Position numbers and translations under genes: made by a program
Notes under the pieces: model-generated
What the model saw: only the letters and a program-made list of their open reading frames with translations
Database searches by the model: none
What the model was told of the DNA's origin: nothing
Part shown: positions 1-64,000 of the stretch, in pieces
Position numbering within the stretch: the first letter of the stretch is position 1
Layout of the letters: each line of letters starts with the position of its first letter
NCBI GenBank assembly: GCA_016206785.1
Contig: JACQQV010000039.1
Coordinates: forward strand, 5,978 to 69,977
Length of the DNA stretch: 64,000 nt
Source of the DNA: Candidatus Omnitrophota bacterium
Lineage (GTDB): Bacteria > Omnitrophota > Gorgyraeia > JACQQV01
Direction of reading: 5' to 3'

Positions 1-116
1 TTTTTCAACCTGGATGATCCCTTCCCTTTCTGTGTATGTTGAAGTCGTCAATACCTCACTTCTCTCGAGTACCAAAAGAACGAGAAGGACAACGGAAACG
101 AAAATGACAAGTAGCT

Positions 117-1451
117 TCATGGCTTTCTCCCTTTTTCCAAAACGGTGAGCACTTGATCGAAAATATCACAGGCACTTTCCACCTCCTCCCGACTCACCAC
201 AAGCGGAGGTGAAAACCGGATCACTGATTCGCCGCAACTTAAAAGGAGCAGCCCCCTTTGAAACGCTTCTCGAATGACGGCGTTTCGTTCTTGAGGGGCA
301 TTTTCTTTGGTCGAACGGTTTTTCACAATTTCAACGCCTACCATCAAACCCTTGCCACGCACATCTCCCATCCAAGGATGCTTCTCCTTGAGTCCCAAAA
401 GTATCTTGAACAGTTCTTCCCCCACCTCTTTTGCATTTTGAATCAGCCCTTGTTCCAGGAGGCGGATCGTCTCAAGGGCAGCGGCACAGGAGACAGGATT
501 TCCGCCGAAGGTAGAGGCATGAGATCCCTCCGCCCACGTCATCACATCCTCCCGTGCGATGAGCGCACCCAGAGGCATGCCTGAGGCGATCCCTTTCGCC
601 AAACAGATCACATCGGGCTCCACTCCCCAGTGTTCAATGGCAAACATTTTTCCCGTACGCCCCATCCCTGATTGCACCTCATCGACAATATAAAGGATGT
701 CGTATTTCTCACAAATTTTTTTGAGCATAGGGTGATACTCGGGCGGAGGCACAATATACCCTCCCTCACCCTGGATCGGTTCCACGATGATGGCGGCCAC
801 CTCTTTAGGAGAAACGATTGTTTTAAAGAGGGTCTCTTCCAAGTAACTCACACAAGCAATCTTGCAACTGTCATAAACGAGATTATAGGGGCATCGGTAG
901 CAATAGCCGTATCCAATATGGGTGACCTCCGGAACAAGAGGCGCAAAATTTTCCACCTGAACGATTTTACTCCCGGTGAGGGAAAGGGCCCCGAGCGTGC
1001 GACCATGGAAGGCCCCGATAAAGGCGATCATATGCTGACGTTTGGTGTGATAGCGAGCCAGTTTAAAGGCGGCTTCAACCGCTTCCGCACCTGAATTCGT
1101 GAAGAGGACCTTTTTTCTAGAAGGTCCGGGAGTTATTTCTGCCAGTTTTCGGGCAAGGTCCCCCTGGGCCTTGTAATAGAAGTCGGTCCCTGACATGTGA
1201 ATGAGTTTTGAGGACTGGTAATGGATGGCGTTCACGATGTTGGGATGGCAATGGCCGGTAGCGACCACGGCGATCCCTGCTGTGAAATCGAGGAAGAGGT
1301 TTCCATCCACGTCTTCCACGGTAACGCCTGAAGCCCTGTCTACGACGAGAGGATAGATGCGGGTATAAGAAGGAGAGGTGTATTGTTCATCCTGCTGGAT
1401 GATTTTTTGGGCATTGGGACCGGGGAGGGGGGTACGGATGTGGGGAGTCAT
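117..1451 (-). CDS. Class III PLP-dependent aminotransferase (4-aminobutyrate / acetylornithine aminotransferase family)
   Basis: 444-aa ORF with the GabT-like N-terminus and class III aminotransferase layout; start ATG overlaps the stop of the upstream PilZ gene (TAATG). Confidence 0.85.
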   Translation of the reverse strand: MTPHIRTPLPGPNAQKIIQQDEQYTSPSYTRIYPLVVDRASGVTVEDVDGNLFLDFTAGIAVVATGHCHPNIVNAIHYQSSKLIHMSGTDFYYKAQGDLARKLAEITPGPSRKKVLFTNSGAEAVEAAFKLARYHTKRQHMIAFIGAFHGRTLGALSLTGSKIVQVENFAPLVPEVTHIGYGYCYRCPYNLVYDSCKIACVSYLEETLFKTIVSPKEVAAIIVEPIQGEGGYIVPPPEYHPMLKKICEKYDILYIVDEVQSGMGRTGKMFAIEHWGVEPDVICLAKGIASGMPLGALIAREDVMTWAEGSHASTFGGNPVSCAAALETIRLLEQGLIQNAKEVGEELFKILLGLKEKHPWMGDVRGKGLMVGVEIVKNRSTKENAPQERNAVIREAFQRGLLLLSCGESVIRFSPPLVVSREEVESACDIFDQVLTVLEKGRKP

Positions 1452-1828
1452 TACGACTCTTTTCGGACTGCCGCATACCCAAGAATGACATATTTGATGA
1501 TACGGTCGCGCTCCTTCGGTTCGATTTCGACGAATTCAATTCCTGCTTCGAGAACTTTTCCCTCTGTCTGTTGGGAGTGCAGGATCGAAAATTCTTCAGT
1601 CCAAACCACTCTTCCGATAGCGACGATCGGTTGGGGATCTTCTGGAAGATGAATGGTGAGTTTAAGAAGCGACTGAACAGGGACCGGTTCTGCAAGGAAC
1701 AGGCGAATCCCTCCCCCGCTGATGTCTTTGGTTTCGGTTGAAAGGGAGGAATTTTTTCGATCCTTGAGGATGGTGTACGTAATTTTCAGTCGCGTGTCTA
1801 ACCGAACGTATTTACGCTTCTCTTCCAT
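1451..1828 (-). CDS. PilZ domain protein (c-di-GMP binding)
   Basis: RxxxR (RKYVR) and DxSxxG (DISGGG) PilZ motifs; start moved to internal ATG 1828, preceded by AGGAGG at 6 nt. Confidence 0.7.
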   Translation of the reverse strand: MEEKRKYVRLDTRLKITYTILKDRKNSSLSTETKDISGGGIRLFLAEPVPVQSLLKLTIHLPEDPQPIVAIGRVVWTEEFSILHSQQTEGKVLEAGIEFVEIEPKERDRIIKYVILGYAAVRKES

Positions 1829-2288
1829 GCAACCCTCCTTCAAGCGCTTGTCTGACCAGCTCATGGACCACTTTCCCGTCCGCCCTCCCCTTTGTTTTGG
1901 GCATGAGAAGTTTCATCACTTTTCCCAGGTCCTGTAACCCCACGGCCCCACTTTCCCCAACCGCCTCTTGAATCCACTGAAGCAGTTCTTCGCGGCTCGC
2001 TTCATGGGGGCAATACGATTTTAAGATTTCGAGTTCCTTTGTTTCTTTTGCGACCAGATCTTCTCGTTTTCCCTTGGAAAAGCTGTCAATGGAGTCTTGG
2101 TGCTGTTTGATGAGTTGAACGATGACGTCCAAGACATCCCCGTCTTCTAGCCGTTCAACCTTTTTTGCGATGGAGCAATTGAGGAGTGAGGCCTTTAGAA
2201 ATCGGAGGGTCGAGACACGAAGCGCGTCGCGTCCTTTAAGCGCTGTTTTAAGATCCTCGTCTATTTTTTCAGCAAGCGTAGTGGCCAT
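1812..2288 (-). CDS. GatB/YqeY domain protein
   Basis: MATTLAEKIDEDLKTALK.. matches the N-terminus of the GatB_Yqey family; the upstream 21 codons of the ORF lack family similarity. Confidence 0.7.
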   Translation of the reverse strand: MATTLAEKIDEDLKTALKGRDALRVSTLRFLKASLLNCSIAKKVERLEDGDVLDVIVQLIKQHQDSIDSFSKGKREDLVAKETKELEILKSYCPHEASREELLQWIQEAVGESGAVGLQDLGKVMKLLMPKTKGRADGKVVHELVRQALEGGLHGREA

Positions 2289-2324
2289 CGGTTCAATTAT
2301 AAAAGGATCACCCAAAATTCGCAA

Positions 2325-2798
2325 GTGAAAAAAGAGGCAATCATTCACAACCTCTTGACAATGGATAGGTTATATGATATGCTTAGGGATGTCAAGTTTG
2401 AAGAGGAGGGCGTTTCGTTGGAAGAGATGTCATTTCAAATCGATTTTTGCGAGAGACTACTCGAAAAAAACCCAACTTTCGTGGAGGCGATGATCGTTTT
2501 GGGAGAGCTCTACTCTCGGAAAGGACTTCACGAAAAGGGACTTGGAATCGATCTCCGCCTGGTCCAACTACGGCCAGAAGATCCCATCTGCCATTATAAT
2601 TTGGCCTGCAGTTACTCACTTCTTAAGCGGAATACGGAAGCGCTCGCGGCACTTGAGAAATCCATTGTTCTGGGGTATGATGACTTCCAATTTCTCCAGA
2701 AGGATGATGACCTCTATGCGCTACGACAAGATGCCCGCTATCAGGAACTTCTCAACAAATATCAGAAGAAACGGACCTCTCAGAAAGATTCCTTGTAG
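2325..2798 (+). CDS. TPR-repeat protein
   Basis: TPR-like helical repeats (..YNLACSYSLLKRNTEALAALEKSI..); GTG at 2325 or ATG at 2361, start uncertain. Confidence 0.5.
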   Translation: MKKEAIIHNLLTMDRLYDMLRDVKFEEEGVSLEEMSFQIDFCERLLEKNPTFVEAMIVLGELYSRKGLHEKGLGIDLRLVQLRPEDPICHYNLACSYSLLKRNTEALAALEKSIVLGYDDFQFLQKDDDLYALRQDARYQELLNKYQKKRTSQKDSL

Positions 2799-3412
2799 GC
2801 TGCTTGGAGGGATTTCCCCGAGTAACGAAGGTGGAGGTGGTATTTGGTCTTTAACTTCTTATTCGCTCTCTCGATCTCCTTGCAGGCTTCAAGACATCCC
2901 GCCAGAAGATCACCCATGAACGGAATGGAGGCTTGTATGGATTCGGCAGTGACTTCCGCAAGGTGAAGGGCCCAGGTGATCTTTTCCTCTTCAGTGAGAA
3001 CTCTTGAAGCGGAGTTTTCATCCCAGCTCATATAATTTCGAAGGCCTCCCTCCACGCGGACAGAAAGTGTCGCATCCGGCCTGTAAATTTGACCGATTAC
3101 TTTTCTTCCGATAGAGAATTTTCTTTGAAGGTTTTGTAGCGCAACACGACTTCCTTCTGGAAGGCGAGACGAAGCCTCTTCTGGAAGAGGGGCCCTTTCC
3201 TTCTCACCCTGGAAAGCGAAGAACCGTTCTTCTATCAGGATCGGTTCAGGGGCCGATTGAGAAACAGAAAAACTCATATCTGGCAGTGGGGTCTCTGTTG
3301 GAGAAAGGGGAGGCATCTCTTCAGAACAAGCGCTTTCCACCTGGCAGAAAAGCCCCAGCACACCACACCCCATAAGGAGAATGAGTACTTTTTCCTCTTT
3401 AAGCCGATCCAT
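2780..3412 (-). CDS. Hypothetical secreted protein
   Basis: N-terminal hydrophobic signal-like segment (LILLMGCGVLGLFC); no recognisable domain. Confidence 0.45.
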   Translation of the reverse strand: MDRLKEEKVLILLMGCGVLGLFCQVESACSEEMPPLSPTETPLPDMSFSVSQSAPEPILIEERFFAFQGEKERAPLPEEASSRLPEGSRVALQNLQRKFSIGRKVIGQIYRPDATLSVRVEGGLRNYMSWDENSASRVLTEEEKITWALHLAEVTAESIQASIPFMGDLLAGCLEACKEIERANKKLKTKYHLHLRYSGKSLQAAYKESF

Positions 3413-3503
3413 AAGATTGCTCCTTTTATAGTATCAAGTATATCATATAACATTCGAATTTTCAAGGGGTTAAAGAAATATCCTATCGTTATATCACATT
3501 GTC

Positions 3504-4085
3504 TTAAAGGAAGTTAGGAAGGAGGAGGAGCCCAACGATCGTTTTGGCATCTTGAATAAGGCCTTTTCGAATCATTTTCTCAGTTTTTTTGAGAGGAAAA
3601 ACGTGCGGTTGAATCGCTTCGTCTTCTTCCAATTTTTGGGAAAAGGGTGAGAGATGAGTGGCGACGTACACAACCATTTTTTCTGTGCAGAACCCGGGCG
3701 AGGGGTAAAAAACAGCCACCTTCTTTAACGTTTTAGCACGATACCCGGTTTCTTCGCTCAACTCCCGCGCGGCACAACGTTTGGGAGACTCCCCTTTTTC
3801 TAAGGTTCCTGCGGGAATTTCCCAAAGGGTCTTCCGGACGGAGGGTCGGAACTGTCGGATGAGGACAACCTTTTTCTTTGAGAGAAGAGGAACAATCGCA
3901 CACGAGCCGGGATGATGTACCGTCTCTCGGCGAATTTTCTTTCCGGAACCGAGGAGAAAATCATCCAAGGTCAGCGAGAGAAGTTTCCCTTTGTAGATGG
4001 AATGGCGTTTGAGTCTAGGGCTATTCCGTTTCTTGGGGAGGTTTTTTCGTTGCAACGACTTTCCACGCTTTCTCTTCTTTTTCAA
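3504..4085 (-). CDS. NUDIX hydrolase (ADP-ribose pyrophosphatase-like)
   Basis: Nudix box GTLEKGESPKRCAARELSEETG; lysine-rich N-terminal 30 aa is unusual and may not be translated as shown. Confidence 0.8.
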   Translation of the reverse strand: MKKKRKRGKSLQRKNLPKKRNSPRLKRHSIYKGKLLSLTLDDFLLGSGKKIRRETVHHPGSCAIVPLLSKKKVVLIRQFRPSVRKTLWEIPAGTLEKGESPKRCAARELSEETGYRAKTLKKVAVFYPSPGFCTEKMVVYVATHLSPFSQKLEEDEAIQPHVFPLKKTEKMIRKGLIQDAKTIVGLLLLPNFL

Positions 4086-4515
4086 ACGTGATCAGGAAAC
4101 GGTCGCTCCCTCTTACCGACAGAAGATCTTCCGTTTCGCCGGCAGAGGCCGTTCCCACAACCTTGGCAATGACCTCTGCCGTGGCATGATCTCCTTCTAC
4201 AGAGATGCCCAGGATCTTCGAGGATACAGAAATCTTCGGATAGGCTCGATAGATTTGAGCGACGAGGTAACCGACGGTCTGATAATCCAATCCCATGTCA
4301 TCGCTGTATCGGTGAGACGCATAAGACAAGGTTTTCGGAAGATTGCGTTGCACAGCGGCCTTCGAGACGCCTTGAATAAGTCTCCGAATCTGCTCTTCCG
4401 GCGATGGCCGGAGAAAAATTTTGAGACCCATCCAGACAGCGAAGGCAAGGAGCAGAACTGAGAAAAACGATCTCCAAGAGAAAACTTTGCTTACCAGAGG
4501 TGTTTCTGCAACCAT
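4021..4515 (-). CDS. Hypothetical membrane-anchored protein
   Basis: One N-terminal TM segment (FFSVLLLAFAVWMGL) then a soluble domain; start placed at internal Met, uncertain. Confidence 0.4.
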   Translation of the reverse strand: MVAETPLVSKVFSWRSFFSVLLLAFAVWMGLKIFLRPSPEEQIRRLIQGVSKAAVQRNLPKTLSYASHRYSDDMGLDYQTVGYLVAQIYRAYPKISVSSKILGISVEGDHATAEVIAKVVGTASAGETEDLLSVRGSDRFLITFEKEEKAWKVVATKKPPQETE

Positions 4516-4778
4516 TGATCGGCGTTCTTTGCACCCCTCGCGGTTTGAGTAAGCCCTCCCCAGGTGCCATACCAGAGAAGCTTCCCCGTATTCATCGTCA
4601 GGCCCCAAATTCCTTTGCCGACAGATTCCACCCCATGACGCACTCCAAAGAAACTGTCCGAAAGGGCTTTCTTGGAGACCTGGTAGTCACGAAAGGATTC
4701 TCCTGAGGTCTCTGAGAGAAAAGAGGCGTGGCATAGGAAGGCAAAGAGGAGAAAGTAACTTAAACGTTTTGTAAACAT
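4491..4778 (-). CDS. Hypothetical small secreted protein
   Basis: Signal-peptide-like N-terminus (LSYFLLFAFLCHASF); overlaps neighbour by about 24 nt. Confidence 0.35.
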   Translation of the reverse strand: MFTKRLSYFLLFAFLCHASFLSETSGESFRDYQVSKKALSDSFFGVRHGVESVGKGIWGLTMNTGKLLWYGTWGGLTQTARGAKNADQWLQKHLW

Positions 4779-4825
4779 CCTAAGTGCTTATTATACTATA
4801 AATTGGGTCAATTTTCAAGTGAATT

Positions 4826-5056
4826 TTAGGGTTTGCGAATATAAAAGCGGTACTGACCTTCGGAGTGATCGGACTTTAAGATTTCGTTACCGGTGGCTTT
4901 GCACCAGGCAGGCATGTCGCTTAAGATTCCTTCATCATCGGAGATGACCTCTAGCACCTCCCCCCTTTTAAGTTCCTTGATTTTTTTGCTGGTGAGGTAG
5001 ATCGGAATGGGGCAAAGAGTTCCCAGGGTATCTAAGACAACGGCGTTGAATTCCAT
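4826..5056 (-). CDS. TusA-like sulfurtransferase
   Basis: 76 aa with CPxP motif (LCPIPI) near the N-terminus, typical of the TusA/SirA family. Confidence 0.75.
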   Translation of the reverse strand: MEFNAVVLDTLGTLCPIPIYLTSKKIKELKRGEVLEVISDDEGILSDMPAWCKATGNEILKSDHSEGQYRFYIRKP

Positions 5057-5134
5057 GGCATTTTTCTCTAAATCTTTCTTTACGATATCACACAGACCCT
5101 CTTGGGTTCAACTCTTAAACAAGGGCTTAAAGCA

Positions 5135-5161
5135 AAGAGGTGAACCAGGGATTCACCTCTT
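5135..5161 (-). terminator. Hairpin downstream of the small secreted-protein gene
   Basis: 10-bp perfect stem AAGAGGTGAA/TTCACCTCTT with 7-nt loop; weak U-run (UGCUUUAAGC) on the minus strand. Confidence 0.4.
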
Positions 5162-5198
5162 TTGAGAAACCTGCTTAAGATTCTTCCAGCAGGGTCGC

Positions 5199-5552
5199 TT
5201 AACGGGCCCCCTCTCCCGAGAAAACAGTTTCGGGCTCTATAAGGGGTTCCTCATAATTCTTAGGAACTGGAAAGAGAAACGTGCCTGCCTCAACTCCACC
5301 TGCCGTGGTACGAACAGCAGTCTTCGCGCTTCCTTTGATCGGGGCGACCGTTACTCCAAGAAGAGGATTCTCTTTTCCGGTGTTGTACATTTCTTTCAAA
5401 AGCTCGATCCATCCCGTTCCCGCATTAACGACTCCCCGCGTGAGTTTCTGTCCCATCCCTGAGCCGATCTCTTTTGCGGTTGCGGCAAGCGTGGCCGTGG
5501 CAAAAGAAATGGTGAAAAGCACTGCCAGTCCCAGTGTCAAAACTTTCTTCAT
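5199..5552 (-). CDS. Small secreted protein, paralog A (possibly exosortase-associated TIGR04073-like family)
   Basis: Signal peptide ending ATLAATA; conserved blocks KLTRGVVNAGTGWIEL and GTFLFPVP..EPETVF shared with ORF 7370..7711; AAGGGGG SD. Confidence 0.6.
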   Translation of the reverse strand: MKKVLTLGLAVLFTISFATATLAATAKEIGSGMGQKLTRGVVNAGTGWIELLKEMYNTGKENPLLGVTVAPIKGSAKTAVRTTAGGVEAGTFLFPVPKNYEEPLIEPETVFSGEGAR

Positions 5553-5578
5553 GGGAAACCCCCTTTCATCACTTTGGG

Positions 5579-5878
5579 TTAGACTGCTTTTTTCCGAAGA
5601 AGATCGTCTCTTAAGTCAGTGAAATGTTGCTGATCAAATCCTGCCTTGATGATCTTCTGTTCCAGTTCTTCCTTGGAACGGACACCATCGCCGGTGACAC
5701 CAAGGGCTCTCAGGGCGTTGACCATCGTGTAGATGATCTTGGTCCTGGAAAGCTTGGCCCCCGTCGTGAAGAGCGCATCCTTTCCAAGTTTGTCGAGGAA
5801 ATCAACCTGTTCTCGGTTTAGGAGCGCAATCACCCGATGGGTGACTTGTCTGGTCTCTTTTTCTTGCGGCCGTGTCAT
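5579..5878 (-). CDS. Small protein, putative ribbon-helix-helix DNA-binding fold
   Basis: Start ATG 5878 preceded by AAGGAGGG at 8 nt; HRVIALLNREQVDFLDKL resembles an RHH beta-strand plus helix; function uncertain. Confidence 0.5.
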   Translation of the reverse strand: MTRPQEKETRQVTHRVIALLNREQVDFLDKLGKDALFTTGAKLSRTKIIYTMVNALRALGVTGDGVRSKEELEQKIIKAGFDQQHFTDLRDDLLRKKAV

Positions 5879-5904
5879 GGTTTTCACCCTCCTTAGTTTC
5901 TTTT

Positions 5905-5942
5905 TCAAAATAAAACCGCCTGACTCGAAAGAGTAAGGCGGT
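5905..5942 (-). terminator. Intrinsic terminator forming the expression platform of the candidate riboswitch
   Basis: Stem ACCGCCT(GACTC)/(GAGU)AGGCGGT with GAAA loop, followed on the minus strand by UUUAUUUU; lies between the aptamer and the SD. Confidence 0.6.
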
Positions 5943-5960
5943 AGGCATAAAAAAACTTTT

Positions 5961-6040
5961 CCATTTCGGTAGCCCAGCTGCCCTTTACGGGTCTGTGGCT
6001 TTGCGCCCTACCCTTTCGGAGTAGTTAGCCTTTGTCGTGC
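5961..6040 (-). ncRNA. Candidate GEMM-I (c-di-GMP / cGAMP class) riboswitch aptamer
   Basis: Minus-strand RNA GCACGACAAAGGCUAACUACUCCGAAAGGGUAGGGCGCAAAGCCACAGACCCGUAAAGGGCAGCUGGGCUACCGAAAUGG: GNRA-capped hairpin, GGGCGCAAAGCC junction and GGGCUACCGA block resemble the Vc2 c-di-GMP-I aptamer as recalled. Confidence 0.6.
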
Positions 6041-6051
6041 GGAAAAGCACT

Positions 6052-6101
6052 CAATTGTCAAATACTAAAAAAAGTATACATGAAAAAGTTGCAATTGTCA
6101 A
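6052..6101. repeat. Two direct copies of CAATTGTCAA 40 bp apart, flanking an A7-centred palindrome ATACT-A7-AGTAT
   Basis: 6052-6061 and 6092-6101 are identical; each carries TTGACA on the minus strand; the palindrome 6062-6078 overlaps the -10 element. Confidence 0.6.
6073..6101 (-). promoter_or_regulatory. Sigma70-type promoter TTGACA-17-TATACT driving the riboswitch leader
   Basis: -35 TTGACA (6101..6096), 17-nt spacer, -10 TATACT (6078..6073) on the minus strand; predicted TSS near 6065. Confidence 0.55.
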
Positions 6102-7306
6102 GGGGGAGACTTTAAAAAAGTCTCTCCCGGGACCTTTTTAAGAAGAATCCAGAAGGCGATGGTCATCCAAACCAAAAGACAAAAGAGGGCTCCGCGATAA
6201 TTCCAGGGAAAGTGGGACTTGAAAAGCCAGACAACGCTCCCCCACACCAAGGGTCCTGTGATGGCCGCCAGCCGTCCTATAAGGCCCAGACAACCGAAAA
6301 CCTCTGCGAGATACTCACGAGAGGTGAAACGGATGACCAGCACTCGGCTGGCGACCCAGGTGGATCCCATCACCGTTCCGATGAGTCCCCCCGTGAACCA
6401 AAAGTGCCAACGTAGCGTTGCAAGGATGGCGCAGAGAAATCCAGCACACCATCCACCGAGACTTAAGAGGAGGATCCTTTTTGCCCCGAACCGGTCCGTG
6501 AATATTCCAGCAACGAAAGCGCTTACGATGGCGAATAGGGTTGTCAGGAAGAAGAAAGTAATCATTTCACGGTCATTAAGGCCGATCACTTTTTGGGTAT
6601 AGACCGACATAAACAGGATCACGGGTTGAATCGCCATTAACGAAAAGAAATGGGCTTTAACGAACGGTCGTAAAGGGGTTCCCTTCTTGAAATGTTCCAT
6701 TCCCTTTTTAAATCGTTGAGAAGTCGCGTGGAGGAGGGAGAAAGAGGGGGAAAGAAATGCAGGCGAGAGATCTCGAACAATGAGAAAACATGGAAGAGAA
6801 AAAAGAAGAAAGAAGAGCGCCGTAGGAAGGAAAGCCGCTTGATACCCTTGTGTCAAGACAAAAGGTCTTACAATCGCTAGTCCTATGAGGGTTCCACAGT
6901 ACCCCAGAGAAACACCGAGGCCCGAAACTTTTCCGATTGTTTCTTTTGATCCCACCTCAGGAAGGAGCGCGTCATAGAAAAGAAGACCCAACTGGTAACC
7001 GACATTGGCAATACCAAAAAAGAAAAGGCCCCATCCTAACGAGGAGATGCGGGATAAAAGGGCGGTCGCCATCACACACAAAAATGTAGTAGGAACGAGA
7101 AAAATCATCCGCCGTTGGAGGTGATCTGAAAGCGCTCCCAAAAAGGGCATCAAAAGACTGGCAACAAAGATCGAAACGGATGTTGCGACGGCGTAAAGGA
7201 GATCAGATCCACCGCGATCCTGGGTGACCCAAAGAGGAAAGTATAAGGAAAGGATGTTGATGGAGAAGAGGGTGTTGGCGAGGTCATAGGTTGACCAGGC
7301 CAACAT
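6098..7306 (-). CDS. MFS transporter, Atg22-like family
   Basis: About 12 predicted TM segments; N-terminal AWSTYDLANTLF matches the Atg22-like MFS signature; start moved to ATG 7306 because a terminator hairpin lies inside the longer ORF. Confidence 0.8.
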   Translation of the reverse strand: MLAWSTYDLANTLFSINILSLYFPLWVTQDRGGSDLLYAVATSVSIFVASLLMPFLGALSDHLQRRMIFLVPTTFLCVMATALLSRISSLGWGLFFFGIANVGYQLGLLFYDALLPEVGSKETIGKVSGLGVSLGYCGTLIGLAIVRPFVLTQGYQAAFLPTALFFLLFSLPCFLIVRDLSPAFLSPSFSLLHATSQRFKKGMEHFKKGTPLRPFVKAHFFSLMAIQPVILFMSVYTQKVIGLNDREMITFFFLTTLFAIVSAFVAGIFTDRFGAKRILLLSLGGWCAGFLCAILATLRWHFWFTGGLIGTVMGSTWVASRVLVIRFTSREYLAEVFGCLGLIGRLAAITGPLVWGSVVWLFKSHFPWNYRGALFCLLVWMTIAFWILLKKVPGETFLKSPP

Positions 7307-7307
7307 T

Positions 7308-7342
7308 CTCAAAAAAGAAAGAGCCCCCTTTTTAGGGGGCTC
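7308..7342 (-). terminator. Intrinsic terminator after small secreted-protein paralog B
   Basis: Perfect 8-bp stem GAGCCCCC/GGGGGCTC, 6-nt loop, followed on the minus strand by UUUCUUUUUU; 27 nt past the stop at 7370. Confidence 0.6.
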
Positions 7343-7369
7343 TTGGTGAATCACCTAAAGCTCAGTCGT

Positions 7370-7711
7370 TTAGAAAACGGTTTCGGGATCGAGAGCCGAT
7401 CGGTAATCAGGAGGAATCGGGAAGAGGAACGTTCCCACATCCCACACACCGACGACCTCTCTGGCGACCGTCCAACCGATTCCGAGGGCAACTCCCTTCG
7501 TGGCTCCGGCACCAAATCCCTCGGCCTGCCCAACTTTATGGGGCTGATTAAAAAGTTCAACCCAGCCGGTGGCGACATTGATGATACCCCGTCTGAGCTT
7601 GTTGCCCATTTTCGACATCGTGCTATCCTGCGCATACGTCGGCGACGCAAAGACCGCCAATAGGACAAAAACGGTTATGGCCGCTATAAAGACATTCTTT
7701 TTATTTTTCAT
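7370..7711 (-). CDS. Small secreted protein, paralog B
   Basis: Signal peptide ending PTYAQD; blocks KLRRGIINVATGWVEL and GTFLFPIP..DPETVF shared with 5199..5552; start ATG 7711 preceded by AGGGGGTGA. Confidence 0.6.
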   Translation of the reverse strand: MKNKKNVFIAAITVFVLLAVFASPTYAQDSTMSKMGNKLRRGIINVATGWVELFNQPHKVGQAEGFGAGATKGVALGIGWTVAREVVGVWDVGTFLFPIPPDYRSALDPETVF

Positions 7712-7742
7712 GGTCACTTCACCCCCTTCCATAAGTAGAAAT

Positions 7743-7771
7743 AGTATATCAAAATAAATAACCTTTGTCAA
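7743..7771 (-). promoter_or_regulatory. Sigma70-type promoter TTGACA-17-TATACT for paralog B
   Basis: -35 TTGACA (7771..7766, overlapping the fadD-like stop), 17-nt spacer, -10 TATACT (7748..7743). Confidence 0.5.
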
Positions 7772-9561
7772 TTTTTATTTGGATGCGCCTCCTCATAAAG
7801 GGAATCGATAAGGTTTTGATATTTTTCATATAAGCGTTTCCGTTTGACTTTAAGAGTTGGCGTAAGATCCCCCTCTCCTTGCGTCAATACTTTCGTGAGC
7901 AACGCAAACTTTTTAACTTTTTCAAAACTGGCAAGATCTTTGAGACATCTTTCAATTCGATGATGGAAAAGAGAAAGAATTTCAGGATGGGTCAAAAGGG
8001 AATCGAGATCCTTGAGCGGAAGACCTTTCTTCGCCGCCAGTCTCTCCAATGGGTCCAACCGAGGAATGATGAGCGCCACGATATATTTGCGTTTATCGCC
8101 AAAGATGACCGCTTCTTCGATGAAGGGGTCTTTCTTGAGAAGGGCTTCTACTTTCTGAGGAGAGACGTATTTGCCGCCACTTGTTTTGAGGAGGTCCTTC
8201 TTCCGGTCGGTAATGGTGAGGAAGCCTTCTGAATCCAGAAATCCGATATCTCCCGTGAGAAGGTAATCTCCTTGGAACGAAGCTTTCGTGAGATCCTCCC
8301 TCTGAAAATACCCTTGCATGACGTTCGGCCCCCGAACAAGAATTTCCCCGTCCTCCGCGATCTTCACCTCGACGCCTTCAATCGGAAGTCCCACACTCCC
8401 CCATTTGAATCGAGTCGGTCGGTTGACGGAGATCACGGGCGAGGTCTCTGTCAGACCGTATCCCTCCAGGATCATGCAATGGAATGCGGCAAAGAATTCA
8501 TGGACCTCGACCGAAAGGGGTGCGCTTCCCGAAATAAAAAACCTTAGCTGCTTCCCAATTTTTCTGCGAAGTTTTCTCAAAACCAGAAGCAGGGCAAGGG
8601 GATATTGGAGGCGCTCATGCCAAAGAAGAGGCGTTTTGTATTGGAGAGACCTTGCTTTTTCTCGTCCTTGCTTGATGGCCCACAAAATGAGGGCGCGTTC
8701 AACAAAATTTTTTTTAGCGACGGCGGCTAAGATCGCCTCTTGGATTTTCTCGAAAAACCGAGGAACACCGCTCACCACGGTTGGCTGAACCTCCTGCATG
8801 TTTTGAAAAACAGTGTCCATATTTTCCGCATACGCGATGGTTCCTCCCCGCGAAAGGAAAAAGTAGAAACCAGCCATCCTTTCAAAGACATGGCTTAAAG
8901 GGAGGAAAGAGAGGTAGAGATCCTTCTCGGAGATCGGGATCGCTTCACTGCAGGAGCGGCAATTGGAAAGGAAGTTGTCGTGCGAAAGCATGACCCCTTT
9001 CGGTTCGCCAGTCGTCCCTGAAGTATAGATGATGGTTGCCGTGTCGTTTTTTCGTACCTGTTGGAGTCGTTCGAGGAACACCCTTTCCTCTTTTTTTCTG
9101 AAGTCCTCTCCTTCCGAAAGGGCATTTGAGAAGTAGGGCTCTTCAAAGGGGAGCGTGGGGTTTTTCCAGGAAGAAAGCGTTTGGCAGAAAGAGAGCCGTG
9201 AGACAAGAAGAAACCGCGCGCCGGAGTCGTTCAGGAGTTGTTCAACTTCCGTCGGGGTAAGGGTGGTATAGATCGGTACAGTGATGCAGCCAATGGAAAC
9301 AATGGCAAGGTCCGATATCGCCCACTCGGGACGATTTTCCGAAAAGAGAGCGACGCGGTCCCCTTTTTGAAGGCCATGCTTCAGGAGGTAGCCGGCGAGA
9401 TGAAGGATCCTTTCGTTGACTTCCTTCCAGGAAAGACTCTGGTAAGCCCCTCCCCTTTTAAAACGAAGGCATTCCCGGTCGGCATATCGCAAGGCCCGGG
9501 ATCGAAACATCCCGTAGAGGACCTCTTCATCGATTTTTAAATTGAGGTTGTCTTTTGTCAA
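7768..9561 (-). CDS. Long-chain fatty acid--CoA ligase (AMP-dependent synthetase)
   Basis: AMP-binding motif TSGTTGEPKGVMLSHDN; 597 aa. Confidence 0.85.
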   Translation of the reverse strand: MTKDNLNLKIDEEVLYGMFRSRALRYADRECLRFKRGGAYQSLSWKEVNERILHLAGYLLKHGLQKGDRVALFSENRPEWAISDLAIVSIGCITVPIYTTLTPTEVEQLLNDSGARFLLVSRLSFCQTLSSWKNPTLPFEEPYFSNALSEGEDFRKKEERVFLERLQQVRKNDTATIIYTSGTTGEPKGVMLSHDNFLSNCRSCSEAIPISEKDLYLSFLPLSHVFERMAGFYFFLSRGGTIAYAENMDTVFQNMQEVQPTVVSGVPRFFEKIQEAILAAVAKKNFVERALILWAIKQGREKARSLQYKTPLLWHERLQYPLALLLVLRKLRRKIGKQLRFFISGSAPLSVEVHEFFAAFHCMILEGYGLTETSPVISVNRPTRFKWGSVGLPIEGVEVKIAEDGEILVRGPNVMQGYFQREDLTKASFQGDYLLTGDIGFLDSEGFLTITDRKKDLLKTSGGKYVSPQKVEALLKKDPFIEEAVIFGDKRKYIVALIIPRLDPLERLAAKKGLPLKDLDSLLTHPEILSLFHHRIERCLKDLASFEKVKKFALLTKVLTQGEGDLTPTLKVKRKRLYEKYQNLIDSLYEEAHPNKN

Positions 9562-10312
9562 GAAATGCTGAGACGCCTTCCTTCATGTCCTCTGTTTCAC
9601 AGATCTTTCCAAAGCCCTTCGCCTCCTCATGAAGCCCTTCCTCCAACGAGGCGCGACGGCTTTGATCGATCAGTGACAAAATCTGGGTAACCGCCACCAT
9701 GCCCTTGGAGGCGATTTTCTTTGCCAGCCCTTTCGCCTGTTTTAAAAGGTCTTGGTCGGGGACAACGCTGTTGACGAGCCCTATGCGAAAGGCTTCCTGC
9801 GCCGTCATCATATCTCCTGTGAGCATCAGTTCCGTTGCCTTGCTCAGTCCTACGATTCGGGGGAGTCTCTGAGTTCCTCCGAATCCTGGGATGATCCCTA
9901 AATTAATTTCGGGTTGACCGAATCGCGCCCGATCGCCTGCAATCCGGAGATGACAGGCCATCGTCAGTTCATTTCCACCTCCCAAGCAGACGGCGTTCAC
10001 GGCAGCGATAACCGGTTTTCCTAATTTCTCGATCTTATTCAAAATGTCCTGTCCTCGTCTGGCCAATTGCTCCGCCTGCGTTCCGGAGGCGATCCCCCGG
10101 AATTCCTTGATGTCTGCCCCTGCAATGAAGGCCTGCGGATTTTGAGAGGTGAAAAGGACAACCTTTGTTTCCGGGTCTGTCTTCAAAAGATCAAAAAGTT
10201 GGTCAAGTTCCTTTAGGACCTCTTGATTCAAGGTGTTGACAGGAGGATGATCGAAAATAAGGGTCGTCACCCCCTCCTCCTTGGAAATTTTGAAGAATTG
10301 AAAAGTGTCCAT
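9527..10312 (-). CDS. Enoyl-CoA hydratase/isomerase (crotonase family)
   Basis: Crotonase-fold signatures (..IAAVNAVCLGGGNELTMACHLRIAG..); AGGAG SD. Confidence 0.85.
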   Translation of the reverse strand: MDTFQFFKISKEEGVTTLIFDHPPVNTLNQEVLKELDQLFDLLKTDPETKVVLFTSQNPQAFIAGADIKEFRGIASGTQAEQLARRGQDILNKIEKLGKPVIAAVNAVCLGGGNELTMACHLRIAGDRARFGQPEINLGIIPGFGGTQRLPRIVGLSKATELMLTGDMMTAQEAFRIGLVNSVVPDQDLLKQAKGLAKKIASKGMVAVTQILSLIDQSRRASLEEGLHEEAKGFGKICETEDMKEGVSAFLDKRQPQFKNR

Positions 10313-10327
10313 CAGCTCTCCTTTGTC

Positions 10328-11542
10328 TTAGGAATACGTAAAAAATCCTTTTTTCGTTTTAAGGCCGAGACGATTTGCCTTTGTCATTCTCCTTAAGAGA
10401 GGAGCGGGCCAAAAGCGTCCTCCCATTTGGAAACTCCACACGTCCAATTGGCGGACAATCACGTCGATTCCCACTTGATCGGCAAAATGAAGAAGTCCCT
10501 GTTTCGATGGGGGGAATCCGATCCCGGTGAGCATTGCAAGATCGATGTCGCCTGCTCGGCCAATTCCCTCCTGGAGGCAGAGGGCAGCTTCGTTGATCAT
10601 GGGAAAGATCATTCTTTCAACGGAGAATGGCTGTTTGGGATACTTTTTGGAGAGGTTTTGAAGGAGAGATTTCATTTCCTCATCCACTTCAATTTTCTCC
10701 CCATACGTGTAAAACCCTTTCCCCCTTTTCATGCCGTAACGACCTGCGGTTTGAAGATGCCCCCAGATCTCGGCAGGTTTCATCCGTTCTCCATACTCTT
10801 CCAAAAGTGTTTTTACGACACTATGGCAGACTTCAAGCCCCAAAGTGTCGACGAGTGTAAAAGGGCCCATGGGAAATCCGAATTCGACCATCGCCCGATC
10901 GATCTCCTGAAGGCCAGTACTTCCCTCTTGGAGGGCGTAAGATGCCTCGTTGAGGTACGGCATAAGGAGGCGATTGACGAGGAAACCTGCGCACTCGTTC
11001 ACCCGGATGGGAAGTTTCCTTAAGCTTTCTGCAAAGGAAGTGACATCGGTGACCGTCTCCTCGGAGGTCTCCAGTCCCGGTATAATTTCAACCAGCTTCA
11101 TCACATGGGCAGGGTAAAAGAAATGCATGCCGATGACTTTTTCCGGGCGGGCGGTCGTGGCACCGAGTTGGGAAATGGAGAGCGCAGATGTGTTGGATGC
11201 GAGAATCGCACTTTTGGGACAGGCACGGTCCAATTCTTGAAAGACATTTTTTTTGACACCGATATCCTCGAAGACCGCTTCAATAACGATGTCTATTTCT
11301 TTAAAATCTGCGTAACTCGTCGTAGGGCGAATGAGGACGATCTTCGATTCGACTTCTTCCGTGGTCATCTTCCCTTTTTGCACCCGTCCCTCATAGATCT
11401 CACGGATCCGTTTCAAACCAGACTGCACCAGATGCTCATTTAAATCCTTAAAAATAACAGGAATGCCTGAATAAGAGATCGTTTGCGCGATCTCCGAACC
11501 CATGGCTCCTGCTCCCACGACAGCCGCTTTGTAGATGTACAT
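10328..11542 (-). CDS. 3-hydroxyacyl-CoA dehydrogenase
   Basis: N-terminal Rossmann motif AVVGAGAMGSEIA plus C-terminal 3HCDH domain; completes a beta-oxidation trio. Confidence 0.85.
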   Translation of the reverse strand: MYIYKAAVVGAGAMGSEIAQTISYSGIPVIFKDLNEHLVQSGLKRIREIYEGRVQKGKMTTEEVESKIVLIRPTTSYADFKEIDIVIEAVFEDIGVKKNVFQELDRACPKSAILASNTSALSISQLGATTARPEKVIGMHFFYPAHVMKLVEIIPGLETSEETVTDVTSFAESLRKLPIRVNECAGFLVNRLLMPYLNEASYALQEGSTGLQEIDRAMVEFGFPMGPFTLVDTLGLEVCHSVVKTLLEEYGERMKPAEIWGHLQTAGRYGMKRGKGFYTYGEKIEVDEEMKSLLQNLSKKYPKQPFSVERMIFPMINEAALCLQEGIGRAGDIDLAMLTGIGFPPSKQGLLHFADQVGIDVIVRQLDVWSFQMGGRFWPAPLLRRMTKANRLGLKTKKGFFTYS

Positions 11543-11594
11543 GAAGTCCCCTTCGTTATTCTAACAGGATGATCCCCACCGGTCAATTTTCCTT

Positions 11595-13664
11595 TCAGGG
11601 ACCCCAAACCAGTTGCTTAATCTCCGGGAGGTGTTTCAAGGTTTCTTCCTCGCCCCTGCGGATAAATTTCTTCGCTTCAAAAAACTCGAACCAACTGGCA
11701 CTAATGGTGGTGGGGCGAATGACGACGTCTGCGTTGCGACAGGCGATCTCTGAAATTTCATATTCCATGGTCTGCATGCTCTGCATCATGATGTCAAAGA
11801 TATTTGGAATAAAGACGCGCCGGAGTTTCTTACGCAGTCGGTAAAGGGACCGGATGAAAAAATTTTTCTTGAGGACTGCGGCCATCTTTTTCTCTTCCGT
11901 CTCTTCGAGGCGTTTTCTTCTCTCAAGAACCGCTTGTGGACTGGGCAGTACATTGACCGCGATAATTTTATTGGCACCGCACCGGCGGAGGGTTTCAATG
12001 GGAACTGGAGACACCACAGCCCCATCGACAATCGTTTGTCCATCTCGGAGGATAGGCTCTACGATGCCGGGGATGGACATGCTGGCCCTCACCGCTTCAA
12101 AGAGAAGGCCCTTGTCCAGGATCAATTCCTCGCGGGTATTGAGATCTACTGCAACGACCTTCAGAGGAAAGGAGGCGTCTTGGAAAGTTCGGCTGCCGAG
12201 GAGGTTCTTCAAAAACCCGGAGACTTTTACCCCTTTAAAGAATCCCCGTGTCCACAAAAAGTTGAAATCGGCGAAGAGGGAAAAAGTTCTTGCGCGACTC
12301 GAGAATCTTTCGGCGATTTTTTCCATTTCATCCGGTTTCTTTCCCGAGGCCCAAACCGCCGCAACAATGGCGCCCATACTGGTCCCCGCCACCACATCGA
12401 TTGGAATCTTTTCCTTCTCGAGGACTTTCAGGACACCGACGTGGGCAAGTCCCAGTGCCGCCCCACTCCCTAAGGCAAGCCCCACGAGGACATCTCCAAT
12501 TTCCCGTGCCATATACCGAACCATCTTGCTGTAATGGGAGGTGGGACTCCCGATCACGAAGGGGATCCCTTTGAGTTGGATGTAGTCTTGGAGGGTTTGG
12601 GTATAGGGGAGGACCTGGTTAATCTTTTCGCCGAGCATTTCTTCTTTTCGTAAGAGGGACGCACGATGTTCCGGTTTCTTTTCATTTAAAATGATCCGGA
12701 TTTTGTCACGAATCTCTTTATGCTGAAGAGAAGAGTCCAGAACTTCTTTTGTTTGCAGAAGGTGTTCTCGGGGGGCATCCGTCATAAGATAGATGAGGTC
12801 GGATTGCGTCAAAATATTCTGTGTGAGAACGTCATTTCGGGTAGGAAGATCCAAGAGGATAAAGTCATAAGAAAAAGCGAGATGGCTCAAAAGGGCCGTG
12901 ATCTTCCTTTCGTCCCCCTCTTTAAATTCATGGAGGGTTAGGCCAAGGAGGTGAAAGCCGGACGGGTGAGTCGTCACATATTTTTGGACGATCTCCCCTT
13001 CAGCGCTTCCCACCTTTTTCAGATCAAAGTTATTCTTCATTTCCAGTTTTAAGAGGGTATGGATAGTATCCCCCTCGCCGTTGAAGTCGATGACGATGGT
13101 CTTCCGTCTCGTTTCTAACGTCAGGCTCCCGGCGAGGTTAATCGCGAAGGAGGTCTTTCCGGCTTGGGGCACGACGCTGTAGATTGAAATGATCTTGGAC
13201 TCCTTGATCCTTTCCCCTTCCCGATCTTTTCGCTTGAGGCGATTGCTTAAGACCCGACTGATCTGAATGGTGACTTGGGGAGAACGCTGAATGATCTGGT
13301 TGAAGCTCTCCTTCCCGAGCCGTAGGAGTAATGCATCATTTTGAACGACCACATTGACCGAATGGGGCTCCCCCGTCAAAAGGGAGAGCTCCCCGAAATA
13401 GTCTCCCTCGTACAAATAGGCAAAAATCTTTTCGCGTTGCTCTTCCTGGGAAAATACCTTTACCCTGCCGGAGACAATGGCGTAAAAGCAGTCAGCAGGA
13501 TCTCCTTCGCGGTAAATGAAATCACCTTTTTTGTATTCAATAAGCCTCATTTCGTTTGCGAGAAGACGCAATTCCGGTTCTTGCAGACCCGAAAAGAGGG
13601 GCAATCGTCGCAAGACTTCTACCTTATCAATCTTATCGATCTGTTTAAAATACCACCGTGTCAT
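11595..13664 (-). CDS. Three-domain protein: cNMP-binding domain / degenerate MinD-ParA-like domain / patatin-like phospholipase
   Basis: CAP-type cNMP-binding signature (..GDYFGELSLL..); degenerate P-loop SVVPQAGKT; patatin motifs GxGxxG (GSGAALG), GTSMG and DGAV; start ATG 13664 forms an ATGA overlap with the upstream stop. Confidence 0.75.
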   Translation of the reverse strand: MTRWYFKQIDKIDKVEVLRRLPLFSGLQEPELRLLANEMRLIEYKKGDFIYREGDPADCFYAIVSGRVKVFSQEEQREKIFAYLYEGDYFGELSLLTGEPHSVNVVVQNDALLLRLGKESFNQIIQRSPQVTIQISRVLSNRLKRKDREGERIKESKIISIYSVVPQAGKTSFAINLAGSLTLETRRKTIVIDFNGEGDTIHTLLKLEMKNNFDLKKVGSAEGEIVQKYVTTHPSGFHLLGLTLHEFKEGDERKITALLSHLAFSYDFILLDLPTRNDVLTQNILTQSDLIYLMTDAPREHLLQTKEVLDSSLQHKEIRDKIRIILNEKKPEHRASLLRKEEMLGEKINQVLPYTQTLQDYIQLKGIPFVIGSPTSHYSKMVRYMAREIGDVLVGLALGSGAALGLAHVGVLKVLEKEKIPIDVVAGTSMGAIVAAVWASGKKPDEMEKIAERFSSRARTFSLFADFNFLWTRGFFKGVKVSGFLKNLLGSRTFQDASFPLKVVAVDLNTREELILDKGLLFEAVRASMSIPGIVEPILRDGQTIVDGAVVSPVPIETLRRCGANKIIAVNVLPSPQAVLERRKRLEETEEKKMAAVLKKNFFIRSLYRLRKKLRRVFIPNIFDIMMQSMQTMEYEISEIACRNADVVIRPTTISASWFEFFEAKKFIRRGEEETLKHLPEIKQLVWGP

Positions 13665-14365
13665 CGTTTTTTCTCCATGACCCTGATGAAATTCTGGCAA
13701 CCCTTTTTCGTCCGTGGAAGGGGATCGAGGGGACACGAGGCGCACAGGGGACTCTTCCGACAGTACCTCTTCCCCACCTCGACGAGGAGGGCATGGTATT
13801 CGTTAAAGAGAGAGGCGCGATGAGGTAAAGTGTCCGTAAAATAATCTTGGATTTCTTCGTAACGTTCATCTCCCCGAAGGAGGCCGTGTCGGGAGAGAAC
13901 GCGCCGGGTATACGCATCGACGACAAAAACAGGTTTCCCCCCCGCATACAGTAAGATGCTGTCCACTGTCTCTTCGCCGAGTCCGTCTATTGCGAGAAGT
14001 TCTTTTCGGAGAGGGCCGGTCGGGTGAAGAAACAGGGCCTCTAGGTTTCCCTCCCATTTTCTAAAAAGATAGGAGAGGAAATTTTTGACCCGCTTCGCCT
14101 TGACATTGAAAAACCCGGAAGGGCGTATCGTTTTTGCGAGTGTTTCTTGATTGAGGCGATAAAGACGATCTGCACGAAGGAGCCTTTTTTTCTCAAGGGC
14201 CCGGATCGCCTTTTCCACATTCGACCAAGCGGTGTTTTGGGTCAAGATCGCTCCCACCACCACTTCAAAAGGTGATTTTGCAGGCCACCAATGGCGTTTT
14301 CCAAAAGTCCTGTACAGCCGCCTATAAATCCAGCGTAGCACTTTTCCGTCAAAATTGTTCCGCAA
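13661..14365 (-). CDS. Endonuclease III-like HhH-GPD base-excision repair protein
   Basis: HhH-GPD fold features plus C-terminal Cys cluster CRKSPLCASCPL (4Fe-4S); resembles the endonuclease III-related family. Confidence 0.75.
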   Translation of the reverse strand: MRNNFDGKVLRWIYRRLYRTFGKRHWWPAKSPFEVVVGAILTQNTAWSNVEKAIRALEKKRLLRADRLYRLNQETLAKTIRPSGFFNVKAKRVKNFLSYLFRKWEGNLEALFLHPTGPLRKELLAIDGLGEETVDSILLYAGGKPVFVVDAYTRRVLSRHGLLRGDERYEEIQDYFTDTLPHRASLFNEYHALLVEVGKRYCRKSPLCASCPLDPLPRTKKGCQNFIRVMEKKR

Positions 14366-15452
14366 ATTCGATCCTCCTTAAGATAGAGGGGTGACTGTAA
14401 AAGAAGAACTCGATGAGTCGGTCGGGAGACTCATCTTCTAAATTTTGTTGAGCGAGTTTTTTCATGGAGGAAACAAAAATTTCCCTCAGCCCCGTCGTCC
14501 GTAACGCAAAAGCATCCGCCCTTCGCTCCAACATTCTGGAAAAGCCGTTTTGAAGCGGCATGAGACAAAAATTCAAGAGAGAAAAAAGGAGGAGAAAAAG
14601 AGGAAGAGCCGCCATATTCCCCACATCGCCTATCTGGAAAAGGGGGAGAAGTCCAATGAGGAGCTGCTGCACCAGATAAATCCCCCCAAATGTCAGGAAG
14701 GCACTGAAGAGGAGGGAAGCTGCCACATGGTGCTCTTTGTCATGGCCCAGTTCGTGGGCAAACACCACTTTAATCTCATCATGACTCAAACTCCGGAGCA
14801 GGGTGTCTCCAAGAACGATTTTCTTCAGTTTGCCTATTCCTAGAACAGCGGCATTCGCTTTCCTTGTGTCCCTGCTGAGGTCGATCGCTCTTACGGAGTG
14901 GATATCTCTTCCCTGGCTCCGGGCAAAGGTCTTGAGCGTCTGAATGAGCAGTTGATCCTCGACGGGGGTGTACCGGTAGAAAAGGGGGACGATCCAGACC
15001 GGGAAAAGTTGTGTCAAAATCCAGCTGTAGAGGAACCATAAAATTCCGAAACCGATCCACCATCTTTCACTCATGGTCCAGACAAAGAAGTAGCCGGTTT
15101 CCACCAAGAGGAGAAAAAAGAGGAGAGAAAGGAGCTCTTTCTTCCCTTCTCTGGCACACCACCTTTTGAAAGTCAACAGGGATAGCCCGAACTGTTTCTC
15201 CAGGAAATAGCTGACGTAAAGGTGTGTTGGAAGGTGAATAAAAAAAAGAAAAAATGAGAGACCGGTGGCGTAAACGGCGATCCGAAGCCAGTAAAAAGAG
15301 AACCCCCTAAGGATCGCTTGCTCTAATCTCTGGGCACTCCCTAAGGACATAAAGAGGCAGAGAAAAATGATGCCTATCATGAAGTCAATAAAGAAAAAGA
15401 CGATTTTAATGCGGTGATACCGTTTTGCCTTTTCTTTTGATTTATCGACCAT
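14349..15452 (-). CDS. M48-family zinc metallopeptidase (Ste24/HtpX-like) with N-terminal multi-TM region
   Basis: HELGH zinc motif (AHELGHDKEHH) after about 5 TM helices; start moved to internal ATG 15452. Confidence 0.75.
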   Translation of the reverse strand: MVDKSKEKAKRYHRIKIVFFFIDFMIGIIFLCLFMSLGSAQRLEQAILRGFSFYWLRIAVYATGLSFFLFFIHLPTHLYVSYFLEKQFGLSLLTFKRWCAREGKKELLSLLFFLLLVETGYFFVWTMSERWWIGFGILWFLYSWILTQLFPVWIVPLFYRYTPVEDQLLIQTLKTFARSQGRDIHSVRAIDLSRDTRKANAAVLGIGKLKKIVLGDTLLRSLSHDEIKVVFAHELGHDKEHHVAASLLFSAFLTFGGIYLVQQLLIGLLPLFQIGDVGNMAALPLFLLLFSLLNFCLMPLQNGFSRMLERRADAFALRTTGLREIFVSSMKKLAQQNLEDESPDRLIEFFFYSHPSILRRIEFAEQF

Positions 15453-16242
15453 CGATGAGCACCACGGGATCTCCGCGGCGTAAGGACAATGCCTTTGCCG
15501 CGCTGTCTTTTTGTAACGCCAGTTCCAGAAGACCTGAACTCCCAAAAAGAGCGAGGGGTCCCTGACCGCCTTCGGCGTAGGTTTTAAAGAGTCCTTTGAT
15601 CAGATACTTTCCCGCCTTGATCCACACTCCCTTCCTCTTCCCTCCTCTTTTAAAACGGAGATAATCTCTCCGGCGGATATTAGTGATGAGATTTCCAAAA
15701 CGATCTTCCGTAAGAATCTTTCCCTTCAGACGAGATGGGCGAAAAGAAACTTTCCATAGAGGAAGCGTTTTGAGTGAGGAGACGGCCTTCCCAAGACGCT
15801 GGGGCGGAATACCGAGAGAAAGCTTGGCGGCGCAAGGGGCGACAATGTCTCTTCCGTGAAAGGTGTGGCTCACGGAAGCACCTGCGCCAATCGGGGAGAT
15901 CTGATAAAGAGAAACCTTTTTCAGTTCTTCAACAATCGGACCCAAAAGACCATTGTCAGGGGCGAGGAAGAGATAATCCGACGACCGAACGATGAGGAGC
16001 GCTCTTTCCGTCCCCACGCCGGGATCCACGACAGCGAGATGAAGGGTTCCTTTGGGAAAGTATCGGTAAGTTCTCCATAAGGTCAGGCTTGCATGAAGGA
16101 TATCGTGCGGCGGAACTTGGTGTGTAATATCAACAAAGGAGACGTGGGGATTGTGTCTGAGGATGACTCCTTTCATTTCTGCCGCATAAGAGTCTTTCTC
16201 TCCAAAGTCTGTCGTCAGGGTAATGATTTTTCTCCGCTTCAT
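15442..16242 (-). CDS. S-adenosylmethionine hydroxide adenosyltransferase family (DUF62)
   Basis: N-terminal ITLTTDFG..DSY..EMKGVI signature of the SAM hydrolase / fluorinase-like fold; ATGA overlap with the upstream PilZ gene. Confidence 0.7.
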   Translation of the reverse strand: MKRRKIITLTTDFGEKDSYAAEMKGVILRHNPHVSFVDITHQVPPHDILHASLTLWRTYRYFPKGTLHLAVVDPGVGTERALLIVRSSDYLFLAPDNGLLGPIVEELKKVSLYQISPIGAGASVSHTFHGRDIVAPCAAKLSLGIPPQRLGKAVSSLKTLPLWKVSFRPSRLKGKILTEDRFGNLITNIRRRDYLRFKRGGKRKGVWIKAGKYLIKGLFKTYAEGGQGPLALFGSSGLLELALQKDSAAKALSLRRGDPVVLIDGR

Positions 16243-16607
16243 GCGTGATAGTGTGTTAAATGATACGTGACGTATTGATTCAATATCTCTCGATCCTGCA
16301 CATTCAGTCTTGTGAAATAGATCGCGACGAAGTATTTCTCAGGGTTTCCATTTTCACGAACGGTCTTTTCAGACCTCACCACAACCCCCTCGCATCGAAT
16401 CTCCTGGGGAGCTTTCCTTTCCTGACCCATGACAGGAACCGATAAGGTAATGGATACTTTTGCAAAAGTCGGAATAGGTTGAGAAACCTGACAATAGGCG
16501 CCCGTGATACTGATATTTTTCGTCTCTGTGACCAGACGAAAGGCATCCCCCCTTAACGTCATGGAAAGTGCTTTTTCGATGCGGGGGGAGCCACGCTGCT
16601 CTACCAT
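16239..16607 (-). CDS. PilZ domain protein
   Basis: RxxxR (RGSPRIEK) and NxSxxG (NISITGAY) motifs, 122 aa. Confidence 0.65.
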   Translation of the reverse strand: MVEQRGSPRIEKALSMTLRGDAFRLVTETKNISITGAYCQVSQPIPTFAKVSITLSVPVMGQERKAPQEIRCEGVVVRSEKTVRENGNPEKYFVAIYFTRLNVQDREILNQYVTYHLTHYHA

Positions 16608-17176
16608 AGAGGCTTCCTTTCACTGGAAGATTCGAGTCGAAGAAGCTGCTTCTTGACCTTTTTCCCCCATGCGAACCCTCCTATTCCCTTCGAGGTCATG
16701 ACGATGCGGTGACACGGAATAAGGAGAGGGAGAGGATTTTGATGGAGGGCTTGACCACAAGCCCGGGAACCTCCCGGACATCGGATTCTTTTGGCCACCC
16801 ACCGGTATGTTCGAACGGTGCCGCAGGGAATTTGGCGCACCAAGGTGAGCACCCTTTTTTGAAAAGGGGTCCGTGATGAAAGGTCGAGAGGGAGAAGGGG
16901 CGGAGTTTGTTTTCCTTTGAAATAGTCACACACATAAGCCTCGGTTTTTCTAAATAAGTTCCCTCTTTTTTGAATGGCGGTCGGGTATCTGAGAAGAATT
17001 TTCCTGCGCAAAAGCGACCGCTTCCCCCTTTCCCGGAGAAGAGCCGCGATCCCTTTTGGCGTTTCGACCACGCCGAGCCATCCCAGGGGACTTTTGATCA
17101 TAAAATAGGAAACGACGTCACGCGGCTTTTTTCTGAAAGAGTTGCCAGCACCCTTTCCCGCAGAAAAACTTGCCAT
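16601..17176 (-). CDS. ogt: Methylated-DNA--protein-cysteine methyltransferase (O6-alkylguanine alkyltransferase)
   Basis: Active-site PCHR motif (IPCHRIV) in the C-terminal domain; N-terminal start possibly later (MIKSPLG). Confidence 0.8.
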   Translation of the reverse strand: MASFSAGKGAGNSFRKKPRDVVSYFMIKSPLGWLGVVETPKGIAALLRERGKRSLLRRKILLRYPTAIQKRGNLFRKTEAYVCDYFKGKQTPPLLPLDLSSRTPFQKRVLTLVRQIPCGTVRTYRWVAKRIRCPGGSRACGQALHQNPLPLLIPCHRIVMTSKGIGGFAWGKKVKKQLLRLESSSERKPLW

Positions 17177-17299
17177 TTCGGTAGTACCAGTTTTTTCGTT
17201 TAAGGGGTTTATTGCATCGGACGCAATTTTTTGGCTTTTCAGTTTTCTTTGTTTGGGGAGGCGCTTCTTCTTTTTTTTCCTCTTCCACAGAACCCTCCT

Positions 17300-18331
17300 T
17301 TATTTCTCAGTTGTTTTCTGCTGTATCATCCATTGTTTTTCTAAAAAGGCGTTCAATTTTTCACGGCTGTCATCCGCCATCGACACAAAAGAGATCCCAA
17401 CGCACTCCATGTGGCTTGCGTTCTGGAGATGTTGCCAAACCACTTCTCCGAGGATACGAAGGGGATCGGAGTGAAAAGGCACCTTGAGGCTTAACTGAAA
17501 GAAAGTGGGCAGCGCCTCTGAAGGAGGCCGTTCGATACAAAGACCCCCTGGGGAAATATTCAAAATACGGGCCTTTGTTTTCGTGGTCCGTTGATAAACA
17601 GTTCCGAGTTCCAAAGAAGGGCGGTCCTCAAAAGGAAGGGCATCACAGACAAGACGCGGGTGTTGTCTTTTTTCCAAAAATCGTTCTTCACGAGGGAGAT
17701 GTCCCTGTTCTTGGAGGAAGGTTCCTTTGAGTTCCAAGAGCTTTTGTCCATCGATGAGTTCAATCGCTTCAGGCTCTGAAGTGGTATAGGCAGGATGTGA
17801 AAAGACACCGGTAACGAAGAAATAGCCACCGGTAGCTCCCCTTTTTTGCACCTTCTCGTTAAACTCCTGAATGTCCCGAGAGTCAAAAAATGTTCTCCGA
17901 TTGTCACAACGTACAAGATACCGTTTATGGCGGAGCTGGAAAGAGTCTCCCGTTCCTTCGATTTGAATGCTTGGCCACATCTTCTCGAAAATCCGAAGGC
18001 AAAGTTTTGAAAAATCTTCCTCCTTCATTTCTCTCAACTCTTCAAGGCCCACCCCCTCCACTTTTTTCGACAGCGGGAGATCGCTTTTCTCAGAAGTCTG
18101 AGGAACTGTCCGACGGGATTCCTTCTTCCATAGAAAGCCTGTCCCCATGGGAAGGAAGATCCATGAAAGGAGAGTGAGGAGAAGGGCAAGGACCCTCACG
18201 TGAAGGGGGTAATGGCTTGCTGCGATATTGGCGATAAAAAGGAGGGAGAGAGGAGCCAAAGAAATCCATGCCACTGTAATCACGACGCCCATAGTCAGAA
18301 AATTCTTTCTCAAGAAACGCTTCCCTTCCAA
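17300..18331 (-). CDS. Membrane-anchored protein with Mrr-like restriction-endonuclease-fold domain fused to a C-terminal PilZ domain
   Basis: Two N-terminal TM helices; middle block EDFSKLCLRIFEKMW..GDSFQLRHKRYLVRCDNRR..GGYFFVTGVFS..LIDGQKLLEL matches the Mrr_cat layout; the (Q/E)xK lysine is replaced (RCD); C-terminus has PilZ motifs RLVCD / NISPGG. Confidence 0.6.
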   Translation of the reverse strand: MEGKRFLRKNFLTMGVVITVAWISLAPLSLLFIANIAASHYPLHVRVLALLLTLLSWIFLPMGTGFLWKKESRRTVPQTSEKSDLPLSKKVEGVGLEELREMKEEDFSKLCLRIFEKMWPSIQIEGTGDSFQLRHKRYLVRCDNRRTFFDSRDIQEFNEKVQKRGATGGYFFVTGVFSHPAYTTSEPEAIELIDGQKLLELKGTFLQEQGHLPREERFLEKRQHPRLVCDALPFEDRPSLELGTVYQRTTKTKARILNISPGGLCIERPPSEALPTFFQLSLKVPFHSDPLRILGEVVWQHLQNASHMECVGISFVSMADDSREKLNAFLEKQWMIQQKTTEK

Positions 18332-18714
18332 TTTTTGATATAAGAAACAATTTCTTCCAGGGGGGTCCCTGGGCCGAACAGCCTTCCAACACCCAGCTTG
18401 GAGAGTTTTTTTTGATCTGCTTCGGGAATGATCCCTCCTCCGGTCACCAACATCTCCTTGATTCCTTTTTCTTTCAAAAGCTTCATCATCTTTCGGAACA
18501 CGGTCATATGGGATCCTGTAAGAACACTCACGGCGATGACGTTTGCCTTCTTTTGAATCGCTGCGTTGACGATCATTTCGGGTGTTTGCCGGAGCCCCAG
18601 ATAGATAACGTCCATCCCCCCCTCTTTGAGGGCAGAGGCGACGATCTGAATTCCTCGATCATGTCCGTCTAGACCCGGCTTTGCCAATACAATTTTTTTC
18701 TTTTTTTTCATCAT
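18310..18714 (-). CDS. Methylmalonyl-CoA mutase small (cobalamin-binding) subunit
   Basis: B12-binding DxHxxG motif (DGHDRG), 134 aa. Confidence 0.85.
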   Translation of the reverse strand: MMKKKKKIVLAKPGLDGHDRGIQIVASALKEGGMDVIYLGLRQTPEMIVNAAIQKKANVIAVSVLTGSHMTVFRKMMKLLKEKGIKEMLVTGGGIIPEADQKKLSKLGVGRLFGPGTPLEEIVSYIKNWKGSVS

Positions 18715-18715
18715 C

Positions 18716-20284
18716 TCAAAAAATCGGTTTCTGGTGGTATTCGCCGAACACCCTCTTTAGTTTCTCGACGATTTCTCCCAAGGTGGCGTAGGCATGCGCC
18801 GCCTCAACGAGGCTCTCCATTAAATTTTCCTCGGTTTTCGCAGCCTCTCCAAGGTGCTCAAGCGCTTGTCTGACTTTTTGGGGGCTTCTCATCTTGCGTA
18901 CCCGTTTAAGCCGCGCCACTTGCTTGCGTTCGATACCGGCTCCGATGGTGAGAAGTGGAATCTCGGATTCTTCCTTTTGAAGATAGGCATTCACCCCGAC
19001 GATAATTCTTTTCTTTTGCTCGATTTCCCGCTGATAGCACCTTGCGGCGTGGGCGATCTCCTTCTGGAAGAAACCCTGTTCCAGCGCAGGGACAACCCCT
19101 CCTTTTTCCTGAATACGTCGGAAATATTCTTCCGCTCTGTGTTCTAGACGGTCGGTCAGGCATTCAATCGCATAAGATCCTGCCAGCGGATCCACAATCT
19201 CCGTTATTCCGATCTCATGGAGAAGAATTTGTTGCGTACGAAGAGCGATACGGACCGCTTTTTCGGTAGGGAGTGCCAGTTGTTCATCCATCGAGTTGGT
19301 ATGGAGACTTTGCGTCCCACCCAGTACGGCGGAGAGGGCCTCATAGGCTGTGCGAACAATATTGTTTTCTGGTTGCTGGCGTGTGAGTGTACACCCTGCG
19401 GTTTGAGTGTGAAACCGCAAAAGCCAAGAACGTTTCTTTTTTGCCTTGTACTCGTTTCTCATCTTTTTCGCCCAAATCCTCCGTGCCGCTCGGAATTTCG
19501 CAATTTCTTCCAAGAAGTTTAAGTGGGCATTGAAGAAGAAGGAAAGGCGGGGGGCGAAATGGTCAACGGCCAATCCCCGCTTAAGACTTTCTTCCACGTA
19601 GGTAAAACCATCCGCGAGGGTAAACGCAAGTTCCTGAGCGGCCGTGGAACCCGCCTCACGGATATGGTACCCACTGATGCTGATGGTGTTCCAAAGGGGC
19701 AAGTGATGCGTGCAGTGTTCAATGACATCGACGACGAGTTTCAAGGAAGGCCTGGGTGGGAAGATCCATTCCCTCTGCGCAATGTATTCTTTAAGGATGT
19801 CGTTCTGAAGGGTACCTTTTAGACGGCGCAGAGAAGCCCCTTGTTTCTGAGCGCAGGCAATGTAAAAAGCAAGCATCACGATGGCGGGTCCATTAATGGT
19901 CATGGAGGTAGAGATGCGATCGAGAGATATTTTCTTAAAGAGATCTTCCATGTCTTGAAGGGTATCGATGGCCACCCCGCAACGTCCCACTTCTCCCTCG
20001 GCTCTGGGGCTATCGGAATCAACGCCCATGAGGGTAGGCATGTCAAATGCGACTGAGAGTCCCATCTGCCCTTCTGCGAGGAGAAGATGAAAGCGTTTGT
20101 TTGTTTCTTCTGCGGTTCCGAATCCAGCAAATTCCCGGATCGTCCATGGCTTTTGACGATACATCGTAGGGTGGATGCCCCGCGTAAAGGGAAAGGTCCC
20201 AGGATCCCCAAGGTGGTGTGCATAGCCTCTTTCCGGAAAGTCGTTCGGCGTGTAATAGGTTCTGTTTCTTCTGGAAGATGTCAT
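18716..20284 (-). CDS. Methylmalonyl-CoA mutase large (catalytic) subunit
   Basis: Conserved MCM N-terminus (..FPFTRGIHPTMYRQKPWTIREFAGFG..), 522 aa. Confidence 0.9.
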   Translation of the reverse strand: MTSSRRNRTYYTPNDFPERGYAHHLGDPGTFPFTRGIHPTMYRQKPWTIREFAGFGTAEETNKRFHLLLAEGQMGLSVAFDMPTLMGVDSDSPRAEGEVGRCGVAIDTLQDMEDLFKKISLDRISTSMTINGPAIVMLAFYIACAQKQGASLRRLKGTLQNDILKEYIAQREWIFPPRPSLKLVVDVIEHCTHHLPLWNTISISGYHIREAGSTAAQELAFTLADGFTYVEESLKRGLAVDHFAPRLSFFFNAHLNFLEEIAKFRAARRIWAKKMRNEYKAKKKRSWLLRFHTQTAGCTLTRQQPENNIVRTAYEALSAVLGGTQSLHTNSMDEQLALPTEKAVRIALRTQQILLHEIGITEIVDPLAGSYAIECLTDRLEHRAEEYFRRIQEKGGVVPALEQGFFQKEIAHAARCYQREIEQKKRIIVGVNAYLQKEESEIPLLTIGAGIERKQVARLKRVRKMRSPQKVRQALEHLGEAAKTEENLMESLVEAAHAYATLGEIVEKLKRVFGEYHQKPIF

Positions 20285-20297
20285 GAGGAATTTTGTC

Positions 20298-20825
20298 TCA
20301 TGGGGGGAAAGAGGAAGGGGTTAAGAAAATAGAAAGACAAACCACCCCCAGTCCTCCCGCCCATGCATTGATCCAGATATCCCGTAAATCAAATACCCGG
20401 TTGGGAAGAAATCCTTGGAGGATTTCATCGACCACTCCGATTAAAAAAGTACCCACGAGAGTCAAACCATAACTCCAGGGGACCTTGACACTATGTCTCA
20501 AGAAGCGAAAGAGAAAGAAACTTAACAGGCCATACTCGATGAAGTGAATCCTCTCAACCGGTCGTTTCAGGCAAGACATGGAGACAAGAAAAATTCCTGC
20601 CAACATGAGAAAACTGAGGATTCGGAAGAATCTTCTGGGGAGATAACCCCAGCAGAGGAGGACCAGGAGGGATGAAATGAGATAAGGGAGAAAAGGGGAC
20701 CAAGAGAAACGTCGTTCCAAGAGGCTCCAAAGCGCTGGAACAAAAGGAGCACTTCCCCACAAAAGCAGTACATAACCGATGGCGAGGGCGCCATCATAAA
20801 GTTTCTGGGAAGTACTCTTTCTCAT
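20298..20825 (-). CDS. VanZ-like family membrane protein
   Basis: 4 TM helices with a VanZ-like layout (..ERIHFIEYGLLSFF..). Confidence 0.6.
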   Translation of the reverse strand: MRKSTSQKLYDGALAIGYVLLLWGSAPFVPALWSLLERRFSWSPFLPYLISSLLVLLCWGYLPRRFFRILSFLMLAGIFLVSMSCLKRPVERIHFIEYGLLSFFLFRFLRHSVKVPWSYGLTLVGTFLIGVVDEILQGFLPNRVFDLRDIWINAWAGGLGVVCLSIFLTPSSFPP

Positions 20826-20894
20826 TGCTATAACAATAACACAAATTCAAGGTTACGTCAATCGAAGAACCCAGTTCACGGAAAGGCGATGGGC

Positions 20895-21653
20895 CTATTG
20901 AAGCGCGGGCATTTTAAAAGAAGGGTCTCTCTTCTTTATTTGTTGTGCAATTTCAAAAAGCTTTTCTTGGAGAAGGGCATCGCCTGTTTTAAGATAAGCC
21001 GAATAGGTATCCAAGAAAAGATCCTGTATTTCTCTGAGACGAAGGACCCCTTCAAAGCTGTCAAGATCTTTCAAAAAACGGGTAAAATTCTCCTCTTGTG
21101 TTTTAAGGAAATTGAGGTAAGCCTCCCGGACGTTTAAAAGGATCTGCTGGTACTGATTAAAGAAGTGAGAAAGCTTGCTTAAGATGATCCCTAGGGCGGT
21201 GACTTTTCGGTGGAGAAGTCTATCGTACTCAGAGGCGAACTGGTAATACGTTTTCGCATAGCCTTCATAGGCACTCTGCGATTTCTCGAAAAAGGCGCTT
21301 TCCCCTCTTCCCTCCCCCCCGAGATTTTTAAAAATGCTGAGGAGGAGAAGGAGATGATCCGCATTCGTCTTGTAGACGAGATACTTGAAGTAGTTGTCTT
21401 GAGAATCCTCAACCATTTTGAAAACATCGGTGTTCCGAAGGGAAGCTAAATGTCGGATTCTTTCATTGAAGGAAGGATAGCTTGCTTCGAGGAGAAGGAA
21501 GGCAAGATAAATATTAACGTCCTCATCGGAGTGATGAGGATCTTCTTTCATCCCCAATTCAATGCGGGATTTTAGGACACTCTCCACAAGAAATCCCAAC
21601 ACAGATTCCTTTTTTTCATCGCTGAGATTAAAATAAAAGGGCTGGAGTTCCAT
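20895..21653 (-). CDS. Hypothetical all-alpha protein
   Basis: 252-aa ORF with GAAGGAGGG SD; no recognisable domain. Confidence 0.4.
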   Translation of the reverse strand: MELQPFYFNLSDEKKESVLGFLVESVLKSRIELGMKEDPHHSDEDVNIYLAFLLLEASYPSFNERIRHLASLRNTDVFKMVEDSQDNYFKYLVYKTNADHLLLLLSIFKNLGGEGRGESAFFEKSQSAYEGYAKTYYQFASEYDRLLHRKVTALGIILSKLSHFFNQYQQILLNVREAYLNFLKTQEENFTRFLKDLDSFEGVLRLREIQDLFLDTYSAYLKTGDALLQEKLFEIAQQIKKRDPSFKMPALQ

Positions 21654-21670
21654 TCACCCTCCTTCAGGCA

Positions 21671-21704
21671 CAAAAAAATCGGGATGGCCACTTGGCATCC
21701 CGAT
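21671..21704 (-). terminator. Intrinsic terminator (GC-rich hairpin plus U7)
   Basis: ATCGGGATGGCC..GGCCATCCCGAT stem of about 11 bp, then UUUUUUU on the minus strand; 88 nt past small ORF 21792..21899 and 18 nt before ATG 21653. Confidence 0.55.
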
Positions 21705-21719
21705 CGACTACCCAGATAC

Positions 21720-21748
21720 AATTATACCTGAAAAGGGTTGTTTTGTCA
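21720..21748 (-). promoter_or_regulatory. Perfect-consensus sigma70 promoter TTGACA-17-TATAAT
   Basis: -35 TTGACA (21748..21743), 17-nt spacer, -10 TATAAT (21725..21720); predicted TSS about 8 nt before the terminator hairpin. Confidence 0.55.
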
Positions 21749-21791
21749 ATGCTTCAAAGACAGAAAGGTCCGAACGACTTCCGAAGGGAGC

Positions 21792-21899
21792 TTAGACGCC
21801 GAGAAAGGCTCTCACCACGGTGGTCAGAACGAGTCCGATGACCATTCCGATGAGAAGGTTAAGGGTACTGGCAATATCAAAAATGGGGAATCGGTCCAC
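21792..21899 (-). CDS. Small hydrophobic peptide (35 aa), unannotated
   Basis: GTG start with AAGGAG at 8 nt; translation VDRFPIFDIASTLNLLIGMVIGLVLTTVVRAFLGV (one TM helix); own promoter and downstream terminator. Confidence 0.4.
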   Translation of the reverse strand: MDRFPIFDIASTLNLLIGMVIGLVLTTVVRAFLGV

Positions 21900-21920
21900 A
21901 GGTTTTTCTCCTTGTGAACC

Positions 21921-21949
21921 ATTATGGGATAGCGACGAGAGAAAGTCAA
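21921..21949 (-). promoter_or_regulatory. Sigma70-like promoter TTGACT-17-CATAAT for the 35-aa peptide
   Basis: -35 TTGACT (21949..21944), 17-nt spacer, -10 CATAAT (21926..21921); directly follows terminator 21951..21981. Confidence 0.4.
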
Positions 21950-21950
21950 G

Positions 21951-21981
21951 AAAAAAAAGGCCGCCCTTCATCAGGGCGGCC
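21951..21981 (-). terminator. Intrinsic terminator after the 49-aa membrane-protein gene
   Basis: Perfect 8-bp stem GGCCGCCC/GGGCGGCC, 7-nt loop, followed by U8 on the minus strand. Confidence 0.7.
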
Positions 21982-22010
21982 TCGTATGCTTCTTGGAGAG
22001 CCTAGTGGAT

Positions 22011-22160
22011 TTACTTGGCCAATTTCGCAAAGACCACTAGGATCGTTAGGATCGCGACCAGCGGCATATGGGCTGCAAGGTATCCACTATAATGTAGCCC
22101 CAAAAAGACGCCGATGACGATCCCTGGGAGAAGATCTTTGATTTTATCAAAAACTTTCAT
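22011..22160 (-). CDS. Small membrane protein (49 aa), unannotated
   Basis: ATG with AAGGGGGTGA SD; translation MKVFDKIKDLLPGIVIGVFLGLHYSGYLAAHMPLVAILTILVVFAKLAK (two hydrophobic segments); own promoter and terminator. Confidence 0.5.
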   Translation of the reverse strand: MKVFDKIKDLLPGIVIGVFLGLHYSGYLAAHMPLVAILTILVVFAKLAK

Positions 22161-22245
22161 TGTTTTCACCCCCTTAAGAAGGCAGCATCACTGGTGGATC
22201 AGCCCACCCCTTAAGAGCTTTAGCCTTTTGAGCCTTCTGTGGATA

Positions 22246-22274
22246 AGTATACCATACTAACAATAAAAAGTCAA
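22246..22274 (-). promoter_or_regulatory. Sigma70-type promoter TTGACT-17-TATACT for the 49-aa membrane protein
   Basis: -35 TTGACT (22274..22269), 17-nt spacer, -10 TATACT (22251..22246); sits in an AT-rich region with TGTACAAA(T/A)TTG direct repeats just upstream. Confidence 0.45.
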
Positions 22275-22388
22275 TATTTTATGACGTATCTTAATGTGAT
22301 ATAATTAGTTATAAGAATTTTAAGAGTGAAAATTTGACTCAATTGACGTTCAATTTTGTACATTTAAAAGAAAACAAATTTGTACACT

Positions 22389-22613
22389 CTATTTCCTCTT
22401 ATCCATCCTTCTGAGCTCCCAAACCTCCCTATCGATGAGGTGGGCCACTCTGTCAATCTCTCGAATCGCCTTTTCGAGGATCTTCCGGAAGTGGCTTGCC
22501 CCCCGGTGCCTTTCCTCGATTTCTACCAGCCTCGCGGCGATTTCGATAAGGGTCAGATACATCCCCTTCATCTCCATCGCTTCCCGAAGATTCCTGCTTT
22601 TCTTTTTTTTCAT
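22389..22613 (-). CDS. Hypothetical small coiled protein
   Basis: 74-aa ORF immediately after the HIT gene (1-nt gap); no recognisable domain. Confidence 0.35.
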   Translation of the reverse strand: MKKKKSRNLREAMEMKGMYLTLIEIAARLVEIEERHRGASHFRKILEKAIREIDRVAHLIDREVWELRRMDKRK

Positions 22614-22614
22614 T

Positions 22615-22959
22615 TTAACCCGGTGGCCAACGGAAGGATCTTCCGCCGAGAAGGTGGAGATGGAGATGGAACACGGTTTGACCCCCTTCCCGATTGCAGT
22701 TAATGACGAAACGGTATCCCCTTTCGGAAACTCCCTCTTTCTGGGCGAGCCGGTTTCCTACGAGGGCCATTTCTCCGAGCAGAGAGGCGTTTTTTTCCGT
22801 GATTTCCGAAACTCTTTCGATATGTTCTCTTGGGATGATAATCGTATGGACGGGGGCCTGCGGGTTAATGTCTTTGAAAGCGAGGATTGATGCGTCCTCA
22901 TAGACGAGGGTGCTCGGAATCTCCTTCTTTGCAATCTTACAAAAAAGGCAGTTTTCCAT
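22615..22959 (-). CDS. HIT-family hydrolase
   Basis: Histidine triad HLHLHLL; start moved to ATG 22959 (MENCLFCKI..). Confidence 0.8.
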   Translation of the reverse strand: MENCLFCKIAKKEIPSTLVYEDASILAFKDINPQAPVHTIIIPREHIERVSEITEKNASLLGEMALVGNRLAQKEGVSERGYRFVINCNREGGQTVFHLHLHLLGGRSFRWPPG

Positions 22960-22988
22960 CGTTTTCAGCATACCAACCAAAAGATCGT

Positions 22989-23017
22989 TTTACAAGGACT
23001 TTGTTTTGGCGTATAAT
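22989..23017 (+). promoter_or_regulatory. Sigma70-type promoter TTTACA-17-TATAAT for the ExeA-like gene
   Basis: -35 TTTACA (22989..22994), 17-nt spacer, -10 TATAAT (23012..23017); ATG at 23029 implies a very short leader. Confidence 0.5.
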
Positions 23018-23028
23018 TAGGACTTAAG

Positions 23029-23853
23029 ATGGCAATCTATCAGGAATTCTATGGGCTCAAAGAAGCCCCCTTTAATGTCACCAGCGACCCCAACTTTCTC
23101 TTTTTTTCCCAGCACCATAAAGAAGCTTACTCCCATTTCCTTTATGGTCTTAAAGAACGGAAGGGATTCCTTCAGATTACAGGAGAAGTCGGGACAGGAA
23201 AGACGACCCTTTGTCGTGCCCTTTTGGATTCTATAGATCATAACAGTACGAAGACCGCCTTTATCTTAAACCCCAACCTCTCAGCCCTGCAACTCCTCAA
23301 GGCCATTGTCACCGATTTCGGCATCGCATCCAAGCATCGGACGCGGATGGAACTCATGGAAGACCTCAATCAGTTTTTGATTGGACAACTCACCGTAGAC
23401 CGCAACGTTGTTTTGATTATCGATGAGGCGCAGAACCTGAGTCTGGACGTTTTGGAACAGGTGCGTATGCTCTCCAACCTTGAGACGCGAAAAGAAAAAT
23501 TGATTCAGATCGCTCTTGTAGGGCAGCCGCAACTCCGGGAGAAACTGGAACATCCTTCCCTGCGCCAACTCAAACAACGGATCGGGGTCCGTTACCACAT
23601 CTATCCTCTCGATAAGGAAGAGGTGGAACACTATATCCGCCACCGCCTTCGGGTCGCAGGTTCAAACGGGAAGATTGTCTTTGCCCCTAAGGCGATCGAA
23701 CACATTTACCGCTACTCGGGAGGGGTTCCCCGTCTGATTAATCTCGTCTGTGACAAAGCGCTTCTTGCCGGGTATGTTTACGAAACGTATACGATTACGC
23801 CGGAAATGACAAAACGTTGCATTCAGGAGCTTGAACGTCCTTCCCCGTCATGA
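23029..23853 (+). CDS. ExeA/GspA-like AAA ATPase (AAA_22)
   Basis: N-terminus MAIYQEFYGLKEAPFNVTSDPNFLFFSQHHKEAYSHFLYGL and Walker A GEVGTGKTT match the ExeA/MshM-like family. Confidence 0.8.
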   Translation: MAIYQEFYGLKEAPFNVTSDPNFLFFSQHHKEAYSHFLYGLKERKGFLQITGEVGTGKTTLCRALLDSIDHNSTKTAFILNPNLSALQLLKAIVTDFGIASKHRTRMELMEDLNQFLIGQLTVDRNVVLIIDEAQNLSLDVLEQVRMLSNLETRKEKLIQIALVGQPQLREKLEHPSLRQLKQRIGVRYHIYPLDKEEVEHYIRHRLRVAGSNGKIVFAPKAIEHIYRYSGGVPRLINLVCDKALLAGYVYETYTITPEMTKRCIQELERPSPS

Positions 23854-24350
23854 GTCTCATCAATGAGGCATTAAAAAAGGCAGAAAAAGAAAAAGCGAAA
23901 CCGAACCTCTTCGGGGTTCAGTCCTTTGAGGAACCTCTTTCCAAAAAACCGAAAAAATGGAAGAAGGGACTCTTTCTTTTACTTGGCATAGGGATATGCG
24001 GTGCTTTATCCGTGGGAGTCTTTGTCCTGAACGCGCCAAAGAAAACTTCTCTTGTCAAGAATGAACCTTCTCCCGTCACACCGGTCGCTCCCGCTGAACA
24101 AAAAGTGTCGGAGGAACCTTCCCCTCCGCCTGCGCCAACACCCACTCCCCTCCGCTCCATTCCTATCGCGATGGATGGTTCATTCATCTTGAACGGGATT
24201 GTAGAGGGAAAAGGGGAAAACGTTGCGATCATCAACAATAGGATCACTCGGGTAGGAGATGAAACGGACGGCGCAGTCCTTCTGGAGGTGGGAAAAGATT
24301 CTGTCTTGCTTAAGAAGGAAGGAAAAAAGTTCTTTCTGAAGATGAGATAA
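23850..24350 (+). CDS. ExeB/GspB-like membrane protein
   Basis: ATGA overlap with ExeA-like gene; one TM, Pro-rich linker, C-terminal ..FILNGIVEGKGENVAIINNRITRVGDETDG.. resembling the T2SS-B C-terminal domain. Confidence 0.5.
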   Translation: MSLINEALKKAEKEKAKPNLFGVQSFEEPLSKKPKKWKKGLFLLLGIGICGALSVGVFVLNAPKKTSLVKNEPSPVTPVAPAEQKVSEEPSPPPAPTPTPLRSIPIAMDGSFILNGIVEGKGENVAIINNRITRVGDETDGAVLLEVGKDSVLLKKEGKKFFLKMR

Positions 24351-24806
24351 TCAGAGGGAAAGGGAGAAATGGATCATTTCGACCTCTCCGAAGCGTAGTT
24401 TTTCGACCTCCGAAAATCCTTTCCGCCGGATAAGACCCATCGCCGCTGCCATCCCTACAGTACCACGAAAGATTACTTTTTTATAGCCTTTCTGCTTGCA
24501 AAAGGCGAGGGCCTGATCGACAAGTTGCGAGCCGTACTTTTTCCCGCGATGGGCAGGATCCACGAAAAGACGCCTCAAGAGGGCTGTATCGCGGTCGTCT
24601 TCTTTAACGGCGGCAGTTCCCACGATGCGATAGTCCACTTCTCCGACGAGAAAGATGTTTCGGTTCCCGCTGTAAACCTCTGAAATCATGTCTAGGTCTG
24701 TCTCAGAGTAGGCCTTCTTCTCAAGGAAAAACTCTTCGTCCAGAATCGTAGTAATGAGTTGTCTGACCGCGTCCTCATCTCCCTTACGAAACGGTCGTAC
24801 GTTCAT
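24351..24806 (-). CDS. GNAT family N-acetyltransferase
   Basis: GNAT motifs (..RLFVDPAHRGKKYGSQLV..), 151 aa. Confidence 0.7.
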   Translation of the reverse strand: MNVRPFRKGDEDAVRQLITTILDEEFFLEKKAYSETDLDMISEVYSGNRNIFLVGEVDYRIVGTAAVKEDDRDTALLRRLFVDPAHRGKKYGSQLVDQALAFCKQKGYKKVIFRGTVGMAAAMGLIRRKGFSEVEKLRFGEVEMIHFSLSL

Positions 24807-25651
24807 GAGCGGTCTCGCTCCATCGCTTCAAGCCGCTTGACCCTCTCGGCCATAGGAGGATGGGTGCTGAAAAGACTCAAGATCCCTCCTCCTTTAAGGG
24901 GGTTCACAATAAACAGATGGGCTGCGTGAGGACTGCTGGAAAGAGCTCCCTTTGGGAAAGAGTCAAGTTTGCGTAACGCATTTGCCAGAGCCATCGGTTT
25001 ATTGGAGAGAAGGGCTCCCCCTCGATCAGCCGCAAATTCGCGGGAGCGGGAAATGGCGAATTGGACCAAAAGGGCTGCGAAAGGAGCGAGGAAAGCGACG
25101 AGGAGAAGTCCCAGACCTCCCCCCCTATCGTCTCTGCGACGGTCCTGAGGAGAGAGGAGAAGTCCCCATTGTGCCCATCTCGCCAAGGTCATGATCGCAC
25201 CTGCCAATGTTGCAGCAATGCTGGAAATCAAGGTATCCCGGTGCCGGACATGGGAGAGTTCGTGGGCAAGAACCCCCTCTAATTCTTCGTCGTCGACAAC
25301 ACGTAAAATTCCTTCGGTCACACAGACCGCCGCATGGTGTGGCGAACGTCCTGTCGCGAACGCGTTCGGCCCTTGTTGAGGAGCGAGGTATACTTTGGGC
25401 ATCGGCATGGAGGCCTTCTGAGTGAGGCGTTCAATGATCTCAAAGAGCTCGGGGGACTCTTCTCTGGAAAGTTCTCGGGCACCCATCATCATGAGGACCA
25501 ACTTATCACTAAACCAATAGGCTCCGAAATTCATGAGGGCCGCCAGGCCAAAAGCTGCTACCGCTCCTCCATGGCCTCCAACGGCACTTCCGATGAAAAC
25601 GAAAAGGAGCGTTAGCATTGTGAGAAGAAACGTTGTCTTAAGGATGTTCAT
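24803..25651 (-). CDS. htpX: Protease HtpX (M48 family)
   Basis: HELSH zinc motif (LAHELSHVRH), 4 TM segments, typical HtpX length. Confidence 0.85.
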   Translation of the reverse strand: MNILKTTFLLTMLTLLFVFIGSAVGGHGGAVAAFGLAALMNFGAYWFSDKLVLMMMGARELSREESPELFEIIERLTQKASMPMPKVYLAPQQGPNAFATGRSPHHAAVCVTEGILRVVDDEELEGVLAHELSHVRHRDTLISSIAATLAGAIMTLARWAQWGLLLSPQDRRRDDRGGGLGLLLVAFLAPFAALLVQFAISRSREFAADRGGALLSNKPMALANALRKLDSFPKGALSSSPHAAHLFIVNPLKGGGILSLFSTHPPMAERVKRLEAMERDRS

Positions 25652-25664
25652 GGTAATCCTCCCC

Positions 25665-26123
25665 TTATCCTATCAATTCTTCAAATTGTGATGAAAGAAA
25701 TTGAACCGCCTCCGTTAGCCCTCCGTCGAGAAAGATGGCTCCGATGAGGGCCTCAAAGGTCTCCGAAAGATGGGATGCCTTGAAAGCCCCTCCCTGCTGA
25801 CTTTCACCCCGGCCAAAAAGGATCGCTTCTCCAAGACCTAGTCTTTTTGCTTTTTCACTCAAGGTTTCTTCACAAACGAATGATTTTCTCCTTTCCGTCA
25901 AGAAACCGGGTCGTTGCATAGGAGTTTCTGCATAAAGTCGTGTGGTCACAAAGAATTGTAGGATCGCATCTCCCAGAAGTGCCAAACTCTCGTTCCCGGA
26001 GGAGAGTCCTCTTTCATTCGCATAGGATCGATGGGTGAGGGCCTGTTCCAGGAGGGTAGGCTTTTCAAAGTGATACCCTATCTTCTCCTCCCACGCCCGG
26101 CACAAATCGCTCTTTGTGATCAT
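25665..26123 (-). CDS. Mini-ribonuclease III-like protein (RNase III catalytic domain only)
   Basis: RNase III signature ESLALLGDAILQ; 152 aa without a dsRBD. Confidence 0.7.
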   Translation of the reverse strand: MITKSDLCRAWEEKIGYHFEKPTLLEQALTHRSYANERGLSSGNESLALLGDAILQFFVTTRLYAETPMQRPGFLTERRKSFVCEETLSEKAKRLGLGEAILFGRGESQQGGAFKASHLSETFEALIGAIFLDGGLTEAVQFLSSQFEELIG

Positions 26124-27247
26124 GCAAGAACCCTTTTGGAGACAACTTGCTGGATCAAAGAATAATGGATCCCTTCTCTCGTCGTCACTTTCCCAATTCG
26201 AATCGGGAGGACATATCGATTCGCCCCGCGCACGAATTTTTTATCAAGGGATTCTGCTTGGAAAAGTTTTCTGAGGGAAATTCCTTTTAGGGTAACAGGC
26301 AATTCCAATCTTAAAAGAAGAGATTCTAAGCGGGTCACCGTTTGCTTTTTACAGAGACCCAAACGGAAGGCGATCTCCGCAGCACACATCATTCCAACAG
26401 AGATGGCCTTCCCATGGGTTTCCTGATATCCTTTTGCCTGTTCAATCGCATGGCCGAGGGTATGTCCAAAGTTTAATATCACACGAATCCCTCTATCGTC
26501 CCGCTCGTCTCGTGCCACAACATCCGCCTTGATGCCCACACAAACGGAGACAATGTGCCCGAGCACTTTCCTGTCCGGAGATCTTTGCCATGAAGCGGGA
26601 AGAATTTTTCGGTAGTTTTTTTCAAGAAACGAGAAAAGATCTGGATTCGCGATGACCCCATACTTGACCACTTCTGCCAGCCCGTCTTTCAGATTTTCCC
26701 TCGGGAGTCTCTCCAGAACGGAAAGATCGGCATAGACCAATCGCGGTTGGTAAAAGGAACCGAGGAGGTTTTTTCCCTCTGGAAGATCAATCCCCACTTT
26801 TCCTCCAATGGAGGAATCCACCTGGGCCAAAAGTGTCGTGGGAAGCTGAAGATACGGAATCCCCCGTTTATAAATGGACGCCACATATCCGGTAAGATCT
26901 CCCAGAACTCCGCCGGAAAAAGCAGCCAGGAGAGGGCGTTTCCCTCTCCTTTCATACCGGAGGAGTTCCTGGATCAAGCGGCGGGCATATTGTTCAGATT
27001 TTGCCTTTTCAGAGTTTTGTCCCCTCGGCACTCGGAGTGCTGCAAAGCACACCTTAATTCCGGTACGGGCGAGATGACTGGAAAGAGTTTTCCCGTAATA
27101 CCGTTTTGCTTCAGGACTTGCAACAACAAAAAGTTCCTTTCCCAATTCCATTTTTTTGAGGATCGGCCCAAGAGACCTGAACCGGTCGTCTGCAATGAAA
27201 ATGGGATAGCTTCGTGCGCCCAAAGGGACGATAATCTTTTTCATCAT
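26120..27247 (-). CDS. aroB: 3-dehydroquinate synthase
   Basis: AroB nucleotide-binding region GGGVLGDLTGYVAS..LPTTLLAQVDSSIGGK. Confidence 0.85.
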   Translation of the reverse strand: MMKKIIVPLGARSYPIFIADDRFRSLGPILKKMELGKELFVVASPEAKRYYGKTLSSHLARTGIKVCFAALRVPRGQNSEKAKSEQYARRLIQELLRYERRGKRPLLAAFSGGVLGDLTGYVASIYKRGIPYLQLPTTLLAQVDSSIGGKVGIDLPEGKNLLGSFYQPRLVYADLSVLERLPRENLKDGLAEVVKYGVIANPDLFSFLEKNYRKILPASWQRSPDRKVLGHIVSVCVGIKADVVARDERDDRGIRVILNFGHTLGHAIEQAKGYQETHGKAISVGMMCAAEIAFRLGLCKKQTVTRLESLLLRLELPVTLKGISLRKLFQAESLDKKFVRGANRYVLPIRIGKVTTREGIHYSLIQQVVSKRVLA

Positions 27248-27264
27248 AAGAAGGCAATGTTATT

Positions 27265-27888
27265 TTACACGAGGCCCAACAGTTTTGCAAGGAGAGAAAC
27301 AATGGGAAGGAGGAACTCGCTCAAAAGACCCGTTGCCCAGAGAAAGAGAACGATGAGGAAGCCGAAGGATTCAAGACGTCTGTAATAAGGAAGGAGAGAG
27401 GCCGGGAGAAGACCTACCACAATTCTCGATCCGTCGAGAGGGGGCAAAGGAATGATATTAAATACAGCAAGGATAAGATTCATGAAGGAACCGAGCGTCA
27501 AGAGGCGCCCTAAGAAAGAGGTGGGGGAAACGGAACCGACATGGAGAAGACCTGCAAAAAAGAGAGCCAGCAGAAGATTGGCGATGGGGCCTGCCACGGC
27601 AACCCAGACCATCTGCTCTTTCGGTCTACGGAGATTCATGAAATTGACAGGGACCGGTTTGGCCCATCCGAATGGAGCGTTCAACGTTAAAATAAAAAAG
27701 ATGGGGAGGAGCACTGTTCCCCAAAGGTCAATATGCGCCAGGGGATTGAGCGTGAGCCTCCCAGAGTGTTTCGCAGTAGAATCGCCACACTGTTCAGCGA
27801 CCCACCCATGGGCAAATTCATGAAGGGTTAGTGAAACGGCGAGGATCGGGAATGCAATAAGAAACTGGGTGAGAAGATGAAGTGTCAT
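27265..27888 (-). CDS. Site-2 protease family (M50) membrane metalloprotease
   Basis: HEFAHG zinc motif in TM helix; start ATG 27888 forms an ATGA overlap with the upstream gene. Confidence 0.7.
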   Translation of the reverse strand: MTLHLLTQFLIAFPILAVSLTLHEFAHGWVAEQCGDSTAKHSGRLTLNPLAHIDLWGTVLLPIFFILTLNAPFGWAKPVPVNFMNLRRPKEQMVWVAVAGPIANLLLALFFAGLLHVGSVSPTSFLGRLLTLGSFMNLILAVFNIIPLPPLDGSRIVVGLLPASLLPYYRRLESFGFLIVLFLWATGLLSEFLLPIVSLLAKLLGLV

Positions 27889-28544
27889 AAGAGCTCTTGG
27901 GGATAGCCGATGTTTCGAACAATCACTTTTCCGGTCCTCTGCGGTCCTTCCCCCACGTAAAATCCTTTTTTGGGTAAGCCAAAGGTAACCGTTTGACTCG
28001 CTTTGACAGAGCACCCCAAGACTTTTCCAGTTGTGGCGCACAGGCCGGAAGGGATATCGACCGCCAAGATAGGACACGAAAGTCTATTGATGCATTCAAT
28101 CGCACTTCGATACGGCTCTTGGACCTCTCCTTTGAGTCCAATTCCCAGAAGGGCATCCACCCCCATGATCAAAGGGGCTGTTCGGGAAAGGGTTTCCTCC
28201 AAGAGGCTCCCTTGAGGGAGGGTATAAAGGGGGCATCGGAATCGCTTCAGGATCCCAAAATTAATTTTTGCCGAGCCTTTTAAACGGGTTTCTTCACCGA
28301 TGAAGAAAAGAGCGACCGGTCTTCCCTGTAGAAAGAGATGCCTGGCGGCCACAAAACCGTCTCCCCCATTGTTTCCTTTTCCACAAAAAAATGCGACGGT
28401 TCCTTTTTTTCCATTCAATATTTCCAGAATGACTTGAGCGGTCTCTCTTCCCGCATTCTCCATGAGGAGTAATTCAGGAATCCCAAACGTCTCTTGGGCC
28501 TTGAGGTCGATTTGACGCATGGTCTGGGCGTCCACCGGTTCCAT
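27885..28544 (-). CDS. NAD(P)H-hydrate epimerase (YjeF N-terminal domain)
   Basis: YjeF_N signature ..VAFFCGKGNNGGDGFVAARHL.. Confidence 0.8.
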   Translation of the reverse strand: MEPVDAQTMRQIDLKAQETFGIPELLLMENAGRETAQVILEILNGKKGTVAFFCGKGNNGGDGFVAARHLFLQGRPVALFFIGEETRLKGSAKINFGILKRFRCPLYTLPQGSLLEETLSRTAPLIMGVDALLGIGLKGEVQEPYRSAIECINRLSCPILAVDIPSGLCATTGKVLGCSVKASQTVTFGLPKKGFYVGEGPQRTGKVIVRNIGYPQELL

Positions 28545-28554
28545 CGGATGCCTT

Positions 28555-28866
28555 TTATTTTTCCTTCTTTGGTGTTTCTTTTTTAACAGCCTCTTTCTCT
28601 TTTACCGGAGGAGTTGTTTTTCCAGGGGCCGCTGGTACGGCCGCCGCTTCCGTAGCGGGTGTTGCGGTTGTGGCGGTCGCTTCAGAGGCCACCTTTTCCT
28701 TCTTTACTTTGATCCGCACAGTCTTCACCTTTGGAAGCCCGAAGATAGAATCATTCTCCGTCCATTCTTTCTTATCTTCCAGTATCTTAATACGCTCGAA
28801 GCGCTTCAAGACAGAACGATGCCGCTTCCCTTTTCGGCCCCCTTTAAGACTCGAATGCTGCGTCAT
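28555..28866 (-). CDS. Small basic protein with low-complexity Ala/Thr/Pro/Lys-rich C-terminus
   Basis: 103-aa ORF, pI clearly basic; no recognisable domain. Confidence 0.35.
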   Translation of the reverse strand: MTQHSSLKGGRKGKRHRSVLKRFERIKILEDKKEWTENDSIFGLPKVKTVRIKVKKEKVASEATATTATPATEAAAVPAAPGKTTPPVKEKEAVKKETPKKEK

Positions 28867-28886
28867 CGGATTCTCCTTTCCTTATC

Positions 28887-29357
28887 TTATCGATTTCGGA
28901 CAAAACAGTCCTTGTATCGTTTCTGAAGTTCAGCCACGGCGCGATCCGCTGACCCTCGCGTTTCAAACGCTCCAATACAGAGGGCGACACTTTTTCCGCT
29001 TGTTATGAGAAATGCTTCAACGCCTTGTTTGCGAAGGCGTTCCACCTCACGTTCCGCCACTTTTTTCTCCTGATACGAAGCAACCTGAATCGTAAATTTT
29101 TTAACTGGCTTTTCTACCGTCTTTGCGATCGGGCGATCTTCGGTTCTTCTCGAAAGAGGACTTTTCGCCTGACGGCCGATTTCCACACCCGTGGCGTAAA
29201 TGATCACAACACACATGACAAGAAGCAAGATCGTCAAAAGCAGCGCATCAAAAGAAAATGAAATGTGTTCCCGTGGGTCTTGGGTTTGAAAAAAAGAGGA
29301 TCTTTTTTTCCCCTTCTCCCCGAACTGGTCAAAAAATTCCTTTTGAATATCAGCCAT
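28887..29357 (-). CDS. SPOR domain protein (membrane-anchored, peptidoglycan binding)
   Basis: One TM helix then C-terminal SPOR-like block FTIQVASYQEKKVAEREVERLRKQGVEAFL.. Confidence 0.65.
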   Translation of the reverse strand: MADIQKEFFDQFGEKGKKRSSFFQTQDPREHISFSFDALLLTILLLVMCVVIIYATGVEIGRQAKSPLSRRTEDRPIAKTVEKPVKKFTIQVASYQEKKVAEREVERLRKQGVEAFLITSGKSVALCIGAFETRGSADRAVAELQKRYKDCFVRNR

Positions 29358-29363
29358 GGAAAG

Positions 29364-30434
29364 TCAAAGTGCTTTCACAATCTTCCGGAATGATCTTTTA
29401 TGTGTAAATCTTAGAAAGGCCTCGACCACTTGTGGGTCGAACTGTCCTCCCTGATGTCTTTTTAATTCCATCAGGGCATGTCGGAGGCCCACCCTTCTGC
29501 GGTAGGGGCGATGGTGGACCATCGCCTCAAACGCCTTGATCACCGCGAGGATCCGGGCGCCCAAGGGAATCTCTTCCCCTTTGAGCCCTTTGGGATACCC
29601 ATTCCCGTCGTATCGTTCTGTGTGATGAAGGATAACCGGGAGAACAGGTTCCAATATCCTCAAGGGGCGGACAATTTTGGCAGATGTGGTAGGGACTTTC
29701 TGGATCAGTCGATATTCAGGGCCCGTTAATTTGGAAGGTTTTGTCAGGATATGTTCGGGAACGGAAAGTATGCCTGCATCGTGAAGGAGTATTGCATAAT
29801 GAAGCATTTTCGTCTCTTCGTGCGAAAGATGGAGTTCTGCCGCAATGCCGAGTGCTAACGTGACCAACAGGTCGGACGACCGTTTCCTGCCAGGCGTTTT
29901 GCTTTCCAGAATGGCCGCCAGGAAACGGATGGAATCCATGGTCAGTTTTTCCTGTTCTTCGTACAGGGCCGCATTTTTAAAGGCGATGACCGCCTGTTCT
30001 GCGAGTGTCATTAATATTTCACGATCATACAGGGAGTAAGGCTTGCCTTCTTGCTTGCCACGGATCGTAATGACCCCCAAGACATCCTCATCCAAGAGTG
30101 GAACGCAGAGGAGGTTTTTCTTGAAATAGGCGTTCCCTGTTTTGGCGACTTTCCCCTCGATCCCCGCTCCAACGGGGAGGTTCCGTGAATCCTTCCGACG
30201 ATGCGGACGGGCTAAATGGACATGCACCCTTGGAATGAGGTATTTCTTTGCATCATCAAGTAGCAAGATGGAGCAATCATTGGACCGGAGAACTTGGAGA
30301 CAGAGACGTGCAACTCTAGGAAGAAGTTCATCGAAATTAAGAGTTGAGGTGAGGAGGCGATGAACCGTATGGACCGTCGAAAGGGCCAAAGACAAAGCTT
30401 GTATTTTTTCGTCAATATTTTCTTTCACGTTCAT
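29364..30434 (-). CDS. GAF sensor / HD-GYP phosphodiesterase (c-di-GMP hydrolysis)
   Basis: HD motif plus HHTERYDGNGYP (HD-GYP signature) after an N-terminal GAF-like domain. Confidence 0.8.
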   Translation of the reverse strand: MNVKENIDEKIQALSLALSTVHTVHRLLTSTLNFDELLPRVARLCLQVLRSNDCSILLLDDAKKYLIPRVHVHLARPHRRKDSRNLPVGAGIEGKVAKTGNAYFKKNLLCVPLLDEDVLGVITIRGKQEGKPYSLYDREILMTLAEQAVIAFKNAALYEEQEKLTMDSIRFLAAILESKTPGRKRSSDLLVTLALGIAAELHLSHEETKMLHYAILLHDAGILSVPEHILTKPSKLTGPEYRLIQKVPTTSAKIVRPLRILEPVLPVILHHTERYDGNGYPKGLKGEEIPLGARILAVIKAFEAMVHHRPYRRRVGLRHALMELKRHQGGQFDPQVVEAFLRFTHKRSFRKIVKAL

Positions 30435-31585
30435 ACTCTTTCATGGGGATCAAAGAATCGTTTGTACTCATCCAACGCGAATCGATCCGTCATCCCAGCG
30501 ACATAATCACAAATGACACGGTGAGGCCCTTCTTGGGTTACGCGATTTAAAAAATAAGGAGGGAGTTGCTCAGGATTTGCCATGTAAACCTCAAAGAGTT
30601 GACGCACCACCCGCCTCGCCTTATCGGACATCCGAACCACTCGATAATGGTGATATAAATTTTTCATCAAAAATTTTTTAAGAGGTTTTCTTTCTTCTGC
30701 CATCAAAGGATCAAAGACAACAAGTCGTTCGGAGGAGTGCCGCACGTCCTCTAAGGAACGAATGCCATGGGTCTTGAGGCTTTCTTCTGAAGCGGTGATC
30801 AGGCTTGTGATTTGGGCATTGATGAGGGATTTAAGGATCTGTCTTGTCAAAAGATATTCAGAGAGGGTGGGAAATTCTTTGAGGACTTCCCTCCGCGCCT
30901 TCTCCCAGAGGGAGATCTTGAGCAGATCCTCTTCCTTCAGAAGTCCAGAACTCACCCCATCGTCAAGATCATGGTTATCATAGGCTATTTCATCCGCAAC
31001 ATCGACCACTTGGGTTTCAAGAAGGGGTGATTTCTCCGGGTCCAAGGCCACATTGCGATCGGGGTGGTCAAAAGGGGTAGTGTGTTTGTTGATCCCTTCC
31101 CTCACCTCCCAAGTTAAATTGAGGCCCTTGAAACCGGGATACCTCTCTTCCAGAAAATCAACCACCCTTAGTCCTTGAAGGTTATGATCGAAACCCCCAT
31201 GATCTTTCATCATTTCCTTAAGCGCATCCTCTCCCGCATGTCCAAAGGGACCGTGCCCAATGTCATGGGCGAGGGCAAGGGTCTCGGTTAGATCTTCATT
31301 CAGTCGCAGGGCCCGCGCAATCGAGCGGGCAATTTGCGCCACTTCGATGGTGTGGGTGAGGCGGGTCCTGTAGTTGTCCCCTTCATGGTTGACAAATACC
31401 TGCGTTTTGTACTCAAGGCGACGAAAGGCCGTTGTGTGAATGATTCTATCCCGATCTCTTTGGTAACACGGACGATAGTCATGTTCCTTTTCCGGATGGA
31501 GTCTCCCCTTGCTTCGCCGGCTTTTCATGGCGTAGGGGGCAAGGAGTGTTTCTTCCTTTTCTTCAATTTCAACGCGTGTGAGCAT
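30431..31585 (-). CDS. dGTP triphosphohydrolase-like HD-domain protein
   Basis: Dgt-family N-terminus ..YQRDRDRIIHTTAFRRLEYKTQVF..HDIGHGPFGH. Confidence 0.85.
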   Translation of the reverse strand: MLTRVEIEEKEETLLAPYAMKSRRSKGRLHPEKEHDYRPCYQRDRDRIIHTTAFRRLEYKTQVFVNHEGDNYRTRLTHTIEVAQIARSIARALRLNEDLTETLALAHDIGHGPFGHAGEDALKEMMKDHGGFDHNLQGLRVVDFLEERYPGFKGLNLTWEVREGINKHTTPFDHPDRNVALDPEKSPLLETQVVDVADEIAYDNHDLDDGVSSGLLKEEDLLKISLWEKARREVLKEFPTLSEYLLTRQILKSLINAQITSLITASEESLKTHGIRSLEDVRHSSERLVVFDPLMAEERKPLKKFLMKNLYHHYRVVRMSDKARRVVRQLFEVYMANPEQLPPYFLNRVTQEGPHRVICDYVAGMTDRFALDEYKRFFDPHERV

Positions 31586-32045
31586 TGGTCAATTGGCGAT
31601 ACATCGCTTCAAGAGATTCTGAAATCACCTTTGTTTCCGAGAGGACCGGCATATAATTGGTGTCTCCTCCCCACCGGGGAACAATATGAACATGAATGTG
31701 GTCCTTGAAACCGGCCCCAGCGATTCGCCCTTCATTGAGGCCGATATTGAAGCCGGCCGGCCTTAAAAGTTTTCTGAGGAGCGCCTCACACTCCTGCACA
31801 TGGAGGACAAGCGCTGAAGCCTCCTCTTTTGTGAGATCCTCAAGACGTTTCACATGACGGTAGGGGGCGACCATCACATGACCGTTGTTGTAAGGGTAAA
31901 GGTTGAGCATCGCAAAGGAATGGCTACGACGCATGAAAAGGAAGTTTTTCGCATCTTTTTTTTGACGTGGCTTCGCGCAAAAGATACATCCTTTCTGCGT
32001 TCTGTAAATCACTTTCTTTCTCCAGGGAGCCCAAAGTTTATCCAT
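31569..32045 (-). CDS. HIT-family protein (second copy)
   Basis: Histidine triad HIHVHIV; CxxC near the N-terminus. Confidence 0.7.
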   Translation of the reverse strand: MDKLWAPWRKKVIYRTQKGCIFCAKPRQKKDAKNFLFMRRSHSFAMLNLYPYNNGHVMVAPYRHVKRLEDLTKEEASALVLHVQECEALLRKLLRPAGFNIGLNEGRIAGAGFKDHIHVHIVPRWGGDTNYMPVLSETKVISESLEAMYRQLTNAHTR

Positions 32046-33687
32046 GTTTCTCTCCGGCCGTTAGGATCGGTCCTTGGTGATAAATATCAAGAAGCATATT
32101 GACGCTTCCGAGTTCCCACGTCCATAACTTTTCTTTTTTTGCAAGGAGACGGGCATTCTGACTGATGCCTAAGAGGGGAATGAGCACCCGCTGGTGGATG
32201 GGGCGGTTCATCTGTTCACATTGTTTCAAAAAGTTGAAAATGTCTTCCTCTTGAATTTCGCGTTCAAAAAAGGAAGAAACCCAGACGCCATTGTCTTTGT
32301 GACCTACAATGAGGGCATGCTCGGTTTTCCCGTTAAGAAGAGAAACGCCGGAGAAACGAGGGAGGCGGTGCCTTTTTTGGTCAATTTCCACAAGTTCCCC
32401 CTTAAAACAACTAAAAAGTGTAGAGATCTTTTCGTCGACCCTTTTTTGCGATTGTTCCATGAAATGCTTCACGGTTTCTTCTGTTTCTGTTCTAAAATCG
32501 AAAGATTGCTGGGCAATGTTTCCGGCGAGGCTGTCCGCCTTCCTTTCAAAACAACTTTTTAGCCAAAACGCAAAAAGGCGGTCTGCGACACGGTAGAAGA
32601 TGCCGCTTTTGGAAAGAATACCGGCATCGAGAAGTTTTGCAAGTTTCTTTTGAATATCCTTTGATTCTTTGAAAAGGTGCCGGATCTCTTGTGAGGGACA
32701 GGTTCGCCTCGAAAGCGCTTGGACGATGAGCGCGGATTCACTGGAGCGGTGGTCTAAAGACGCGAGGCGGTGGAGAAGCATCGTAAAGTACTGACAGAGA
32801 ATTCCCTGTGCATTGAAAAGCACTTTTTCCAACACAAAAATGACATGTTCCAAGGGGCTCTTAAGATCGGTGGAGGGACATGTGGAGAGATGCTGACCCA
32901 GCACGTTTAAATAAAAAGGATGCCCTCCCGAAAGAAAGACGAGGAACTGTTTCACTCCTGGATCGAGCGAAGCCAGACCCCACCGTTTTTCGAGGTATTC
33001 CATGGCTTCCCCTCCGGTGAAAGGTTCAAGGGTGACAATTTCAAAACGGCCAAAAAGGAGAGACAAACGCTGTTGAAGAATCCGACGGGAGATTTGTATC
33101 TGGGAACTGGCCAAAAGATACATGGTCTCTTTTTGGACCATGATTTGTCTTCCGAGATGTGCAAAAGGTTCTTCGATATCAAAACCCAAAAGTTTATCGA
33201 ATTCATCCAGCATCAGGATAAAGCATTTCCCCGTCTCATTCCATGTTCTTGAAGGAAGTTCAAGGAGGGTGATGAAGCTTTTTGTCGGCTCACTCTTTCG
33301 TCTTTGTTCGAGGGACCCTTTAAGCCATGAGGCTGTTATGGGAGCCCATCGGTGAAAGGCTTGAAGGTACTTCTGTTCCCCTCCTTTTCCTTCTAAATCT
33401 ATCCCCAGCCGTTTGAGAAATGCGTGTAAGAAAATAGTGACGAAGCGGGACGTGAATTCCTGAAAGGTCTCCCGCGGTCGGAGCTCCACATAAACGACCA
33501 CAACCCCCGGATCATCAAATTGCAACATAAAATGTTGGAGCAAGGAGGATTTACCGATCAGTTCTGGGCCGAGAATCGCTACATTCTGGCGATACCCTTG
33601 CCGGAGTGAAGAGGCGCGTTTGAAGAGAAGATGAAGCATCTCTCCCCGATTGAAAAAATCTTTCCCGATGACTGGATCAGCGAACAT
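32038..33687 (-). CDS. AAA+ ATPase of the archaeal-ATPase type with C-terminal DUF234-like domain
   Basis: N-terminal FFNRGEMLHLL..VAILGPELIGKSSLL (P-loop) and C-terminal region typical of DUF234. Confidence 0.6.
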   Translation of the reverse strand: MFADPVIGKDFFNRGEMLHLLFKRASSLRQGYRQNVAILGPELIGKSSLLQHFMLQFDDPGVVVVYVELRPRETFQEFTSRFVTIFLHAFLKRLGIDLEGKGGEQKYLQAFHRWAPITASWLKGSLEQRRKSEPTKSFITLLELPSRTWNETGKCFILMLDEFDKLLGFDIEEPFAHLGRQIMVQKETMYLLASSQIQISRRILQQRLSLLFGRFEIVTLEPFTGGEAMEYLEKRWGLASLDPGVKQFLVFLSGGHPFYLNVLGQHLSTCPSTDLKSPLEHVIFVLEKVLFNAQGILCQYFTMLLHRLASLDHRSSESALIVQALSRRTCPSQEIRHLFKESKDIQKKLAKLLDAGILSKSGIFYRVADRLFAFWLKSCFERKADSLAGNIAQQSFDFRTETEETVKHFMEQSQKRVDEKISTLFSCFKGELVEIDQKRHRLPRFSGVSLLNGKTEHALIVGHKDNGVWVSSFFEREIQEEDIFNFLKQCEQMNRPIHQRVLIPLLGISQNARLLAKKEKLWTWELGSVNMLLDIYHQGPILTAGEKHG

Positions 33688-34382
33688 TACAATCTCCCCT
33701 CTTTTAAATAACGCAGGGGATTTTGCGGGCGGCTATATCGGCGAATTTCAAAGTGAAGCGTTGGGATTTTGACCCTTCCCGTTTTTCCAAGATGGGCAAT
33801 CGGCTGACGTCTTTCGACACGATCCCCCTCCTGGACAAGGAGTTCTTTGTTATGGGCGTAGAGGCTCTGTATATGGTTTCCATGATCTAGGATGATCGTC
33901 TTTCCGAAACCTTTCACCTTCTCTCCGGCAAAAGCGACCACACCCCTCTCGGAAGAAAGGACGGTTTCCCCTTCCTTCCCCTGAATGTTAATTCCTTTGT
34001 TGCGGCCATAGAGCGTCTGACCTCCAAAATGTGAAGTGATTCTTCCTGGGACGGGCCAGCTGAACGTCAGAGGAAGAGCACTATCGGAATGTTTTTGGGG
34101 ATGTGGTTTATCCATCCCCGTGGGGATATAGAGAAGTTGACCCACCGCAAGCTTCGAAGGATCGGGCAGTCTATTGAGTGTGGCAATCCGTTCCGGCCCG
34201 ATGTGGTATACCCTCCCTATTCCCCATAGGGTTTCTCCGCGTTGGACGGTATGATAGATTCCACCTGCTCGCCCGAGAAGTTGGGGTGCTTCTTTAGGAG
34301 GGGTAGCGCATCCTTTAGAGAAGAAAGACAATACCGCAACTCCCGACAATAAGATGAAATGGTATCGTCGGTGATTCATCAT
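33687..34382 (-). CDS. LysM domain / M23 peptidase lipoprotein (NlpD-like)
   Basis: LysM (HTVQRGETLWGIGRVY) plus M23 HxxxD/HxH motifs (HFEIR). Confidence 0.8.
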   Translation of the reverse strand: MMNHRRYHFILLSGVAVLSFFSKGCATPPKEAPQLLGRAGGIYHTVQRGETLWGIGRVYHIGPERIATLNRLPDPSKLAVGQLLYIPTGMDKPHPQKHSDSALPLTFSWPVPGRITSHFGGQTLYGRNKGINIQGKEGETVLSSERGVVAFAGEKVKGFGKTIILDHGNHIQSLYAHNKELLVQEGDRVERRQPIAHLGKTGRVKIPTLHFEIRRYSRPQNPLRYLKEGRL

Positions 34383-34398
34383 AAATAATAACGAATAG

Positions 34399-34473
34399 TG
34401 GAGCGGGTGATGGGACTCGAACCCACGATATTCAGCTTGGGAAGCTGACGTTCTACCACTGAACTACACCCGC
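34399..34473 (-). tRNA. tRNA-Gly (anticodon CCC)
   Basis: Minus-strand cloverleaf GCGGGTG/CACCCGC acceptor, anticodon loop TTCCCAA, T-loop TTCGAGT, discriminator U, encoded CCA. Confidence 0.85.
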
Positions 34474-34591
34474 ATGCTCACAAATGCAAGTAAACAAATT
34501 GCTCGCATTCCAATGGAGGAAACCAAGGTTTCCCCCCTATGGCGGGGCTTGATTGATATAAACTGCTACAAGCCCCTGTTACCCCCCTTCC

Positions 34592-35494
34592 TTAAAAACG
34601 GGTGAAGAGTTTAAATTCGTTGAAACGCTTTTGAATGTCGGAAGACTTCAAGGTCAGGAGGCGGTTTAATCCAAAATCTTCAACTGAAAAGGAGGCCATG
34701 ACACTTCCATAGATAATGGCTTTTCGAATGGAGGCGACATCTTGTTTTTTCCCCTTTGCCAAATATCCCATGAAGCCCCCTGCAAACGTATCCCCTGCTC
34801 CCGTGGGGTCTTTAATCGTCTCCAAGAGGTACGCGGGGGTTGAGAAAACAAAATCTTTCGTGAAAAAGAGAACCCCATGCTCCCCCTTTTTGATCAAAAC
34901 CATTTGAGGACCTAATCGAATGAGTTCTTTTCCTGCCTTTGCGAGATTGGTATTCCCTGTGAGCATTCTCGCTTCTTGATCGTTCAGCAACGCCAGATCC
35001 ACCTTCTTAAGAAGTTGGAGAAGAGAGCGCTTTTTCTTTTCAATCCAAAATCCCATGGAATCGAGCGCAACGAATTGAGGATGATTTAGTTGCTTTAATA
35101 CGGAAAGCTGAAGATCGGGGTCGATGTTCGCCAAGAAAACATGGGAGAGGCCGCAATATTTCTCAGGGAGACGTGGATTGAATTGCTCAAAGACATTGAG
35201 TTCGGTCACGAGGGTGAAGGCCACATTGAGGTCGTAGCCGTAACGCCCCTTCCACCGGAACGTTTCCCCTTTCCGGACTTCAAGCCCCTCTAAGTCGATA
35301 TTCCGTTTTTTGAGGAGATTTAAATACGCTTTCGGGAAATCGGTCCCAACGACTCCTACAAGATTTACCGGTGTAAAGAAACTTGCGGAGACAGAAGCAT
35401 AGGTTGCAGAACCCCCCAGGATCTCTTCTTGAGAGCCATAGGGCGTCTCTACAGAATCTAACGCGACAGAACCGACAACAAGGACTCTACTCAT
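34592..35494 (-). CDS. PfkB-family sugar kinase (possible D-glycero-beta-D-manno-heptose-7-phosphate kinase)
   Basis: Ribokinase-like signature DPTGAGDTFAGGF; start moved to ATG 35494; ADP-heptose assignment inferred from neighbouring gmhA and hldC-like genes. Confidence 0.65.
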   Translation of the reverse strand: MSRVLVVGSVALDSVETPYGSQEEILGGSATYASVSASFFTPVNLVGVVGTDFPKAYLNLLKKRNIDLEGLEVRKGETFRWKGRYGYDLNVAFTLVTELNVFEQFNPRLPEKYCGLSHVFLANIDPDLQLSVLKQLNHPQFVALDSMGFWIEKKKRSLLQLLKKVDLALLNDQEARMLTGNTNLAKAGKELIRLGPQMVLIKKGEHGVLFFTKDFVFSTPAYLLETIKDPTGAGDTFAGGFMGYLAKGKKQDVASIRKAIIYGSVMASFSVEDFGLNRLLTLKSSDIQKRFNEFKLFTRF

Positions 35495-36152
35495 AGACCT
35501 TCCCCGCCTCTTCTTTTCTCGCGTCCATGAGGGACTTGAGTCGAGCGGTGGCTCCGCGGATATCTTCTTGAGCAACGACTGCACGCACCACAGCGATCGC
35601 GTAGGCCCCTGCGCCCAGCACCTCTTCGATATTGGAGAGGTTGATCCCCCCGATTGCGATAAAAGGGATCGAAAGGTTCTTTCTCACTTCATGGATGAAT
35701 TCAAGTCCTACGGGGGCATAGTCCGGTTTGGTAGGCGTTTTAAAAATAGGTCCTACCCCTATATAATCGGCCCCTTCTTGAAAAGCCCTTCTGGCTTGTT
35801 CCAAGCTGTGCGTGGAGACCCCCAAGAGCCTATTTCCCCCGATCTCTTGTCTTGCCCTCTTTAGGGATAGATCGTCCTGGCCGATATGAAGACCATCCGC
35901 TCCAACCGCCTTCGCGACGTCGACCCTTTCATTCACAATGAGGAGTGCACCAAACTGGTCACAGACTTCTCGGAGGGCCCTTCCGACGGTGATCAGGGCT
36001 TCGTCTTTCGCCTCTTTATCACGTAACTGAACGACGGAGGCCCCTCCTTCGAGGGCTTGTGTCAAGACCTCAAGATGGCCTTTTCCTCGCTGGGCACCTG
36101 GATCAGTAATGACGTAAAGACTTCCTCTTTTGAGTTCTTTTTTGACCGGCAT
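35487..36152 (-). CDS. thiE: Thiamine-phosphate synthase
   Basis: ThiE fold signatures (LYVITDP.., ..IAIGGIN..). Confidence 0.85.
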   Translation of the reverse strand: MPVKKELKRGSLYVITDPGAQRGKGHLEVLTQALEGGASVVQLRDKEAKDEALITVGRALREVCDQFGALLIVNERVDVAKAVGADGLHIGQDDLSLKRARQEIGGNRLLGVSTHSLEQARRAFQEGADYIGVGPIFKTPTKPDYAPVGLEFIHEVRKNLSIPFIAIGGINLSNIEEVLGAGAYAIAVVRAVVAQEDIRGATARLKSLMDARKEEAGKVYE

Positions 36153-36609
36153 GTAAAAGTCCTGTCGTTGAGTATCTTTTCACAAGAGGAAAAAGATAGA
36201 CTTTGCCACCGTACGATTCGATAAAGGCTTTACCCACGACCTCTTTCTTTTCCCAATCTCCGCCCTTTACCAGCACATCCGGTCGAATCTGGCGAATGAG
36301 CCTTTCCGGTGTTTCTTCAGAGAAAAGAAGAACATGATCAACTGCTTTGAGAGAGGCTAAAACTTCTGCACGGGCCCTTTCCGGATTCACCGGTCGATGC
36401 GGCCCTTTGAGCTTCCGAACGGAGGAGTCGCTGTTCAGTCCTACGAGAAGGATATCCCCCAGACGCTTCGCTTTTTCGAGGAGACGGATATGACCCAGAT
36501 GGAGAAGATCAAAACAACCGTTTGTGAAGACGACCCTTTTCCCTCGCCGACGGGCGGTACGAAGAACTTTTAGAAGTGTCCCCCTCCGCGTCACGTTAAG
36601 TGTGATCAC
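36103..36609 (-). CDS. D-glycero-beta-D-manno-heptose 1-phosphate adenylyltransferase (HldE domain II-like)
   Basis: Cytidylyltransferase motif FTNGCFDLLHLGH. Confidence 0.8.
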   Translation of the reverse strand: MITLNVTRRGTLLKVLRTARRRGKRVVFTNGCFDLLHLGHIRLLEKAKRLGDILLVGLNSDSSVRKLKGPHRPVNPERARAEVLASLKAVDHVLLFSEETPERLIRQIRPDVLVKGGDWEKKEVVGKAFIESYGGKVYLFPLVKRYSTTGLLHAGQKRTQKRKSLRHY

Positions 36610-37223
36610 CCGTAGAGCGCCTTTTCCACCAATTCACAGATGGCGTGGCCGATCGTGATATGGGATTCCTGAATCCGCTGGGTATTGGAAGAAGGGACGA
36701 GTATGCAGAGGTCGACGAGACTTTTCAGTTTTCCTCCCGTTCCTCCCGTCAGTCCAATTGTGTAAAGCCGCTTTTTCTTTGCCATCTTGGTCGCTTCCAG
36801 AACATTTGGCGAATTGCCACTGGTGGAAATGCCCACTGCAACGTCTGTGGGGTTCGCCAACCCTTCCAGTTCCCTTGCGAAAGAATAGAGATAACCGAAG
36901 TCATTTGAAATCGCGGTGAGGGATGCGGGGTTTCCTGAGAGGGCCACCGCAGGAAGAGAGGGGCGTTTGATATCGTGTGAAAATCGTCCCAAAAATTCTC
37001 CGGCGATATGGAGACTGTCCGAGGCGCTTCCTCCGTTTCCATAGAGGATCAGTTTTCCTCCCCGACGGAAAGAGTGGGTAATCCTTTCGGAGGCCGAGAG
37101 GATACACTGGAGCATAGCGTCTGACAGAAGCGCTTCTTTGGTGCGGATCGATTCGAGAAGAATCTCCCGAAGACGGTCTCGTGATTTTTTCCGATTAACC
37201 AAAGAAAACTTTTGCGATCTCAT
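36606..37223 (-). CDS. gmhA: Phosphoheptose isomerase (SIS domain)
   Basis: SIS-domain layout typical of GmhA (..LILYGNGGSASDSLHIAGE..). Confidence 0.85.
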   Translation of the reverse strand: MRSQKFSLVNRKKSRDRLREILLESIRTKEALLSDAMLQCILSASERITHSFRRGGKLILYGNGGSASDSLHIAGEFLGRFSHDIKRPSLPAVALSGNPASLTAISNDFGYLYSFARELEGLANPTDVAVGISTSGNSPNVLEATKMAKKKRLYTIGLTGGTGGKLKSLVDLCILVPSSNTQRIQESHITIGHAICELVEKALYG

Positions 37224-38226
37224 AGAGAGAAGCGTCCACCAGTTTCACATCACCCGCGACTTGTTGGAGCGGAACCGACACAATTTTATTCCCCTGTAAA
37301 CTGACCATGACGCCATATTTCTTTTCAAGAATAAGTCGAACCGCCTCAAATCCAAAACGGGTGCCGAGGACACGATCAAAGGCCGTAGGAGAACCTCCAC
37401 GCTGGACGTGTCCGAGGACGGTAACCCGCGTCTCAAACCCTGTCTTCTCCTCAATTTTCTCACCCAGGATATGTCCTACACCTCCCAGGCGGACATGTCC
37501 AAACTCATCTATCTTATTTTCCTGAGTCACTACTTCCCCTTTTTTGAATTTAGCCCCTTCGGCAACGACAACGATGCTGAATTGCTTACCGCGACTGTGG
37601 CGCTTGCGCAGAAGGTCACAAACCCGATCCAGATCGATCTCCTCTTCTGGAATGAGGATGACGTCCGCTCCTCCTGCGATCCCGGCGTAGACCGCGATCC
37701 AACCGGCGTGACGCCCCATCGTTTCAACCACCATGACACGGTTATGACTTTCGGCGGTCGTATGAAGCCTGTCGATCGCCTCCATCGCAATATTGACGGC
37801 GGTATCGAATCCGAAAGTGTAATCTGTTAAAGAGAGGTCGTTGTCGATCGTTTTTGGGATACCCACGATTTGAAGTTTCTTATCGGCGAATTTTGCAGCC
37901 ACGCCCAATGTGTCCTCGCCACCAATCACAATCAGCGCCTCTAAGCCGAGTTTTTTATAATTGTCGATCACTTGCGCAAGCTGCTTTTCGTCCTTAAAAG
38001 GGTTTGTCCTGGAGGTTCCGAGGATCGTTCCTCCTTTGGGGAGAATTCCAGAAACGGATTGCGCATCCAAAGGCATGGTATCGAGGGTGACCAATCCCTT
38101 CCACCCATACCGAATACCGATCACTTCAAGACCTTCGTGGTTCGCCTTTCGCACGACCGCCCGGATGACGGGATTTAAGCCTGGGCAGTCGCCTCCCCCT
38201 GTCAAACACCCAATTTTTCTTGCCAT
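37195..38226 (-). CDS. 6-phosphofructokinase (PfkA family; phosphoryl-donor specificity uncertain)
   Basis: N-terminal GCLTGGGDCPGLN and catalytic region; GGED in place of the usual GGDG. Confidence 0.85.
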   Translation of the reverse strand: MARKIGCLTGGGDCPGLNPVIRAVVRKANHEGLEVIGIRYGWKGLVTLDTMPLDAQSVSGILPKGGTILGTSRTNPFKDEKQLAQVIDNYKKLGLEALIVIGGEDTLGVAAKFADKKLQIVGIPKTIDNDLSLTDYTFGFDTAVNIAMEAIDRLHTTAESHNRVMVVETMGRHAGWIAVYAGIAGGADVILIPEEEIDLDRVCDLLRKRHSRGKQFSIVVVAEGAKFKKGEVVTQENKIDEFGHVRLGGVGHILGEKIEEKTGFETRVTVLGHVQRGGSPTAFDRVLGTRFGFEAVRLILEKKYGVMVSLQGNKIVSVPLQQVAGDVKLVDASLYEIAKVFFG

Positions 38227-38235
38227 CTTTTCCCT

Positions 38236-38829
38236 CTAAAAATTTTCAAATTCTAAATCTTGGACCGATTCCTTTTCGGTCGCTTTCTCTTTTTTGGTGG
38301 GGCGTTGCGCCACCTTTCCTATATGGACATGGATCGTAATCGGCTCCTCCACGCCGAGGATGTCGTGGATATGACTGCGTACGACATGCTGGAGTCTCTC
38401 GGTTGCTTCAGGGATATGCGTATCCGCCCAAAGGGTGCCTCGGACAGTCACAACAATTCCAGAACGGGTTGCCCGCACATACGGTTTAATTTCCTTGATC
38501 CCATTCAGATCACTTCCCACCCGTTTGATGAAATCTTCTATCGCATCCAATGCCACCGTGACCTCTCCATCGGGGTTGTGAAAGGCGATCGTTCTTTCCC
38601 TTTGAATTTGGAGGATAATCACTCTCGCAAACGTCACTGTCGCCAAAAGGATTGCTCCCCCTATTGCCCCCAAAAGGAGTCGGGTCTTGGTCGAGTCGTA
38701 AAGAGCACTTAAAAGAACGTTGAGGTCATCGATCGACAGAAGGCGTGCGGCGAGGATGAGAAGGACAACACCCGTTAAGAGGAAAAAGAGCGCTCCCAAA
38801 AGCCGAAACAGCTGACTCAAAAATCTCAT
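38236..38829 (-). CDS. Asp23/YqhY-like protein with N-terminal TM helices
   Basis: Position directly after accB-accC as in Bacillus yqhY; weak family resemblance only. Confidence 0.45.
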   Translation of the reverse strand: MRFLSQLFRLLGALFFLLTGVVLLILAARLLSIDDLNVLLSALYDSTKTRLLLGAIGGAILLATVTFARVIILQIQRERTIAFHNPDGEVTVALDAIEDFIKRVGSDLNGIKEIKPYVRATRSGIVVTVRGTLWADTHIPEATERLQHVVRSHIHDILGVEEPITIHVHIGKVAQRPTKKEKATEKESVQDLEFENF

Positions 38830-40206
38830 TTAGGCCCCCCTCGCTTCTGAGACTCTCTCACTTGTTTCTCCCAAAAGTTTTTCGACGAAGTCGGTGTAGA
38901 ATTCTCCCTTCAAAAAGGCAGGATGACGGAGGATTTTCCGATGAAAAGGAATCGTCGTTTTAATCGGTTCGATCATGAATTCATCGAGTGCCCTTTTCAT
39001 GATCTCAATCGCTTCCTTCCGATCTCTGCCGTGACAGATAAGTTTCCCCACCATCGAATCGTAGTGGGGGGTGATTTGATAGCCGGTATAGACATGGGAG
39101 TCAAGACGAATTCCAGGCCCTCCAGGGACATTGAGGAAACTAATCTTCCCCGGCGAAGGAAGAAATCCATTTTCGGAATCCTCGGCATTGATGCGACATT
39201 CCATGGCGGAACCCTGGATCCGGATGTCATCTTGAGCGTAGGAGAGTTTTTCCCCTGCGGCCATCCGGATCTGTTCCTTGATCAAGTCAATACCGGTGAC
39301 CATCTCCGTTACAGGGTGTTCCACCTGAATGCGGGTATTCATCTCCATGAAATAGAAATTGTCATGTTCGTCAAGGAGAAATTCCATGGTTCCGGCGTTC
39401 ACATAGCCGACCGCCTTGGTCCCCTTGACCGCTAGTTCTCCGATCTTCTTGCGCAGTTTATGATCCACTCGCGACGAAGGGGCTTCTTCGAGGAGTTTTT
39501 GGTGACGTCGCTGAATGGTGCATTCCCTCTCTCCTAAATGAACGACGTGACCATAACGGTCTGCTAGGAGTTGTATCTCAATATGTTTTGGCCGCTCGAC
39601 ATACTTTTCGATAAAGACATCCGCATTCCCGAAGGCCGCCTCGGCCTCTGTTTGACAGGTGAGGAGTGCACTCACAAGTCGGACATCGTTGTGGGCTACC
39701 CGCATCCCCTTCCCCCCTCCTCCCGCCGCAGCCTTGATGATGACCGGATAACGGATGCGCCGCGCCGTGTTCAAGGCTTCATCCTTGTTTTTGACCGCTT
39801 GTGTGCTTCCAGGGATAATAGGCAGCCCCGCCTTTTTCATCACCTCTTTGGCCGCCAGTTTATCTCCCATCATCCGGATCGATTCCGCAGGGGGGCCGAT
39901 AAATTTGATCTTGCACGATTCGCAGATTTCGGCGAAGTGGGCGTCTTCGGCTAGAAATCCGTATCCTGGGTGGAGCGCTTCGACATCTGTGATCTCGGCG
40001 GCACTGATGATGCTTGGAATGTTGAGGTAGCTTTCAGCACTTCGGGCACTCCCGATACAGATCGCCTCATCGGCAAAGCGAACGTGAAGAGAATCCGCAT
40101 CGGCCTCGGAATAGACGGCGACCGTTTTAATCCCCATTTCCTTACAGGCGCGGATAATTCGCAGGGCGACTTCTCCACGATTGGCGATTAGAATTTTTGA
40201 GAACAT
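38830..40206 (-). CDS. accC: Acetyl-CoA carboxylase, biotin carboxylase subunit
   Basis: [21 protein letters not shown].. ATP-grasp/biotin carboxylase; start moved to ATG 40206. Confidence 0.9.
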
Positions 40207-40207
40207 C

Positions 40208-40672
40208 CTACTTCGGCTCCACCAGAAAAAGAACCGTTCCGAACTCAACGGGATCGCCGTTTTCAATGAGCACATCCACAATTTTCCCGCCCAGCTCGGA
40301 TTTAATCTCGTTCATCAATTTCATCGCCTCAATGATGCAAACGACCTGACCCGGTTCGATCATGGACCCCACCTCCACAAAAGGCGGGGAATCTGGAGAG
40401 GGGGCGCGATAAAAAGTCCCCACAATGGGGGCTTTGATTTCAACCGCTTTGGCAGCGACCTCTTTCGGTATCTCTTGAGCAGCCTGAGGCGCAGTCTCTT
40501 GAGGAGCGGGCGGCGGCGAGGTGGCTACAAGGATCTTTTCAAGTCCTCCCTCTATCGCCCCCCCTGTTCCCTTACGAAGGCGGATCCGTAGACCGTCCCG
40601 CTCCAATTCAAACTCTGTCAACGCATTCTCATTCATCAAATTGATAATTTCTTTTATCTCTTTGATGTTCAT
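40208..40672 (-). CDS. accB: Acetyl-CoA carboxylase, biotin carboxyl carrier protein
   Basis: Biotinyl-lysine motif EAMKLMN in the C-terminal lipoyl-like domain. Confidence 0.9.
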
Positions 40673-40693
40673 GAAAAGGGTACCCCCTTTGCT

Positions 40694-41251
40694 TTAGACG
40701 CGGTTCACGTAGCTTCCGGTGCGGGTGTCCACTTTGATGATGTCCCCCTCCTTGACAAAGAGGGGAACCTGAATGGAAGCGCCTGTTTCCAATTTTGCGA
40801 ATTTGTTACCCCCTTTTGCCGTATCTCCCCGGAGACCTGGATCCGCATTGACCACTTTGAGTTCCACAAACATGGGAGGAGAAACGTCTAATACCTGTCC
40901 TTCATGTTCTAGGAGGGTAATGATCATATTCTCTTTTAAGTAATCGGGGGTTTCCCCCATTTGGTCTTTCTCAATGGAATGTTGTTCATAGGTTTCCATA
41001 TCCATAAAGTGGAAAGTCTCTCCAGCCTGGTAGAGATACTGTAACTTTCGTTCGTGGACAAAGGCCTCTTCGACTTTGTCCCCTGAACGGAACGTCCGGT
41101 CGAGGACAGCCCCCGTCCGCATGTTCTTGAGTCTCGTCCGGACAAACGCCGCGCCCTTCCCCGGCTTGACTTGCTGAAAATCTACAATGAGGTAAACGGC
41201 CCCTTCCAATTTAACCGTGAGACCATTTTTGAGTTCATTGATGTCTAACAT
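40694..41251 (-). CDS. efp: Elongation factor P
   Basis: 185 aa, EF-P three-domain layout. Confidence 0.9.
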   Translation of the reverse strand: MLDINELKNGLTVKLEGAVYLIVDFQQVKPGKGAAFVRTRLKNMRTGAVLDRTFRSGDKVEEAFVHERKLQYLYQAGETFHFMDMETYEQHSIEKDQMGETPDYLKENMIITLLEHEGQVLDVSPPMFVELKVVNADPGLRGDTAKGGNKFAKLETGASIQVPLFVKEGDIIKVDTRTGSYVNRV

Positions 41252-41277
41252 GGCTTCCAGTAATGAATCTAATCATT

Positions 41278-41733
41278 TTAACGGGTTGGAGCAAGGATTG
41301 TCAAGGAGGCCAAAAGACCGAGACGGTAACTTTCCGCGCCGAACCCGGAGACCTGGCCTACGCAGACGGGAGCGATGAGGGAGGTTTGCCGAAATTTCTC
41401 GCGCGCATAGATATTGGTCAGATGGACTTCCACAGTCGGAACGCCGCAGGCCTCAATGGCGTCTCGAATCGCTACACTGGTATGGGTGTAGGCCGCAGGA
41501 TTGATGAGGATGGCGTTGTAGCGACCTTTAGCCTTTCCGATCAGATCGACAATTTTGCCCTCATGGTTGGATTGGAGGATCGTTAAGGTGACTTTCGATT
41601 TCCTAGCGGTCTCCTTGAGCAGGGTGTTGATGGCACCCAGCGTCTTTTGTCCGTAGAGGGACGGTTGCCGCTTACCCAGAAGATCAAGGTTAGGACCATG
41701 GATGACCAGTATTTTTTTAACTCGGCTTGCCAC
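41278..41733 (-). CDS. aroQ: 3-dehydroquinate dehydratase, type II
   Basis: N-terminal [15 protein letters not shown] motif. Confidence 0.85.
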
Positions 41734-41884
41734 CTTCTGCCTCTTCGATGAGCATCACAGGAATACCCTCCCGAATCGGGTATCGTCTTTCGCAGGAGGA
41801 ACAAACAAGTTTCTCCCCCTCCAACCTGACAGACGTCTTGCAAAGTGGACAGGCGAGAATTTCAAGAAGTTCCTTGTCAATCAT
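41717..41884 (-). CDS. Trm112/YcaR-like zinc-ribbon protein (55 aa), below the ORF-track cutoff
   Basis: ATG 41884 with AAGGAGG SD; [55 protein letters not shown] matches the UPF0434/Trm112 pattern LLxILxCPxC..C..C. Confidence 0.6.
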
Positions 41885-41899
41885 ACTTGCCTCCTTTTC

Positions 41900-42889
41900 C
41901 TATTCGAGTTCAGCCAAGGAAAGTTTAGGTTGTCCTTGCAAAAGATAGATGATTCCACCGATGAAACTCTGAATGCCAAGGATGCCGAGCCAAAGGATGG
42001 AGAGGGCAAGGGCACTCCCCTTCCCAATATTTCCCCCTAAAAAATAAACAAATGCCCCTTCCCGGATGCCGAGGCCATTCAGGGAAGGAAGCATTGAAAG
42101 CGTTGAGACCAGTGGAACCACGAGAAACAGGCGCGGTAAAGAAACGTAGGCAGAGAGACTCTGGATTAATGTAAAAATAGAGAGGATGAAAATCACATGG
42201 GTGAGGATTGAAAGAAAAAAGGCCTGCCATAGGATTTTTTTGTTCTGACCGATGAAGTGCAACGAATGGTAGGCCTTTTCGATCTTTTCATCCCACCCCA
42301 TTTTTTTGAGGGGGATGAAAAGAAAGCGGATCGATTTTGCCATTCCGCGGTTGAACAAAAACGAGATCGCAAAGGAAGAAAAAAGGAAAAGGAGTCCCAC
42401 GGCCATTTTGATGGAGCTTTCTGTCTCTTGCCAGAGGAGGAGGGTGCCGACGGTCGCCATGAGAACCAGTGAGAAAAGGCCGATGATCCGGTCTCCGAAC
42501 ACACACGCGAAGGAGTCTAATTTTTTGCTCGTTTTCTGATAAGCGAAAAAAGCCTTCACAACGTCTCCTCCTGCCGCAGTAGGTAGAAAATTGTTAAAAA
42601 AAATTCCAAGGAAAGAAAGTTCTACCGTTTCCTTGAGGGAAAGGGAAAGGGACTGGGCTCTGAAAAGGAGCTTCAGTCTTAAAGAAATAATGCAGATGGC
42701 CACTGTCTGCATGAAGAGGCTGGTCAGGAAAAAGAGATGGCGCGTCCGCTTCAATGTCAGGATCATCTCTCTCATTTCCCCTCTGAGGAGAATTCCTAAC
42801 AGTATAATAAAGAAAAGACTTATGAGAATTCTCAGGACCGCATTCGCCTTCATACGAATAGAAATGAGGTTACCATAAGCGGCTTCCAA
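41900..42889 (-). CDS. Flippase-like membrane protein (UPF0104 / lysylphosphatidylglycerol-synthase TM-region family)
   Basis: 8 TM helices; ..FFNNFLPTAAGGDVVKAFF.. and ..LPSLNGLGIREGAF.. typical of the family. Confidence 0.6.
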   Translation of the reverse strand: MEAAYGNLISIRMKANAVLRILISLFFIILLGILLRGEMREMILTLKRTRHLFFLTSLFMQTVAICIISLRLKLLFRAQSLSLSLKETVELSFLGIFFNNFLPTAAGGDVVKAFFAYQKTSKKLDSFACVFGDRIIGLFSLVLMATVGTLLLWQETESSIKMAVGLLFLFSSFAISFLFNRGMAKSIRFLFIPLKKMGWDEKIEKAYHSLHFIGQNKKILWQAFFLSILTHVIFILSIFTLIQSLSAYVSLPRLFLVVPLVSTLSMLPSLNGLGIREGAFVYFLGGNIGKGSALALSILWLGILGIQSFIGGIIYLLQGQPKLSLAELE

Positions 42890-42907
42890 AGTAAAGAAAA
42901 TTCAGGC

Positions 42908-43717
42908 CTACCGGATCAGGATGCCGGCATACCCCACGACGGAAGAGCGGTCCCCTGTAACATCCCCACTCGTTTGGTAGCGGAGAAGCTCCCCCTTGGC
43001 GCCATTTCTCTTTCGAAGGTAAGAAAGCATTGCAAGTGTCGGGGCATAGCCGCACATCGAGATCCGTCGCTCATCCACTCTACGGGTCAATTCATCCGGA
43101 TCCACAGCAAGAATGGACTGAATGGCATAGAGGTCCTTTTGGGTCGCTGCCTCGTGACTTTCATAATGGGTCATATCACTGCTGGCGATGACCGTCACTT
43201 CTTTTTGTGAGGCCTCAATCCCTCTCGCCAGGTGTTGTCCAAACGCTTTGTATTGTTCAGGGGTCCCGAATCCGACGGCAATGGGCACAATTTTTGTCTG
43301 AGGCGCGAGGATCTGCAGGAAAGGAAGTTGAACTTCTAAGGAATGTTCGAAGTGGTGGGCTTCATCATCTTCCTCAAGTTCTGGAGTCTGACGGAGAAGG
43401 CTATCCGCAAGTTCCCTATCGACCTCAACATCTCCCAACGGTGTACGCCATTTTTCTGCCGTTGAAAGACTCATCGGTCTCCCCTCTCCTGTATGGTTCG
43501 GACCGAGAAGGACGACCGTTTTCGGCCAGGAAATGGAGGCGTATACTTCCCCTGCGACTTTTCCCGAGTAGACAAGACCCGCATGAGGGACGACGAGCCC
43601 CTTTGCGTCCCGTCTTTGCTGGGTTTCCTTGGGAAGACAGGCCTTCACCTGTTCACGAAGTCGTTTCCAATCTTCTTCGTAAAATTGACCTGACACGCAG
43701 GGGTAGCGTACGTTCAT
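42908..43717 (-). CDS. MEMO1-family protein (AmmeMemoRadiSam system protein B-like)
   Basis: Memo signatures (..GLVVPHAGLVYSG.., ..SSDMTHYE..). Confidence 0.7.
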   Translation of the reverse strand: MNVRYPCVSGQFYEEDWKRLREQVKACLPKETQQRRDAKGLVVPHAGLVYSGKVAGEVYASISWPKTVVLLGPNHTGEGRPMSLSTAEKWRTPLGDVEVDRELADSLLRQTPELEEDDEAHHFEHSLEVQLPFLQILAPQTKIVPIAVGFGTPEQYKAFGQHLARGIEASQKEVTVIASSDMTHYESHEAATQKDLYAIQSILAVDPDELTRRVDERRISMCGYAPTLAMLSYLRKRNGAKGELLRYQTSGDVTGDRSSVVGYAGILIR

Positions 43718-46353
43718 GGAGATTCTTTTTTCTGCGCTTCTTGCGGAAGGAGGAGGATCACGGCCTTCTTCTGCGGCTCAAAATAGGTTGAGGCGACACG
43801 CTGGAGATCTTCGGCTGTGACAGAGCGAATTTTTTCTTCGTAGTCCAAGTAGTGAAGGTGGCCCAATCCATAGAGCTCATCGAGTGCGACTTGGAAAGAG
43901 AGATCTTCCGGCGTCTCCAAGGAAAGTTTTTGAAGTCCGATTAAACTCTCTTTTGCCCTTTGGATCTCTTCGGAAGGAATGGGGGTGTCTCGTAGGACCT
44001 CGATTTCTGCAAGTAGTTTTTCCTGCACGCTCGGAAGTTCTTGTTCCGTCGTCGCCACATAAAATACATAGTGGCCCGGGTCAAGACCCCAAACCGGATA
44101 GGCCCCCAAGGTATAGGCTTGACCTCCCTTATCCCGAATCTCAAAATGTAATTTCCCCCCTCCTCCAGATAAAATATTGGTCAACACTTCAAACACATAA
44201 TAATCCTTATCCAAAAGTGAAATACCGTGGAAACCGACCAACACCACGGCTTGCTCCTTGGGAAGTCTTTCGGTGACGAAGCGGGGCTCTTCAAGAGGGG
44301 GTTCCAGGGGAAGTTGAGGACGTTTCCCGGACCGTGCCGGGAACCTTAAGAACGCTTTTTGTACCTCCTCAACTATTTTTTCAACCTCGATGTCTCCGAA
44401 AACCGTCACCACCATTCGCTCCGACGACAAAAGTCTCTGATAGAAAGCGACCAGGTCTTCTCGTGAAAGACGAGAAATCGTTTTTTCCGTCCCCAAGGGG
44501 TGGAAACGATAGGGATGACTTGTGTAGAGGGTCTTTCGCAAGAGCCGCCCCCCCACTTTGAAAATTTGATCCTGTTCTACCCTGAGGGCGGTAAGAATCT
44601 GTTTCCTTTCCTTCTCGAGTTGTTCTTTCGGAAAAGTGGAGTCGAACATGAGTTCTTTTAAAAGGTGGAGTCCTTCGACCGCGTCCTCTTTAAGGACTTT
44701 GAGACGGAGACCGAAACTGTTTTGTCCGCTAAAGGGTGAAAGGAGGGCGCCGTGGCCGTCGATCCATTCTGAAATTTCTTTTTCGTCTTTCGTGGCCGTC
44801 CCTTTGATGAGCATCTGAGAGAGAAAATTAGAAATTCCTTCGTGGTCAGCATCTTCAAACAAAAGACCTCCCAAATGCGCGATGCCGATGGAAACGGTTG
44901 GCTGTGTGGTCTCTTTTTGGAGGAGTAGACGCAGACCGTTTGGAAGCAGATGCCTTTCAATCGGTTTACCCTGAGAAGATTCCGGTTCCGCTCCTTCCGC
45001 GGTTTTTGGGGGACTTTGAGGAGCCAATGTCACCCGCGTCAGATTTTCATCCCCTAGATACGCTTCGGCCACCCTCTGGATATCCTCCGCCTCGACCGAT
45101 TCAATACCCTCAACATATCGTTCAGAAAATAAAGGATCGGAAGCGAGGATCTCATTTTCAGCCAGTTCCCCTGCCTGGGACTGAATCGTTTCCCTCCCAA
45201 AATAATAGTGACTAAGCACACCCCGCTTCGCTTTCTTCAGTTCTTTTTTTGAAACAGGAGAATGTTTCATCTTTTCGATTTCCTCCCGAATGGCCTTGAG
45301 GGCCTCTGGGATTTTATTTTCTTCCAACAGTGCTGAGATCGTAAAAAGCCCAGGATCTTTAGGAGAATAGTGGGAGGTGCCGATCGAGAAGACCAGTTCT
45401 TTTTCCTTTTGAAGAACTCTCACAAGCCGTGAACTTTCTCCCTCTCCAAGGAGGATCGCAAGGAGATCCAGCGGATACATGGCTTTGTCTGAAAAATCGA
45501 CGGTATGGTACCCCATGACCAGATGCGCAATCTGAATCTCGGCTTCTTCACGAACTTCCCGGACTCCCACTTGCACCGGTTCTCTCACGAGGGGTTCGGG
45601 AGACAGTCGGCCGCGTTCAAAGGGCCCAAAATGTTCTTCAATGAACTTTAACGCTTCACTTGAACGGATATCGCCAACAATCGCAAGAACCATGTTATTC
45701 GGGAGGTAGCGTTCCCGATAATATCGCACCGTTTCTTCCCGTGTCAGGTTTTTTAAGAGGGATTCATACCCAATGACAGGGTGGCGATAGGGATGGACCT
45801 GATAGGCGTTCTGCCAAAGGAGATCTGCCGTTCGCCTGGCTGGACTATCGTGGTTTAACCGGACCTCTTTCAGAACAACCTCTTTTTCTTTGGCGAATTC
45901 ACCTTCATCAAATTTCGCATGCATCAGGCAATCTGCGAGTACGGAGAGCGCTTCATTCAAACGAATTCGGTTCACCACGAGTGAATAGCCGGTCACATCG
46001 TGGGAGGTAAAAGCATTCATATCTCCCCCGTAGGAACGGATCGCCCGGTCGATTTCTCCCACCCCCCTTGTTTCGGTTCCCTTGAAAAGCATATGTTCTA
46101 CCACGTGACTGACGCCGCTCCCCGTCAAATCTCCTTCGTGGGCAGAACCCGTTTTCACATAGGCCATGACGGAAACAAGGGGGGCGCGATGAACTTCTTT
46201 TAAGAGAACGGTGAGGCCGTTGTCGAGTGTTTCTCGGGTGATGGAGGGGGTGTGTCTAAGAGGCGAACTGACCTTTTCTTTGGATTTCGGAAAGGCGGGG
46301 GATGCGGCTAAAAGAGACAGTAGGAGTAGAGGAACAATCCATTTTCGGCTCAT
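43714..46353 (-). CDS. Secreted M16-family zinc peptidase, two tandem M16 modules
   Basis: Signal peptide; inverted zinc motif HxxEH (HVVEHMLFKG); 879 aa. Confidence 0.8.
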   Translation of the reverse strand: MSRKWIVPLLLLSLLAASPAFPKSKEKVSSPLRHTPSITRETLDNGLTVLLKEVHRAPLVSVMAYVKTGSAHEGDLTGSGVSHVVEHMLFKGTETRGVGEIDRAIRSYGGDMNAFTSHDVTGYSLVVNRIRLNEALSVLADCLMHAKFDEGEFAKEKEVVLKEVRLNHDSPARRTADLLWQNAYQVHPYRHPVIGYESLLKNLTREETVRYYRERYLPNNMVLAIVGDIRSSEALKFIEEHFGPFERGRLSPEPLVREPVQVGVREVREEAEIQIAHLVMGYHTVDFSDKAMYPLDLLAILLGEGESSRLVRVLQKEKELVFSIGTSHYSPKDPGLFTISALLEENKIPEALKAIREEIEKMKHSPVSKKELKKAKRGVLSHYYFGRETIQSQAGELAENEILASDPLFSERYVEGIESVEAEDIQRVAEAYLGDENLTRVTLAPQSPPKTAEGAEPESSQGKPIERHLLPNGLRLLLQKETTQPTVSIGIAHLGGLLFEDADHEGISNFLSQMLIKGTATKDEKEISEWIDGHGALLSPFSGQNSFGLRLKVLKEDAVEGLHLLKELMFDSTFPKEQLEKERKQILTALRVEQDQIFKVGGRLLRKTLYTSHPYRFHPLGTEKTISRLSREDLVAFYQRLLSSERMVVTVFGDIEVEKIVEEVQKAFLRFPARSGKRPQLPLEPPLEEPRFVTERLPKEQAVVLVGFHGISLLDKDYYVFEVLTNILSGGGGKLHFEIRDKGGQAYTLGAYPVWGLDPGHYVFYVATTEQELPSVQEKLLAEIEVLRDTPIPSEEIQRAKESLIGLQKLSLETPEDLSFQVALDELYGLGHLHYLDYEEKIRSVTAEDLQRVASTYFEPQKKAVILLLPQEAQKKESP

Positions 46354-46368
46354 GGAGGGAAAACAGCA

Positions 46369-46539
46369 TTATCTTTTTCGAAAATTTCGCCGCATCTTGC
46401 GTCTTTTGCGTTCGCTCGGCTTCTCGTAATGTTTTCTGGCCTTGAGCGCTTTGAGGACCCCCTCGCGTTCTATCTTTTTCTTCAAGCGGCGAAGGGCCCG
46501 CTCCAGCGGTTCATTCTCTTTAACTTCTACTTTTGGCAT
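46369..46539 (-). CDS. rpsU: 30S ribosomal protein S21
   Basis: [29 protein letters not shown]..; start moved to ATG 46539 with GGGAG SD. Confidence 0.85.
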
Positions 46540-46541
46540 TT

Positions 46542-47207
46542 TTATTCTCCCGGTCGTTGAACCTTGTCGTTGACAAAGGTCACTCTTACCCATAGAGAGG
46601 CAGAGGGCCGTTTAAACCCGTTTGGAAAAGGAGGAAAAGGAGAAGCGTCGATGACACTCCGCATCGCAATCTCCCGAAGAGCGGGGTGGGAGGGCTTCTC
46701 TTTTTCAACGGCCTTCACCTTTTTCAATTGGCCGTTTGAAAAAAGGACAAAGTTGAGCGTCACGTTTCCCTCTTGGCGACCGCTCCGGTAATACGCAAAC
46801 AAATTCTTCCGGATCCTTTCCCGGATCTCCTGATAATACGTCAGAAAAATTGGCTTTTCTTCATGATTGAGATGAAGGGCCTCGATCATCTCTGCTTCAG
46901 ACCGAATTTCTTCTTCCCGCTTGGAGGAAGTCTCTTTAGAAGAGATTTCTTCTTGTGAAGAGTTTTCTTTTCGTGAAAAGAGAGAGTCTTGTTCATCTAA
47001 CCCGAGGCCCTTTTGGGCCATCGGCGGTTCAGGAAGCGGGGGTTGGACAAGGTTCGGTTCCTCCCGTTGCACATAGAAGAGCTCGAGAGATTCTCTTGCA
47101 AAGGGAGACGGTCCTTGAAATGTAAATCGGCCCGCCCCAAAAAGGAGAAGAAAGTGGAGTGAAGAGGAAAAAAGGAGAGCATTCTGGAACGGCGTAAATC
47201 TTATCAT
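46542..47207 (-). CDS. TonB-family energy transducer-like protein
   Basis: N-terminal TM helix, Pro/Glu-rich linker, C-terminal ..[23 protein letters not shown].. TonB_C-like block; start at internal ATG. Confidence 0.55.
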
Positions 47208-47241
47208 AACCTTATTATTATAAAAGAGATAGTCTGATTTG

Positions 47242-47805
47242 TCAATAGGATTTTCCCTGGCGCTTTTGGAAAGCTGCGATCTTAATTCTTTTCCACCCTT
47301 CATAAGGAAATTGAAATTCTCGGAGAAGAAGCGGTTTTTTACTATCGGAGAGTTCGATCAAAAGATCGCCGGTATGGCAAAAGCGGTGCCAAGGGTATTG
47401 TCGCACTTCGAGTTTTCCGATCGCCCCAAGGTCCACTTCTTGAGACCTTCTTCCCCTTTTTTTGAGGGTTAACGTTTCGGAAGTGAGGAACGCGGTGGCG
47501 GATGAGGAAAAGAAGAGAATTGAAAAAAGACCCCAACAAAAGAACGCACCCCAGTACGTGAGCCGGATCATTCCGGCACCGAGGAAGACTAAGGGAGAAT
47601 AGCGAACCAACAGGCCCCTTGCCCCGGTCTTGCCACTCCAAAGAAGAGTTTCAGGGCTGTTTGTCATTCTCAGCATCTGATTTCTCCATCCGAAAAGGGT
47701 AACTTCTCGAGAAATCGACCTTTCCATCGAAATCGGTGTCTGCTCGATAGGTGGTAATGGTTCCCCCTTCGCCGTATTGCGCCCAGGCATCCACCTTCCC
47801 ATCAA
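47242..47805 (-). CDS. Hypothetical membrane protein (possibly bacterial PH-domain type)
   Basis: Two hydrophobic helices then a soluble C-terminal domain; start unclear; overlaps neighbours. Confidence 0.3.
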   Translation of the reverse strand: MMGRWMPGRNTAKGEPLPPIEQTPISMERSISREVTLFGWRNQMLRMTNSPETLLWSGKTGARGLLVRYSPLVFLGAGMIRLTYWGAFFCWGLFSILFFSSSATAFLTSETLTLKKRGRRSQEVDLGAIGKLEVRQYPWHRFCHTGDLLIELSDSKKPLLLREFQFPYEGWKRIKIAAFQKRQGKSY

Positions 47806-48073
47806 GGTTGGTATCTACCTGGAGTTCCACCGGAACTCCTTTCCGGTAAAGTTTCCGGATATCCGTTTTCCCATCGTTGTTGGAATCGATTTCTTCTCGT
47901 ACTCTTTCCCCGCCTCGAAAATAATTTTTCCGTTTAACTTTACCATTTCCCTCGCGGTCGCTGACTTGGACTGTTTCTCTCGTCCAGAAAAGGAAAAGAA
48001 GCAAACAAGGTAGTCCTATGACCGTGGCTCTCGTGAGTATCTTAAAAGAAAAGGATCTGCTTACCGATCCCAT
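47651..48073 (-). CDS. Exported protein with three EF-hand-like Dx(N/D)xDGK calcium-binding loops
   Basis: Signal/TM segment VIGLPCLLLFLFW then DSNNDGKTDI, DTNLDGKVDA, DTDFDGKVDF; start at internal ATG 48073. Confidence 0.45.
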   Translation of the reverse strand: MGSVSRSFSFKILTRATVIGLPCLLLFLFWTRETVQVSDREGNGKVKRKNYFRGGERVREEIDSNNDGKTDIRKLYRKGVPVELQVDTNLDGKVDAWAQYGEGGTITTYRADTDFDGKVDFSRSYPFRMEKSDAENDKQP

Positions 48074-49070
48074 ATCGTATCGCCTTCTGATAGACCTTCC
48101 ATGCGACTGCAATATCCTGAATGGCAACTCCGGTGGAATCAAAAAGGGTGATCTCCCCTTTTGCGGTGCGCCCTTTCTTATGACCACAGACGATCTCACC
48201 CAATGTGGCGTAGATCTCTTTTTGAGTAAGGAGTCCTCGTGAAAAAGGGACATTGATTTCACCGCTCGTTGAGGCTTGGTGTCGATCGTCCACCACAATC
48301 TTTGCCCGTTTTAAGAGATCTGGGTCAATTTCTTCCTTTCCCTTTGAATCTGCCCCGATCGCATTGATATGAGTCCCGGGGTTCACCCATTCGCGACGGA
48401 TGAGGGGACGGCGGCTGGGAGTGGTCGTGACCAAAATGTCCGAACCTCGCACCGCATCACGGATGGTCTTTTTCTCCTGAAGGAATCTCCTAAACACCTT
48501 CATCCGATCATAAAAATGTTTTCGGTTCGAGGGGGTCAGACCCCAGAAGCATATACGACGGAACTTGAAATATTTTGAGAGGAAAAGAAGTTGCGTCTCC
48601 GCCTGTACCCCACATCCTACCAATCCCAACGTGACTGAATTTCTGCGGGCGAGGTATTTAGCGGCGACTGCCCCCGCCGCTCCCGTGCGCATTTTGGTGA
48701 GGAACGTTCCATCCAAGATGACCAAAGGAAAACCGGTACGAACATCGTTGAGAATAATAATTCCCATGACCGATGGGAGGGCGTAGGCGCGGTTATGGGG
48801 GTGGACATTCACCCACTTCATCCCACACCGTTTAGGAGAGGCTAAGTAGGCGGGCATAGCCCGAAAATCCCCGATTCCCTGAGGAAGGATGAGGTAAAGC
48901 TTGGGAGGAAGGAGCACCCTCCCCTCTCCATAGGCCCTAAAAGAGGATTCTACAGCGGAGAAGCACTCTTTAAGGGTTAAAAGCTTTTTCACATCGGTCG
49001 CCGTCAAAAGGAGCGTCTTGAATGATCTTCTTCTAGTCATCTTCAACCAAAGGAACGAAAGCGCATTCAC
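48042..49070 (-). CDS. Ornithine cyclodeaminase / mu-crystallin family protein
   Basis: Rossmann motif ..LGLVGCGVQAETQ.. and OCD-family layout. Confidence 0.8.
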   Translation of the reverse strand: MNALSFLWLKMTRRRSFKTLLLTATDVKKLLTLKECFSAVESSFRAYGEGRVLLPPKLYLILPQGIGDFRAMPAYLASPKRCGMKWVNVHPHNRAYALPSVMGIIILNDVRTGFPLVILDGTFLTKMRTGAAGAVAAKYLARRNSVTLGLVGCGVQAETQLLFLSKYFKFRRICFWGLTPSNRKHFYDRMKVFRRFLQEKKTIRDAVRGSDILVTTTPSRRPLIRREWVNPGTHINAIGADSKGKEEIDPDLLKRAKIVVDDRHQASTSGEINVPFSRGLLTQKEIYATLGEIVCGHKKGRTAKGEITLFDSTGVAIQDIAVAWKVYQKAIRYGIGKQILFF

Positions 49071-49668
49071 AAATTTCTTTCAAGTCCATCTTCTCCTTTT
49101 GCTTATGGAGCAAGGTTAAGACTTGAGTGACAGGACCTCCCAGGGGAATCACCAGGCGACCCTCGCTCTCTAGCTGGGAAAGGAGAGGCAGTGGAATGGT
49201 GCGACTGGCGCAGGTGACGAGAATATGGTTATAGGGGCTAAATTGTGGCCACCCCCTCATCCCATTTTCACATTTAAGAGAAACGTTGTGATAGCCCAAA
49301 AGGCGAAGCCTTTCCTCAGCCTGCCTCGAAAGTTCCCCAATCCGCTCGATGGAAAAAACGGTTCCTGAGAGTTCTGCAAGAATGGCTGTTTGATATCCTG
49401 ACCCCGTTCCGATTTCAAGCACCTTTGAGGCTTCAGTAGGGGCAAGGGTCTGAGTCATTAAAGCGACCATGTAAGGTTGCGAAATCGTTTGATCAAATCC
49501 GATGGGAAGCGGGTAATCCTCGTACGCCTGCTCCTGGCATTCCTTTGGAACGAAGAGATGGCGAGGAACCTTTCGAAACGCTTTTAAAACTCTTGGATCT
49601 ACAATTCCTCTCCTTTCGAGTTGCCTCTCGATCATTCGCGCGCAGGAGACCTCAGGATCTTTTTTCAT
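49033..49668 (-). CDS. pcm: Protein-L-isoaspartate O-methyltransferase
   Basis: SAM-binding motif VLEIGTGSGYQTAILAEL. Confidence 0.85.
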   Translation of the reverse strand: MKKDPEVSCARMIERQLERRGIVDPRVLKAFRKVPRHLFVPKECQEQAYEDYPLPIGFDQTISQPYMVALMTQTLAPTEASKVLEIGTGSGYQTAILAELSGTVFSIERIGELSRQAEERLRLLGYHNVSLKCENGMRGWPQFSPYNHILVTCASRTIPLPLLSQLESEGRLVIPLGGPVTQVLTLLHKQKEKMDLKEICECAFVPLVEDD

Positions 49669-50344
49669 ACCTTAGGTGTCTCCTTCTCGCATAAAGAAGT
49701 CTTAAAAAAAGATAGGTATCCCGGAGGGGGTGGATGCTGCTCTTCTGATCCCCGTAAATGGTGTGGACAGGTACTGAGACAATCCGAAAGCCGCGTCTTT
49801 TTGCCTCGATCAAGACTTCCGATTCAATTTCGTATTTCGAGGCCTTCAACTCCAAGACCCTGAGGAGATCCGAACGGACAAACTTGAACCCACACTGGGT
49901 ATCGGGAATCTCCTCTTGGAGAAGCCGGGAGAGGGCAAAAGACATAAAACGGTTGGTTAACCGTCGGACAAAGGGCATCGTAGCGGTTTCCCCCATCCGG
50001 TTCCCGACGACAACTCCAACCTTAGGATCTTGCACAGCGGTGATAAAAGAAGGGAGATCCTGTGGGCTATGTTGTCCGTCACCATCGAGAATCACGCATC
50101 CTTCAAAATCCTTTTCAAGGAGATACTGGAAACCGCTTCGTAGGGCCATTCCCTTCCCGAGGTTTTTGGGGTGGACAATCACATGGGCTCCATTTTTTTT
50201 TGAAACCTCGGCGGTTTGATCGGTCGAACCATCGTCTACAACGATCACATGGGGAAGCCATCGTTGAATTTCGGGAATGAGCGACCCCAATGTTTTTTCC
50301 TCATTCAAGGCCGGCACAAGCGCAGCGATCTTTTCATGATCCAT
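49652..50344 (-). CDS. Family 2 glycosyltransferase (polyprenyl-phosphate sugar synthase-like)
   Basis: GT2 signatures ..IVVDDGSTD.., ..LDGDGQHSP.. Confidence 0.8.
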   Translation of the reverse strand: MDHEKIAALVPALNEEKTLGSLIPEIQRWLPHVIVVDDGSTDQTAEVSKKNGAHVIVHPKNLGKGMALRSGFQYLLEKDFEGCVILDGDGQHSPQDLPSFITAVQDPKVGVVVGNRMGETATMPFVRRLTNRFMSFALSRLLQEEIPDTQCGFKFVRSDLLRVLELKASKYEIESEVLIEAKRRGFRIVSVPVHTIYGDQKSSIHPLRDTYLFLRLLYARRRHLRYEKRS

Positions 50345-51203
50345 CTTGAGCCATTTCCCATGGGTTTTGAAAGATAAGCCACTGGGTAGGGTAACGCCGG
50401 ATATAACTTTCCAGATGAGAGGCGATTTGTTGCGTGGTACTTAACAGGTCCGAAGAAAAATCGTCCGTCCTCGTTGGTTCAATCGGCGCTTCAAAGATAA
50501 GCCGGTAGAGTCCATGGGGAAGGCGGATCACAACCCCTACAATGAGAGGGCTTCCACAGCGCAAAGAAAGGGCAGCGGGCCCGCGGGGGAAAGAGACCCT
50601 TCGCCCAAGGAATGAGAGGGAGATCCCGTTTTTTGAAAAATCGCGGTCCCCCACCAAAAGGACCATCTCATTTCTGGTTAAGCGTTGAATGAGGGTCCAA
50701 ATCGAGTGATCCATAGGAATCACATGGAGTCCCTTTTTTCTCCGCTGGTCCATAAAAAAGCGGTTCACCCACTGGCTCTCATGGTGAAGGACCACCGCAC
50801 TCACCGGGTAGCCGAGCATGGCAAGACCTACACCGCCCCACTCCCAATTTCCAAAATGGGCCGTGACGCCTATGACCCCTTTCCCCTTTTGAAAGGCCTT
50901 TTCAATATGTTCAAGGCCTACAATTTCTACAACTCTTGAAAACTCCTCGTGGTCCACCTTCGGCAGGCGGAGAAAATCGACCAGATGCCTTCCAAAGTGG
51001 TGAAAGACATCCCTCGCCTCCCGGAATCCGGGACGCTTTCCCCCATCATAAATCCAGTAAAGATTTTGAAGAACCTGCCGGCGGCTCTTGAAGGAAAATA
51101 ATAAATGGAGGTCTGCCACGCAGTCTGCAATCCAATACGAAAAACGAAGTGGAAGACGGAGGACGAGCTCATAGGCTATCCGGTACAAGAAATAATGAAA
51201 CAT
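50334..51203 (-). CDS. Lipid A biosynthesis acyltransferase (LpxL/HtrB family)
   Basis: LPLAT motif HFGNWE and LpxL-like length and layout. Confidence 0.7.
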   Translation of the reverse strand: MFHYFLYRIAYELVLRLPLRFSYWIADCVADLHLLFSFKSRRQVLQNLYWIYDGGKRPGFREARDVFHHFGRHLVDFLRLPKVDHEEFSRVVEIVGLEHIEKAFQKGKGVIGVTAHFGNWEWGGVGLAMLGYPVSAVVLHHESQWVNRFFMDQRRKKGLHVIPMDHSIWTLIQRLTRNEMVLLVGDRDFSKNGISLSFLGRRVSFPRGPAALSLRCGSPLIVGVVIRLPHGLYRLIFEAPIEPTRTDDFSSDLLSTTQQIASHLESYIRRYPTQWLIFQNPWEMAQDGS

Positions 51204-51205
51204 GT

Positions 51206-52324
51206 CTATTCCAATGAAAGGAGGAAATACGCCGCATCCAGGGCACTCGTCGGTTTTCGATAGCGATCGATGCGAAGGCGCATCTCCTCAAGTTTGGCCG
51301 GATGATGTAACAATTCTCTCACAAGGACGACAACTTCCTCCTCGTCTCGAGCTTTTACCGCGAGGCCTTCTTCGACAAGAAAGTTCGCGTTGGACGTTTC
51401 TTGTCCCCGGATCGGGTCGAAAATAACGAGAGGAAGTTGTTTGGCAAGGCCTTCAGCCGTGGTGAGTCCCCCGGGTTTTGTAATTAAAAGGGTGGAAACT
51501 TCCATCAACTCATCCGCATTCTCTACAAAATCGAATATCTTTATTCTTTTTCTAAAATGCCTTTCCCTTTTCTTCAGGTGGCGGTACAGCCGTTTATGGC
51601 TGCCGCAGACCACCAAAATCTGGATGGGCACCTCTAAACGGTCAAGAACTTTGACAATCTTTGCAATCGGTCCAAGGCCCTGGCTTCCCCCCATCAGGAG
51701 AAGCGTAGGTATCTTTGGATCCAATCCCAGACGCAAGGTGAGGTTCTCTTTTTTTCCGTCCCTCCGGAATTTAGGATCGATCGGAATCCCATGCGTTAAG
51801 ATTTTTTCTGGCTTAATTCCGTTTTGAGAAAGTTTCATCTTTGCCCTCTCGGAAGAAACGATGTAAAAGTCGACGTTGTCGTAAATCCAATAAGAGTGGG
51901 GAAAATAGTCGGTCAGAACCCCTACGAGAGGAACGGCAAGCCCGAGATTTTTTTTCACTTCAGCGATAAGACCACAAGGGAAAGCCTGGGTGCAGGCAAC
52001 GACGTCAGGTTTAAATTCCTCAAGAAGAAGTTGGAGTTTGGGGGAATTGAAGCGGTGGACCAGGTTCCGGAAACTTTGGGTACTTTTGACAACGCTCGGG
52101 TTGTCATAGAGGTACCCCCATACCTCCGGATGGGTGCGAATGAGCCCAAAATATGTTTTCTTGATGATCCGTTCGAGAATCGGGTTCGTGTAACTAAGGG
52201 TATTGATGCTGAGGACCGACGAGTCCGGCGAGAGTTCGTGGAGCGCTTTTTCAAGTGCCAGGCTCGCACGATGATGGCCAGAGTTGGGGGAAATGTACAT
52301 CAAGAGAATCCGTTTTGGCCTCAT
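51206..52324 (-). CDS. GT28-family glycosyltransferase (MGDG-synthase / MurG-like fold)
   Basis: N-terminal ..RILLMYISPNSGHHRASLALEKAL.. typical of the monogalactosyldiacylglycerol synthase family; start moved to ATG 52324. Confidence 0.7.
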   Translation of the reverse strand: MRPKRILLMYISPNSGHHRASLALEKALHELSPDSSVLSINTLSYTNPILERIIKKTYFGLIRTHPEVWGYLYDNPSVVKSTQSFRNLVHRFNSPKLQLLLEEFKPDVVACTQAFPCGLIAEVKKNLGLAVPLVGVLTDYFPHSYWIYDNVDFYIVSSERAKMKLSQNGIKPEKILTHGIPIDPKFRRDGKKENLTLRLGLDPKIPTLLLMGGSQGLGPIAKIVKVLDRLEVPIQILVVCGSHKRLYRHLKKRERHFRKRIKIFDFVENADELMEVSTLLITKPGGLTTAEGLAKQLPLVIFDPIRGQETSNANFLVEEGLAVKARDEEEVVVLVRELLHHPAKLEEMRLRIDRYRKPTSALDAAYFLLSLE

Positions 52325-52344
52325 GGCGGCGAACCCTTTTTGGG

Positions 52345-53511
52345 TCAACTTTCTATTTCAAGGAGTTTTTGCATCCTCTTTAATGCGATGGCAAGTCTTT
52401 CTTCGGGCTCAACCAACGCAAATCGGATATACCCTTCCCCATATTCTCCGAAACCTGTCCCCGGGGCGACCCCCACACCCGCCTCTTCGATGAGGAGCGT
52501 TGCAAATTCCATCGAAGTGAGAGCACTGTATTTGAGAGGAATGCGGGTCCAGAGGTAAAAGGTGGCTTTGGGCTTTGCCACCGGCCAGCCGATTTTGTTG
52601 AGGCCCTCTACAAAGAGATCCCGCCTTTTGCGATAAATCTCGGTCAGCTCCGCGACGTAGTCTTGAGGGCCGGTGAGGGCCTTGATGGCGGCATATTGCA
52701 CCGGCCGGAAAATGCCAAAGTCAATGTAGCTTTTTGTCTTAGCAAGGGATCTCAAGATCTCACGGTCCCCCACACAAAATGCAATCCTCCATCCTGCCAT
52801 ACTGTAAGACTTGGAAAGGGTATGAAATTCGATGATTCCTTCTTTGGCCCCCTTCACCTGAAGGAGGCTCGGCGCCTTGTAACCTTCAAAGACGATGTCC
52901 GAGTAGGCAAGGTCATGGGCGATGATGATATCCTTCCCCTTGGCCCAGTTGACCACCTCCTGGAAAAAGTGAAGATCAACCACTTGCGTCGTCGGGTTGT
53001 GGGGGTAGCTTAAGAAAAGAATCTTGGACATCTTAACCACTTCACGGCTTAACCCCTTCAAATTCGGTTTATAGTCGTTTTCGGGGGTCAAGGGAATGTT
53101 GTAGAGAATCCCTCCTGCCATAATCACACCGTTAAAATGAACCGGATAAGCAGGGTTTGGAACAAGGCCGATGTCGTCTGGATTCAGAAAGGCGAGGGAA
53201 AGATGGGCGATCCCTTCTTTGGCCCCGATGAGAGGAAGGACCTCTTCCTTGGGATCCAGCGTAATGCCAAATCGCTGGAAGTACCATTGCGCGATCGCCT
53301 CTTTGAGTTTTATCTCAACCGCTCCATTGGGACGGGAGTAACGGTGGTTTTCCGGTATAAGAACCTGTTGACGGAGTTCCTCGACCACATGCTTGGGCGT
53401 CGGCAAATCGGGATTTCCCATCCCGAGATCAACAACATCCACTCCCTTTGCACGGGCCTTGGCTTTGAGGTCGTCCATGATGGTAAAAAGATAAAGTGGC
53501 AAACGCTTCAT
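52345..53511 (-). CDS. Class I/II PLP-dependent aminotransferase
   Basis: N-terminal KRLPLYLFTIMDDLK pattern and fold-type I aminotransferase layout. Confidence 0.8.
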   Translation of the reverse strand: MKRLPLYLFTIMDDLKAKARAKGVDVVDLGMGNPDLPTPKHVVEELRQQVLIPENHRYSRPNGAVEIKLKEAIAQWYFQRFGITLDPKEEVLPLIGAKEGIAHLSLAFLNPDDIGLVPNPAYPVHFNGVIMAGGILYNIPLTPENDYKPNLKGLSREVVKMSKILFLSYPHNPTTQVVDLHFFQEVVNWAKGKDIIIAHDLAYSDIVFEGYKAPSLLQVKGAKEGIIEFHTLSKSYSMAGWRIAFCVGDREILRSLAKTKSYIDFGIFRPVQYAAIKALTGPQDYVAELTEIYRKRRDLFVEGLNKIGWPVAKPKATFYLWTRIPLKYSALTSMEFATLLIEEAGVGVAPGTGFGEYGEGYIRFALVEPEERLAIALKRMQKLLEIES

Positions 53512-53554
53512 TCGGTTCGCTTCATGCATCTGTTCTTCCTGCCTTCCGGGTGTG

Positions 53555-54418
53555 TTAACGCAAGAACGTTAAATTTTGTTTTGCGGCATCGGCCCAGTAA
53601 GAACTCCGAACAAAGGGGCCTGAAAAAACATAAGAAAAACCAAGCGCATATGCTTTTTCTTCATAAGATTGGAACTTCTCGGGTGGAATAAATTCCGCCA
53701 CAGCTAAATTATGCTCATCCGATTGGAGATATTGTCCAATCGTCAACATTTCGCAACAGCTCTCACGAAGATCTTTGAGGGTCTGAAGGACCTCCTCTTC
53801 TTCTTCCCCTACCCCCACCATCAGTCCACTTTTGGTCCAGATCCGCGGCGAGAGGACCTTCACCTGCCGAAGTATTTCCAGAGACCGTTCATACCGCGCA
53901 TAGGGACGGAGCTTCCTCTGCAACCGCTTGACTGTCTCGAGGTTGTGGTTGTAAATCTGGGGTCCTGCTTGGACCACGCGTTCAATCGCGGTGAGTTCCC
54001 CATGAAAATCGGGGGTGAGGACTTCCACCGTGACTTCGGGAAACTCCCGATGGATGGCGGTGATGACCTTTGCAAATTGGATCGATCCGCCATCTTCAAG
54101 ATCGTCCCTCGCCGGAGACGTAATCACAGCATGGGAAAGTTTCATCCGACGGATCGCCTCTACGATCCGTTCCGGTTCACTTTCCTCCGGGAAAGACGGT
54201 ATCCCACGCGGAATCGCACAAAAGGTACACCGCCGGGTACAGATCTCTCCCAAAATCATGAAGGTGGCTCGGTGACGAGAGAAGCACTCCAATAAATTGG
54301 GGCACCGTGCACTCTCACAAACCGTATTAATCCTCAGATCTTTGAGGATTTCACGGGTGAAGTGGGTATTTTCAATCCGCTTCCGAAGCCACGTTGGAAA
54401 ATGTGTTCCGGTGGTCAA
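53555..54418 (-). CDS. lipA: Lipoyl synthase
   Basis: Radical-SAM CTRRCTFC and CxxxxC motifs; start reassigned to TTG 54418 (AAGGA SD at 7 nt) because the longer ORF runs through a hairpin and into lpd. Confidence 0.85.
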   Translation of the reverse strand: MTTGTHFPTWLRKRIENTHFTREILKDLRINTVCESARCPNLLECFSRHRATFMILGEICTRRCTFCAIPRGIPSFPEESEPERIVEAIRRMKLSHAVITSPARDDLEDGGSIQFAKVITAIHREFPEVTVEVLTPDFHGELTAIERVVQAGPQIYNHNLETVKRLQRKLRPYARYERSLEILRQVKVLSPRIWTKSGLMVGVGEEEEEVLQTLKDLRESCCEMLTIGQYLQSDEHNLAVAEFIPPEKFQSYEEKAYALGFSYVFSGPFVRSSYWADAAKQNLTFLR

Positions 54419-54432
54419 TCCCTTTTCCTTTA

Positions 54433-54461
54433 CCCCGTTAGAGATTTCATCTCTAACGGGG
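54433..54461 (-). promoter_or_regulatory. Perfect 12-bp hairpin at the lpd-lipA junction
   Basis: CCCCGTTAGAGA-TTTCA-TCTCTAACGGGG; contains the lpd TAG stop; no U-tract follows. Confidence 0.5.
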
Positions 54462-55745
54462 CTTACAGATAAAATCCAAAGCCGCTTCCCGCACCGTCTC
54501 AGAGACGGTCGGATGAGGATGGATCGTCTCCGCGAGCTGGCGGAGAGTTCCGTGTGTCTGGAGAAGGAGGGTAAGTTCTGCAATGAGTTCCGTCACCTGT
54601 GGGCCCAAAAGGTGGGCTCCCAGGAACTCACCCGTTTCTCCATCGCCCACCAGCTTCACAAACCCGAGTTTTTCCTCTAAGATATGGGCCTTTGCCGAGG
54701 CAAGAAAGGAGGAGCGTCCCACGAAAACCTCTTTCCGTTTTTCTCTGGCCTTCTTCTCCGTCAGGCCGACCTGCGCCACCTCGGGAATGGTGAAAACACA
54801 TTCAGGAATGGCACGACCTTCCATCGTTTTATCTGTCTTGCCTGCCATATGGTCCACGGCGATCTCTGCTTGATAGCTCGCCACATGGGCGAGGAGCGAT
54901 TTCCCGGTCACATCCCCAACTGCATAAATGGAGGAGACCGCGGTTCGCATGAAAGGATCCACCTCGACGGACCCGTCCGGAAGAAGAATTCCCAAGTTGC
55001 GGCCGAGGGCTTCGCTATTGGGCAAACGACCGATACTCACAAGGATTTTTTCTGCGGTCCCTTTTTGAAGAGAAGTCACTTTCTCTCCCACCTTGACCTC
55101 CATTCCTTCGCGGACAAAAATTTTTTTTAATTCTTCAGAAATGGTCTCATCGCTTGCCGGGAGGAGTTGAGAGGTCGCTTCTAAAAGGGTGACGTGAGTT
55201 CCGAGCGCATGGTATAAGCTTGCAAATTCGCACCCTGTAGGGCCTGCACCGATAATCACAAGTCTTTCGGGGATTTCGTGAAGCCCCAAAAGGTCGTCGC
55301 TGGTTAAAATCTGTTTCCCATCGAAAGGGGCCCCGGGCAGTTCTTTGGGCCTACTCCCTGTGGCAATCAAGATAAATCGTGTCTTAATCTCTTTCCCATT
55401 CACACGAAGAAGATGTTCGCGAAGGAGTTCTCCCCTGCCGTGGACCATTGCAACCCCACTTTTCCGAAGGGTGGATTCCATTCCCGAGTGAAGCCGAGAA
55501 ACAACTTCACTTTTCCTTCGCAGCATCCCTTGGAAGACTTTTGCCCTTTCCTTTCCGACGCTGTTTTTCTTCAAAAAAAGAACGTCGGTGAGGAGACACT
55601 TGGTGGGAATGCATCCCCGGTGAAGACAGACACCTCCCACTTCTTCTTTTTCAATGAGAAATGTTTTGAAGCCGTACTCGCGGGCCCTGAGGGCGGCTCT
55701 AAACCCGGCCGGCCCCCCACCGAGAATGGTCAGATCTGCTTCCAC
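54453..55745 (-). CDS. lpdA: Dihydrolipoyl dehydrogenase
   Basis: FAD motif GGGPAGF and redox-active disulfide GGVCLHRGCIPTK. Confidence 0.85.
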   Translation of the reverse strand: MEADLTILGGGPAGFRAALRAREYGFKTFLIEKEEVGGVCLHRGCIPTKCLLTDVLFLKKNSVGKERAKVFQGMLRRKSEVVSRLHSGMESTLRKSGVAMVHGRGELLREHLLRVNGKEIKTRFILIATGSRPKELPGAPFDGKQILTSDDLLGLHEIPERLVIIGAGPTGCEFASLYHALGTHVTLLEATSQLLPASDETISEELKKIFVREGMEVKVGEKVTSLQKGTAEKILVSIGRLPNSEALGRNLGILLPDGSVEVDPFMRTAVSSIYAVGDVTGKSLLAHVASYQAEIAVDHMAGKTDKTMEGRAIPECVFTIPEVAQVGLTEKKAREKRKEVFVGRSSFLASAKAHILEEKLGFVKLVGDGETGEFLGAHLLGPQVTELIAELTLLLQTHGTLRQLAETIHPHPTVSETVREAALDFICKPR

Positions 55746-55752
55746 GGCGTCC

Positions 55753-56802
55753 TCAAAGGCTATTGAATTCCTCCATATCTTTTACCCGGTCACGAACCGC
55801 CTCGAGTGACACAATGCCCCGGCGGTAAAGATCCTTTAAGGACCTGTCCATGCTTTGCATGCCGAACGAGGATCCTGTTTGAATCAGGGTTGGAATCTGT
55901 TCGGATTCCCTTTCACGGATAAGGTTTCGGACTGCGGAAGTGGCGGCCATCACTTCACACGCCACCACCCTCCCCCTCCCTTTGGTAGTGGGGAGGAGCT
56001 GCTGTGAGACAACAGCCTGAAGGGTTCCCGCAAGCTGAATGCGGACCTGTTGTTGCTGGTGAGGCGGAAAGACGTCAATAATGCGGTCTACCGTTTGCAC
56101 GGCATCAGGGGTGTGTAAGGTTGCAAGGACAAGATGCCCTGTTTCCGCAGCGGTGAGTGCCGTTGCAATCGTCTCAAGATCCCGCATCTCACCCACCACC
56201 ACCACATTAGGATCCTGTCTTAAAACATGTTTGAGAGCCGATGCGAAGGAATGGGTATCTGCAAACACCTCCCGCTGTTTAATGACACTGCGTTTGTTGT
56301 GATGGACATACTCGATGGGATCTTCGATACTGACGATGAGAAACTGCTTCTCTGTGTTGATAAGATCCACTATCGCGGCAAGGGTGGTCGTTTTTCCAAC
56401 CCCTGTGGGCCCGGTCACTAACACAAGACCGTTCGGCTTCCGTGCAAATTCTGCCACAATGGGCGGAAGACCAAGCTCCGCAAGCGTTGGAATGTGGGAC
56501 GGGACGACACGCATGGCCGCCTCAACACTCGAACGTTGCTGGTGGACATTCACCCGGAAGCGACTTAAGGCCGGCACGGTAAAAGAGAAATCGAGTTCCA
56601 ATTCTTCTTCAAATTGTTGTTTCTGTCGGTCGTTCAAGAGGCCATAGATGATGCGCTTGGTTTCTTCCGGAGTCAAGACTTCCAACGTCGTTGCCTCCAA
56701 TTTACCGTCGATGCGTAAAATCGGGGAAGACTTTGCGGTCAGGTGAACGTCGGAGGCCCCTTTGTTGACGGCGTATCTGAGGAGTTCTTTAATGTCGATC
56801 AA
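55753..56802 (-). CDS. pilT: Twitching-motility ATPase PilT
   Basis: PilT N-terminus MIDIKELLRYAVNKGASDVHL and Walker A GPTGVGKTT. Confidence 0.9.
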   Translation of the reverse strand: MIDIKELLRYAVNKGASDVHLTAKSSPILRIDGKLEATTLEVLTPEETKRIIYGLLNDRQKQQFEEELELDFSFTVPALSRFRVNVHQQRSSVEAAMRVVPSHIPTLAELGLPPIVAEFARKPNGLVLVTGPTGVGKTTTLAAIVDLINTEKQFLIVSIEDPIEYVHHNKRSVIKQREVFADTHSFASALKHVLRQDPNVVVVGEMRDLETIATALTAAETGHLVLATLHTPDAVQTVDRIIDVFPPHQQQQVRIQLAGTLQAVVSQQLLPTTKGRGRVVACEVMAATSAVRNLIRERESEQIPTLIQTGSSFGMQSMDRSLKDLYRRGIVSLEAVRDRVKDMEEFNSL

Positions 56803-57964
56803 ACTGTTTCACCCATTGTGCAATGTTACGGAGTCCTTCGTCGATCTTCTCCTGTGAGGTTGCGAAACTGAATCGTAGGTAACCCTCCATCCCAAACCCT
56901 TCGCCTGGAATGGTCGCGACCCGAGCCTCATCCAAGAAACGATTCGCCAACTCGGAGGAGGATAACCCAAAGGAGGAGACGTCACAAAAAATATAAAACG
57001 CCCCTTCAGGCCGAATGGGCTTTAATCCCTGTAAGTCCTTAAGACCATTATACAACCTGTCCCGCCTTTTTTCGAATTCCCTGGCCATCTGGGTTACATC
57101 CGACTGATCCCCTGTTAAGGCTGCCAACGCCGCTTTTTGACTTAAGGAAGTGGGGTTTGAGGTGGAATGGCTTTGGAGTTTTCCAACCGCCTCTGCAATC
57201 TCCAGGGGGGCTCCACAGTAGCCAATGCGGAAACCGGTCATGGCATAGGCCTTCGAGACGCCATTGACTGTTGCAGTCCGTTCCATGATTTCTTTTCCAA
57301 AGGAAGCGATCGCATAATGTTTTTTCCCGTCAAAAATCAGTTTTTCATAAATTTCGTCGCTGATCACAAAAAGGTTCCTCAAAAGAGCGAGGTCTGCAAT
57401 TTCTTCTAATTCCTTTTTATCATAAACACTCCCTGTTGGATTGGCCGGGCTGTTTAAGATAAGAACCTTTGTTTTTGGGGTCCAATGGCGTTCTATCTCC
57501 TTGCGGGTCAGGCGGAAGGAATGGTTCGCTTCTGTGGGGGCCATGACAGGAATTCCCCCTGCCAAACGGACCAATTCCGGATAACTCACCCAGTAGGGGG
57601 AGCCGAAAAGGACCTCATCTCCTTTGTTGCAGAGTACCTGGAGAAGATTATAAAGAGAATGTTTTGCCCCGCAAGAAACCACAATTTGGGAGGGGGTATA
57701 GGAGATCTGGTTATCCCGTTTAAATTTATCGACGATCGCTTCCTTGAGTTCCGGGATACCGGTCGATGGGGTATAGCGGGTAAATCCCTCTTCAAGTGCA
57801 CGGACGGTGGCTTGTCTTATAAAGGGAGGGGTCGGAAAATCAGGCTCGCCGGCTGCAAAATTGACAATCTCGATTCCTTTTTTCTTTAAGGCATTGGCAC
57901 GGGCAGTCATGTCAAGGGTGAGAGAAGAGGAAAGACCTTCAAGACGATCCGAGAGTCTGAGCAT
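56789..57964 (-). CDS. Aspartate/aromatic aminotransferase (class I)
   Basis: Fold-type I aminotransferase, 391 aa (..NFAAGEPDFPTP..). Confidence 0.8.
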   Translation of the reverse strand: MLRLSDRLEGLSSSLTLDMTARANALKKKGIEIVNFAAGEPDFPTPPFIRQATVRALEEGFTRYTPSTGIPELKEAIVDKFKRDNQISYTPSQIVVSCGAKHSLYNLLQVLCNKGDEVLFGSPYWVSYPELVRLAGGIPVMAPTEANHSFRLTRKEIERHWTPKTKVLILNSPANPTGSVYDKKELEEIADLALLRNLFVISDEIYEKLIFDGKKHYAIASFGKEIMERTATVNGVSKAYAMTGFRIGYCGAPLEIAEAVGKLQSHSTSNPTSLSQKAALAALTGDQSDVTQMAREFEKRRDRLYNGLKDLQGLKPIRPEGAFYIFCDVSSFGLSSSELANRFLDEARVATIPGEGFGMEGYLRFSFATSQEKIDEGLRNIAQWVKQFDRH

Positions 57965-57976
57965 CGCACATCCTTT

Positions 57977-58531
57977 TTAAGACCGATCTTTCGGTTTCAG
58001 AAACTTCCGAAGGCTTGCAAGAAAGCCACTCGGTTTTTCGGCCTTCGGCGGCTTCTCAGGTGGTGCAGAAACGCCTGGCACCTCTTCTTTCGGGGAAGGG
58101 GCCTCGGTCTTTTTTGCCTTTGTCTTTTTGGATTCCTCTTTGGGGGATTCCCTTTTTTCCTTTTTCGGCTTGACCTTTCTCTCTAAAAGTTCAAGGAGGG
58201 CAAGTTCTGCCCCATCGCCCGGACGCACCCGGCTCCGGAGGAGTCGGGTGTACCCTCCCCGATGGGTCTTAAAAAGAGGGGCCACTTCTTTAAAAAGATA
58301 AGAAGTGGTTTCCGCGTTCCCCAATGCCTGGAGGGCACGGCGATACGAGAAGAGGTCTCCTCGAACCCCAAACTGGATGAGCCGGTCGACGAATCGACGG
58401 GCATCCTTGGCCTTGGGGAGGGTGGTCTCGATCCTCCCATTCAGGATGAGCGCCGTTGCAAGATGCCGAACGAGCGCGTCTCGCTCCCCCTTGGCCCGAC
58501 CAAAACGCCGATTACTTCTACGATGTCTCAC
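57977..58531 (-). CDS. rplQ: 50S ribosomal protein L17 with Lys/Glu-rich C-terminal extension
   Basis: [25 protein letters not shown].. L17 N-terminus. Confidence 0.85.
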
Positions 58532-59519
58532 GTTCCTCTTCTTCTTTCTTCGGTCGCTTGGGGAGTTTCATCCCAAGGGAAAGGCCCATCGCGTTGAGGA
58601 CCTCATTGATCTCCGCGAGGGACTTTTTCCCAAAGTTCCGGAACTTCAGCATGTCCGACTCTGTTCGACGCACCAGCTGTTCAATGGTTTTTATCTTTTC
58701 GGCGCGCAGACAATTTGCACTACGGACAGAAAGTTCAAGTTCGGAAACGGGTTGTTTCAATTTCTCCCAAAGTTCCACATCCTCCTGCGCCTCTTCAACC
58801 TTTTCTTCCTCGGGAAGCCTCCCAAAGTTCACAAAAATATCCAAGTGTCTCTGGAAAATATTGGAGGCGTAGAGCAGGGCATCTTTGGGAGAGACACTCC
58901 CATTGGTCCAGATCTCCAGAATCAGTTTGTCATAGTCTGTGATCTGTCCTACGCGGGTGTTCTCCACAAGAAAATTCACCTTCCTCACCGGTGTGAAAAT
59001 AGAATCGATGGGAATCGTTCCAATCGGGCTTCCCTCGTTTTTATTTCTTTCAGCAGGGACATAACCCCGTCCACGCGTTACGGTCATCGTCATGTTGAAC
59101 TTCGCATTTTTGGTAAGCGTCGCAATATGCAAATCGGGGTTGATCACTTCAATCGTATCATCATGAACAATGTCTTTTGCCGTGACTTCTCCCTTTTTCT
59201 CGGTCTGAATGGTGATTTCCTTGGCCCCTGAAGTGTGAGAACGAAGAATCAAATTCTTCAGGTTTAGGATGATTTCACTCACGTCCTCATAAACACCAGT
59301 GATTGAGGAAAATTCATGCAGCACCCCTTCAATTTTGACATTGGTTACAGCCGCTCCCTCGATCGAGGAGATAAGGATCCGTCGCAAGGAATTCCCAATG
59401 GTCATCCCATATCCTCGCTCAAAAGGTTCTGCAACAAATTTACCGTAGGTATTGCTCACCGATTGCTCATCGCACTCAAGGCGCTTCGGCATTTCAAATC
59501 CCTTCCACGCTGTTCCCAT
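58518..59519 (-). CDS. rpoA: DNA-directed RNA polymerase subunit alpha
   Basis: ..[26 protein letters not shown]..; start moved to ATG 59519 preceded by AGGAGG at 8 nt. Confidence 0.9.
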
Positions 59520-59557
59520 TCCCTTCCCCTCCTTAAGGTCTTTCAAACCCTCGCCAC

Positions 59558-60184
59558 TTACTTTGAATAGAGTTCTACAATAAGTTGTTCTTTGATTGGA
59601 AGCAATGCATCACTTTTTTCAGGAAGACGCGCAATGGTCCCTACCAGATGCTCGGGGTCAACCTTGAGCCAATGGGGTCGCTCACGTTCTTTGGTGGCTT
59701 CTAATGTCTCGTGGACCCTTTGCCGGATTCTGTCCTGCCCTTGAACCCCAATACGGCTTCCCACCTGCACGAAATAAGAGGGGAGATCAACTTTTTGATC
59801 ATTCACCGTGATCGCCCCATGACGAACCATTTCCCGTGCATGGGCCCTTGAGGTTGCAAATCCCAAACGGAAGACGACATTGTCTAAACGCCTTTCCAGA
59901 AGTTGCAGAAGCACATCGCCGGTAATCCCTTTTGAGCGGGAAGCGATACGGAAATAATGTTTAAATTGCCGTTCGAGAACGCCGTAGATTCTCTTAAGCT
60001 TCTGCTTTTCTCGAAGTTGAATCCCGTAGTTCGACAGTTTGACCCGGCCCTTCCCATGCTGTCCAGGGGCAAAGGCCCGGCGTGCCACAGGGCATTTGGG
60101 AGTAGTGCATTTAGCCCCTTTTAAAAATAATTTGATCCCTTCTCGCCGACAGAGCCTGCAGGAAGGTCCTAAATACCTTGACAT
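59558..60184 (-). CDS. rpsD: 30S ribosomal protein S4
   Basis: [16 protein letters not shown].. S4 N-terminus. Confidence 0.9.
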
Positions 60185-60199
60185 CCTGACTCCTTTTCT

Positions 60200-60643
60200 T
60201 TAGACACGACGCCGCTTAGGCGGACGACAACCGTTGTGAGGGATCGGCGTAACGTCACGGATCACATGAATCGTGAGTCCCGCCCCTTGAAGGGCCCGAA
60301 CGGCAGACTCCCGTCCGGATCCGGGTCCCTTGATATAGACCTCAATGTTTTTCATGCCATGCTCCATCGCCTTCCGGGCCGCATTTTCAGCAGCAACCTG
60401 CGCCGCAAAAGGGGTCGCCTTCTTTGAACCGCTGAAGCCGACCACCCCGGTGCTGGACCAGGCGATGGTGTTTCCTTGCCGATCGGTGATGGTAACGATG
60501 GTATTGTTGAAGCTCGCTTGGATGTGTGCAATGCCCGTCGTTATATTCTTTGTTTTCTTGCGGGGCCCTTTTGGTTTTTCCTCCGGTCGTGCACCCGCTT
60601 CTGCTTTATTCTCCGCGTTCTTTTCCTTAGACTCTTCCGCCAT
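60200..60643 (-). CDS. rpsK: 30S ribosomal protein S11
   Basis: ..[18 protein letters not shown].. S11 signature; Lys/Glu-rich N-terminal extension. Confidence 0.9.
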
Positions 60644-60645
60644 GG

Positions 60646-61023
60646 TTATACTTCCTTTTTCCGTACTGCACCGATCGTCTTGCGGGGACCTTTCCGTGTC
60701 CGGGCATTGGTCCGTGTCCGCTGTCCACGGACAGGAAGTCCCTTCCGATGTCGGATCCCGCGGTAACTTCCGATTTCAGAGAGACGTCGGAGATTCTCCG
60801 TGATCTCCCGACGCAGATCCCCCTCCACCTTGTAATCCTTTTGGATAATAGAAGTAATTTTGGAGACCTCTTCTTCGGTGAGATCCTTGGCGCGGGTAGC
60901 GGGGTTGACTCCCGCTGTACCCAGGATCTTTTTTGCATTATTCTGCCCGATCCCGTAAATATAACAGAGTGAAAATGCGATCTTTTTTTCCTTTGGGATA
61001 TCTACCCCCACAATACGAGGCAC
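60646..61023 (-). CDS. rpsM: 30S ribosomal protein S13
   Basis: (M)[12 protein letters not shown].. ; GTG start with AAGGAGG SD. Confidence 0.9.
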
Positions 61024-61035
61024 AACACTCCTCCT

Positions 61036-61152
61036 TTATCCTTGTCGCTGTTTATGCTTGGGATTCGAGCAGATAACCCGCACGACTCCCTTCCGTTTTA
61101 CAATCTTGCACTTGTCGCACATCCTGCGAACGCTTGATCGAACCTTCACCAT
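61036..61152 (-). CDS. rpmJ: 50S ribosomal protein L36 (38 aa), below the ORF-track cutoff
   Basis: Translation [38 protein letters not shown]. Confidence 0.85.
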
Positions 61153-61158
61153 TTTCTC

Positions 61159-61380
61159 CTATTTGGTCCGGAACGTGATGCGCCCTCTCGAAAGGTCATA
61201 GGGAGAGAGCTCCACCTTTACTTTATCGCCGGGGAGAATGCGAATGAAATTCATACGCATCTTTCCTGAAATATGGGCCAGGATCTTGTGACCATTCTCA
61301 AGCTCGACCCGAAACGTTGCATTGGGAAGGGTCTCAAGAACCGTTCCTTCTACCTCAATAGGTTCTTCTTTAGGTGCCAC
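61159..61380 (-). CDS. infA: Translation initiation factor IF-1
   Basis: (M)[30 protein letters not shown].. ; GTG start. Confidence 0.9.
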
Positions 61381-62120
61381 GCTGTTAAGATCTCCGGTTC
61401 CTTTTCGTCGATGGACACGGTATGTTCAAAGTGACACGACCTTTTCCGGTCCTTCGTGATCACGGTCCAACCATCCGGCAAGATCTCCACCTCATAGGTT
61501 CCCACGTTGACCATCGGTTCGATGGCAAGAACCATTCCCTTTTTGAGAAGTATCCCCTGACGAGGCTCGCCGAAATTGGGAACCTGAGGGTCTTGATGCA
61601 TCTCGGACCCAATGCCGTGTCCGACAAAATCCCGTACCACCGAATAGCCGTTCGATTCCGCCACACGTTGAACGGCGGAGGAGATGTCGCCGATCCGGTT
61701 TCCGGCAACAGCCTTCTCAATTCCTGCAAACAAAGCCTGATGGGTCACTTCAAGAAGATGGCCTGTTTCTTCGTTGATCTGTCCCACCGGAAAGGTGACC
61801 GCGCTATCGCCGTAATAGCCGTGGAACCGGACGCCGACATCGATCCCAACAATATCCCCTTCCTCCAAAACACGCCGACCCGGAATCCCATGAACAACCT
61901 CTTCATTCACCGAAGCACAGATGGAAGCGGGATAACCCCGATACCCCTTAAACGCCGGTTCCCCTCCTAAGGCATAAATGGTTTTTTCTGCCCGTTCATT
62001 CAACTCCTGGGTCGTGACGCCCGGAGCAATTCTCTCTTCGATCTCTTGGAGAACGATCGAGACCATCCGACCCGCTTCTCGCATCGTGTCAATTTCACGG
62101 GACGATTTTAATTCAATCAC
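61350..62120 (-). CDS. map: Methionine aminopeptidase, type I
   Basis: ..[19 protein letters not shown].. plus metal-binding residues; start reassigned to GTG 62120, because the 66 extra N-terminal codons of the ORF track lack similarity. Confidence 0.85.
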
Positions 62121-62775
62121 GAATAAGATGTTCCTTTTTGAAAAGGGACACGAGTGCCTCTTGCCCCTCTTTGAGCTCAAGGTCCCCTGACACGACCCGC
62201 AGTTTCTTCGATTTTTTGTAATACCCGACCAGGCTTGCCGTTTCCTGTTCGTAAACCTTGAGCCGTTTCCGGACCGTTTCTTCCTTATCGTCTTCCCGCT
62301 GGAAGAGTGCGCCACCACACTGGTCGCAGGAGCCCTCTTTTCGAGGAGGAATATTCACAACGTGGTAGTTGGCACCGCATGTGTTGCAAACCCGCCGTCC
62401 CGCGAGTCTTGAAACGATTGTTTTTTCTTTCGTCTCAAAATAGACAATAAGATCAATCAGAACTCCCGTCTCCGAAAGGAGTTTATCAAGACTCTCCGCT
62501 TGCGTCTCGTTCCTCGGAAAGCCATCCAGGATGAATCCCCCCCGCGCATCGTCTGAGCCCATCCGTCCCGCGACCAGTCTTGTGACGATCTCATCCGGGA
62601 CAAGCTTTCCTTCCTGCATAAAGGTGCGGACCTGTTGCCCGATCGTGGAACCATTCCTCGAGACTTCTCGCAGAATGTCCCCCGTTGAAATGTGGGGGAT
62701 ATGATACCGTTCCGCCAAAAGCTTCGCCTGTGTTCCCTTTCCAGCCCCGGGGGGACCCAGAAAAATGATCTTCAT
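62113..62775 (-). CDS. adk: Adenylate kinase with zinc-binding lid
   Basis: MKIIFLGPPGAGKGTQA and CNTCG..CDQCG lid cysteines. Confidence 0.9.
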   Translation of the reverse strand: MKIIFLGPPGAGKGTQAKLLAERYHIPHISTGDILREVSRNGSTIGQQVRTFMQEGKLVPDEIVTRLVAGRMGSDDARGGFILDGFPRNETQAESLDKLLSETGVLIDLIVYFETKEKTIVSRLAGRRVCNTCGANYHVVNIPPRKEGSCDQCGGALFQREDDKEETVRKRLKVYEQETASLVGYYKKSKKLRVVSGDLELKEGQEALVSLFKKEHLIRD

Positions 62776-64000
62776 CAGGCACGACGGGCTTTGAGGCGGC
62801 CGCTTTTCATAAACCCTTCATAATGGCGCATCAAAAGATGGGACTCCACCTGTTTCATGGTGTCCAACATGACCCCGACGATAATCAGAAGTCCTGTTCC
62901 ACCGAAGAAACTTGCCACAAGATACGGAATCTGAAATGAGGCGCCCACAAAATCTGGAAAAATGGCAATCAGCGTCAAAAAGAGCGCACCGGGCCACGTA
63001 ATCCGCGTAATGATGTAATCAAAATGTTCGGCCGTCGGTTTTCCGGGACGAACGCCCGGAACGAATCCCCCATATTTTTTCATGTTGTCGGCGAGGTCAA
63101 CGGGGTTTAACGTAATGGCAGTATAAAAGAACGAAAAGAAAATAATGAGAGCACTATAAAGAAGGGTATAGACCACCTGTCCCCTCAGAAGAAGTTGCGC
63201 AAACGATTGAAGACCTGGATGTGGGAGGAGACCGGCCATGGTCGCCGGAAAAAGAATGATCGATTGGGCAAAGATAATGGGGATGACTCCCGCTTGGTTG
63301 ATTCTCAGGGGGATGTAGGTGTTCTGGCCACCGTACACTTTTCGACCCACAATGCGTTTGGCATACTGAACAGGAATCTTTCGCGCCGCTTGAGTGATCA
63401 CAATAACCGCAACGATGACCGCAATCATCATCATCATCATTGAAATGAGTTTGAGCCCCGTCAGTTCCTGCTTGGTCACCAAGAAAAACAACTGAACGAT
63501 GGCGGTCGGAATCCGTGAGATGATCCCTACCGTAATGAGAAGCGACATCCCATTTCCAATTCCGTATTCCGTGATCTGCTCCCCCAACCACATGATAAAG
63601 GCGGTGCCGCTGGTGAGCGTTAACACTGTCAGTGCTCGGAAGCGCCATCCTGGATACTGCACAATCTGGAGCCCTCCAAAACGGGCCGGATCCTCAATCC
63701 ACAGACTGATAAAGAAGGATTGAATCAGAGCAAGGGCGACCGTCCCGTACCGCGTATATTGGGTGATCTTTCTTCGGCCGATCTCTCCTTCTTTCGCCAT
63801 TTTTTCAAGAGAGGGGATCACCGCGGTTAAAAGCTGTAAAATAATTGAAGAGGAGATATAAGGCATAATCCCCAAGGCAAAGATCGTGAGCCGTTCGACA
63901 GCCCCACCGCTAAACATGTTCATGATCCCAAAGAGCGTTCCTCCCTGAGTCTTTGCGAGTTCCTCAAAAAACTGTGCCAGTTTATTCCCATCAATTCCCG
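62775..64000 (-). CDS. secY: Preprotein translocase subunit SecY (5' end lies beyond the window edge)
   Basis: ..FGIMNMFSGGAVERLTIFALGIMPYI.. ; reading frame stays open to position 64000; ATGA overlap with adk. Confidence 0.9.
   Translation of the reverse strand, partial: GIDGNKLAQFFEELAKTQGGTLFGIMNMFSGGAVERLTIFALGIMPYISSSIILQLLTAVIPSLEKMAKEGEIGRRKITQYTRYGTVALALIQSFFISLWIEDPARFGGLQIVQYPGWRFRALTVLTLTSGTAFIMWLGEQITEYGIGNGMSLLITVGIISRIPTAIVQLFFLVTKQELTGLKLISMMMMMIAVIVAVIVITQAARKIPVQYAKRIVGRKVYGGQNTYIPLRINQAGVIPIIFAQSIILFPATMAGLLPHPGLQSFAQLLLRGQVVYTLLYSALIIFFSFFYTAITLNPVDLADNMKKYGGFVPGVRPGKPTAEHFDYIITRITWPGALFLTLIAIFPDFVGASFQIPYLVASFFGGTGLLIIVGVMLDTMKQVESHLLMRHYEGFMKSGRLKARRA

What the first reader, a model, noticed from the sequence alone, without database searches (positions are those of the whole stretch)
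5905..6101. Candidate GEMM-I-type cyclic-dinucleotide riboswitch with its own promoter and terminator
On the minus strand a sigma70 promoter TTGACA-17-TATACT (6101..6073) is followed by an ~80-nt element (6040..5961). It reads GCACGACAAAGGCUAACUACUCCGAAAGGGUAGGGCGCAAAGCCACAGACCCGUAAAGGGCAGCUGGGCUACCGAAAUGG. It has a GNRA-capped hairpin (CUACUCC-GAAA-GGGUAG), a GGGCGCAAAGCC junction and a 3' GGGCUACCGA block. These line up with the Vibrio Vc2 c-di-GMP-I aptamer as I recall it (..CGAAAG..GGGACGCAAAGCC..GCGGGGUUACCGAUGG). A terminator hairpin with a U-tract (5942..5905) and the SD AAGGAGGG sit just before ATG 5878. This is the classic transcription-attenuation riboswitch layout. It controls an RHH-like small protein plus a small secreted protein. 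The same window holds three PilZ proteins and an HD-GYP phosphodiesterase. I cannot tell by eye whether the ligand-selecting position (G20 versus A20) favours c-di-GMP or 3',3'-cGAMP.
Basis: partly seen in the sequence, partly recalled or inferred. Interest (0 to 1): 0.78.

Follow-up and report, generated by a model that had tools for sequence, protein, structure and literature searches.

The report
c-di-GMP riboswitch controlling small regulator gene
This is a genuine, ordinary member of the well-known c-di-GMP-I (GEMM-I) riboswitch class in an Omnitrophota genome, most likely shutting off transcription when c-di-GMP is high; the more interesting part is the uncharacterised small protein family it controls, which carries this riboswitch in almost every relative examined.

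Summary
Rfam places a c-di-GMP-I aptamer at 6040..5965 (minus strand): 56.6 bits against a gathering score of 35, E 2e-8.

The three ligand-contact positions are canonical (G20=G6030, A47=A6002, C92=C5969). This predicts c-di-GMP rather than cGAMP.

The terminator's 5' arm plus loop can form a 15-bp helix with the GAAA loop, the 3' strand of that hairpin and the junction. This antiterminator excludes the aptamer fold, so the predicted logic is an OFF switch: ligand bound, terminator forms. Direction is inferred from folding and comparison, not measured.

Verdict: a new member of a known kind, with modest interest.

The parts
6096..6101 (-). -35 hexamer TTGACA, part of TTGACAATTG at 6101..6092; it overlaps the end of the upstream MFS transporter gene
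   Evidence: Promoter scan, 11 of 12 matches; conserved in close relatives.
6073..6078 (-). -10 hexamer TATACT; the predicted transcription start is about A6066
   Evidence: conserved. TATACT is present in 35 of 64 homologous leaders. The start site is inferred from spacing only.
6052..6061 (-). Second copy of TTGACAATTG, in the transcribed leader between the predicted start and the aptamer; a conserved element of unknown role
   Evidence: There are two exact copies in the window, both in this leader. TTGACA, GACAAT and ACAATT are the most enriched 6-mers upstream of homologous aptamers (47, 41 and 36 of 64, against 15, 9 and 8 of 512 controls), peaking 20-30 nt before the aptamer.
5955..6048 (-). 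Full aptamer domain including an extended outer stem P1 (GCUUUUCCG 6048..6040 pairs with UGGAAAAGU 5963..5955)
   Evidence: RNAfold of the growing transcript; the outer stem is 84.6% paired across 9 leaders, with one-sided changes only.
5965..6040 (-). c-di-GMP-I aptamer core (the Rfam match). Contact positions: G20=G6030, A47=A6002, C92=C5969
   Evidence: RF01051 56.6 bits against GA 35; RF03167 57.6 against GA 59; own model R1 70.9 bits.
6008..6024 (-). P1b hairpin CUACuCC-GAAA-GGGUAG with a GNRA loop
   Evidence: All four outer pairs show changes on both sides among close relatives; six pairs covary in 56 aptamers.
5971..6000 (-). P2 hairpin (AGCC-A-CAG-A-CCC GUAAA GGG-CAG-CUG-GGCU); it is short and lacks the tetraloop-receptor internal loop
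   Evidence: The Rfam alignment shows the receptor positions deleted; covariation. Relatives L090 and L092 retain CCUAAA...UAUGG.
6004..6018 (-). Antiterminator 5' strand CGAAAGGGUAGGGCG (GAAA loop, P1b 3' strand and junction)
   Evidence: MFE of the whole leader; 88.1% paired in register across 9 leaders against 58% or less when slid.
5926..5940 (-). Antiterminator 3' strand CGCCUUACUCUUUCG, which is the terminator's 5' arm plus loop
   Evidence: Duplex -22.1 kcal/mol against -11.6 for shuffles, p=0.003.
5907..5942 (-). Intrinsic terminator: stem-loop 5942..5915 and U-tract 5914..5907
   Evidence: RNAfold gives -16.8 kcal/mol for the hairpin and -19.6 for the surrounding 63-nt segment. 98% paired, with 5 pairs changed on both sides, in 9 leaders. 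63 of 70 homologous leaders have a hairpin of -10 kcal/mol or better followed by a U-tract.
5887..5894 (-). Shine-Dalgarno AAGGAGGG, 8 nt before the ATG
   Evidence: Read directly from the sequence.
5579..5878 (-). ORF1, 99 aa: an uncharacterised family with core HRVIALLNREQVDFLDKLGKDALFSTGxKLSRT; the conserved cargo of the riboswitch
5199..5552 (-). ORF2, 117 aa, with a signal-peptide-like N-terminus: TIGR04073 exosortase-system-associated family
   Evidence: NCBIfam 62.8 bits against cut-off 50. A TIGR04073 gene follows ORF1 homologues in 15 of 74 loci. It is absent after the ORF1 homologue in L081 and L082.
5134..5162 (-). Terminator-like hairpin after ORF2; the likely 3' end of a two-gene unit
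   Evidence: RNAfold -17.4 kcal/mol, z -2.77; the U-run is partly inside the stem, so this is tentative.

Best explanation
A sigma-70-type promoter (6101..6073) drives a leader that starts near 6066 and folds into a canonical c-di-GMP-I aptamer (6048..5955). The aptamer's P1b hairpin and junction can instead pair with the terminator's 5' arm and loop (6018..6004 with 5940..5926). Without ligand this antiterminator wins once it has been transcribed, and RNA polymerase reads into ORF1 (an RHH-like small protein) and ORF2 (a secreted TIGR04073 protein). When c-di-GMP is bound, the aptamer is locked, the 5' arm is free to close the terminator hairpin (5942..5915 plus U-tract), and transcription stops. 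The element is therefore a transcriptional OFF switch. Shown here: the identity of the aptamer, its covariation, the conservation of the terminator and the competing pairing. Inferred: ligand binding, the direction of regulation and the transcription start.
For: Rfam RF01051 scores 56.6 bits against GA 35, E 2.2e-8. G20, A47 and C92 are canonical, and across 56 related aptamers position 20 is G in 55 while CGCAAA and CC are invariant. 16 of 20 consensus pairs carry compensatory changes. Aptamer plus terminator are 94.6% paired with 13 double-changed pairs in 9 close leaders, against 52% or less when slid. In growing-transcript folds, the aptamer is the MFE at 113 nt (-31.2 kcal/mol) and the antiterminator at 141 nt (-45.6). 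For the full leader the antiterminator scores -51.4 and aptamer plus terminator -49.7, close enough for ligand binding to decide. The antiterminator is 88.1% paired in register. The same complementarity between the terminator 5' arm and the P1b 3' strand plus junction beats shuffles at p<0.05 in 30 of 62 homologous leaders. The terminator does not overlap the aptamer, so the two can coexist.
Against: No binding or transcription experiment exists. The antiterminator shows little true covariation: one pair changed on both sides, the rest one-sided wobble changes. A swap control between loci was uninformative. About half of the homologous leaders do not show this design, and some have terminators that abut the aptamer. 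The energies are thermodynamic, ignore tertiary contacts and depend on the assumed 5' end. The missing tetraloop receptor could weaken the fold or the ligand affinity.
Confidence: 0.75

Rival explanations
1. The aptamer is selective for 3',3'-cGAMP (GEMM-Ib type) or is promiscuous, rather than specific for c-di-GMP.
For: It is the same fold class, and a few related leaders do carry A at position 20 (L003, L034, L005). The shortened P2 is atypical.
Against: Position 20 is G here and in 55 of 56 related aptamers, with A47 and C92 intact. The link between A20 and cGAMP selectivity is from my own knowledge of Kellenberger 2015 and Nelson 2015; PMC7266159 confirms only that rare variants sense c-AMP-GMP. 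The window encodes PilZ and HD-GYP-type proteins, which belong to c-di-GMP signalling.
Confidence: 0.07
2. The switch is ON, or acts mainly on translation: ligand binding increases expression, or the SD is the controlled element.
For: Both polarities are known for this class. About half of the homologous leaders lack the antiterminator signature of this window.
Against: The terminator lies wholly outside the aptamer and does not compete with it, whereas the only strong competitor of the aptamer is a helix that removes the terminator's 5' arm. The SD at 5894..5887 is not sequestered in any predicted state.
Confidence: 0.15
3. Expression is set mainly at the DNA level. The two TTGACAATTG copies that flank the -10 are operators for a repressor, possibly ORF1 itself, and the riboswitch is a secondary layer.
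For: The leader copy is conserved well beyond this lineage and sits downstream of the -10. ORF1's model resembles RHH DNA-binding folds, and the domain occupies the output position of response regulators.
Against: Nothing shows binding. The motif resembles an ordinary -35 and could reflect promoter grammar. With one mismatch allowed, its count in the window is at chance. This layer would add to the riboswitch rather than replace it.
Confidence: 0.2

Closest known systems
c-di-GMP-I riboswitch (GEMM-I, Rfam RF01051), e.g. Vibrio cholerae Vc2
   Same: The three-helix architecture, the GNRA-capped P1b, the conserved GGC...GCAAAGCC...AGC..GGGCU.CC core, contact positions G20, A47 and C92, and the C44/G83 positions. 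It scores above the family threshold. PMC11705072 describes the roles of G20 and C92, the tetraloop/receptor contact and the C44-G83 pair.
   Different: P2 is short and lacks the 11-nt-type tetraloop receptor present in Vc2 and in relatives L090 and L092. The outer stem is extended to 9 bp.
c-di-GMP-I-GGC variant (Rfam RF03167)
   Same: The same short P2 shape. This model gives the best clan score here (57.6 bits) and is the top model for many of the homologous leaders.
   Different: The score is below its GA of 59. Where that model's consensus reads GCGAA, this sequence reads GCAAA, which is the canonical A at position 47. That the name 'GGC' denotes positions 20, 47 and 92 is my recollection; I could not verify it in the paper library.
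Terminator-based OFF riboswitches of this class (e.g. C. difficile Cd1 upstream of the flagellar operon)
   Same: An aptamer followed by an intrinsic terminator upstream of the controlled operon. PMC11477304 lists a c-di-GMP-I element on the early flagellar operon and on several small hypothetical proteins.
   Different: That Cd1 is an OFF switch is from my own knowledge. Here the antiterminator invades the P1b hairpin and junction rather than only the outer stem, and the cargo is a different gene family.
Ribbon-helix-helix regulators (CopG, MetJ, NikR, ParD; also CdbA, which I recall from memory to be a c-di-GMP-binding RHH protein of Myxococcus xanthus)
   Different: There is no sequence or profile similarity. 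The inter-helix loop is longer, there are two extra C-terminal helices, and the strand is not predicted in the monomer models.

Membership tests
c-di-GMP-I riboswitch (RF01051) | Covariance-model score at or above the curated gathering score | tested here: met
   56.6 bits against 35, E 2.2e-8, full-length match.
c-di-GMP-I riboswitch (RF01051) | P1b and P2 helices supported by compensatory substitutions in homologues | tested here: met
   16 of 20 pairs have double changes in 56 aptamers. In 9 close leaders, 13 pairs have double changes and 94.6% of cells are paired, against 52% or less when slid.
c-di-GMP-I riboswitch (RF01051) | Ligand-contact nucleotides G20, A47 and C92 | tested here: met
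   G6030, A6002 and C5969 by alignment to the model. Across 56 aptamers these columns are invariant, or nearly invariant for position 20.
c-di-GMP-I riboswitch (RF01051) | GNRA tetraloop on P1b docking into a tetraloop receptor in P2 (type 1 architecture) | tested here: not met
   The GAAA loop is present, but the receptor internal loop is deleted. The receptor is present in L090 and L092. This feature varies within the class, so it does not exclude membership.
c-di-GMP-I riboswitch (RF01051) | Binds c-di-GMP and changes gene expression | not testable with these tools
   Needs in-line probing or ITC, plus transcription assays.
c-di-GMP-I-GGC variant (RF03167) | Score at or above GA 59, and GCGAA where the canonical class has GCAAA | tested here: not met
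   57.6 bits; the sequence reads GCAAA.
c-AMP-GMP riboswitch (GEMM-Ib) | A at position 20 | tested here: not met
   G6030.
Intrinsic-terminator expression platform | G+C-rich hairpin followed by a U-tract, conserved, with a mutually exclusive antiterminator | tested here: met
   Hairpin -16.8 kcal/mol followed by UUUAUUUU. It is 98% paired with 5 double-changed pairs. The antiterminator is the MFE of the leader and is 88% paired in register. The simple scan tool did not list the hairpin.
Ribbon-helix-helix superfamily (ORF1) | Strand-helix-helix fold that dimerises into a two-stranded sheet; profile similarity to RHH families | tested here: inconclusive
TIGR04073 exosortase-system-associated family (ORF2) | NCBIfam score above the curated cut-off | tested here: met
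   62.8 bits against 50.

The most novel reading that the evidence does not exclude
ORF1 founds an undescribed family of RHH-like transcription factors that is a principal output of c-di-GMP signalling in Omnitrophota. On this reading the messenger controls the family twice. The stand-alone form is controlled at the RNA level, through a GEMM-I OFF riboswitch found upstream of about 95% of stand-alone genes. Other members are controlled at the protein level, through C-terminal PilZ fusions, or by phosphorylation through REC fusions. The protein would autoregulate by binding the conserved TTGACAATT/CAATTG elements that flank its own promoter.
Probability: 0.2. Interest if true: 0.6.

Novelty: new member of a known kind. 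Interest (0 to 1): 0.35.

Why it matters
The riboswitch itself adds nothing new to RNA biology, because it is found by the standard Rfam model. Its value is as a marker. It ties an unannotated protein family of 318 clusters at 50% identity, almost confined to the uncultured phylum Omnitrophota, to c-di-GMP signalling in three independent ways: the riboswitch, PilZ fusions, and neighbouring GGDEF, PilB/MshEN and PilZ genes. That gives a concrete, testable entry point into what c-di-GMP controls in a phylum with no genetic system. It also predicts that the family is expressed when c-di-GMP is low.

Tried and rejected
(1) Swap control. I paired each aptamer with the terminators of other loci. Own pairs were not clearly better (median rank 25 of 62), because many loci share the same GGGGCGC/GCGCCCC motif. 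I replaced it with a shuffle control.

(2) The idea that PilZ-fused homologues lack the riboswitch while stand-alone ones have it. This is rejected on thin data: of three fusion loci, L094 has a strong aptamer (88.8 bits), L095 a weak one (20.8 bits) and L093 none.

(3) The leader copy of TTGACA as the -35 of a second promoter. There is no acceptable -10 at 16-18 nt, either in the window or in the relatives (by inspection).

(4) Sequence-level tests of RHH membership. Foldseek on the first, poorer model also gave nothing.

(6) My regular expressions for TIGR04073 and PilZ in downstream ORFs found nothing. I replaced them with phmmer and NCBIfam.

(7) P0258, a 1638-aa repeat protein among the profile hits, looks like a spurious low-complexity match.

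(8) Paper searches for TIGR04073, for Omnitrophota with riboswitch, and for the GGC variant turned up nothing that describes this locus or family.

Full report
OBSERVATION. An Rfam scan of the whole window at gathering thresholds returns two hits. One is a tRNA. The other is RF01051 c-di-GMP-I at 6040..5965 (-), at 56.6 bits against a gathering score of 35, E 2.2e-8, matching the full model. A permissive scan of 5700..6300 shows that the best-scoring member of the clan is the RF03167 'GGC' variant, at 57.6 bits and just under its gathering score of 59. The promoter TTGACA-17-TATACT (6101..6073) matches 11 of 12 positions. The simple terminator scan missed the hairpin because of a 1x1 mismatch. 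RNAfold gives ACCGCCUuACUC-UUUC-GAGUcAGGCGGU (5942..5915), at -16.8 kcal/mol for the hairpin alone and -19.6 for the surrounding 63-nt segment, followed by UUUAUUUU. SD AAGGAGGG (5894..5887) precedes ATG 5878. The 99-aa product is identical to a deposited hypothetical protein of a Candidatus Omnitrophica MAG. The context claim is also correct: three PilZ-domain proteins and a GAF+HD_5 protein lie in the window.

LIGAND. Aligned to the family model, the three positions that contact the ligand in Vc2 are G6030 (G20), A6002 (A47) and C5969 (C92). PMC11705072 describes the roles of G20 and C92; the role of A47 is from my own knowledge of the crystal structures. In an alignment of 56 related aptamers, the G20 column is G in 55, and CGCAAA and the CC of the 3' block are invariant. 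The RF03167 consensus differs from the canonical class by reading GCGAA instead of GCAAA, and this sequence has GCAAA. The resemblance to that model therefore comes from the short P2, not from the binding pocket. c-di-GMP is the predicted ligand, and cGAMP selectivity is unlikely.

STRUCTURE AND COVARIATION. ORF1 homologues (154 by word-indexed search) were used to fetch 80 species-representative loci. Nearly all are Omnitrophota MAGs, some of them labelled Planctomycetes in the records. Eight close relatives were also fetched. RNAalifold on the 56 aptamers recovers the GC clamp, P1b and P2, and 16 of 20 pairs carry compensatory changes. Among nine close leaders, the aptamer and terminator are 94.6% paired with 13 double-changed pairs, against 52% or less when partners are slid by one to three columns. 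An outer stem extended to 9 bp (6048..6040 with 5963..5955) forms in folds of the growing transcript. It is kept in relatives mostly through one-sided changes. P2 is short and lacks the tetraloop-receptor loop, while relatives L090 and L092 still carry CCUAAA...UAUGG. The GNRA loop is kept throughout.

MECHANISM. The minimum-energy fold of the whole leader is not aptamer plus terminator. It is a 15-bp helix between CGAAAGGGUAGGGCG (6018..6004: the GAAA loop, the P1b 3' strand and the junction) and CGCCUUACUCUUUCG (5940..5926: the terminator's 5' arm and loop). In growing-transcript folds, the aptamer is the MFE at 113 nt (-31.2 kcal/mol). The antiterminator takes over at 141 nt (-45.6), before the terminator's 3' arm exists. 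For the full leader the two states lie 1.7 kcal/mol apart, at -51.4 and -49.7. The terminator does not overlap the aptamer, whereas the antiterminator destroys P1b. Stabilising the aptamer with ligand should therefore release the 5' arm and cause termination, which makes this an OFF switch.

Comparative support for this is moderate. The helix is 88.1% paired in register across nine leaders, against 58% or less when slid, but only one pair changes on both sides. In 30 of 62 homologous leaders, the complementarity between the terminator 5' arm and the P1b 3' strand plus junction beats shuffled arms at p<0.05, and the window itself scores p=0.003. A locus-swap control was uninformative. The direction of regulation therefore remains an inference.

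THE CARGO. ORF1 has no Pfam, NCBIfam or PDB sequence match. An exhaustive profile search finds 318 cluster representatives. Rfam finds a GEMM-I-clan aptamer directly upstream of the homologue in 69 of the 80 genome loci. A lineage-specific model adds seven more, making 76 of 80, and finds aptamers upstream in 68 of 80 metagenome loci; six of the twelve misses have less than 250 nt of upstream sequence. All 80 genome loci encode short, stand-alone proteins.

Among the longer homologues, 26 of 36 carry a C-terminal PilZ domain with intact RxxxR and D/NxSxxG motifs, and three carry an N-terminal receiver domain. The genes immediately downstream in other loci include TIGR04073 (15 of 74), HAMP-GGDEF cyclases (5), PilB-type ATPases (3-4, one with MshEN) and PilZ (2).

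ORF2 is a TIGR04073 protein (62.8 bits against 50). It is absent from the closest relatives L081 and L082, so ORF1 is the conserved target. A hairpin after ORF2 (5162..5134; -17.4 kcal/mol, z -2.8) may end the unit.

AN UNEXPECTED CONSERVED LEADER ELEMENT. TTGACAATTG occurs twice, once as the -35 (6101..6092) and again at 6061..6052, just downstream of the predicted start. Across 64 homologous leaders, TTGACA, GACAAT and ACAATT are the most enriched 6-mers (47, 41 and 36 of 64, against 15, 9 and 8 of 512 control windows). They peak 20-30 nt before the aptamer, downstream of the TATACT -10. No usable -10 follows the motif, so a second promoter is unlikely. An operator for a repressor, perhaps ORF1 itself, is possible, as is an RNA-level element. 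Neither was tested.

COMPARISON AND VERDICT. This is a bona fide member of the c-di-GMP-I class with a canonical binding pocket, the short-P2 architecture and a terminator/antiterminator platform predicted to switch OFF. It is a new member of a known kind. The paper library held nothing on this locus, on the ORF1 family, or on riboswitches in Omnitrophota. Interest in the riboswitch as such is modest. It is raised somewhat by the near-obligate link to an uncharacterised protein family that is tied to c-di-GMP signalling.

Noticed in passing
window 6052..6061 (-), and leaders of L001-L080: A conserved TTGACAATT(A/T)GG element lies between the promoter -10 and the aptamer in most homologous leaders. 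A second CAATT(G) often sits at or just upstream of the -35: 36 of 64 leaders have two or more, against 17 of 512 controls. It could be an operator or an RNA element.
   Followed up: partly
window 17300..18658 (-): A 452-aa protein combines an Mrr_cat restriction-endonuclease-like domain with a C-terminal PilZ domain (Pfam E 6e-10 and 6e-11). This is an unusual pairing of a nuclease fold with a c-di-GMP receptor domain.
   Followed up: no
proteins P0142, P0143, P0151, P0158, P0193 and others; P0234, P0240: The ORF1 domain occurs fused to a C-terminal PilZ domain (26 of 36 long homologues) and, more rarely, behind an N-terminal receiver domain, in the position of a response-regulator output domain.
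   Followed up: partly
L003, L034, L005 (aptamers upstream of ORF1 homologues): These aptamers have A instead of G at the position equivalent to G20 (AAGAGCAAAC, TAAGAGCAAAC, GAAGCAAAAC). They may be cGAMP-type variants within the same gene family context.
   Followed up: no
L062 (2479-2648 -, 2809-2908 +, 3245-3330 +), L072 (three hits), L071 (3811-3906 -), L165, L107/L108: Several loci carry two or three GEMM-I aptamers around the ORF1 homologue, including one after it and one on the opposite strand.
   Followed up: no
L091 (P1b); L016, L042, L047, L048, L052 (junction): L091 has an insertion of about 36 nt inside P1b. Five leaders have an extra hairpin inserted between GGGCG and CAAAGCC. 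These aptamers still pass the Rfam gathering score, at about 35-37 bits for the five.
   Followed up: no
L090:1331-1432, L092:1061-1162: These close relatives keep a CCUAAA...UAUGG tetraloop-receptor motif in P2, whereas the window's lineage has lost it but kept a GNRA loop (GAAA, GUAA, GAGA or GGAA).
   Followed up: partly
window 7370..7771 (-): A second TIGR04073 paralogue (77.2 bits) lies upstream of the MFS transporter gene, with no riboswitch. The order AMP-binding, TIGR04073, MFS, riboswitch, ORF1, TIGR04073, TusA is conserved in close relatives.
   Followed up: partly
window 58037..58133 (-): The lineage-specific aptamer model gives a weak hit here (13.7 bits, E 0.03). It is probably chance.
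   Followed up: no
window 6102..6128: A perfect-stem inverted repeat, GGGAGAGACUUUUUUAAAGUCUCCCCC, lies at the very end of the MFS gene and abuts the -35. It may terminate or insulate the upstream transcript.
   Followed up: no
window 34402..34473 (-): A tRNA gene (Rfam 74.6 bits).
   Followed up: no

Follow-up and report, generated by a model that had tools for sequence, protein, structure and literature searches.

A conserved CNB–MinD-like–patatin protein encoded ahead of fatty-acid-degradation genes in Omnitrophota: a putative ligand-gated lipase

Which process is served by a protein that joins a cyclic-nucleotide-binding (CNB) type domain, a MinD-like domain and a patatin-type lipase domain? 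The question is raised by a gene of Candidatus Omnitrophota found in the window, i.e. the whole 64-kb stretch of DNA analysed here, which is core chromosome. The enclosing open reading frame covers positions 11595..13745 of the minus strand, and an internal ATG at 13664 gives a protein of 689 residues. This ATG lies 8 nt downstream of a GGAG and coincides with the starts of the homologues in the alignment. The protein is 100% identical to a protein (P0001) of a Candidatus Omnitrophica MAG. At least 156 species-level genomes carry the family, and 199 members were profiled. The features of the locus are collected in Table 1.

Three Pfam domains were identified above their thresholds: cNMP_binding (PF00027; residues 42-127, E 4e-26, 91.1 bits vs. 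27.5), AAA_31 (residues 157-292, E 3e-9, 37.5 bits vs. 27) and Patatin (PF01734; residues 396-559, E 8e-34, 117.9 bits vs. a gathering threshold of 27.7). An additional CbiA match was under its own cutoff. The AlphaFold2 model of the 689-residue protein (pLDDT 83.8, pTM 0.79) was compared with solved structures using Foldseek, and the patatin, CNB and MinD/ParA folds were all matched far beyond chance. The three-domain architecture proposed in the first-pass annotation is thus confirmed by Pfam, AlphaFold2 and Foldseek, as is the resemblance to neuropathy target esterase (NTE) in the pairing of CNB and patatin domains. According to the same annotation, no characterised bacterial enzyme is known to have such a layout, and none was found in the literature or among the solved-structure matches. 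It named membership of a common annotated NTE-like family as a reason to give up its reading, and this applies in part: the label “NTE family protein” is already given to relatives by JGI, though none of these proteins has been characterised. Publications on the family were searched for in the literature on Omnitrophota, on patatin with CNB domains and on beta-oxidation, and none was found; Seymour 2023 contains nothing on it.

Table 1. Features of the lipase gene and of its neighbours in the window
Feature	Positions	Strand	Basis or remark
Patatin-type lipase CDS, 689 aa + stop	11595..13664	-	CNB + degenerate MinD-like + RssA/NTE-type patatin
CNB-type domain, residues 14-145 (beta-roll + C-helix)	13230..13625	-	Pfam, Foldseek, model secondary structure
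Phosphate-binding cassette GDYFGELSLLTGEPHSVNVV	13347..13406	-	Family profile, alignment
His101 codon	13362..13364	-	Arg at same place in canonical CNB domains
MinD/ParA-fold domain, residues 157-392, predicted pseudo-ATPase	12489..13196	-	AAA_31, Foldseek
Degenerate P-loop SVVPQAGKT, residues 163-171	13152..13178	-	Aligned to MinD SGKGGVGKT
Patatin core, residues 393-570	11955..12488	-	Pfam Patatin, family profile, PlpD match
Gly loop GSGAALG	12435..12479	-	Patatin core
Ser429 codon (GTSMG)	12378..12380	-	Patatin core
Asp547 codon (DGAV)	12024..12026	-	Patatin core
C-terminal helical extension of RssA-type patatin module, residues 571-689	11598..11954	-	RssA alignment, model helices
ATGA start/stop overlap of lipase and HhH-GPD genes	13661..13664	-	...AAA CGA TGA / ATG ACA...
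HhH-GPD glycosylase gene (EndoIII/MagIII-like)	13661..14365	-	Pfam HhH-GPD, E 2e-16
Small PilZ-domain protein, RxxxR (RGSPR) + NxSxxG (NISITG)	16239..16607	-	Recurrent upstream neighbour
3-Hydroxyacyl-CoA dehydrogenase (HCDH), FadB/FadJ C-terminal half-like	10328..11542	-	52 bp downstream of lipase gene
Enoyl-CoA hydratase (ECH)	9527..10312	-	30/45 loci
Long-chain fatty-acid-CoA ligase (FadD-like)	7768..9561	-	42/45 loci, most conserved partner
MFS transporter	6098..7354	-	End of co-directional block in window's close clade; synteny

The patatin domain has the highest mean conservation of the three domains across the 199 members, and the MinD-like domain the lowest. The glycine loop, GTSMG and DGAV, already described as intact in the first-pass annotation, are all present, and the Ser-Asp dyad is complete. 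All 199 members share S429, D547 and G401-A402-A403, the last being the GAA of the oxyanion loop. This loop does not contain the usual basic residue in the Omnitrophota core of the family (GSGAALG), while divergent members have GxGxARG. The NCBIfam RssA model (NF007623) aligns over its full length, residues 393-686 corresponding to its positions 5-297 of 301 (E 1.6e-44), although the score of 152.3 bits is under the equivalog cutoff of 272. A basic amphipathic stretch, NFFIRSLYRLRKKLRRVF, is found within the C-terminal extension (residues 571-689). No signal peptide or transmembrane segment was found in the 689-residue sequence, in which the patatin core strand is the only hydrophobic segment. 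The protein is therefore predicted to be cytoplasmic, and would be a probably membrane-peripheral acyl-hydrolase of the RssA/NTE type. In one subclade, the patatin domain carries a hydrophobic hairpin insertion, which suggests that these particular members are permanently membrane-resident.

The CNB domain matches those of CRP, PKG and HCN in Foldseek (TM-target ~0.8). Its phosphate-binding cassette keeps the Gly-Glu pair in the window protein (G91-E92), and position 92 is Glu in 138 and Ile in 48 of the 199 members. Position 101 of the cassette is His in all 199 members and never Arg; no Arg was found there in divergent members of the family either. The missing Arg is the equivalent of CAP R82, which contacts the cyclic phosphate. 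This invariant change from Arg to His was overlooked in the first-pass annotation. Since the phosphate-binding Arg is always replaced, a non-canonical binding mode is suggested, and the domain might still bind a cNMP despite His101.

The MinD-like domain is structurally close to the ParA-family ATPase 3ea0 (TM-target 0.82) and to MinD 1hyq (TM-target 0.81), with a mean major-residue frequency of only 0.46. Its Walker A motif had been called degenerate from the single sequence, and the degeneracy proves to be family-wide. Relative to SGKGGVGKT of MinD, all 199 members are without the signature Lys of the deviant Walker A, and the first Gly has disappeared as well. The P-loop Lys (position 170) is Arg in 150 members, Lys in 19 and Cys in 11. 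The nearest relatives of this domain outside the family possess an intact S.KGGVGKT. Because the signature Lys is missing throughout, the P-loop Lys is mostly Arg and these outside relatives are intact, we read the domain as a putative pseudo-ATPase. It would most likely be a nucleotide-independent scaffold or dimerisation module. Of the P-loop Lys, the switch I Asp pair and the Walker B Asp, the window protein itself retains K170 (in GKT), D193 and D272, the equivalent of MinD D40 being N195, and its middle domain may have kept some residual nucleotide binding. A conserved surface of this domain comprises E184-T185, Q287/D289, Y378, R383 and A386-R387.

The conserved downstream genes of FadD and beta-oxidation were also overlooked in the first-pass annotation. 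Downstream flanks of 2.5 kb or more are available for 64 GTDB loci; 60 of these present lipid genes on the same strand downstream of the lipase gene and 4 present none. Such synteny says less about shared function in small, streamlined genomes, where co-directional arrays are long, than it does in large ones. The most common order is thiolase-3HCDH-ECH-FadD-Hydrolase_4. Where the downstream flank reaches 7 kb or more (45 loci), the partners are FadD (42 loci), Hydrolase_4 (31), HCDH (30), ECH (30), thiolase (24), ACAD (13) and ETF-QO (8). This conserved linkage persists across phyla: a locus labelled Lindowbacteria has the order target-FadD-thiolase-FadB-ACAD, and a locus labelled Verrucomicrobiae the order target-FadD-hydrolase-thiolase-FadB, with a 4-bp overlap between the first two genes. 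In the window, the lipase and HCDH genes are separated by 52 bp, the HCDH and ECH genes by 15 bp, and the ECH gene overlaps that of FadD, whose best match is FadD11. Homologues of thiolase, Hydrolase_4, GDPD and ACAD were searched for within the 64 kb and not found; without thiolase, ACAD and Hydrolase_4, the local pathway is thus incomplete. For the MFS transporter that closes the block, an LplT-like identity was considered and rejected, as NCBIfam gave weak Tet-type and generic MFS matches.

Upstream, a PilZ gene is found within 3 kb in 32 out of 55 loci and directly adjacent in 17. In 14 of the 55 loci, which belong to one subclade, the gene directly upstream encodes a glycerophosphodiesterase (GDPD). 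At one of the loci (L086), GDPD overlaps the start of the target gene by 4 bp, and the whole order is Hydrolase_4-SAM_HAT-GDPD-target-thiolase-HCDH-ECH-ACAD-FadD-Hydrolase_4, with a VLCAD-like ACAD.

Because its relatives precede fatty-acid-degradation genes across phyla, lipid breakdown is the most likely role of the protein, rather than DNA repair or phage defence. We propose, with a probability of roughly 55%, that it is a ligand-gated (lyso)phospholipase or lipase that supplies beta-oxidation with fatty acids, its sensor and its enzyme domain being linked by a pseudo-ATPase scaffold. It would open the lipid-catabolic pathway encoded by a fad operon, removing fatty acids from phospholipids or lysophospholipids, and possibly from other acylglycerols. 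The released fatty acids would be activated by the neighbouring FadD and oxidised by ECH and 3-hydroxyacyl-CoA dehydrogenase, to which thiolase, acyl-CoA dehydrogenase and ETF-QO may be added in relatives. The headgroup side would be handled in these relatives by a lysophospholipase-like hydrolase and a glycerophosphodiesterase; NTE/PNPLA6 converts PC and LPC to glycerophosphocholine, a GDPD substrate (PMC9025805). The N-terminal CNB-type domain would be the regulatory input, and the MinD-fold module would relay the state of this sensor to the lipase.

The same chemistry could serve housekeeping membrane-lipid homeostasis of the NTE/RssA kind, i.e. lysophospholipid clearance or remodelling of the cell's own membrane, with the fad genes only recycling acyl chains. 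This reading is consistent with the RssA-type patatin module, with retention of the gene in so many species-level genomes and in a core-chromosome context, with the hairpin of the one subclade and with the lipid A acyltransferase, MGDG synthase and LPG_synthase_TM genes found elsewhere in the window. Moreover, NTE is itself a homeostatic PC/LPC hydrolase (PMC9025805). However, a single operon that combines a full beta-oxidation set with a GDPD and another hydrolase argues for net degradation over repair, and we consider homeostasis possible but doubtful. The two readings differ in physiological purpose, not in chemistry, and the data cannot separate them cleanly.

A more elaborate version of the catabolic reading, which we regard as unlikely, sees in the family a post-translational switch composed of a retuned CNB domain, a MinD-derived pseudo-ATPase and a phospholipase for scavenged or host phospholipids. 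The CNB-fold sensor, with its invariant His, would have turned from cAMP/cGMP to another metabolite or nucleotide. The pseudo-ATPase would dimerise or dock on the membrane, perhaps with the participation of the recurrent upstream PilZ (c-di-GMP) protein. Once switched on, the phospholipase would allow ultra-small, possibly host-dependent Omnitrophota to consume scavenged or host phospholipids.

It is quite unlikely that the substrate is instead a reserve of neutral lipid or polyester (TAG, wax ester, PHA-like), mobilised when the CNB domain senses a signal of starvation. TAG is a substrate of some patatin-family enzymes, and the GSGAALG oxyanion loop is without a basic residue, as in the ATGL type. 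The trio of thiolase, 3-hydroxyacyl-CoA dehydrogenase and crotonase is also used in hydroxybutyrate/PHB turnover, and in Legionella a patatin gene reportedly shares an operon (patD-bdhA) with hydroxybutyrate metabolism. Nevertheless, the adjacent GDPD genes point to glycerophospholipid headgroups, FadD is of the long-chain type and ACAD is VLCAD-like, and the neighbourhood of the gene showed no genes for the synthesis of storage lipids.

The first-pass annotation had also raised the idea of an anti-phage effector, while seeing no cyclase or other defence partner. The idea, that of a nucleotide-activated phospholipase acting in abortive infection like CBASS CapV or Pycsar effectors, draws on PADLOC matches to PycTIR, Pycsar CNB regions and phospholipase effectors (E 1e-14 to 1e-5), on an NCBIfam CBASS_lipase match and on the presence of CapV and CapE among the structural matches. 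These PADLOC matches are weak and at domain level only, and the CBASS_lipase score is 23 bits vs. a cutoff of 200. As the annotation had seen, there is no cyclase, CD-NTase or defence partner among the window ORFs of at least 200 aa, and no cyclase or CD-NTase was found at the loci of six inspected relatives. Furthermore, the cassette Arg is missing in every member, and the gene is conserved across a phylum and beyond, in stable synteny with metabolic genes. A defence role is therefore highly improbable and was rejected.

Finally, the overlap between the start of the lipase gene and the stop of the HhH-GPD gene had been taken as a sign of co-expression with DNA-repair functions. The overlap is real, and an identical ATGA overlap is found at the P0003 locus; the NCBIfam matches of the HhH-GPD protein were all under their cutoffs. 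The overlap is not conserved, however. The HhH-GPD gene is absent at the corresponding position of the P0002 locus, where the target protein is 75% identical, and of the L001 locus. In the 55 GTDB species-level loci with an upstream flank, it is never adjacent and lies within 3 kb in only 3. The HhH-GPD gene is a neighbour and not a conserved partner. Four-base overlaps are common throughout the co-directional array of the window, to which an MGMT-like gene also belongs. Functional DNA-repair coupling through translational coupling to the glycosylase, which the two overlaps and the MGMT-like gene would favour, has practically no chance of being correct, since the synteny is not kept and such overlaps are ordinary in this array, and it was rejected as effectively refuted.

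The lifestyle of Omnitrophota, which are uncultivated and for the most part ultra-small bacteria, is a matter of debate (PMC10066038). A conserved sensor-lipase heading a fatty-acid-degradation operon would point to lipids, possibly the phospholipids of other cells, as a regulated source of carbon and energy, and it offers a concrete, assayable entry point. For signalling biology, the family provides a natural CNB domain in which an invariant His replaces the cyclic-phosphate-binding Arg, and a MinD fold that apparently serves anew as a pseudo-ATPase linker, i.e. two testable cases of domain repurposing. In bacteria, it would also parallel the coupling of CNB and patatin domains in human NTE/PNPLA6, which is poorly understood.

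Several known systems share parts of this design. Proteins of the RssA/YchK type (COG1752, the bacterial “NTE family”) have the Gly loop, GxSxG, DG and helical C-terminal extension in common with the Omnitrophota protein, but neither its CNB nor its MinD-like domain. Eukaryotic NTE/PNPLA6 has, as here, one or more CNB domains N-terminal to an NTE-type patatin esterase, and its glycerophosphodiester product fits the GDPD adjacent in Omnitrophota relatives. NTE possesses an N-terminal transmembrane helix, three CNB sites and no MinD-like module (PMC9025805), whereas the Omnitrophota protein has a single CNB domain, no transmembrane segment and a MinD-fold insert of 236 residues. The best solved match of the catalytic module is the patatin domain of PlpD from Pseudomonas aeruginosa (5fya/5fqu; E 1e-17, TM-target 0.84, 27-29% identity). 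PlpD is secreted as a type Vd autotransporter and carries POTRA and beta-barrel domains, while the Omnitrophota protein has sensor domains predicted to be cytoplasmic and no secretion signal.

Outside the family, the middle domain comes closest in sequence to ATPases of about 400 aa with a receiver domain and a MinD/ParA-like domain (CpaE/TadZ-type; profile E 1e-30 to 1e-25). The name CpaE/TadZ was not retained for them, as the architecture alone matches and no NCBIfam cutoff was reached. They share the N-terminal sensor followed by a MinD-fold domain (residues ~140-380), but their sensor is a receiver and not a CNB domain, their S.KGGVGKT is intact, and they carry a basic amphipathic C-terminal tail and no lipase. 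CBASS CapV and CapE are patatin phospholipases under nucleotide control, as proposed here; their ligand acts on the lipase itself and their gene is paired with a CD-NTase, whereas the Omnitrophota protein has a separate CNB domain, metabolic synteny and no cyclase. Lastly, mycobacterial Pat is a cAMP-dependent acyltransferase that controls FadD-type ligases. Its effector domain is a GNAT acetyltransferase, its cAMP site is canonical, and a MinD-like domain is absent. The Omnitrophota CNB domain nevertheless matches the Pat model (E 2.5e-10), and Pat, like the Omnitrophota protein in the role proposed here, joins a CNB domain directly to an enzyme governing entry into fatty-acid catabolism.

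The first-pass annotation had assigned to the 689-aa protein a CNB domain, a MinD/ParA-like domain and a patatin domain. This three-domain architecture was confirmed by Pfam, an AlphaFold2 model and Foldseek, and each of the quoted motifs (SVVPQAGKT, GSGAALG, GTSMG and DGAV) is present. Pfam placed cNMP_binding at residues 42-127 (E 4e-26), AAA_31 at residues 157-292 (E 3e-9, above its cutoff) and Patatin at residues 396-559 (E 8e-34); a CbiA match fell under its cutoff. With 28 family sequences as input, AlphaFold2 gave a confident model (pLDDT 83.8, pTM 0.79). Compared with the PDB by Foldseek, it matched the PlpD patatin (TM-target 0.84), the ParA-family ATPase 3ea0 (0.82), MinD 1hyq (0.81) and CRP/PKG/HCN-type CNB domains (about 0.8), and no solved chain among the matches spanned two or all of the domains. 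Sequence inspection revealed neither signal peptide nor transmembrane segment. The ORF finder gave a longer span than the 689-aa product (MTRWYFKQ...), which begins at an internal ATG; GGAG lies 8 nt 5' of this ATG, and homologues start at the identical position.

The protein is 100% identical to one from a 'Candidatus Omnitrophica bacterium' MAG, labelled just 'patatin-like phospholipase family protein'. The best 120 of 685 matches have the same domains, with 94-100% query coverage and 38-75% identity, and those with a name are assigned to Omnitrophica/Omnitrophota or carry the JGI label 'NTE family protein'. When one genome per GTDB species was scanned, a relative was encoded in 156 species, and the 80 loci kept are labelled nearly all Omnitrophota or, in third-party assemblies, 'uncultured Planctomycetia'. 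The middle-domain profile alone, searched against 1.84 billion representatives, returned just 57 clusters at E <= 1e-30. In most of them the protein is 640-760 aa long and the domain covers approximately residues 150-390; shorter hits may represent fragments of family members. Divergent full-length members occur in a Verrucomicrobiae-labelled MAG (HXI83054.1, in a cluster of 48 members) and in a Candidatus Lindowbacteria-labelled MAG (MBL4889158.1). From the near-full-length relatives, species scan, middle-domain clusters and divergent members, the architecture is thus a genuine conserved family, centred on Omnitrophota and also present beyond this phylum.

Family-wide residue counts were made on 199 unique sequences. 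The patatin domain is the most conserved of the three (mean major-residue frequency 0.66), with S429, D547, G401-A402-A403, G427 and G431 found in 199/199 members. The NCBIfam RssA model aligned end to end with residues 393-686 but scored 152 bits, below its cutoff of 272. The oxyanion loop of the Omnitrophota core (GSGAALG) is devoid of the usual basic residue, and reads GxGxARG in divergent members. By all sequence and fold criteria, the protein is a patatin-like phospholipase of predicted activity, with intact and strongly conserved Ser-Asp hydrolase machinery of the RssA/NTE type. A subclade of 730-750 aa (P0030, P0039, P0042, P0047, P0069, P0074, P0084, P0111, P0119, P0120) carries within this domain a strongly hydrophobic insertion of about 40 residues (IPxFSVIxGLxAG..GWLAGFWTGLLFGFxVCV..GVVLGPLAGG; alignment columns ~580-625), probably a membrane hairpin, which the window protein lacks. 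P0119, the sole insertion-bearing member with an inspected locus (L086), has a glycerophosphodiester phosphodiesterase (GDPD) gene directly upstream and ACAD in its operon.

The phosphate-binding cassette of the CNB domain, FGE[IL]SLLTGEPHSATV, is canonical-like save one position. The residue equivalent to CAP R82, the Arg contacting the cyclic phosphate, is His in 199/199 members, so that the cassette Arg of canonical cNMP receptors is missing. In eight divergent members it is never Arg, five having His and the remainder being degenerate. Ile takes the place of the cassette Glu in 48 of 199 members. The pairing of a replaced cassette Arg with another ligand has a precedent in the Trypanosoma PKA regulatory subunit, which is cAMP-independent; it appears among the structural matches as an engineered T318R mutant.

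The MinD-like domain is the least conserved (mean major-residue frequency 0.46). Aligned to E. coli MinD, S163-V-V-P-Q-A-G-K-T171 falls on S-G-K-G-G-V-G-K-T and N195 on D40. The Walker A had been described as degenerate, and this holds across the family: the signature Lys that defines MinD/ParA ATPases is found in 0/199 members, and the first Gly is also gone. At the position of the P-loop Lys, 150 members have Arg, 19 have Lys and 11 have Cys; the window protein is in the minority keeping GKT, with a Pro within the loop. The positions that are conserved in this domain (E184-T185, Q287/D289, L352-P353, Y378, R383, A386-R387) are not part of the nucleotide site. The nearest relatives outside the family are Response_reg + AAA_31 proteins of about 400 aa, with a CpaE/TadZ-type layout; their S.KGGVGKT motif is intact and their C-terminal tail is basic and amphipathic. 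Outside the window, the P0194 cluster (577-578 aa) joins a canonical CNB domain (RTA cassette) to an intact MinD-like domain (SPKGGTGKT) and C-terminal hydrophobic segments that are probably membrane-spanning; it seems to be a counterpart of the sensor and MinD module that has no lipase. The 'sensor + MinD-fold' module thus also occurs independently. The nucleotide site of the lipase fusion appears to have decayed, and we infer a pseudo-ATPase scaffold that may retain residual nucleotide binding.

Immediately 3' of the lipase gene, on the same strand, are genes encoding a 3-hydroxyacyl-CoA dehydrogenase (HCDH; 52-bp gap), an enoyl-CoA hydratase (ECH), a FadD-type long-chain acyl-CoA ligase and an MFS transporter. 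The lipase gene and its downstream fatty-acid genes are the conserved arrangement, operon-like and comprising fatty-acid activation and beta-oxidation, with lysophospholipase-like and GDPD genes also present in relatives. Same-strand lipid genes lie downstream in 60 of the 64 GTDB loci that extend 2.5 kb or further in this direction, most commonly as thiolase-3HCDH-ECH-FadD-Hydrolase_4, with a variant ETF-QO-FadD-Hydrolase_4. Where 7 kb or more of downstream sequence was available (45 loci), we found FadD (42), Hydrolase_4 (31), HCDH (30), ECH (30), thiolase (24), ACAD (13) and ETF-QO (8). GDPD is immediately 5' of the lipase gene in one subclade (14/55 loci). The L086 locus (Hydrolase_4-SAM_HAT-GDPD (4-bp overlap)-lipase-thiolase-HCDH-ECH-ACAD-FadD-Hydrolase_4) would cover the whole route by which phospholipid is degraded to acetyl-CoA and glycerol-3-phosphate. 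The linkage holds across phyla, with lipase-FadD-thiolase-fused FadB-ACAD in the Lindowbacteria-labelled locus and M48-M28-lipase-FadD (4-bp overlap)-hydrolase-thiolase-...-FadB in the Verrucomicrobiae-labelled one. The operon of the window clade is trimmed (HCDH-ECH-FadD-small ORF-MFS); no homologue of thiolase, acyl-CoA dehydrogenase, Hydrolase_4 or GDPD was found within the 64-kb window, and most relatives retain them beside the lipase gene. A methylmalonyl-CoA mutase large-subunit gene, which belongs to the same co-directional array and lies a few genes further upstream, would suit the handling of propionyl-CoA from odd-chain fatty acids; in relatives (L081-L084) it is followed by a B12-binding subunit gene.

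We propose, with a probability of roughly 0.55 for this catalytic and catabolic core, that the enzyme acts on the cytoplasmic side of the membrane, removing acyl chains from phospholipids or lysophospholipids, and that FadD traps the released fatty acids as CoA esters for beta-oxidation; NTE converts PC and LPC to glycerophosphocholine (PMC9025805). Our confidence is lower for the regulatory details: the CNB-type domain would gate lipase activity via a ligand, the MinD-derived domain would relay the signal or hold a dimer together without ATP turnover, and membrane contact might involve a basic amphipathic helix of the C-terminal extension or, in one subclade, the hydrophobic patatin insertion. 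A homeostatic role in membrane repair, with the same chemistry for a different purpose, is inseparable from the catabolic role on present data, and we hold it as a rather unlikely alternative. Mobilisation of storage lipids fits the GDPD association less well and is more doubtful still. The suggestion that the protein is a defence effector did not survive: synteny and model scores contradict it, no nucleotide cyclase occurs among the window ORFs of at least 200 aa, and we consider it very improbable.

The window is core chromosome (rpoA, rpsD, map, adk, secY, PFK, DHQ synthase, biotin carboxylase, methylmalonyl-CoA mutase and others), with nearly all genes on the minus strand in tight co-directional arrays, where overlaps of four bases or longer are frequent; start/stop overlaps are therefore weak evidence of functional coupling here. 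The overlap from which the first-pass annotation had suggested a link to DNA repair is present in the DNA (...GGAGAAAAAACGATGACACGG..., the ATGA being shared by the lipase ATG and the TGA of the HhH-GPD gene), and a 69%-identical relative has the same overlap. The glycosylase is adjacent in 0/55 GTDB loci with upstream flank and within 3 kb in 3/55, and the M48 peptidase, not the glycosylase, immediately precedes the lipase gene in a 75%-identical relative (P0002) and at the L001 locus, so that this synteny leaves the repair link practically no credit. A small PilZ-domain gene is a commoner upstream neighbour (within 3 kb in 32/55 loci and adjacent in 17, seen in L002-L065), and its protein may be a regulatory partner of the lipase. 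Other features of the region are listed in the table; the GAF + HD_5 gene, the adjoining HD + HD_assoc gene and three PilZ genes suggest c-di-GMP signalling components.

Coordinates of the lipase gene and of surrounding features in the window
Feature	Coordinates	Strand	Remarks
Lipase gene	11595..13664	-	689 aa
ORF finder span of lipase	11595..13745	-	
Site of patatin insertion in relatives	~12249..12257		between residues ~470 and 472
Tight gene array	7768..17176	-	
HhH-GPD glycosylase	13661..14365	-	DNA-repair type; C-terminal Cys cluster; variably present among close relatives
M48 peptidase, predicted TTG start	15545		104-nt overlap with SAM_HAT gene; start probably called too far upstream
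PilZ	16239..16607	-	intact RxxxR and NxSxxG c-di-GMP motifs
MGMT-like DNA_binding_1	16601..17176	-	DNA-repair type; N-terminal extension of ~100 aa
Mrr_cat (restriction-endonuclease-like) + PilZ	17300..18331	-	343 aa; N-terminal hydrophobic region; unusual fusion, same position in close relatives L081, L083
Gap	18331..18716		
Methylmalonyl-CoA mutase large subunit	18716..20284	-	
GAF + HD_5	29364..30434	-	HD-GYP-like
HD + HD_assoc phosphohydrolase	30431..31585	-	

Literature and PDB structure searches found no published work or solved structure for the CNB-MinD-patatin architecture, and public labels are generic ('patatin-like phospholipase family protein', 'cyclic nucleotide-binding domain-containing protein', 'NTE family protein'). 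This family of sensor-lipases is well conserved and unstudied, with both regulatory domains repurposed; for a phylum without cultured members it offers a physiological hypothesis that is clear and testable. The protein is like RssA, yet under the NCBIfam equivalog cutoff. It is not an orthologue of NTE/PNPLA6, since its CNB domain is single, a transmembrane anchor is lacking and there is an extra domain. The family is not a new principle and belongs among the regulated patatin lipases.

Follow-up and report, generated by a model that had tools for sequence, protein, structure and literature searches.

The most widespread effectors of c-di-GMP are the PilZ receptors, and the role of each is set by its partner domain. 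A locus of a Candidatus Omnitrophota bacterium raises the question of what such a receptor might do when the partner is a restriction-endonuclease fold. In the 64,000-nucleotide stretch of DNA that was analysed as a whole (hereafter the window), a single gene encodes two N-terminal transmembrane (TM) helices, a degenerate Mrr-type PD-(D/E)xK domain (iMrr) and a C-terminal PilZ domain, and it lies in a housekeeping operon, directly downstream of a split methylmalonyl-CoA mutase. GenBank names the protein "PilZ domain-containing protein" and nothing further, and a search with NCBIfam returned a sub-threshold match to TIGR02266 (PilZ paralog family) and nothing else.

Gene and protein architecture

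The gene and the neighbours that bear on its interpretation are as follows:

18716..20284: methylmalonyl-CoA mutase catalytic subunit, a separate gene beyond the B12-binding subunit
18310..18714, (-) strand: B12-binding subunit of a split methylmalonyl-CoA mutase, directly upstream, with its stop overlapping the iMrr-PilZ start
17300..18313, (-) strand: 2TM-iMrr-PilZ gene, 337 aa from the likely TTG start; the longest ORF extends to 18331
17118..17288, (-) strand: 56-aa zinc-finger ORF, directly downstream of the iMrr-PilZ gene
16239..16607, (-) strand: stand-alone PilZ protein of 122 aa (Pfam E=2.5e-9), with RxxxR and NxSxxG intact

The ORF at 17300..18331 on the (-) strand was found as an earlier note on this DNA had described it, and all the peptides quoted in that note are present in its translation. 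It comprises 343 aa when counted from the first TTG, and the residue numbers used here follow this 343-aa ORF. Translation most likely begins at the TTG at 18313, codon 7 of the longest ORF, because the homologs all open with MRKNFLT at that codon, because the TTG overlaps the upstream gene's stop as TTGA, and because the NCBI protein MBI4436931.1, which belongs to the same 90% cluster, is 337 aa long. This is a real gene, and purifying selection acts on it. Comparison of the window with one homologous locus (L009) gave a dN/dS of 0.12 for the whole gene, and of 0.10 for the TM segment, ~0.14 for the Mrr-like domain, 0.07 for the PilZ domain and 0.26-0.44 for the linkers, all of these figures being approximate because dS is near saturation.

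Within the protein, the following features were delimited:

18218..18292, (-) strand: TM helix 1, residues ~14-38, from hydropathy; AlphaFold (AF2) helix at 5-38
18128..18202, (-) strand: TM helix 2, residues ~44-68, from hydropathy and AF2
18047..18127, (-) strand: linker 1, variable, residues 69-95; pLDDT <50 at 63-94; dN/dS 0.44
17714..18046, (-) strand: iMrr, degenerate Mrr-type PD-(D/E)xK domain, residues 96-206, from Pfam, AF2 and Foldseek
17903..17911, (-) strand: R141-C142-D143, in place of the catalytic (E/Q)xK, from hmmalign
17339..17674, (-) strand: PilZ domain, residues 220-331, from Pfam, AF2 and Foldseek
17654..17668, (-) strand: PilZ motif 1, R222-Q-H-P-R226 (RxxxR), in the iMrr-PilZ linker
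17543..17560, (-) strand: PilZ motif 2, N258-I-S260-P-G-G263 ([D/N]hSxxG), from the alignment

Two hydrophobic segments scoring >1.6 in 19-residue Kyte-Doolittle windows correspond to two long AlphaFold helices, which bears out the pair of N-terminal TM helices proposed earlier. An invariant SWIxLxMGxG..W motif sits in TM helix 2, the invariant residues of the hairpin being W57, G63, G65 and W68. The basic stretch KKESRR that comes next, after TM helix 2, leads us to predict an N-in/C-in hairpin. In the full-length AF2 model both cytoplasmic domains reach a pLDDT of 75-93, and the pTM is 0.39, so the orientation of the domains relative to one another is not confidently predicted. The linkers at 63-94 and 208-223 are modelled with low confidence, and the latter runs into the RxxxR motif and looks flexible.

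A restriction-endonuclease fold with a lost active site

The assignment of residues 96-206 to the Mrr fold, made in the earlier note from the letters alone, is supported by Pfam, by the AlphaFold model and by Foldseek. Mrr_cat (PF04471) matches residues 99-201 with E=3.3e-10 and 40.5 bits against a gathering score of 21. When modelled alone, iMrr reaches a pLDDT of 86.5 and a pTM of 0.80, and its secondary structure elements follow the order α-βββ-α-β-α-β-α, containing the αβββαβ restriction-endonuclease core. Foldseek aligned the model with MspJI (TMq 0.68), AspBHI (0.63) and AF1548 (0.59), and further with Cdn1, the Avs4 nuclease domain, EcoT38I and Ecl18kI; the N-terminal domain of Rpb5, which is inactive and restriction-endonuclease-like, was among the best structural matches. 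The E-values of these matches are modest, 1e-3 to 1e-1, and the matches are mutually consistent, all of them being PD-(D/E)xK proteins. Both the PD-(D/E)xK fold and the PilZ barrel, for which a structural model had been suggested as a check, were thus found. Searches of PDB sequences with family profiles gave no match for the Mrr part, and NA-iREase1 (PF22722) matched the protein at a sub-threshold level only (E=0.2, 12.1 bits against 27). A profile of the iMrr domain retrieves 921 proteins at E<=1e-3, and those inspected are Mrr_cat proteins.

To compare the active-site columns, 152 related Mrr_cat domains from a search of representative sequences were aligned by hmmalign with 15 family sequences. 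Most of the 152 carry the canonical motifs, and the three catalytic columns read as follows:

Catalytic Lys column: Lys in 133/152 related Mrr_cat domains; Glu in 12, Asp in 3 and Lys in 0/15 of the family
(E/Q) column: Gln in 75 and Glu in 58 of 152 related Mrr_cat domains; His in 8, Arg in 4, and Cys, Tyr and Ala in 1 each of the family
β2 Asp column: Asp in 133/152 related Mrr_cat domains; Asp in 7, Asn in 2, Glu in 1, Leu in 1 and deleted in 4 of the family

The catalytic Lys, which had already been noticed as replaced, is indeed replaced, the motif being (H/R)C(E/D) across the family and R141-C142-D143 here. The loss extends beyond what the earlier note had seen, as neither the (E/Q) residue nor the β2 Asp is conserved; the window protein itself is one of the four family sequences in which the β2 segment is deleted. 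The family keeps the structural motifs GYFxTTGxFS and IELIDG and the Cys that separates the E/Q and K positions, and has invariant residues of its own, namely K136, N144, T147-F-F-D150-S-R152 and the acidic E/D143. As the catalytic columns are variable or lost, the canonical site is not under selection, and the domain as a whole is. Judged on these aligned columns, the D...(E/Q)xK site is demonstrably lost in the family. The variable or deleted β2 segment, moreover, argues against a variant active site. Active enzymes such as BamHI have Glu in place of the Lys and, because this exchange occurs in genuine nucleases, we only infer that iMrr is inactive. The protein should nevertheless not be filed as a restriction endonuclease, as it has the Mrr_cat fold and lacks the catalytic motif.

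A canonical PilZ domain with both c-di-GMP motifs

By all the sequence and structure criteria applied, the C-terminal domain belongs to the PilZ superfamily. Pfam PilZ (PF07238) matches residues 220-331 with E=3.9e-11 and 43.6 bits against a gathering score of 22.5, in agreement with the PilZ domain read earlier from the sequence. The AF2 model has strands at 239-243, 254-259, 263-268, 277-283, 291-303 and 308-318, followed by a helix at 320-342. Foldseek aligned the PilZ part with probability 1.0 to the c-di-GMP-bound structures 4xrn, Alg44 (4rt0), MotI (5vx6), YcgR (5y6f), MrkH (5kgo) and PlzA (7mie). The residues R222xxxR226 and N258-I-S260-x-x-G263 match the refined definitions of the PilZ motifs (10.1101/814665). 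Thus the peptide NISPGG, cited in the earlier note, is the second motif, [D/N]hSxxG; the first, RxxxR, is R222-Q-H-P-R226, just ahead of the RLVCD cited there. R222 and R226 are invariant across 14 aligned sequences, S260 and G263 are likewise invariant, and N258 is present in >=90% of the aligned sequences. Both c-di-GMP motifs are also found in the divergent member P0015, and the PilZ domain has the lowest dN/dS of all segments.

Distribution of the family

A search of 5.8 billion protein clusters, carried out for homologs with the same fusion as the earlier note had proposed, found 14 relatives at 47-100% identity; all 14 carry PF07238 and PF04471, and none was named in the search output. 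Run exhaustively with an iMrr-only profile against 1.84 billion representatives, HMMER returned one representative of the family (E=4e-56) and then the divergent P0015 (E=1.6e-19), which has the same architecture, after which the scores fall to those of ordinary Mrr_cat proteins. A pattern scan of 185,579 species genomes gave a single locus (L007), in a MAG of an "uncultured Omnitrophica bacterium". The family comprises ~15 sequence clusters, all apparently from Omnitrophota. The organisms that carry the fusion gene are uncultured.

A second Omnitrophota family (P0061, P0164-P0166) combines a TM segment, a degenerate Mrr_cat domain, a coiled coil and a PilZ domain without RxxxR. The suggestion that a fusion of a nuclease fold to PilZ is not a described family agrees with the literature searched, in which we found no description of an Mrr or nuclease-fold domain fused to PilZ, the co-mentions being incidental, such as strain genotypes. 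The combination is also absent from a survey of PilZ architectures (10.1101/814665).

Genomic context

The gene had been placed immediately downstream of methylmalonyl-CoA mutase and upstream of ogt, with overlapping codons. The mutase is upstream and there is a codon overlap on that side, the immediate neighbour being the separate gene for the B12-binding subunit. On the other side, the zinc-finger ORF at 17118..17288 intervenes, and there is no overlap with ogt. In all the loci fetched, the genes are on the same strand and tightly spaced in the order VanZ-like, methylmalonyl-CoA mutase catalytic subunit, B12-binding subunit, iMrr-PilZ, zinc finger and Ogt, and the order continues with the stand-alone PilZ, SAM_HAT, an M48 peptidase, an HhH-GPD glycosylase, a cNMP-patatin and β-oxidation genes, short contigs revealing a part of this order only. 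L001-L003 lack SAM_HAT, L004-L006 have no HhH-GPD call, and the locus of the divergent member P0015 has the same gene order. In L007, Ogt is missing, and the zinc finger and the stand-alone PilZ are kept. The stand-alone PilZ is present in L001-L009 and is 28% identical to the fused PilZ domain. Pattern matching placed a consensus promoter (21749..21721) and a strong terminator (21983..21957) upstream of the run in the window, and no convincing terminator within it. The synteny takes in many metabolic genes and may reflect no more than a compact, slowly rearranging genome, and not a functional link.

The zinc-finger protein joins a variable, E/K-rich acidic tail to a basic finger of the FCS/TRASH type (CxxC-x17-CxxxC) with a WYYRxG motif and a pI of ~10; in Pfam, its matches to zf-FLZ and LIM are below threshold. 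Its ORF lies directly downstream of the iMrr-PilZ gene in 6/6 neighbourhoods checked (window, L001, L004, L007, L008 and L009). An obligatory module of iMrr-PilZ and zinc finger is weakened as a proposal by a homolog of the finger, 57% identical, that stands alone in an unrelated locus (L013). An apparent fusion of the finger to Ogt in L009 was rejected, as the 265-aa call is an over-extended ORF and the finger is in a separate frame. A functional tie to Ogt is likewise weakened by L007, which is syntenic and has no Ogt but retains the zinc finger and the PilZ.

PADLOC matched no defence model, the hit to mREase_IV being non-significant (E=0.056), and with the synteny being that of housekeeping genes a role in defence was rejected. 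As for a source of the ligand, a scan for the GGDEF motif (GG[D/E]EF) came up empty for the 64-kb window and for loci L001-L008, and a scan for a short EAL pattern in the window gave non-specific matches only; L013, which belongs to another organism, encodes GGDEF-PilZ proteins.

Proposed mechanism and alternatives

Taken with the above, the protein is probably a lineage-specific inner-membrane c-di-GMP receptor of Candidatus Omnitrophota, in which the hairpin anchors iMrr and PilZ and the dead nuclease fold holds a partner. We propose a series of linked steps for its action. The two-helix hairpin, with both termini predicted to be inside, would anchor the two cytoplasmic domains, iMrr and the canonical PilZ domain. 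C-di-GMP would bind to the RxxxR in the flexible iMrr-PilZ linker and to the [D/N]hSxxG on the barrel and, by analogy with YcgR, MrkH and PlzA, this binding may clamp the N-terminal domain onto the barrel. Closure would then switch whether the dead nuclease fold can hold its partner at the membrane, for which the basic zinc-finger protein encoded next door is a candidate. The iMrr domain is acidic, with a median pI of 5.4 and a net charge of -4, compared with a pI of 7.5 and a charge of +0.5 in related canonical domains, and the partner is therefore more likely to be a protein than bulk DNA. The acidic surface, together with the highly conserved TM hairpin, favours proteins at the membrane as partners over bulk DNA. 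Two-domain PilZ proteins are known to bind partners or nucleic acids in a c-di-GMP-dependent manner, and their architectures have been reviewed (PMC9915621, 10.1101/814665); PlzA, for instance, binds DNA and RNA only with c-di-GMP (PMC9915621). The more specific proposal that the dead Mrr fold is a novel type of PilZ output domain, serving the c-di-GMP-controlled capture and release of the zinc-finger protein, as a partner that binds nucleic acid, or of DNA itself at the inner membrane, is a speculative one, and we regard it as doubtful. If it is true, Omnitrophota would have turned a decayed restriction enzyme into a c-di-GMP-gated switch for sequestration at the membrane, and the coiled-coil family of degenerate Mrr_cat-PilZ proteins in the same phylum would be a related scaffold.

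Three other readings of the same protein were weighed. It is unlikely that the protein acts as a c-di-GMP-gated DNA tether or repair recruiter, in which the dead fold would bind DNA, perhaps damaged or modified, and anchor the DNA or the products of ogt and the HhH-GPD gene at the membrane. Such a role would suit the origin of the domain, as Mrr_cat domains are DNA-binding nuclease modules and inactive restriction-endonuclease folds bind nucleic acid elsewhere (NA-iREase1, Rpb5), and PlzA and MrkH provide examples of PilZ proteins with c-di-GMP-dependent DNA binding. It would also suit the neighbourhood, where Ogt is encoded two genes downstream and the HhH-GPD glycosylase a few genes further on in most loci. 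Against this stand the acidic character of iMrr relative to its canonical relatives and the lack of Ogt in the syntenic L007 and of an HhH-GPD call in L004-L006; adjacency is in any case weak evidence, as a single long housekeeping operon spans the entire region.

A second alternative is a nuclease that is tethered to the membrane and still active, its variant site (e.g. E116, D/E143 and D150) being switched by c-di-GMP. It would resemble the PD-(D/E)xK effectors Cdn1, Card1, Cap4 and NucC, which cyclic oligonucleotides activate, and Cdn1 and the nuclease domain of Avs4 are in fact among the Foldseek matches. Every family sequence has an acidic residue in the Lys column (E12/D3), where BamHI-type enzymes have Glu, and E116 in helix α1 and D150 show little or no variation. 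This reading is nevertheless very improbable: the metal-binding Asp of β2 is present in 7/15 sequences only, with the segment deleted in four, the window protein included, the E/Q position is occupied by H, R, C, Y or A, PADLOC gave no match, and the gene occurs as a single copy within a conserved housekeeping operon and not in a variable defence island. We consider it just as hard to credit that the protein is a non-signalling membrane scaffold, with the nuclease and PilZ folds as relics used for oligomerisation. The pairing of a degenerate Mrr_cat domain with a PilZ domain without RxxxR in P0061 and P0164-P0166 indicates that a complete c-di-GMP site can be dispensed with in such proteins; but in the family studied here both c-di-GMP motifs are invariant or nearly so down to ~46-50% identity, and also in the divergent P0015, and the PilZ domain is the most constrained segment, with its dN/dS of 0.07. 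The c-di-GMP receptor that holds a partner at the inner membrane is thus the reading that we favour. If confirmed, this would place an exapted, inactivated nuclease among the output modules of second messengers and offer a first way into the c-di-GMP signalling of Omnitrophota, a large phylum that is uncultured. With ~15 clusters in one phylum its scope is narrow, and the protein is a useful curiosity for specialists in c-di-GMP and PD-(D/E)xK proteins, not the key to a question of long standing.

Comparison with known systems

Among PilZ proteins, the closest likeness is to YcgR, MotI/DgrA, MrkH and PlzA, which likewise have a C-terminal PilZ barrel with a helix and carry the RxxxR in the linker behind an N-terminal partner domain. 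In the YcgR/MrkH/PlzA type, the output comes from ligand-induced closure and from the binding of a partner or of DNA, and by analogy the same may be expected here. Unlike the YcgR-type receptors, the iMrr-PilZ protein has a conserved TM hairpin as an anchor. It is not an xPilZ-PilZ protein, because its N-terminal domain is not a β-barrel of the PilZN, PilZNR, PilZN2 or PilZN3 kind but an α/β restriction-endonuclease fold.

With the type IV enzymes of the Mrr_cat group (Mrr, MspJI, AspBHI and AF1548), iMrr shares the profile match, the αβββαβ core, the motifs GYFxTTGxFS and IELIDG, and the Cys. It differs from Mrr-type enzymes in that the triad D...(E/Q)xK is not conserved, in its acidic character, and in having no winged helix or SRA domain and no defence island around it. 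Retention of a PD-(D/E)xK fold without its active site, as a binding or sensor module, is known from NA-iREase1 and the N-terminal domain of Rpb5, and iMrr is like them in this respect; in contrast to NA-iREase1, there is no NACHT/STAND partner here, and the fusion is to a second-messenger receptor.

The logic of joining a sensor of a nucleotide second messenger to a restriction-endonuclease-fold domain is shared with Cdn1, Card1, Cap4 and NucC. These proteins use CARF or SAVED sensors or direct allosteric pockets, have intact sites, respond to defence signals and are encoded in CRISPR or CBASS loci. The iMrr-PilZ protein, by contrast, would sense c-di-GMP through PilZ, has lost its site and lies in a housekeeping operon. 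It is not a defence effector; it is a rare, phylum-restricted PilZ receptor with a novel, exapted partner domain.

Genomic context of the iMrr-PilZ gene

We identified a series of minus-strand features in the same window as the gene for the membrane-anchored protein with a degenerate Mrr-type domain and a PilZ domain (iMrr-PilZ), as listed below.

Features on the iMrr-PilZ strand (window coordinates)
21957..21983 (-), strong terminator-like hairpin with a stem of 11 pairs (8 G-C) and a T-run behind it
21721..21749 (-), perfect sigma-70 consensus promoter (12/12)
18310..20284 (-), split methylmalonyl-CoA mutase, two ORFs
17118..17288 (-), small conserved Zn-finger ORF, directly after the iMrr-PilZ gene
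16601..17176 (-), ogt ORF, 5' end probably over-extended
16239..16607 (-), stand-alone PilZ protein, 122 aa (Pfam E=2.5e-9)
1454..1912 (-), PilZ open frame, at most 153 aa (Pfam E=1.1e-15)

The promoter lies just downstream of the hairpin, and together they probably mark, as read from the sequence, the start of a long minus-strand operon holding the iMrr-PilZ gene. Methylmalonyl-CoA mutase is encoded in two pieces, a catalytic ORF of 522 aa and a B12-binding ORF of 134 aa, and the B12-binding subunit is translationally coupled to the iMrr-PilZ gene at all loci. No MeaB/ArgK-like chaperone gene follows the mutase ORFs in the window.

In all six neighbourhoods checked, the iMrr-PilZ gene is immediately followed by the Zn-finger ORF (56-108 aa), whose counterparts lie at L001 4006-4287, L004 1839-2048, L007 11010-11336, L008 4363-4581 and L009 1185-1499. 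Its product combines a basic zinc finger (CxxC-x17-CxxxC, WYYRNGKxFCxKGCW), with only sub-threshold Pfam matches to zf-FLZ (FCS-type) and LIM, and an E/K-rich acidic tail that varies between copies. A homolog with 57% identity stands on its own at an unrelated locus of another organism (L013). Gene callers at times miss the ORF or fuse it in the call with ogt (L006, L009). The window's ogt ORF, which overlaps it in a different frame, is probably too long at its 5' end; ogt homologs are 164-182 aa, a size matched by an internal ATG (MIKSPLGW, ~17101).

Both further PilZ ORFs carry RxxxR and [D/N]xSxxG. The 64-kb window yielded no GGDEF motif, suggesting that receptors are many and that the cyclases are encoded elsewhere.

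Related Mrr_cat proteins

Among the closest relatives, Mrr_cat proteins with a TM anchor are common and appear to be uncharacterised. Two matches from the representative search, P0016 and P0018, are membrane-anchored with a tandem Mrr_cat pair, one canonical and one without catalytic residues; P0018 ends C-terminally in a Top1-type zinc ribbon.

Outside the window, we also observed a second Mrr_cat/PilZ family (P0061, P0164-P0166; loci L011 and L012) of 790-980 aa, which appears restricted to Omnitrophota. An N-terminal coiled-coil or AMIN-like region precedes a TM helix, the Mrr_cat domain is degenerate (Lys retained, β2 Asp gone), and a coiled coil of ~350 residues separates it from a C-terminal PilZ domain without RxxxR. 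Therefore, the pairing of an Mrr-like domain with PilZ occurs in two Omnitrophota families.
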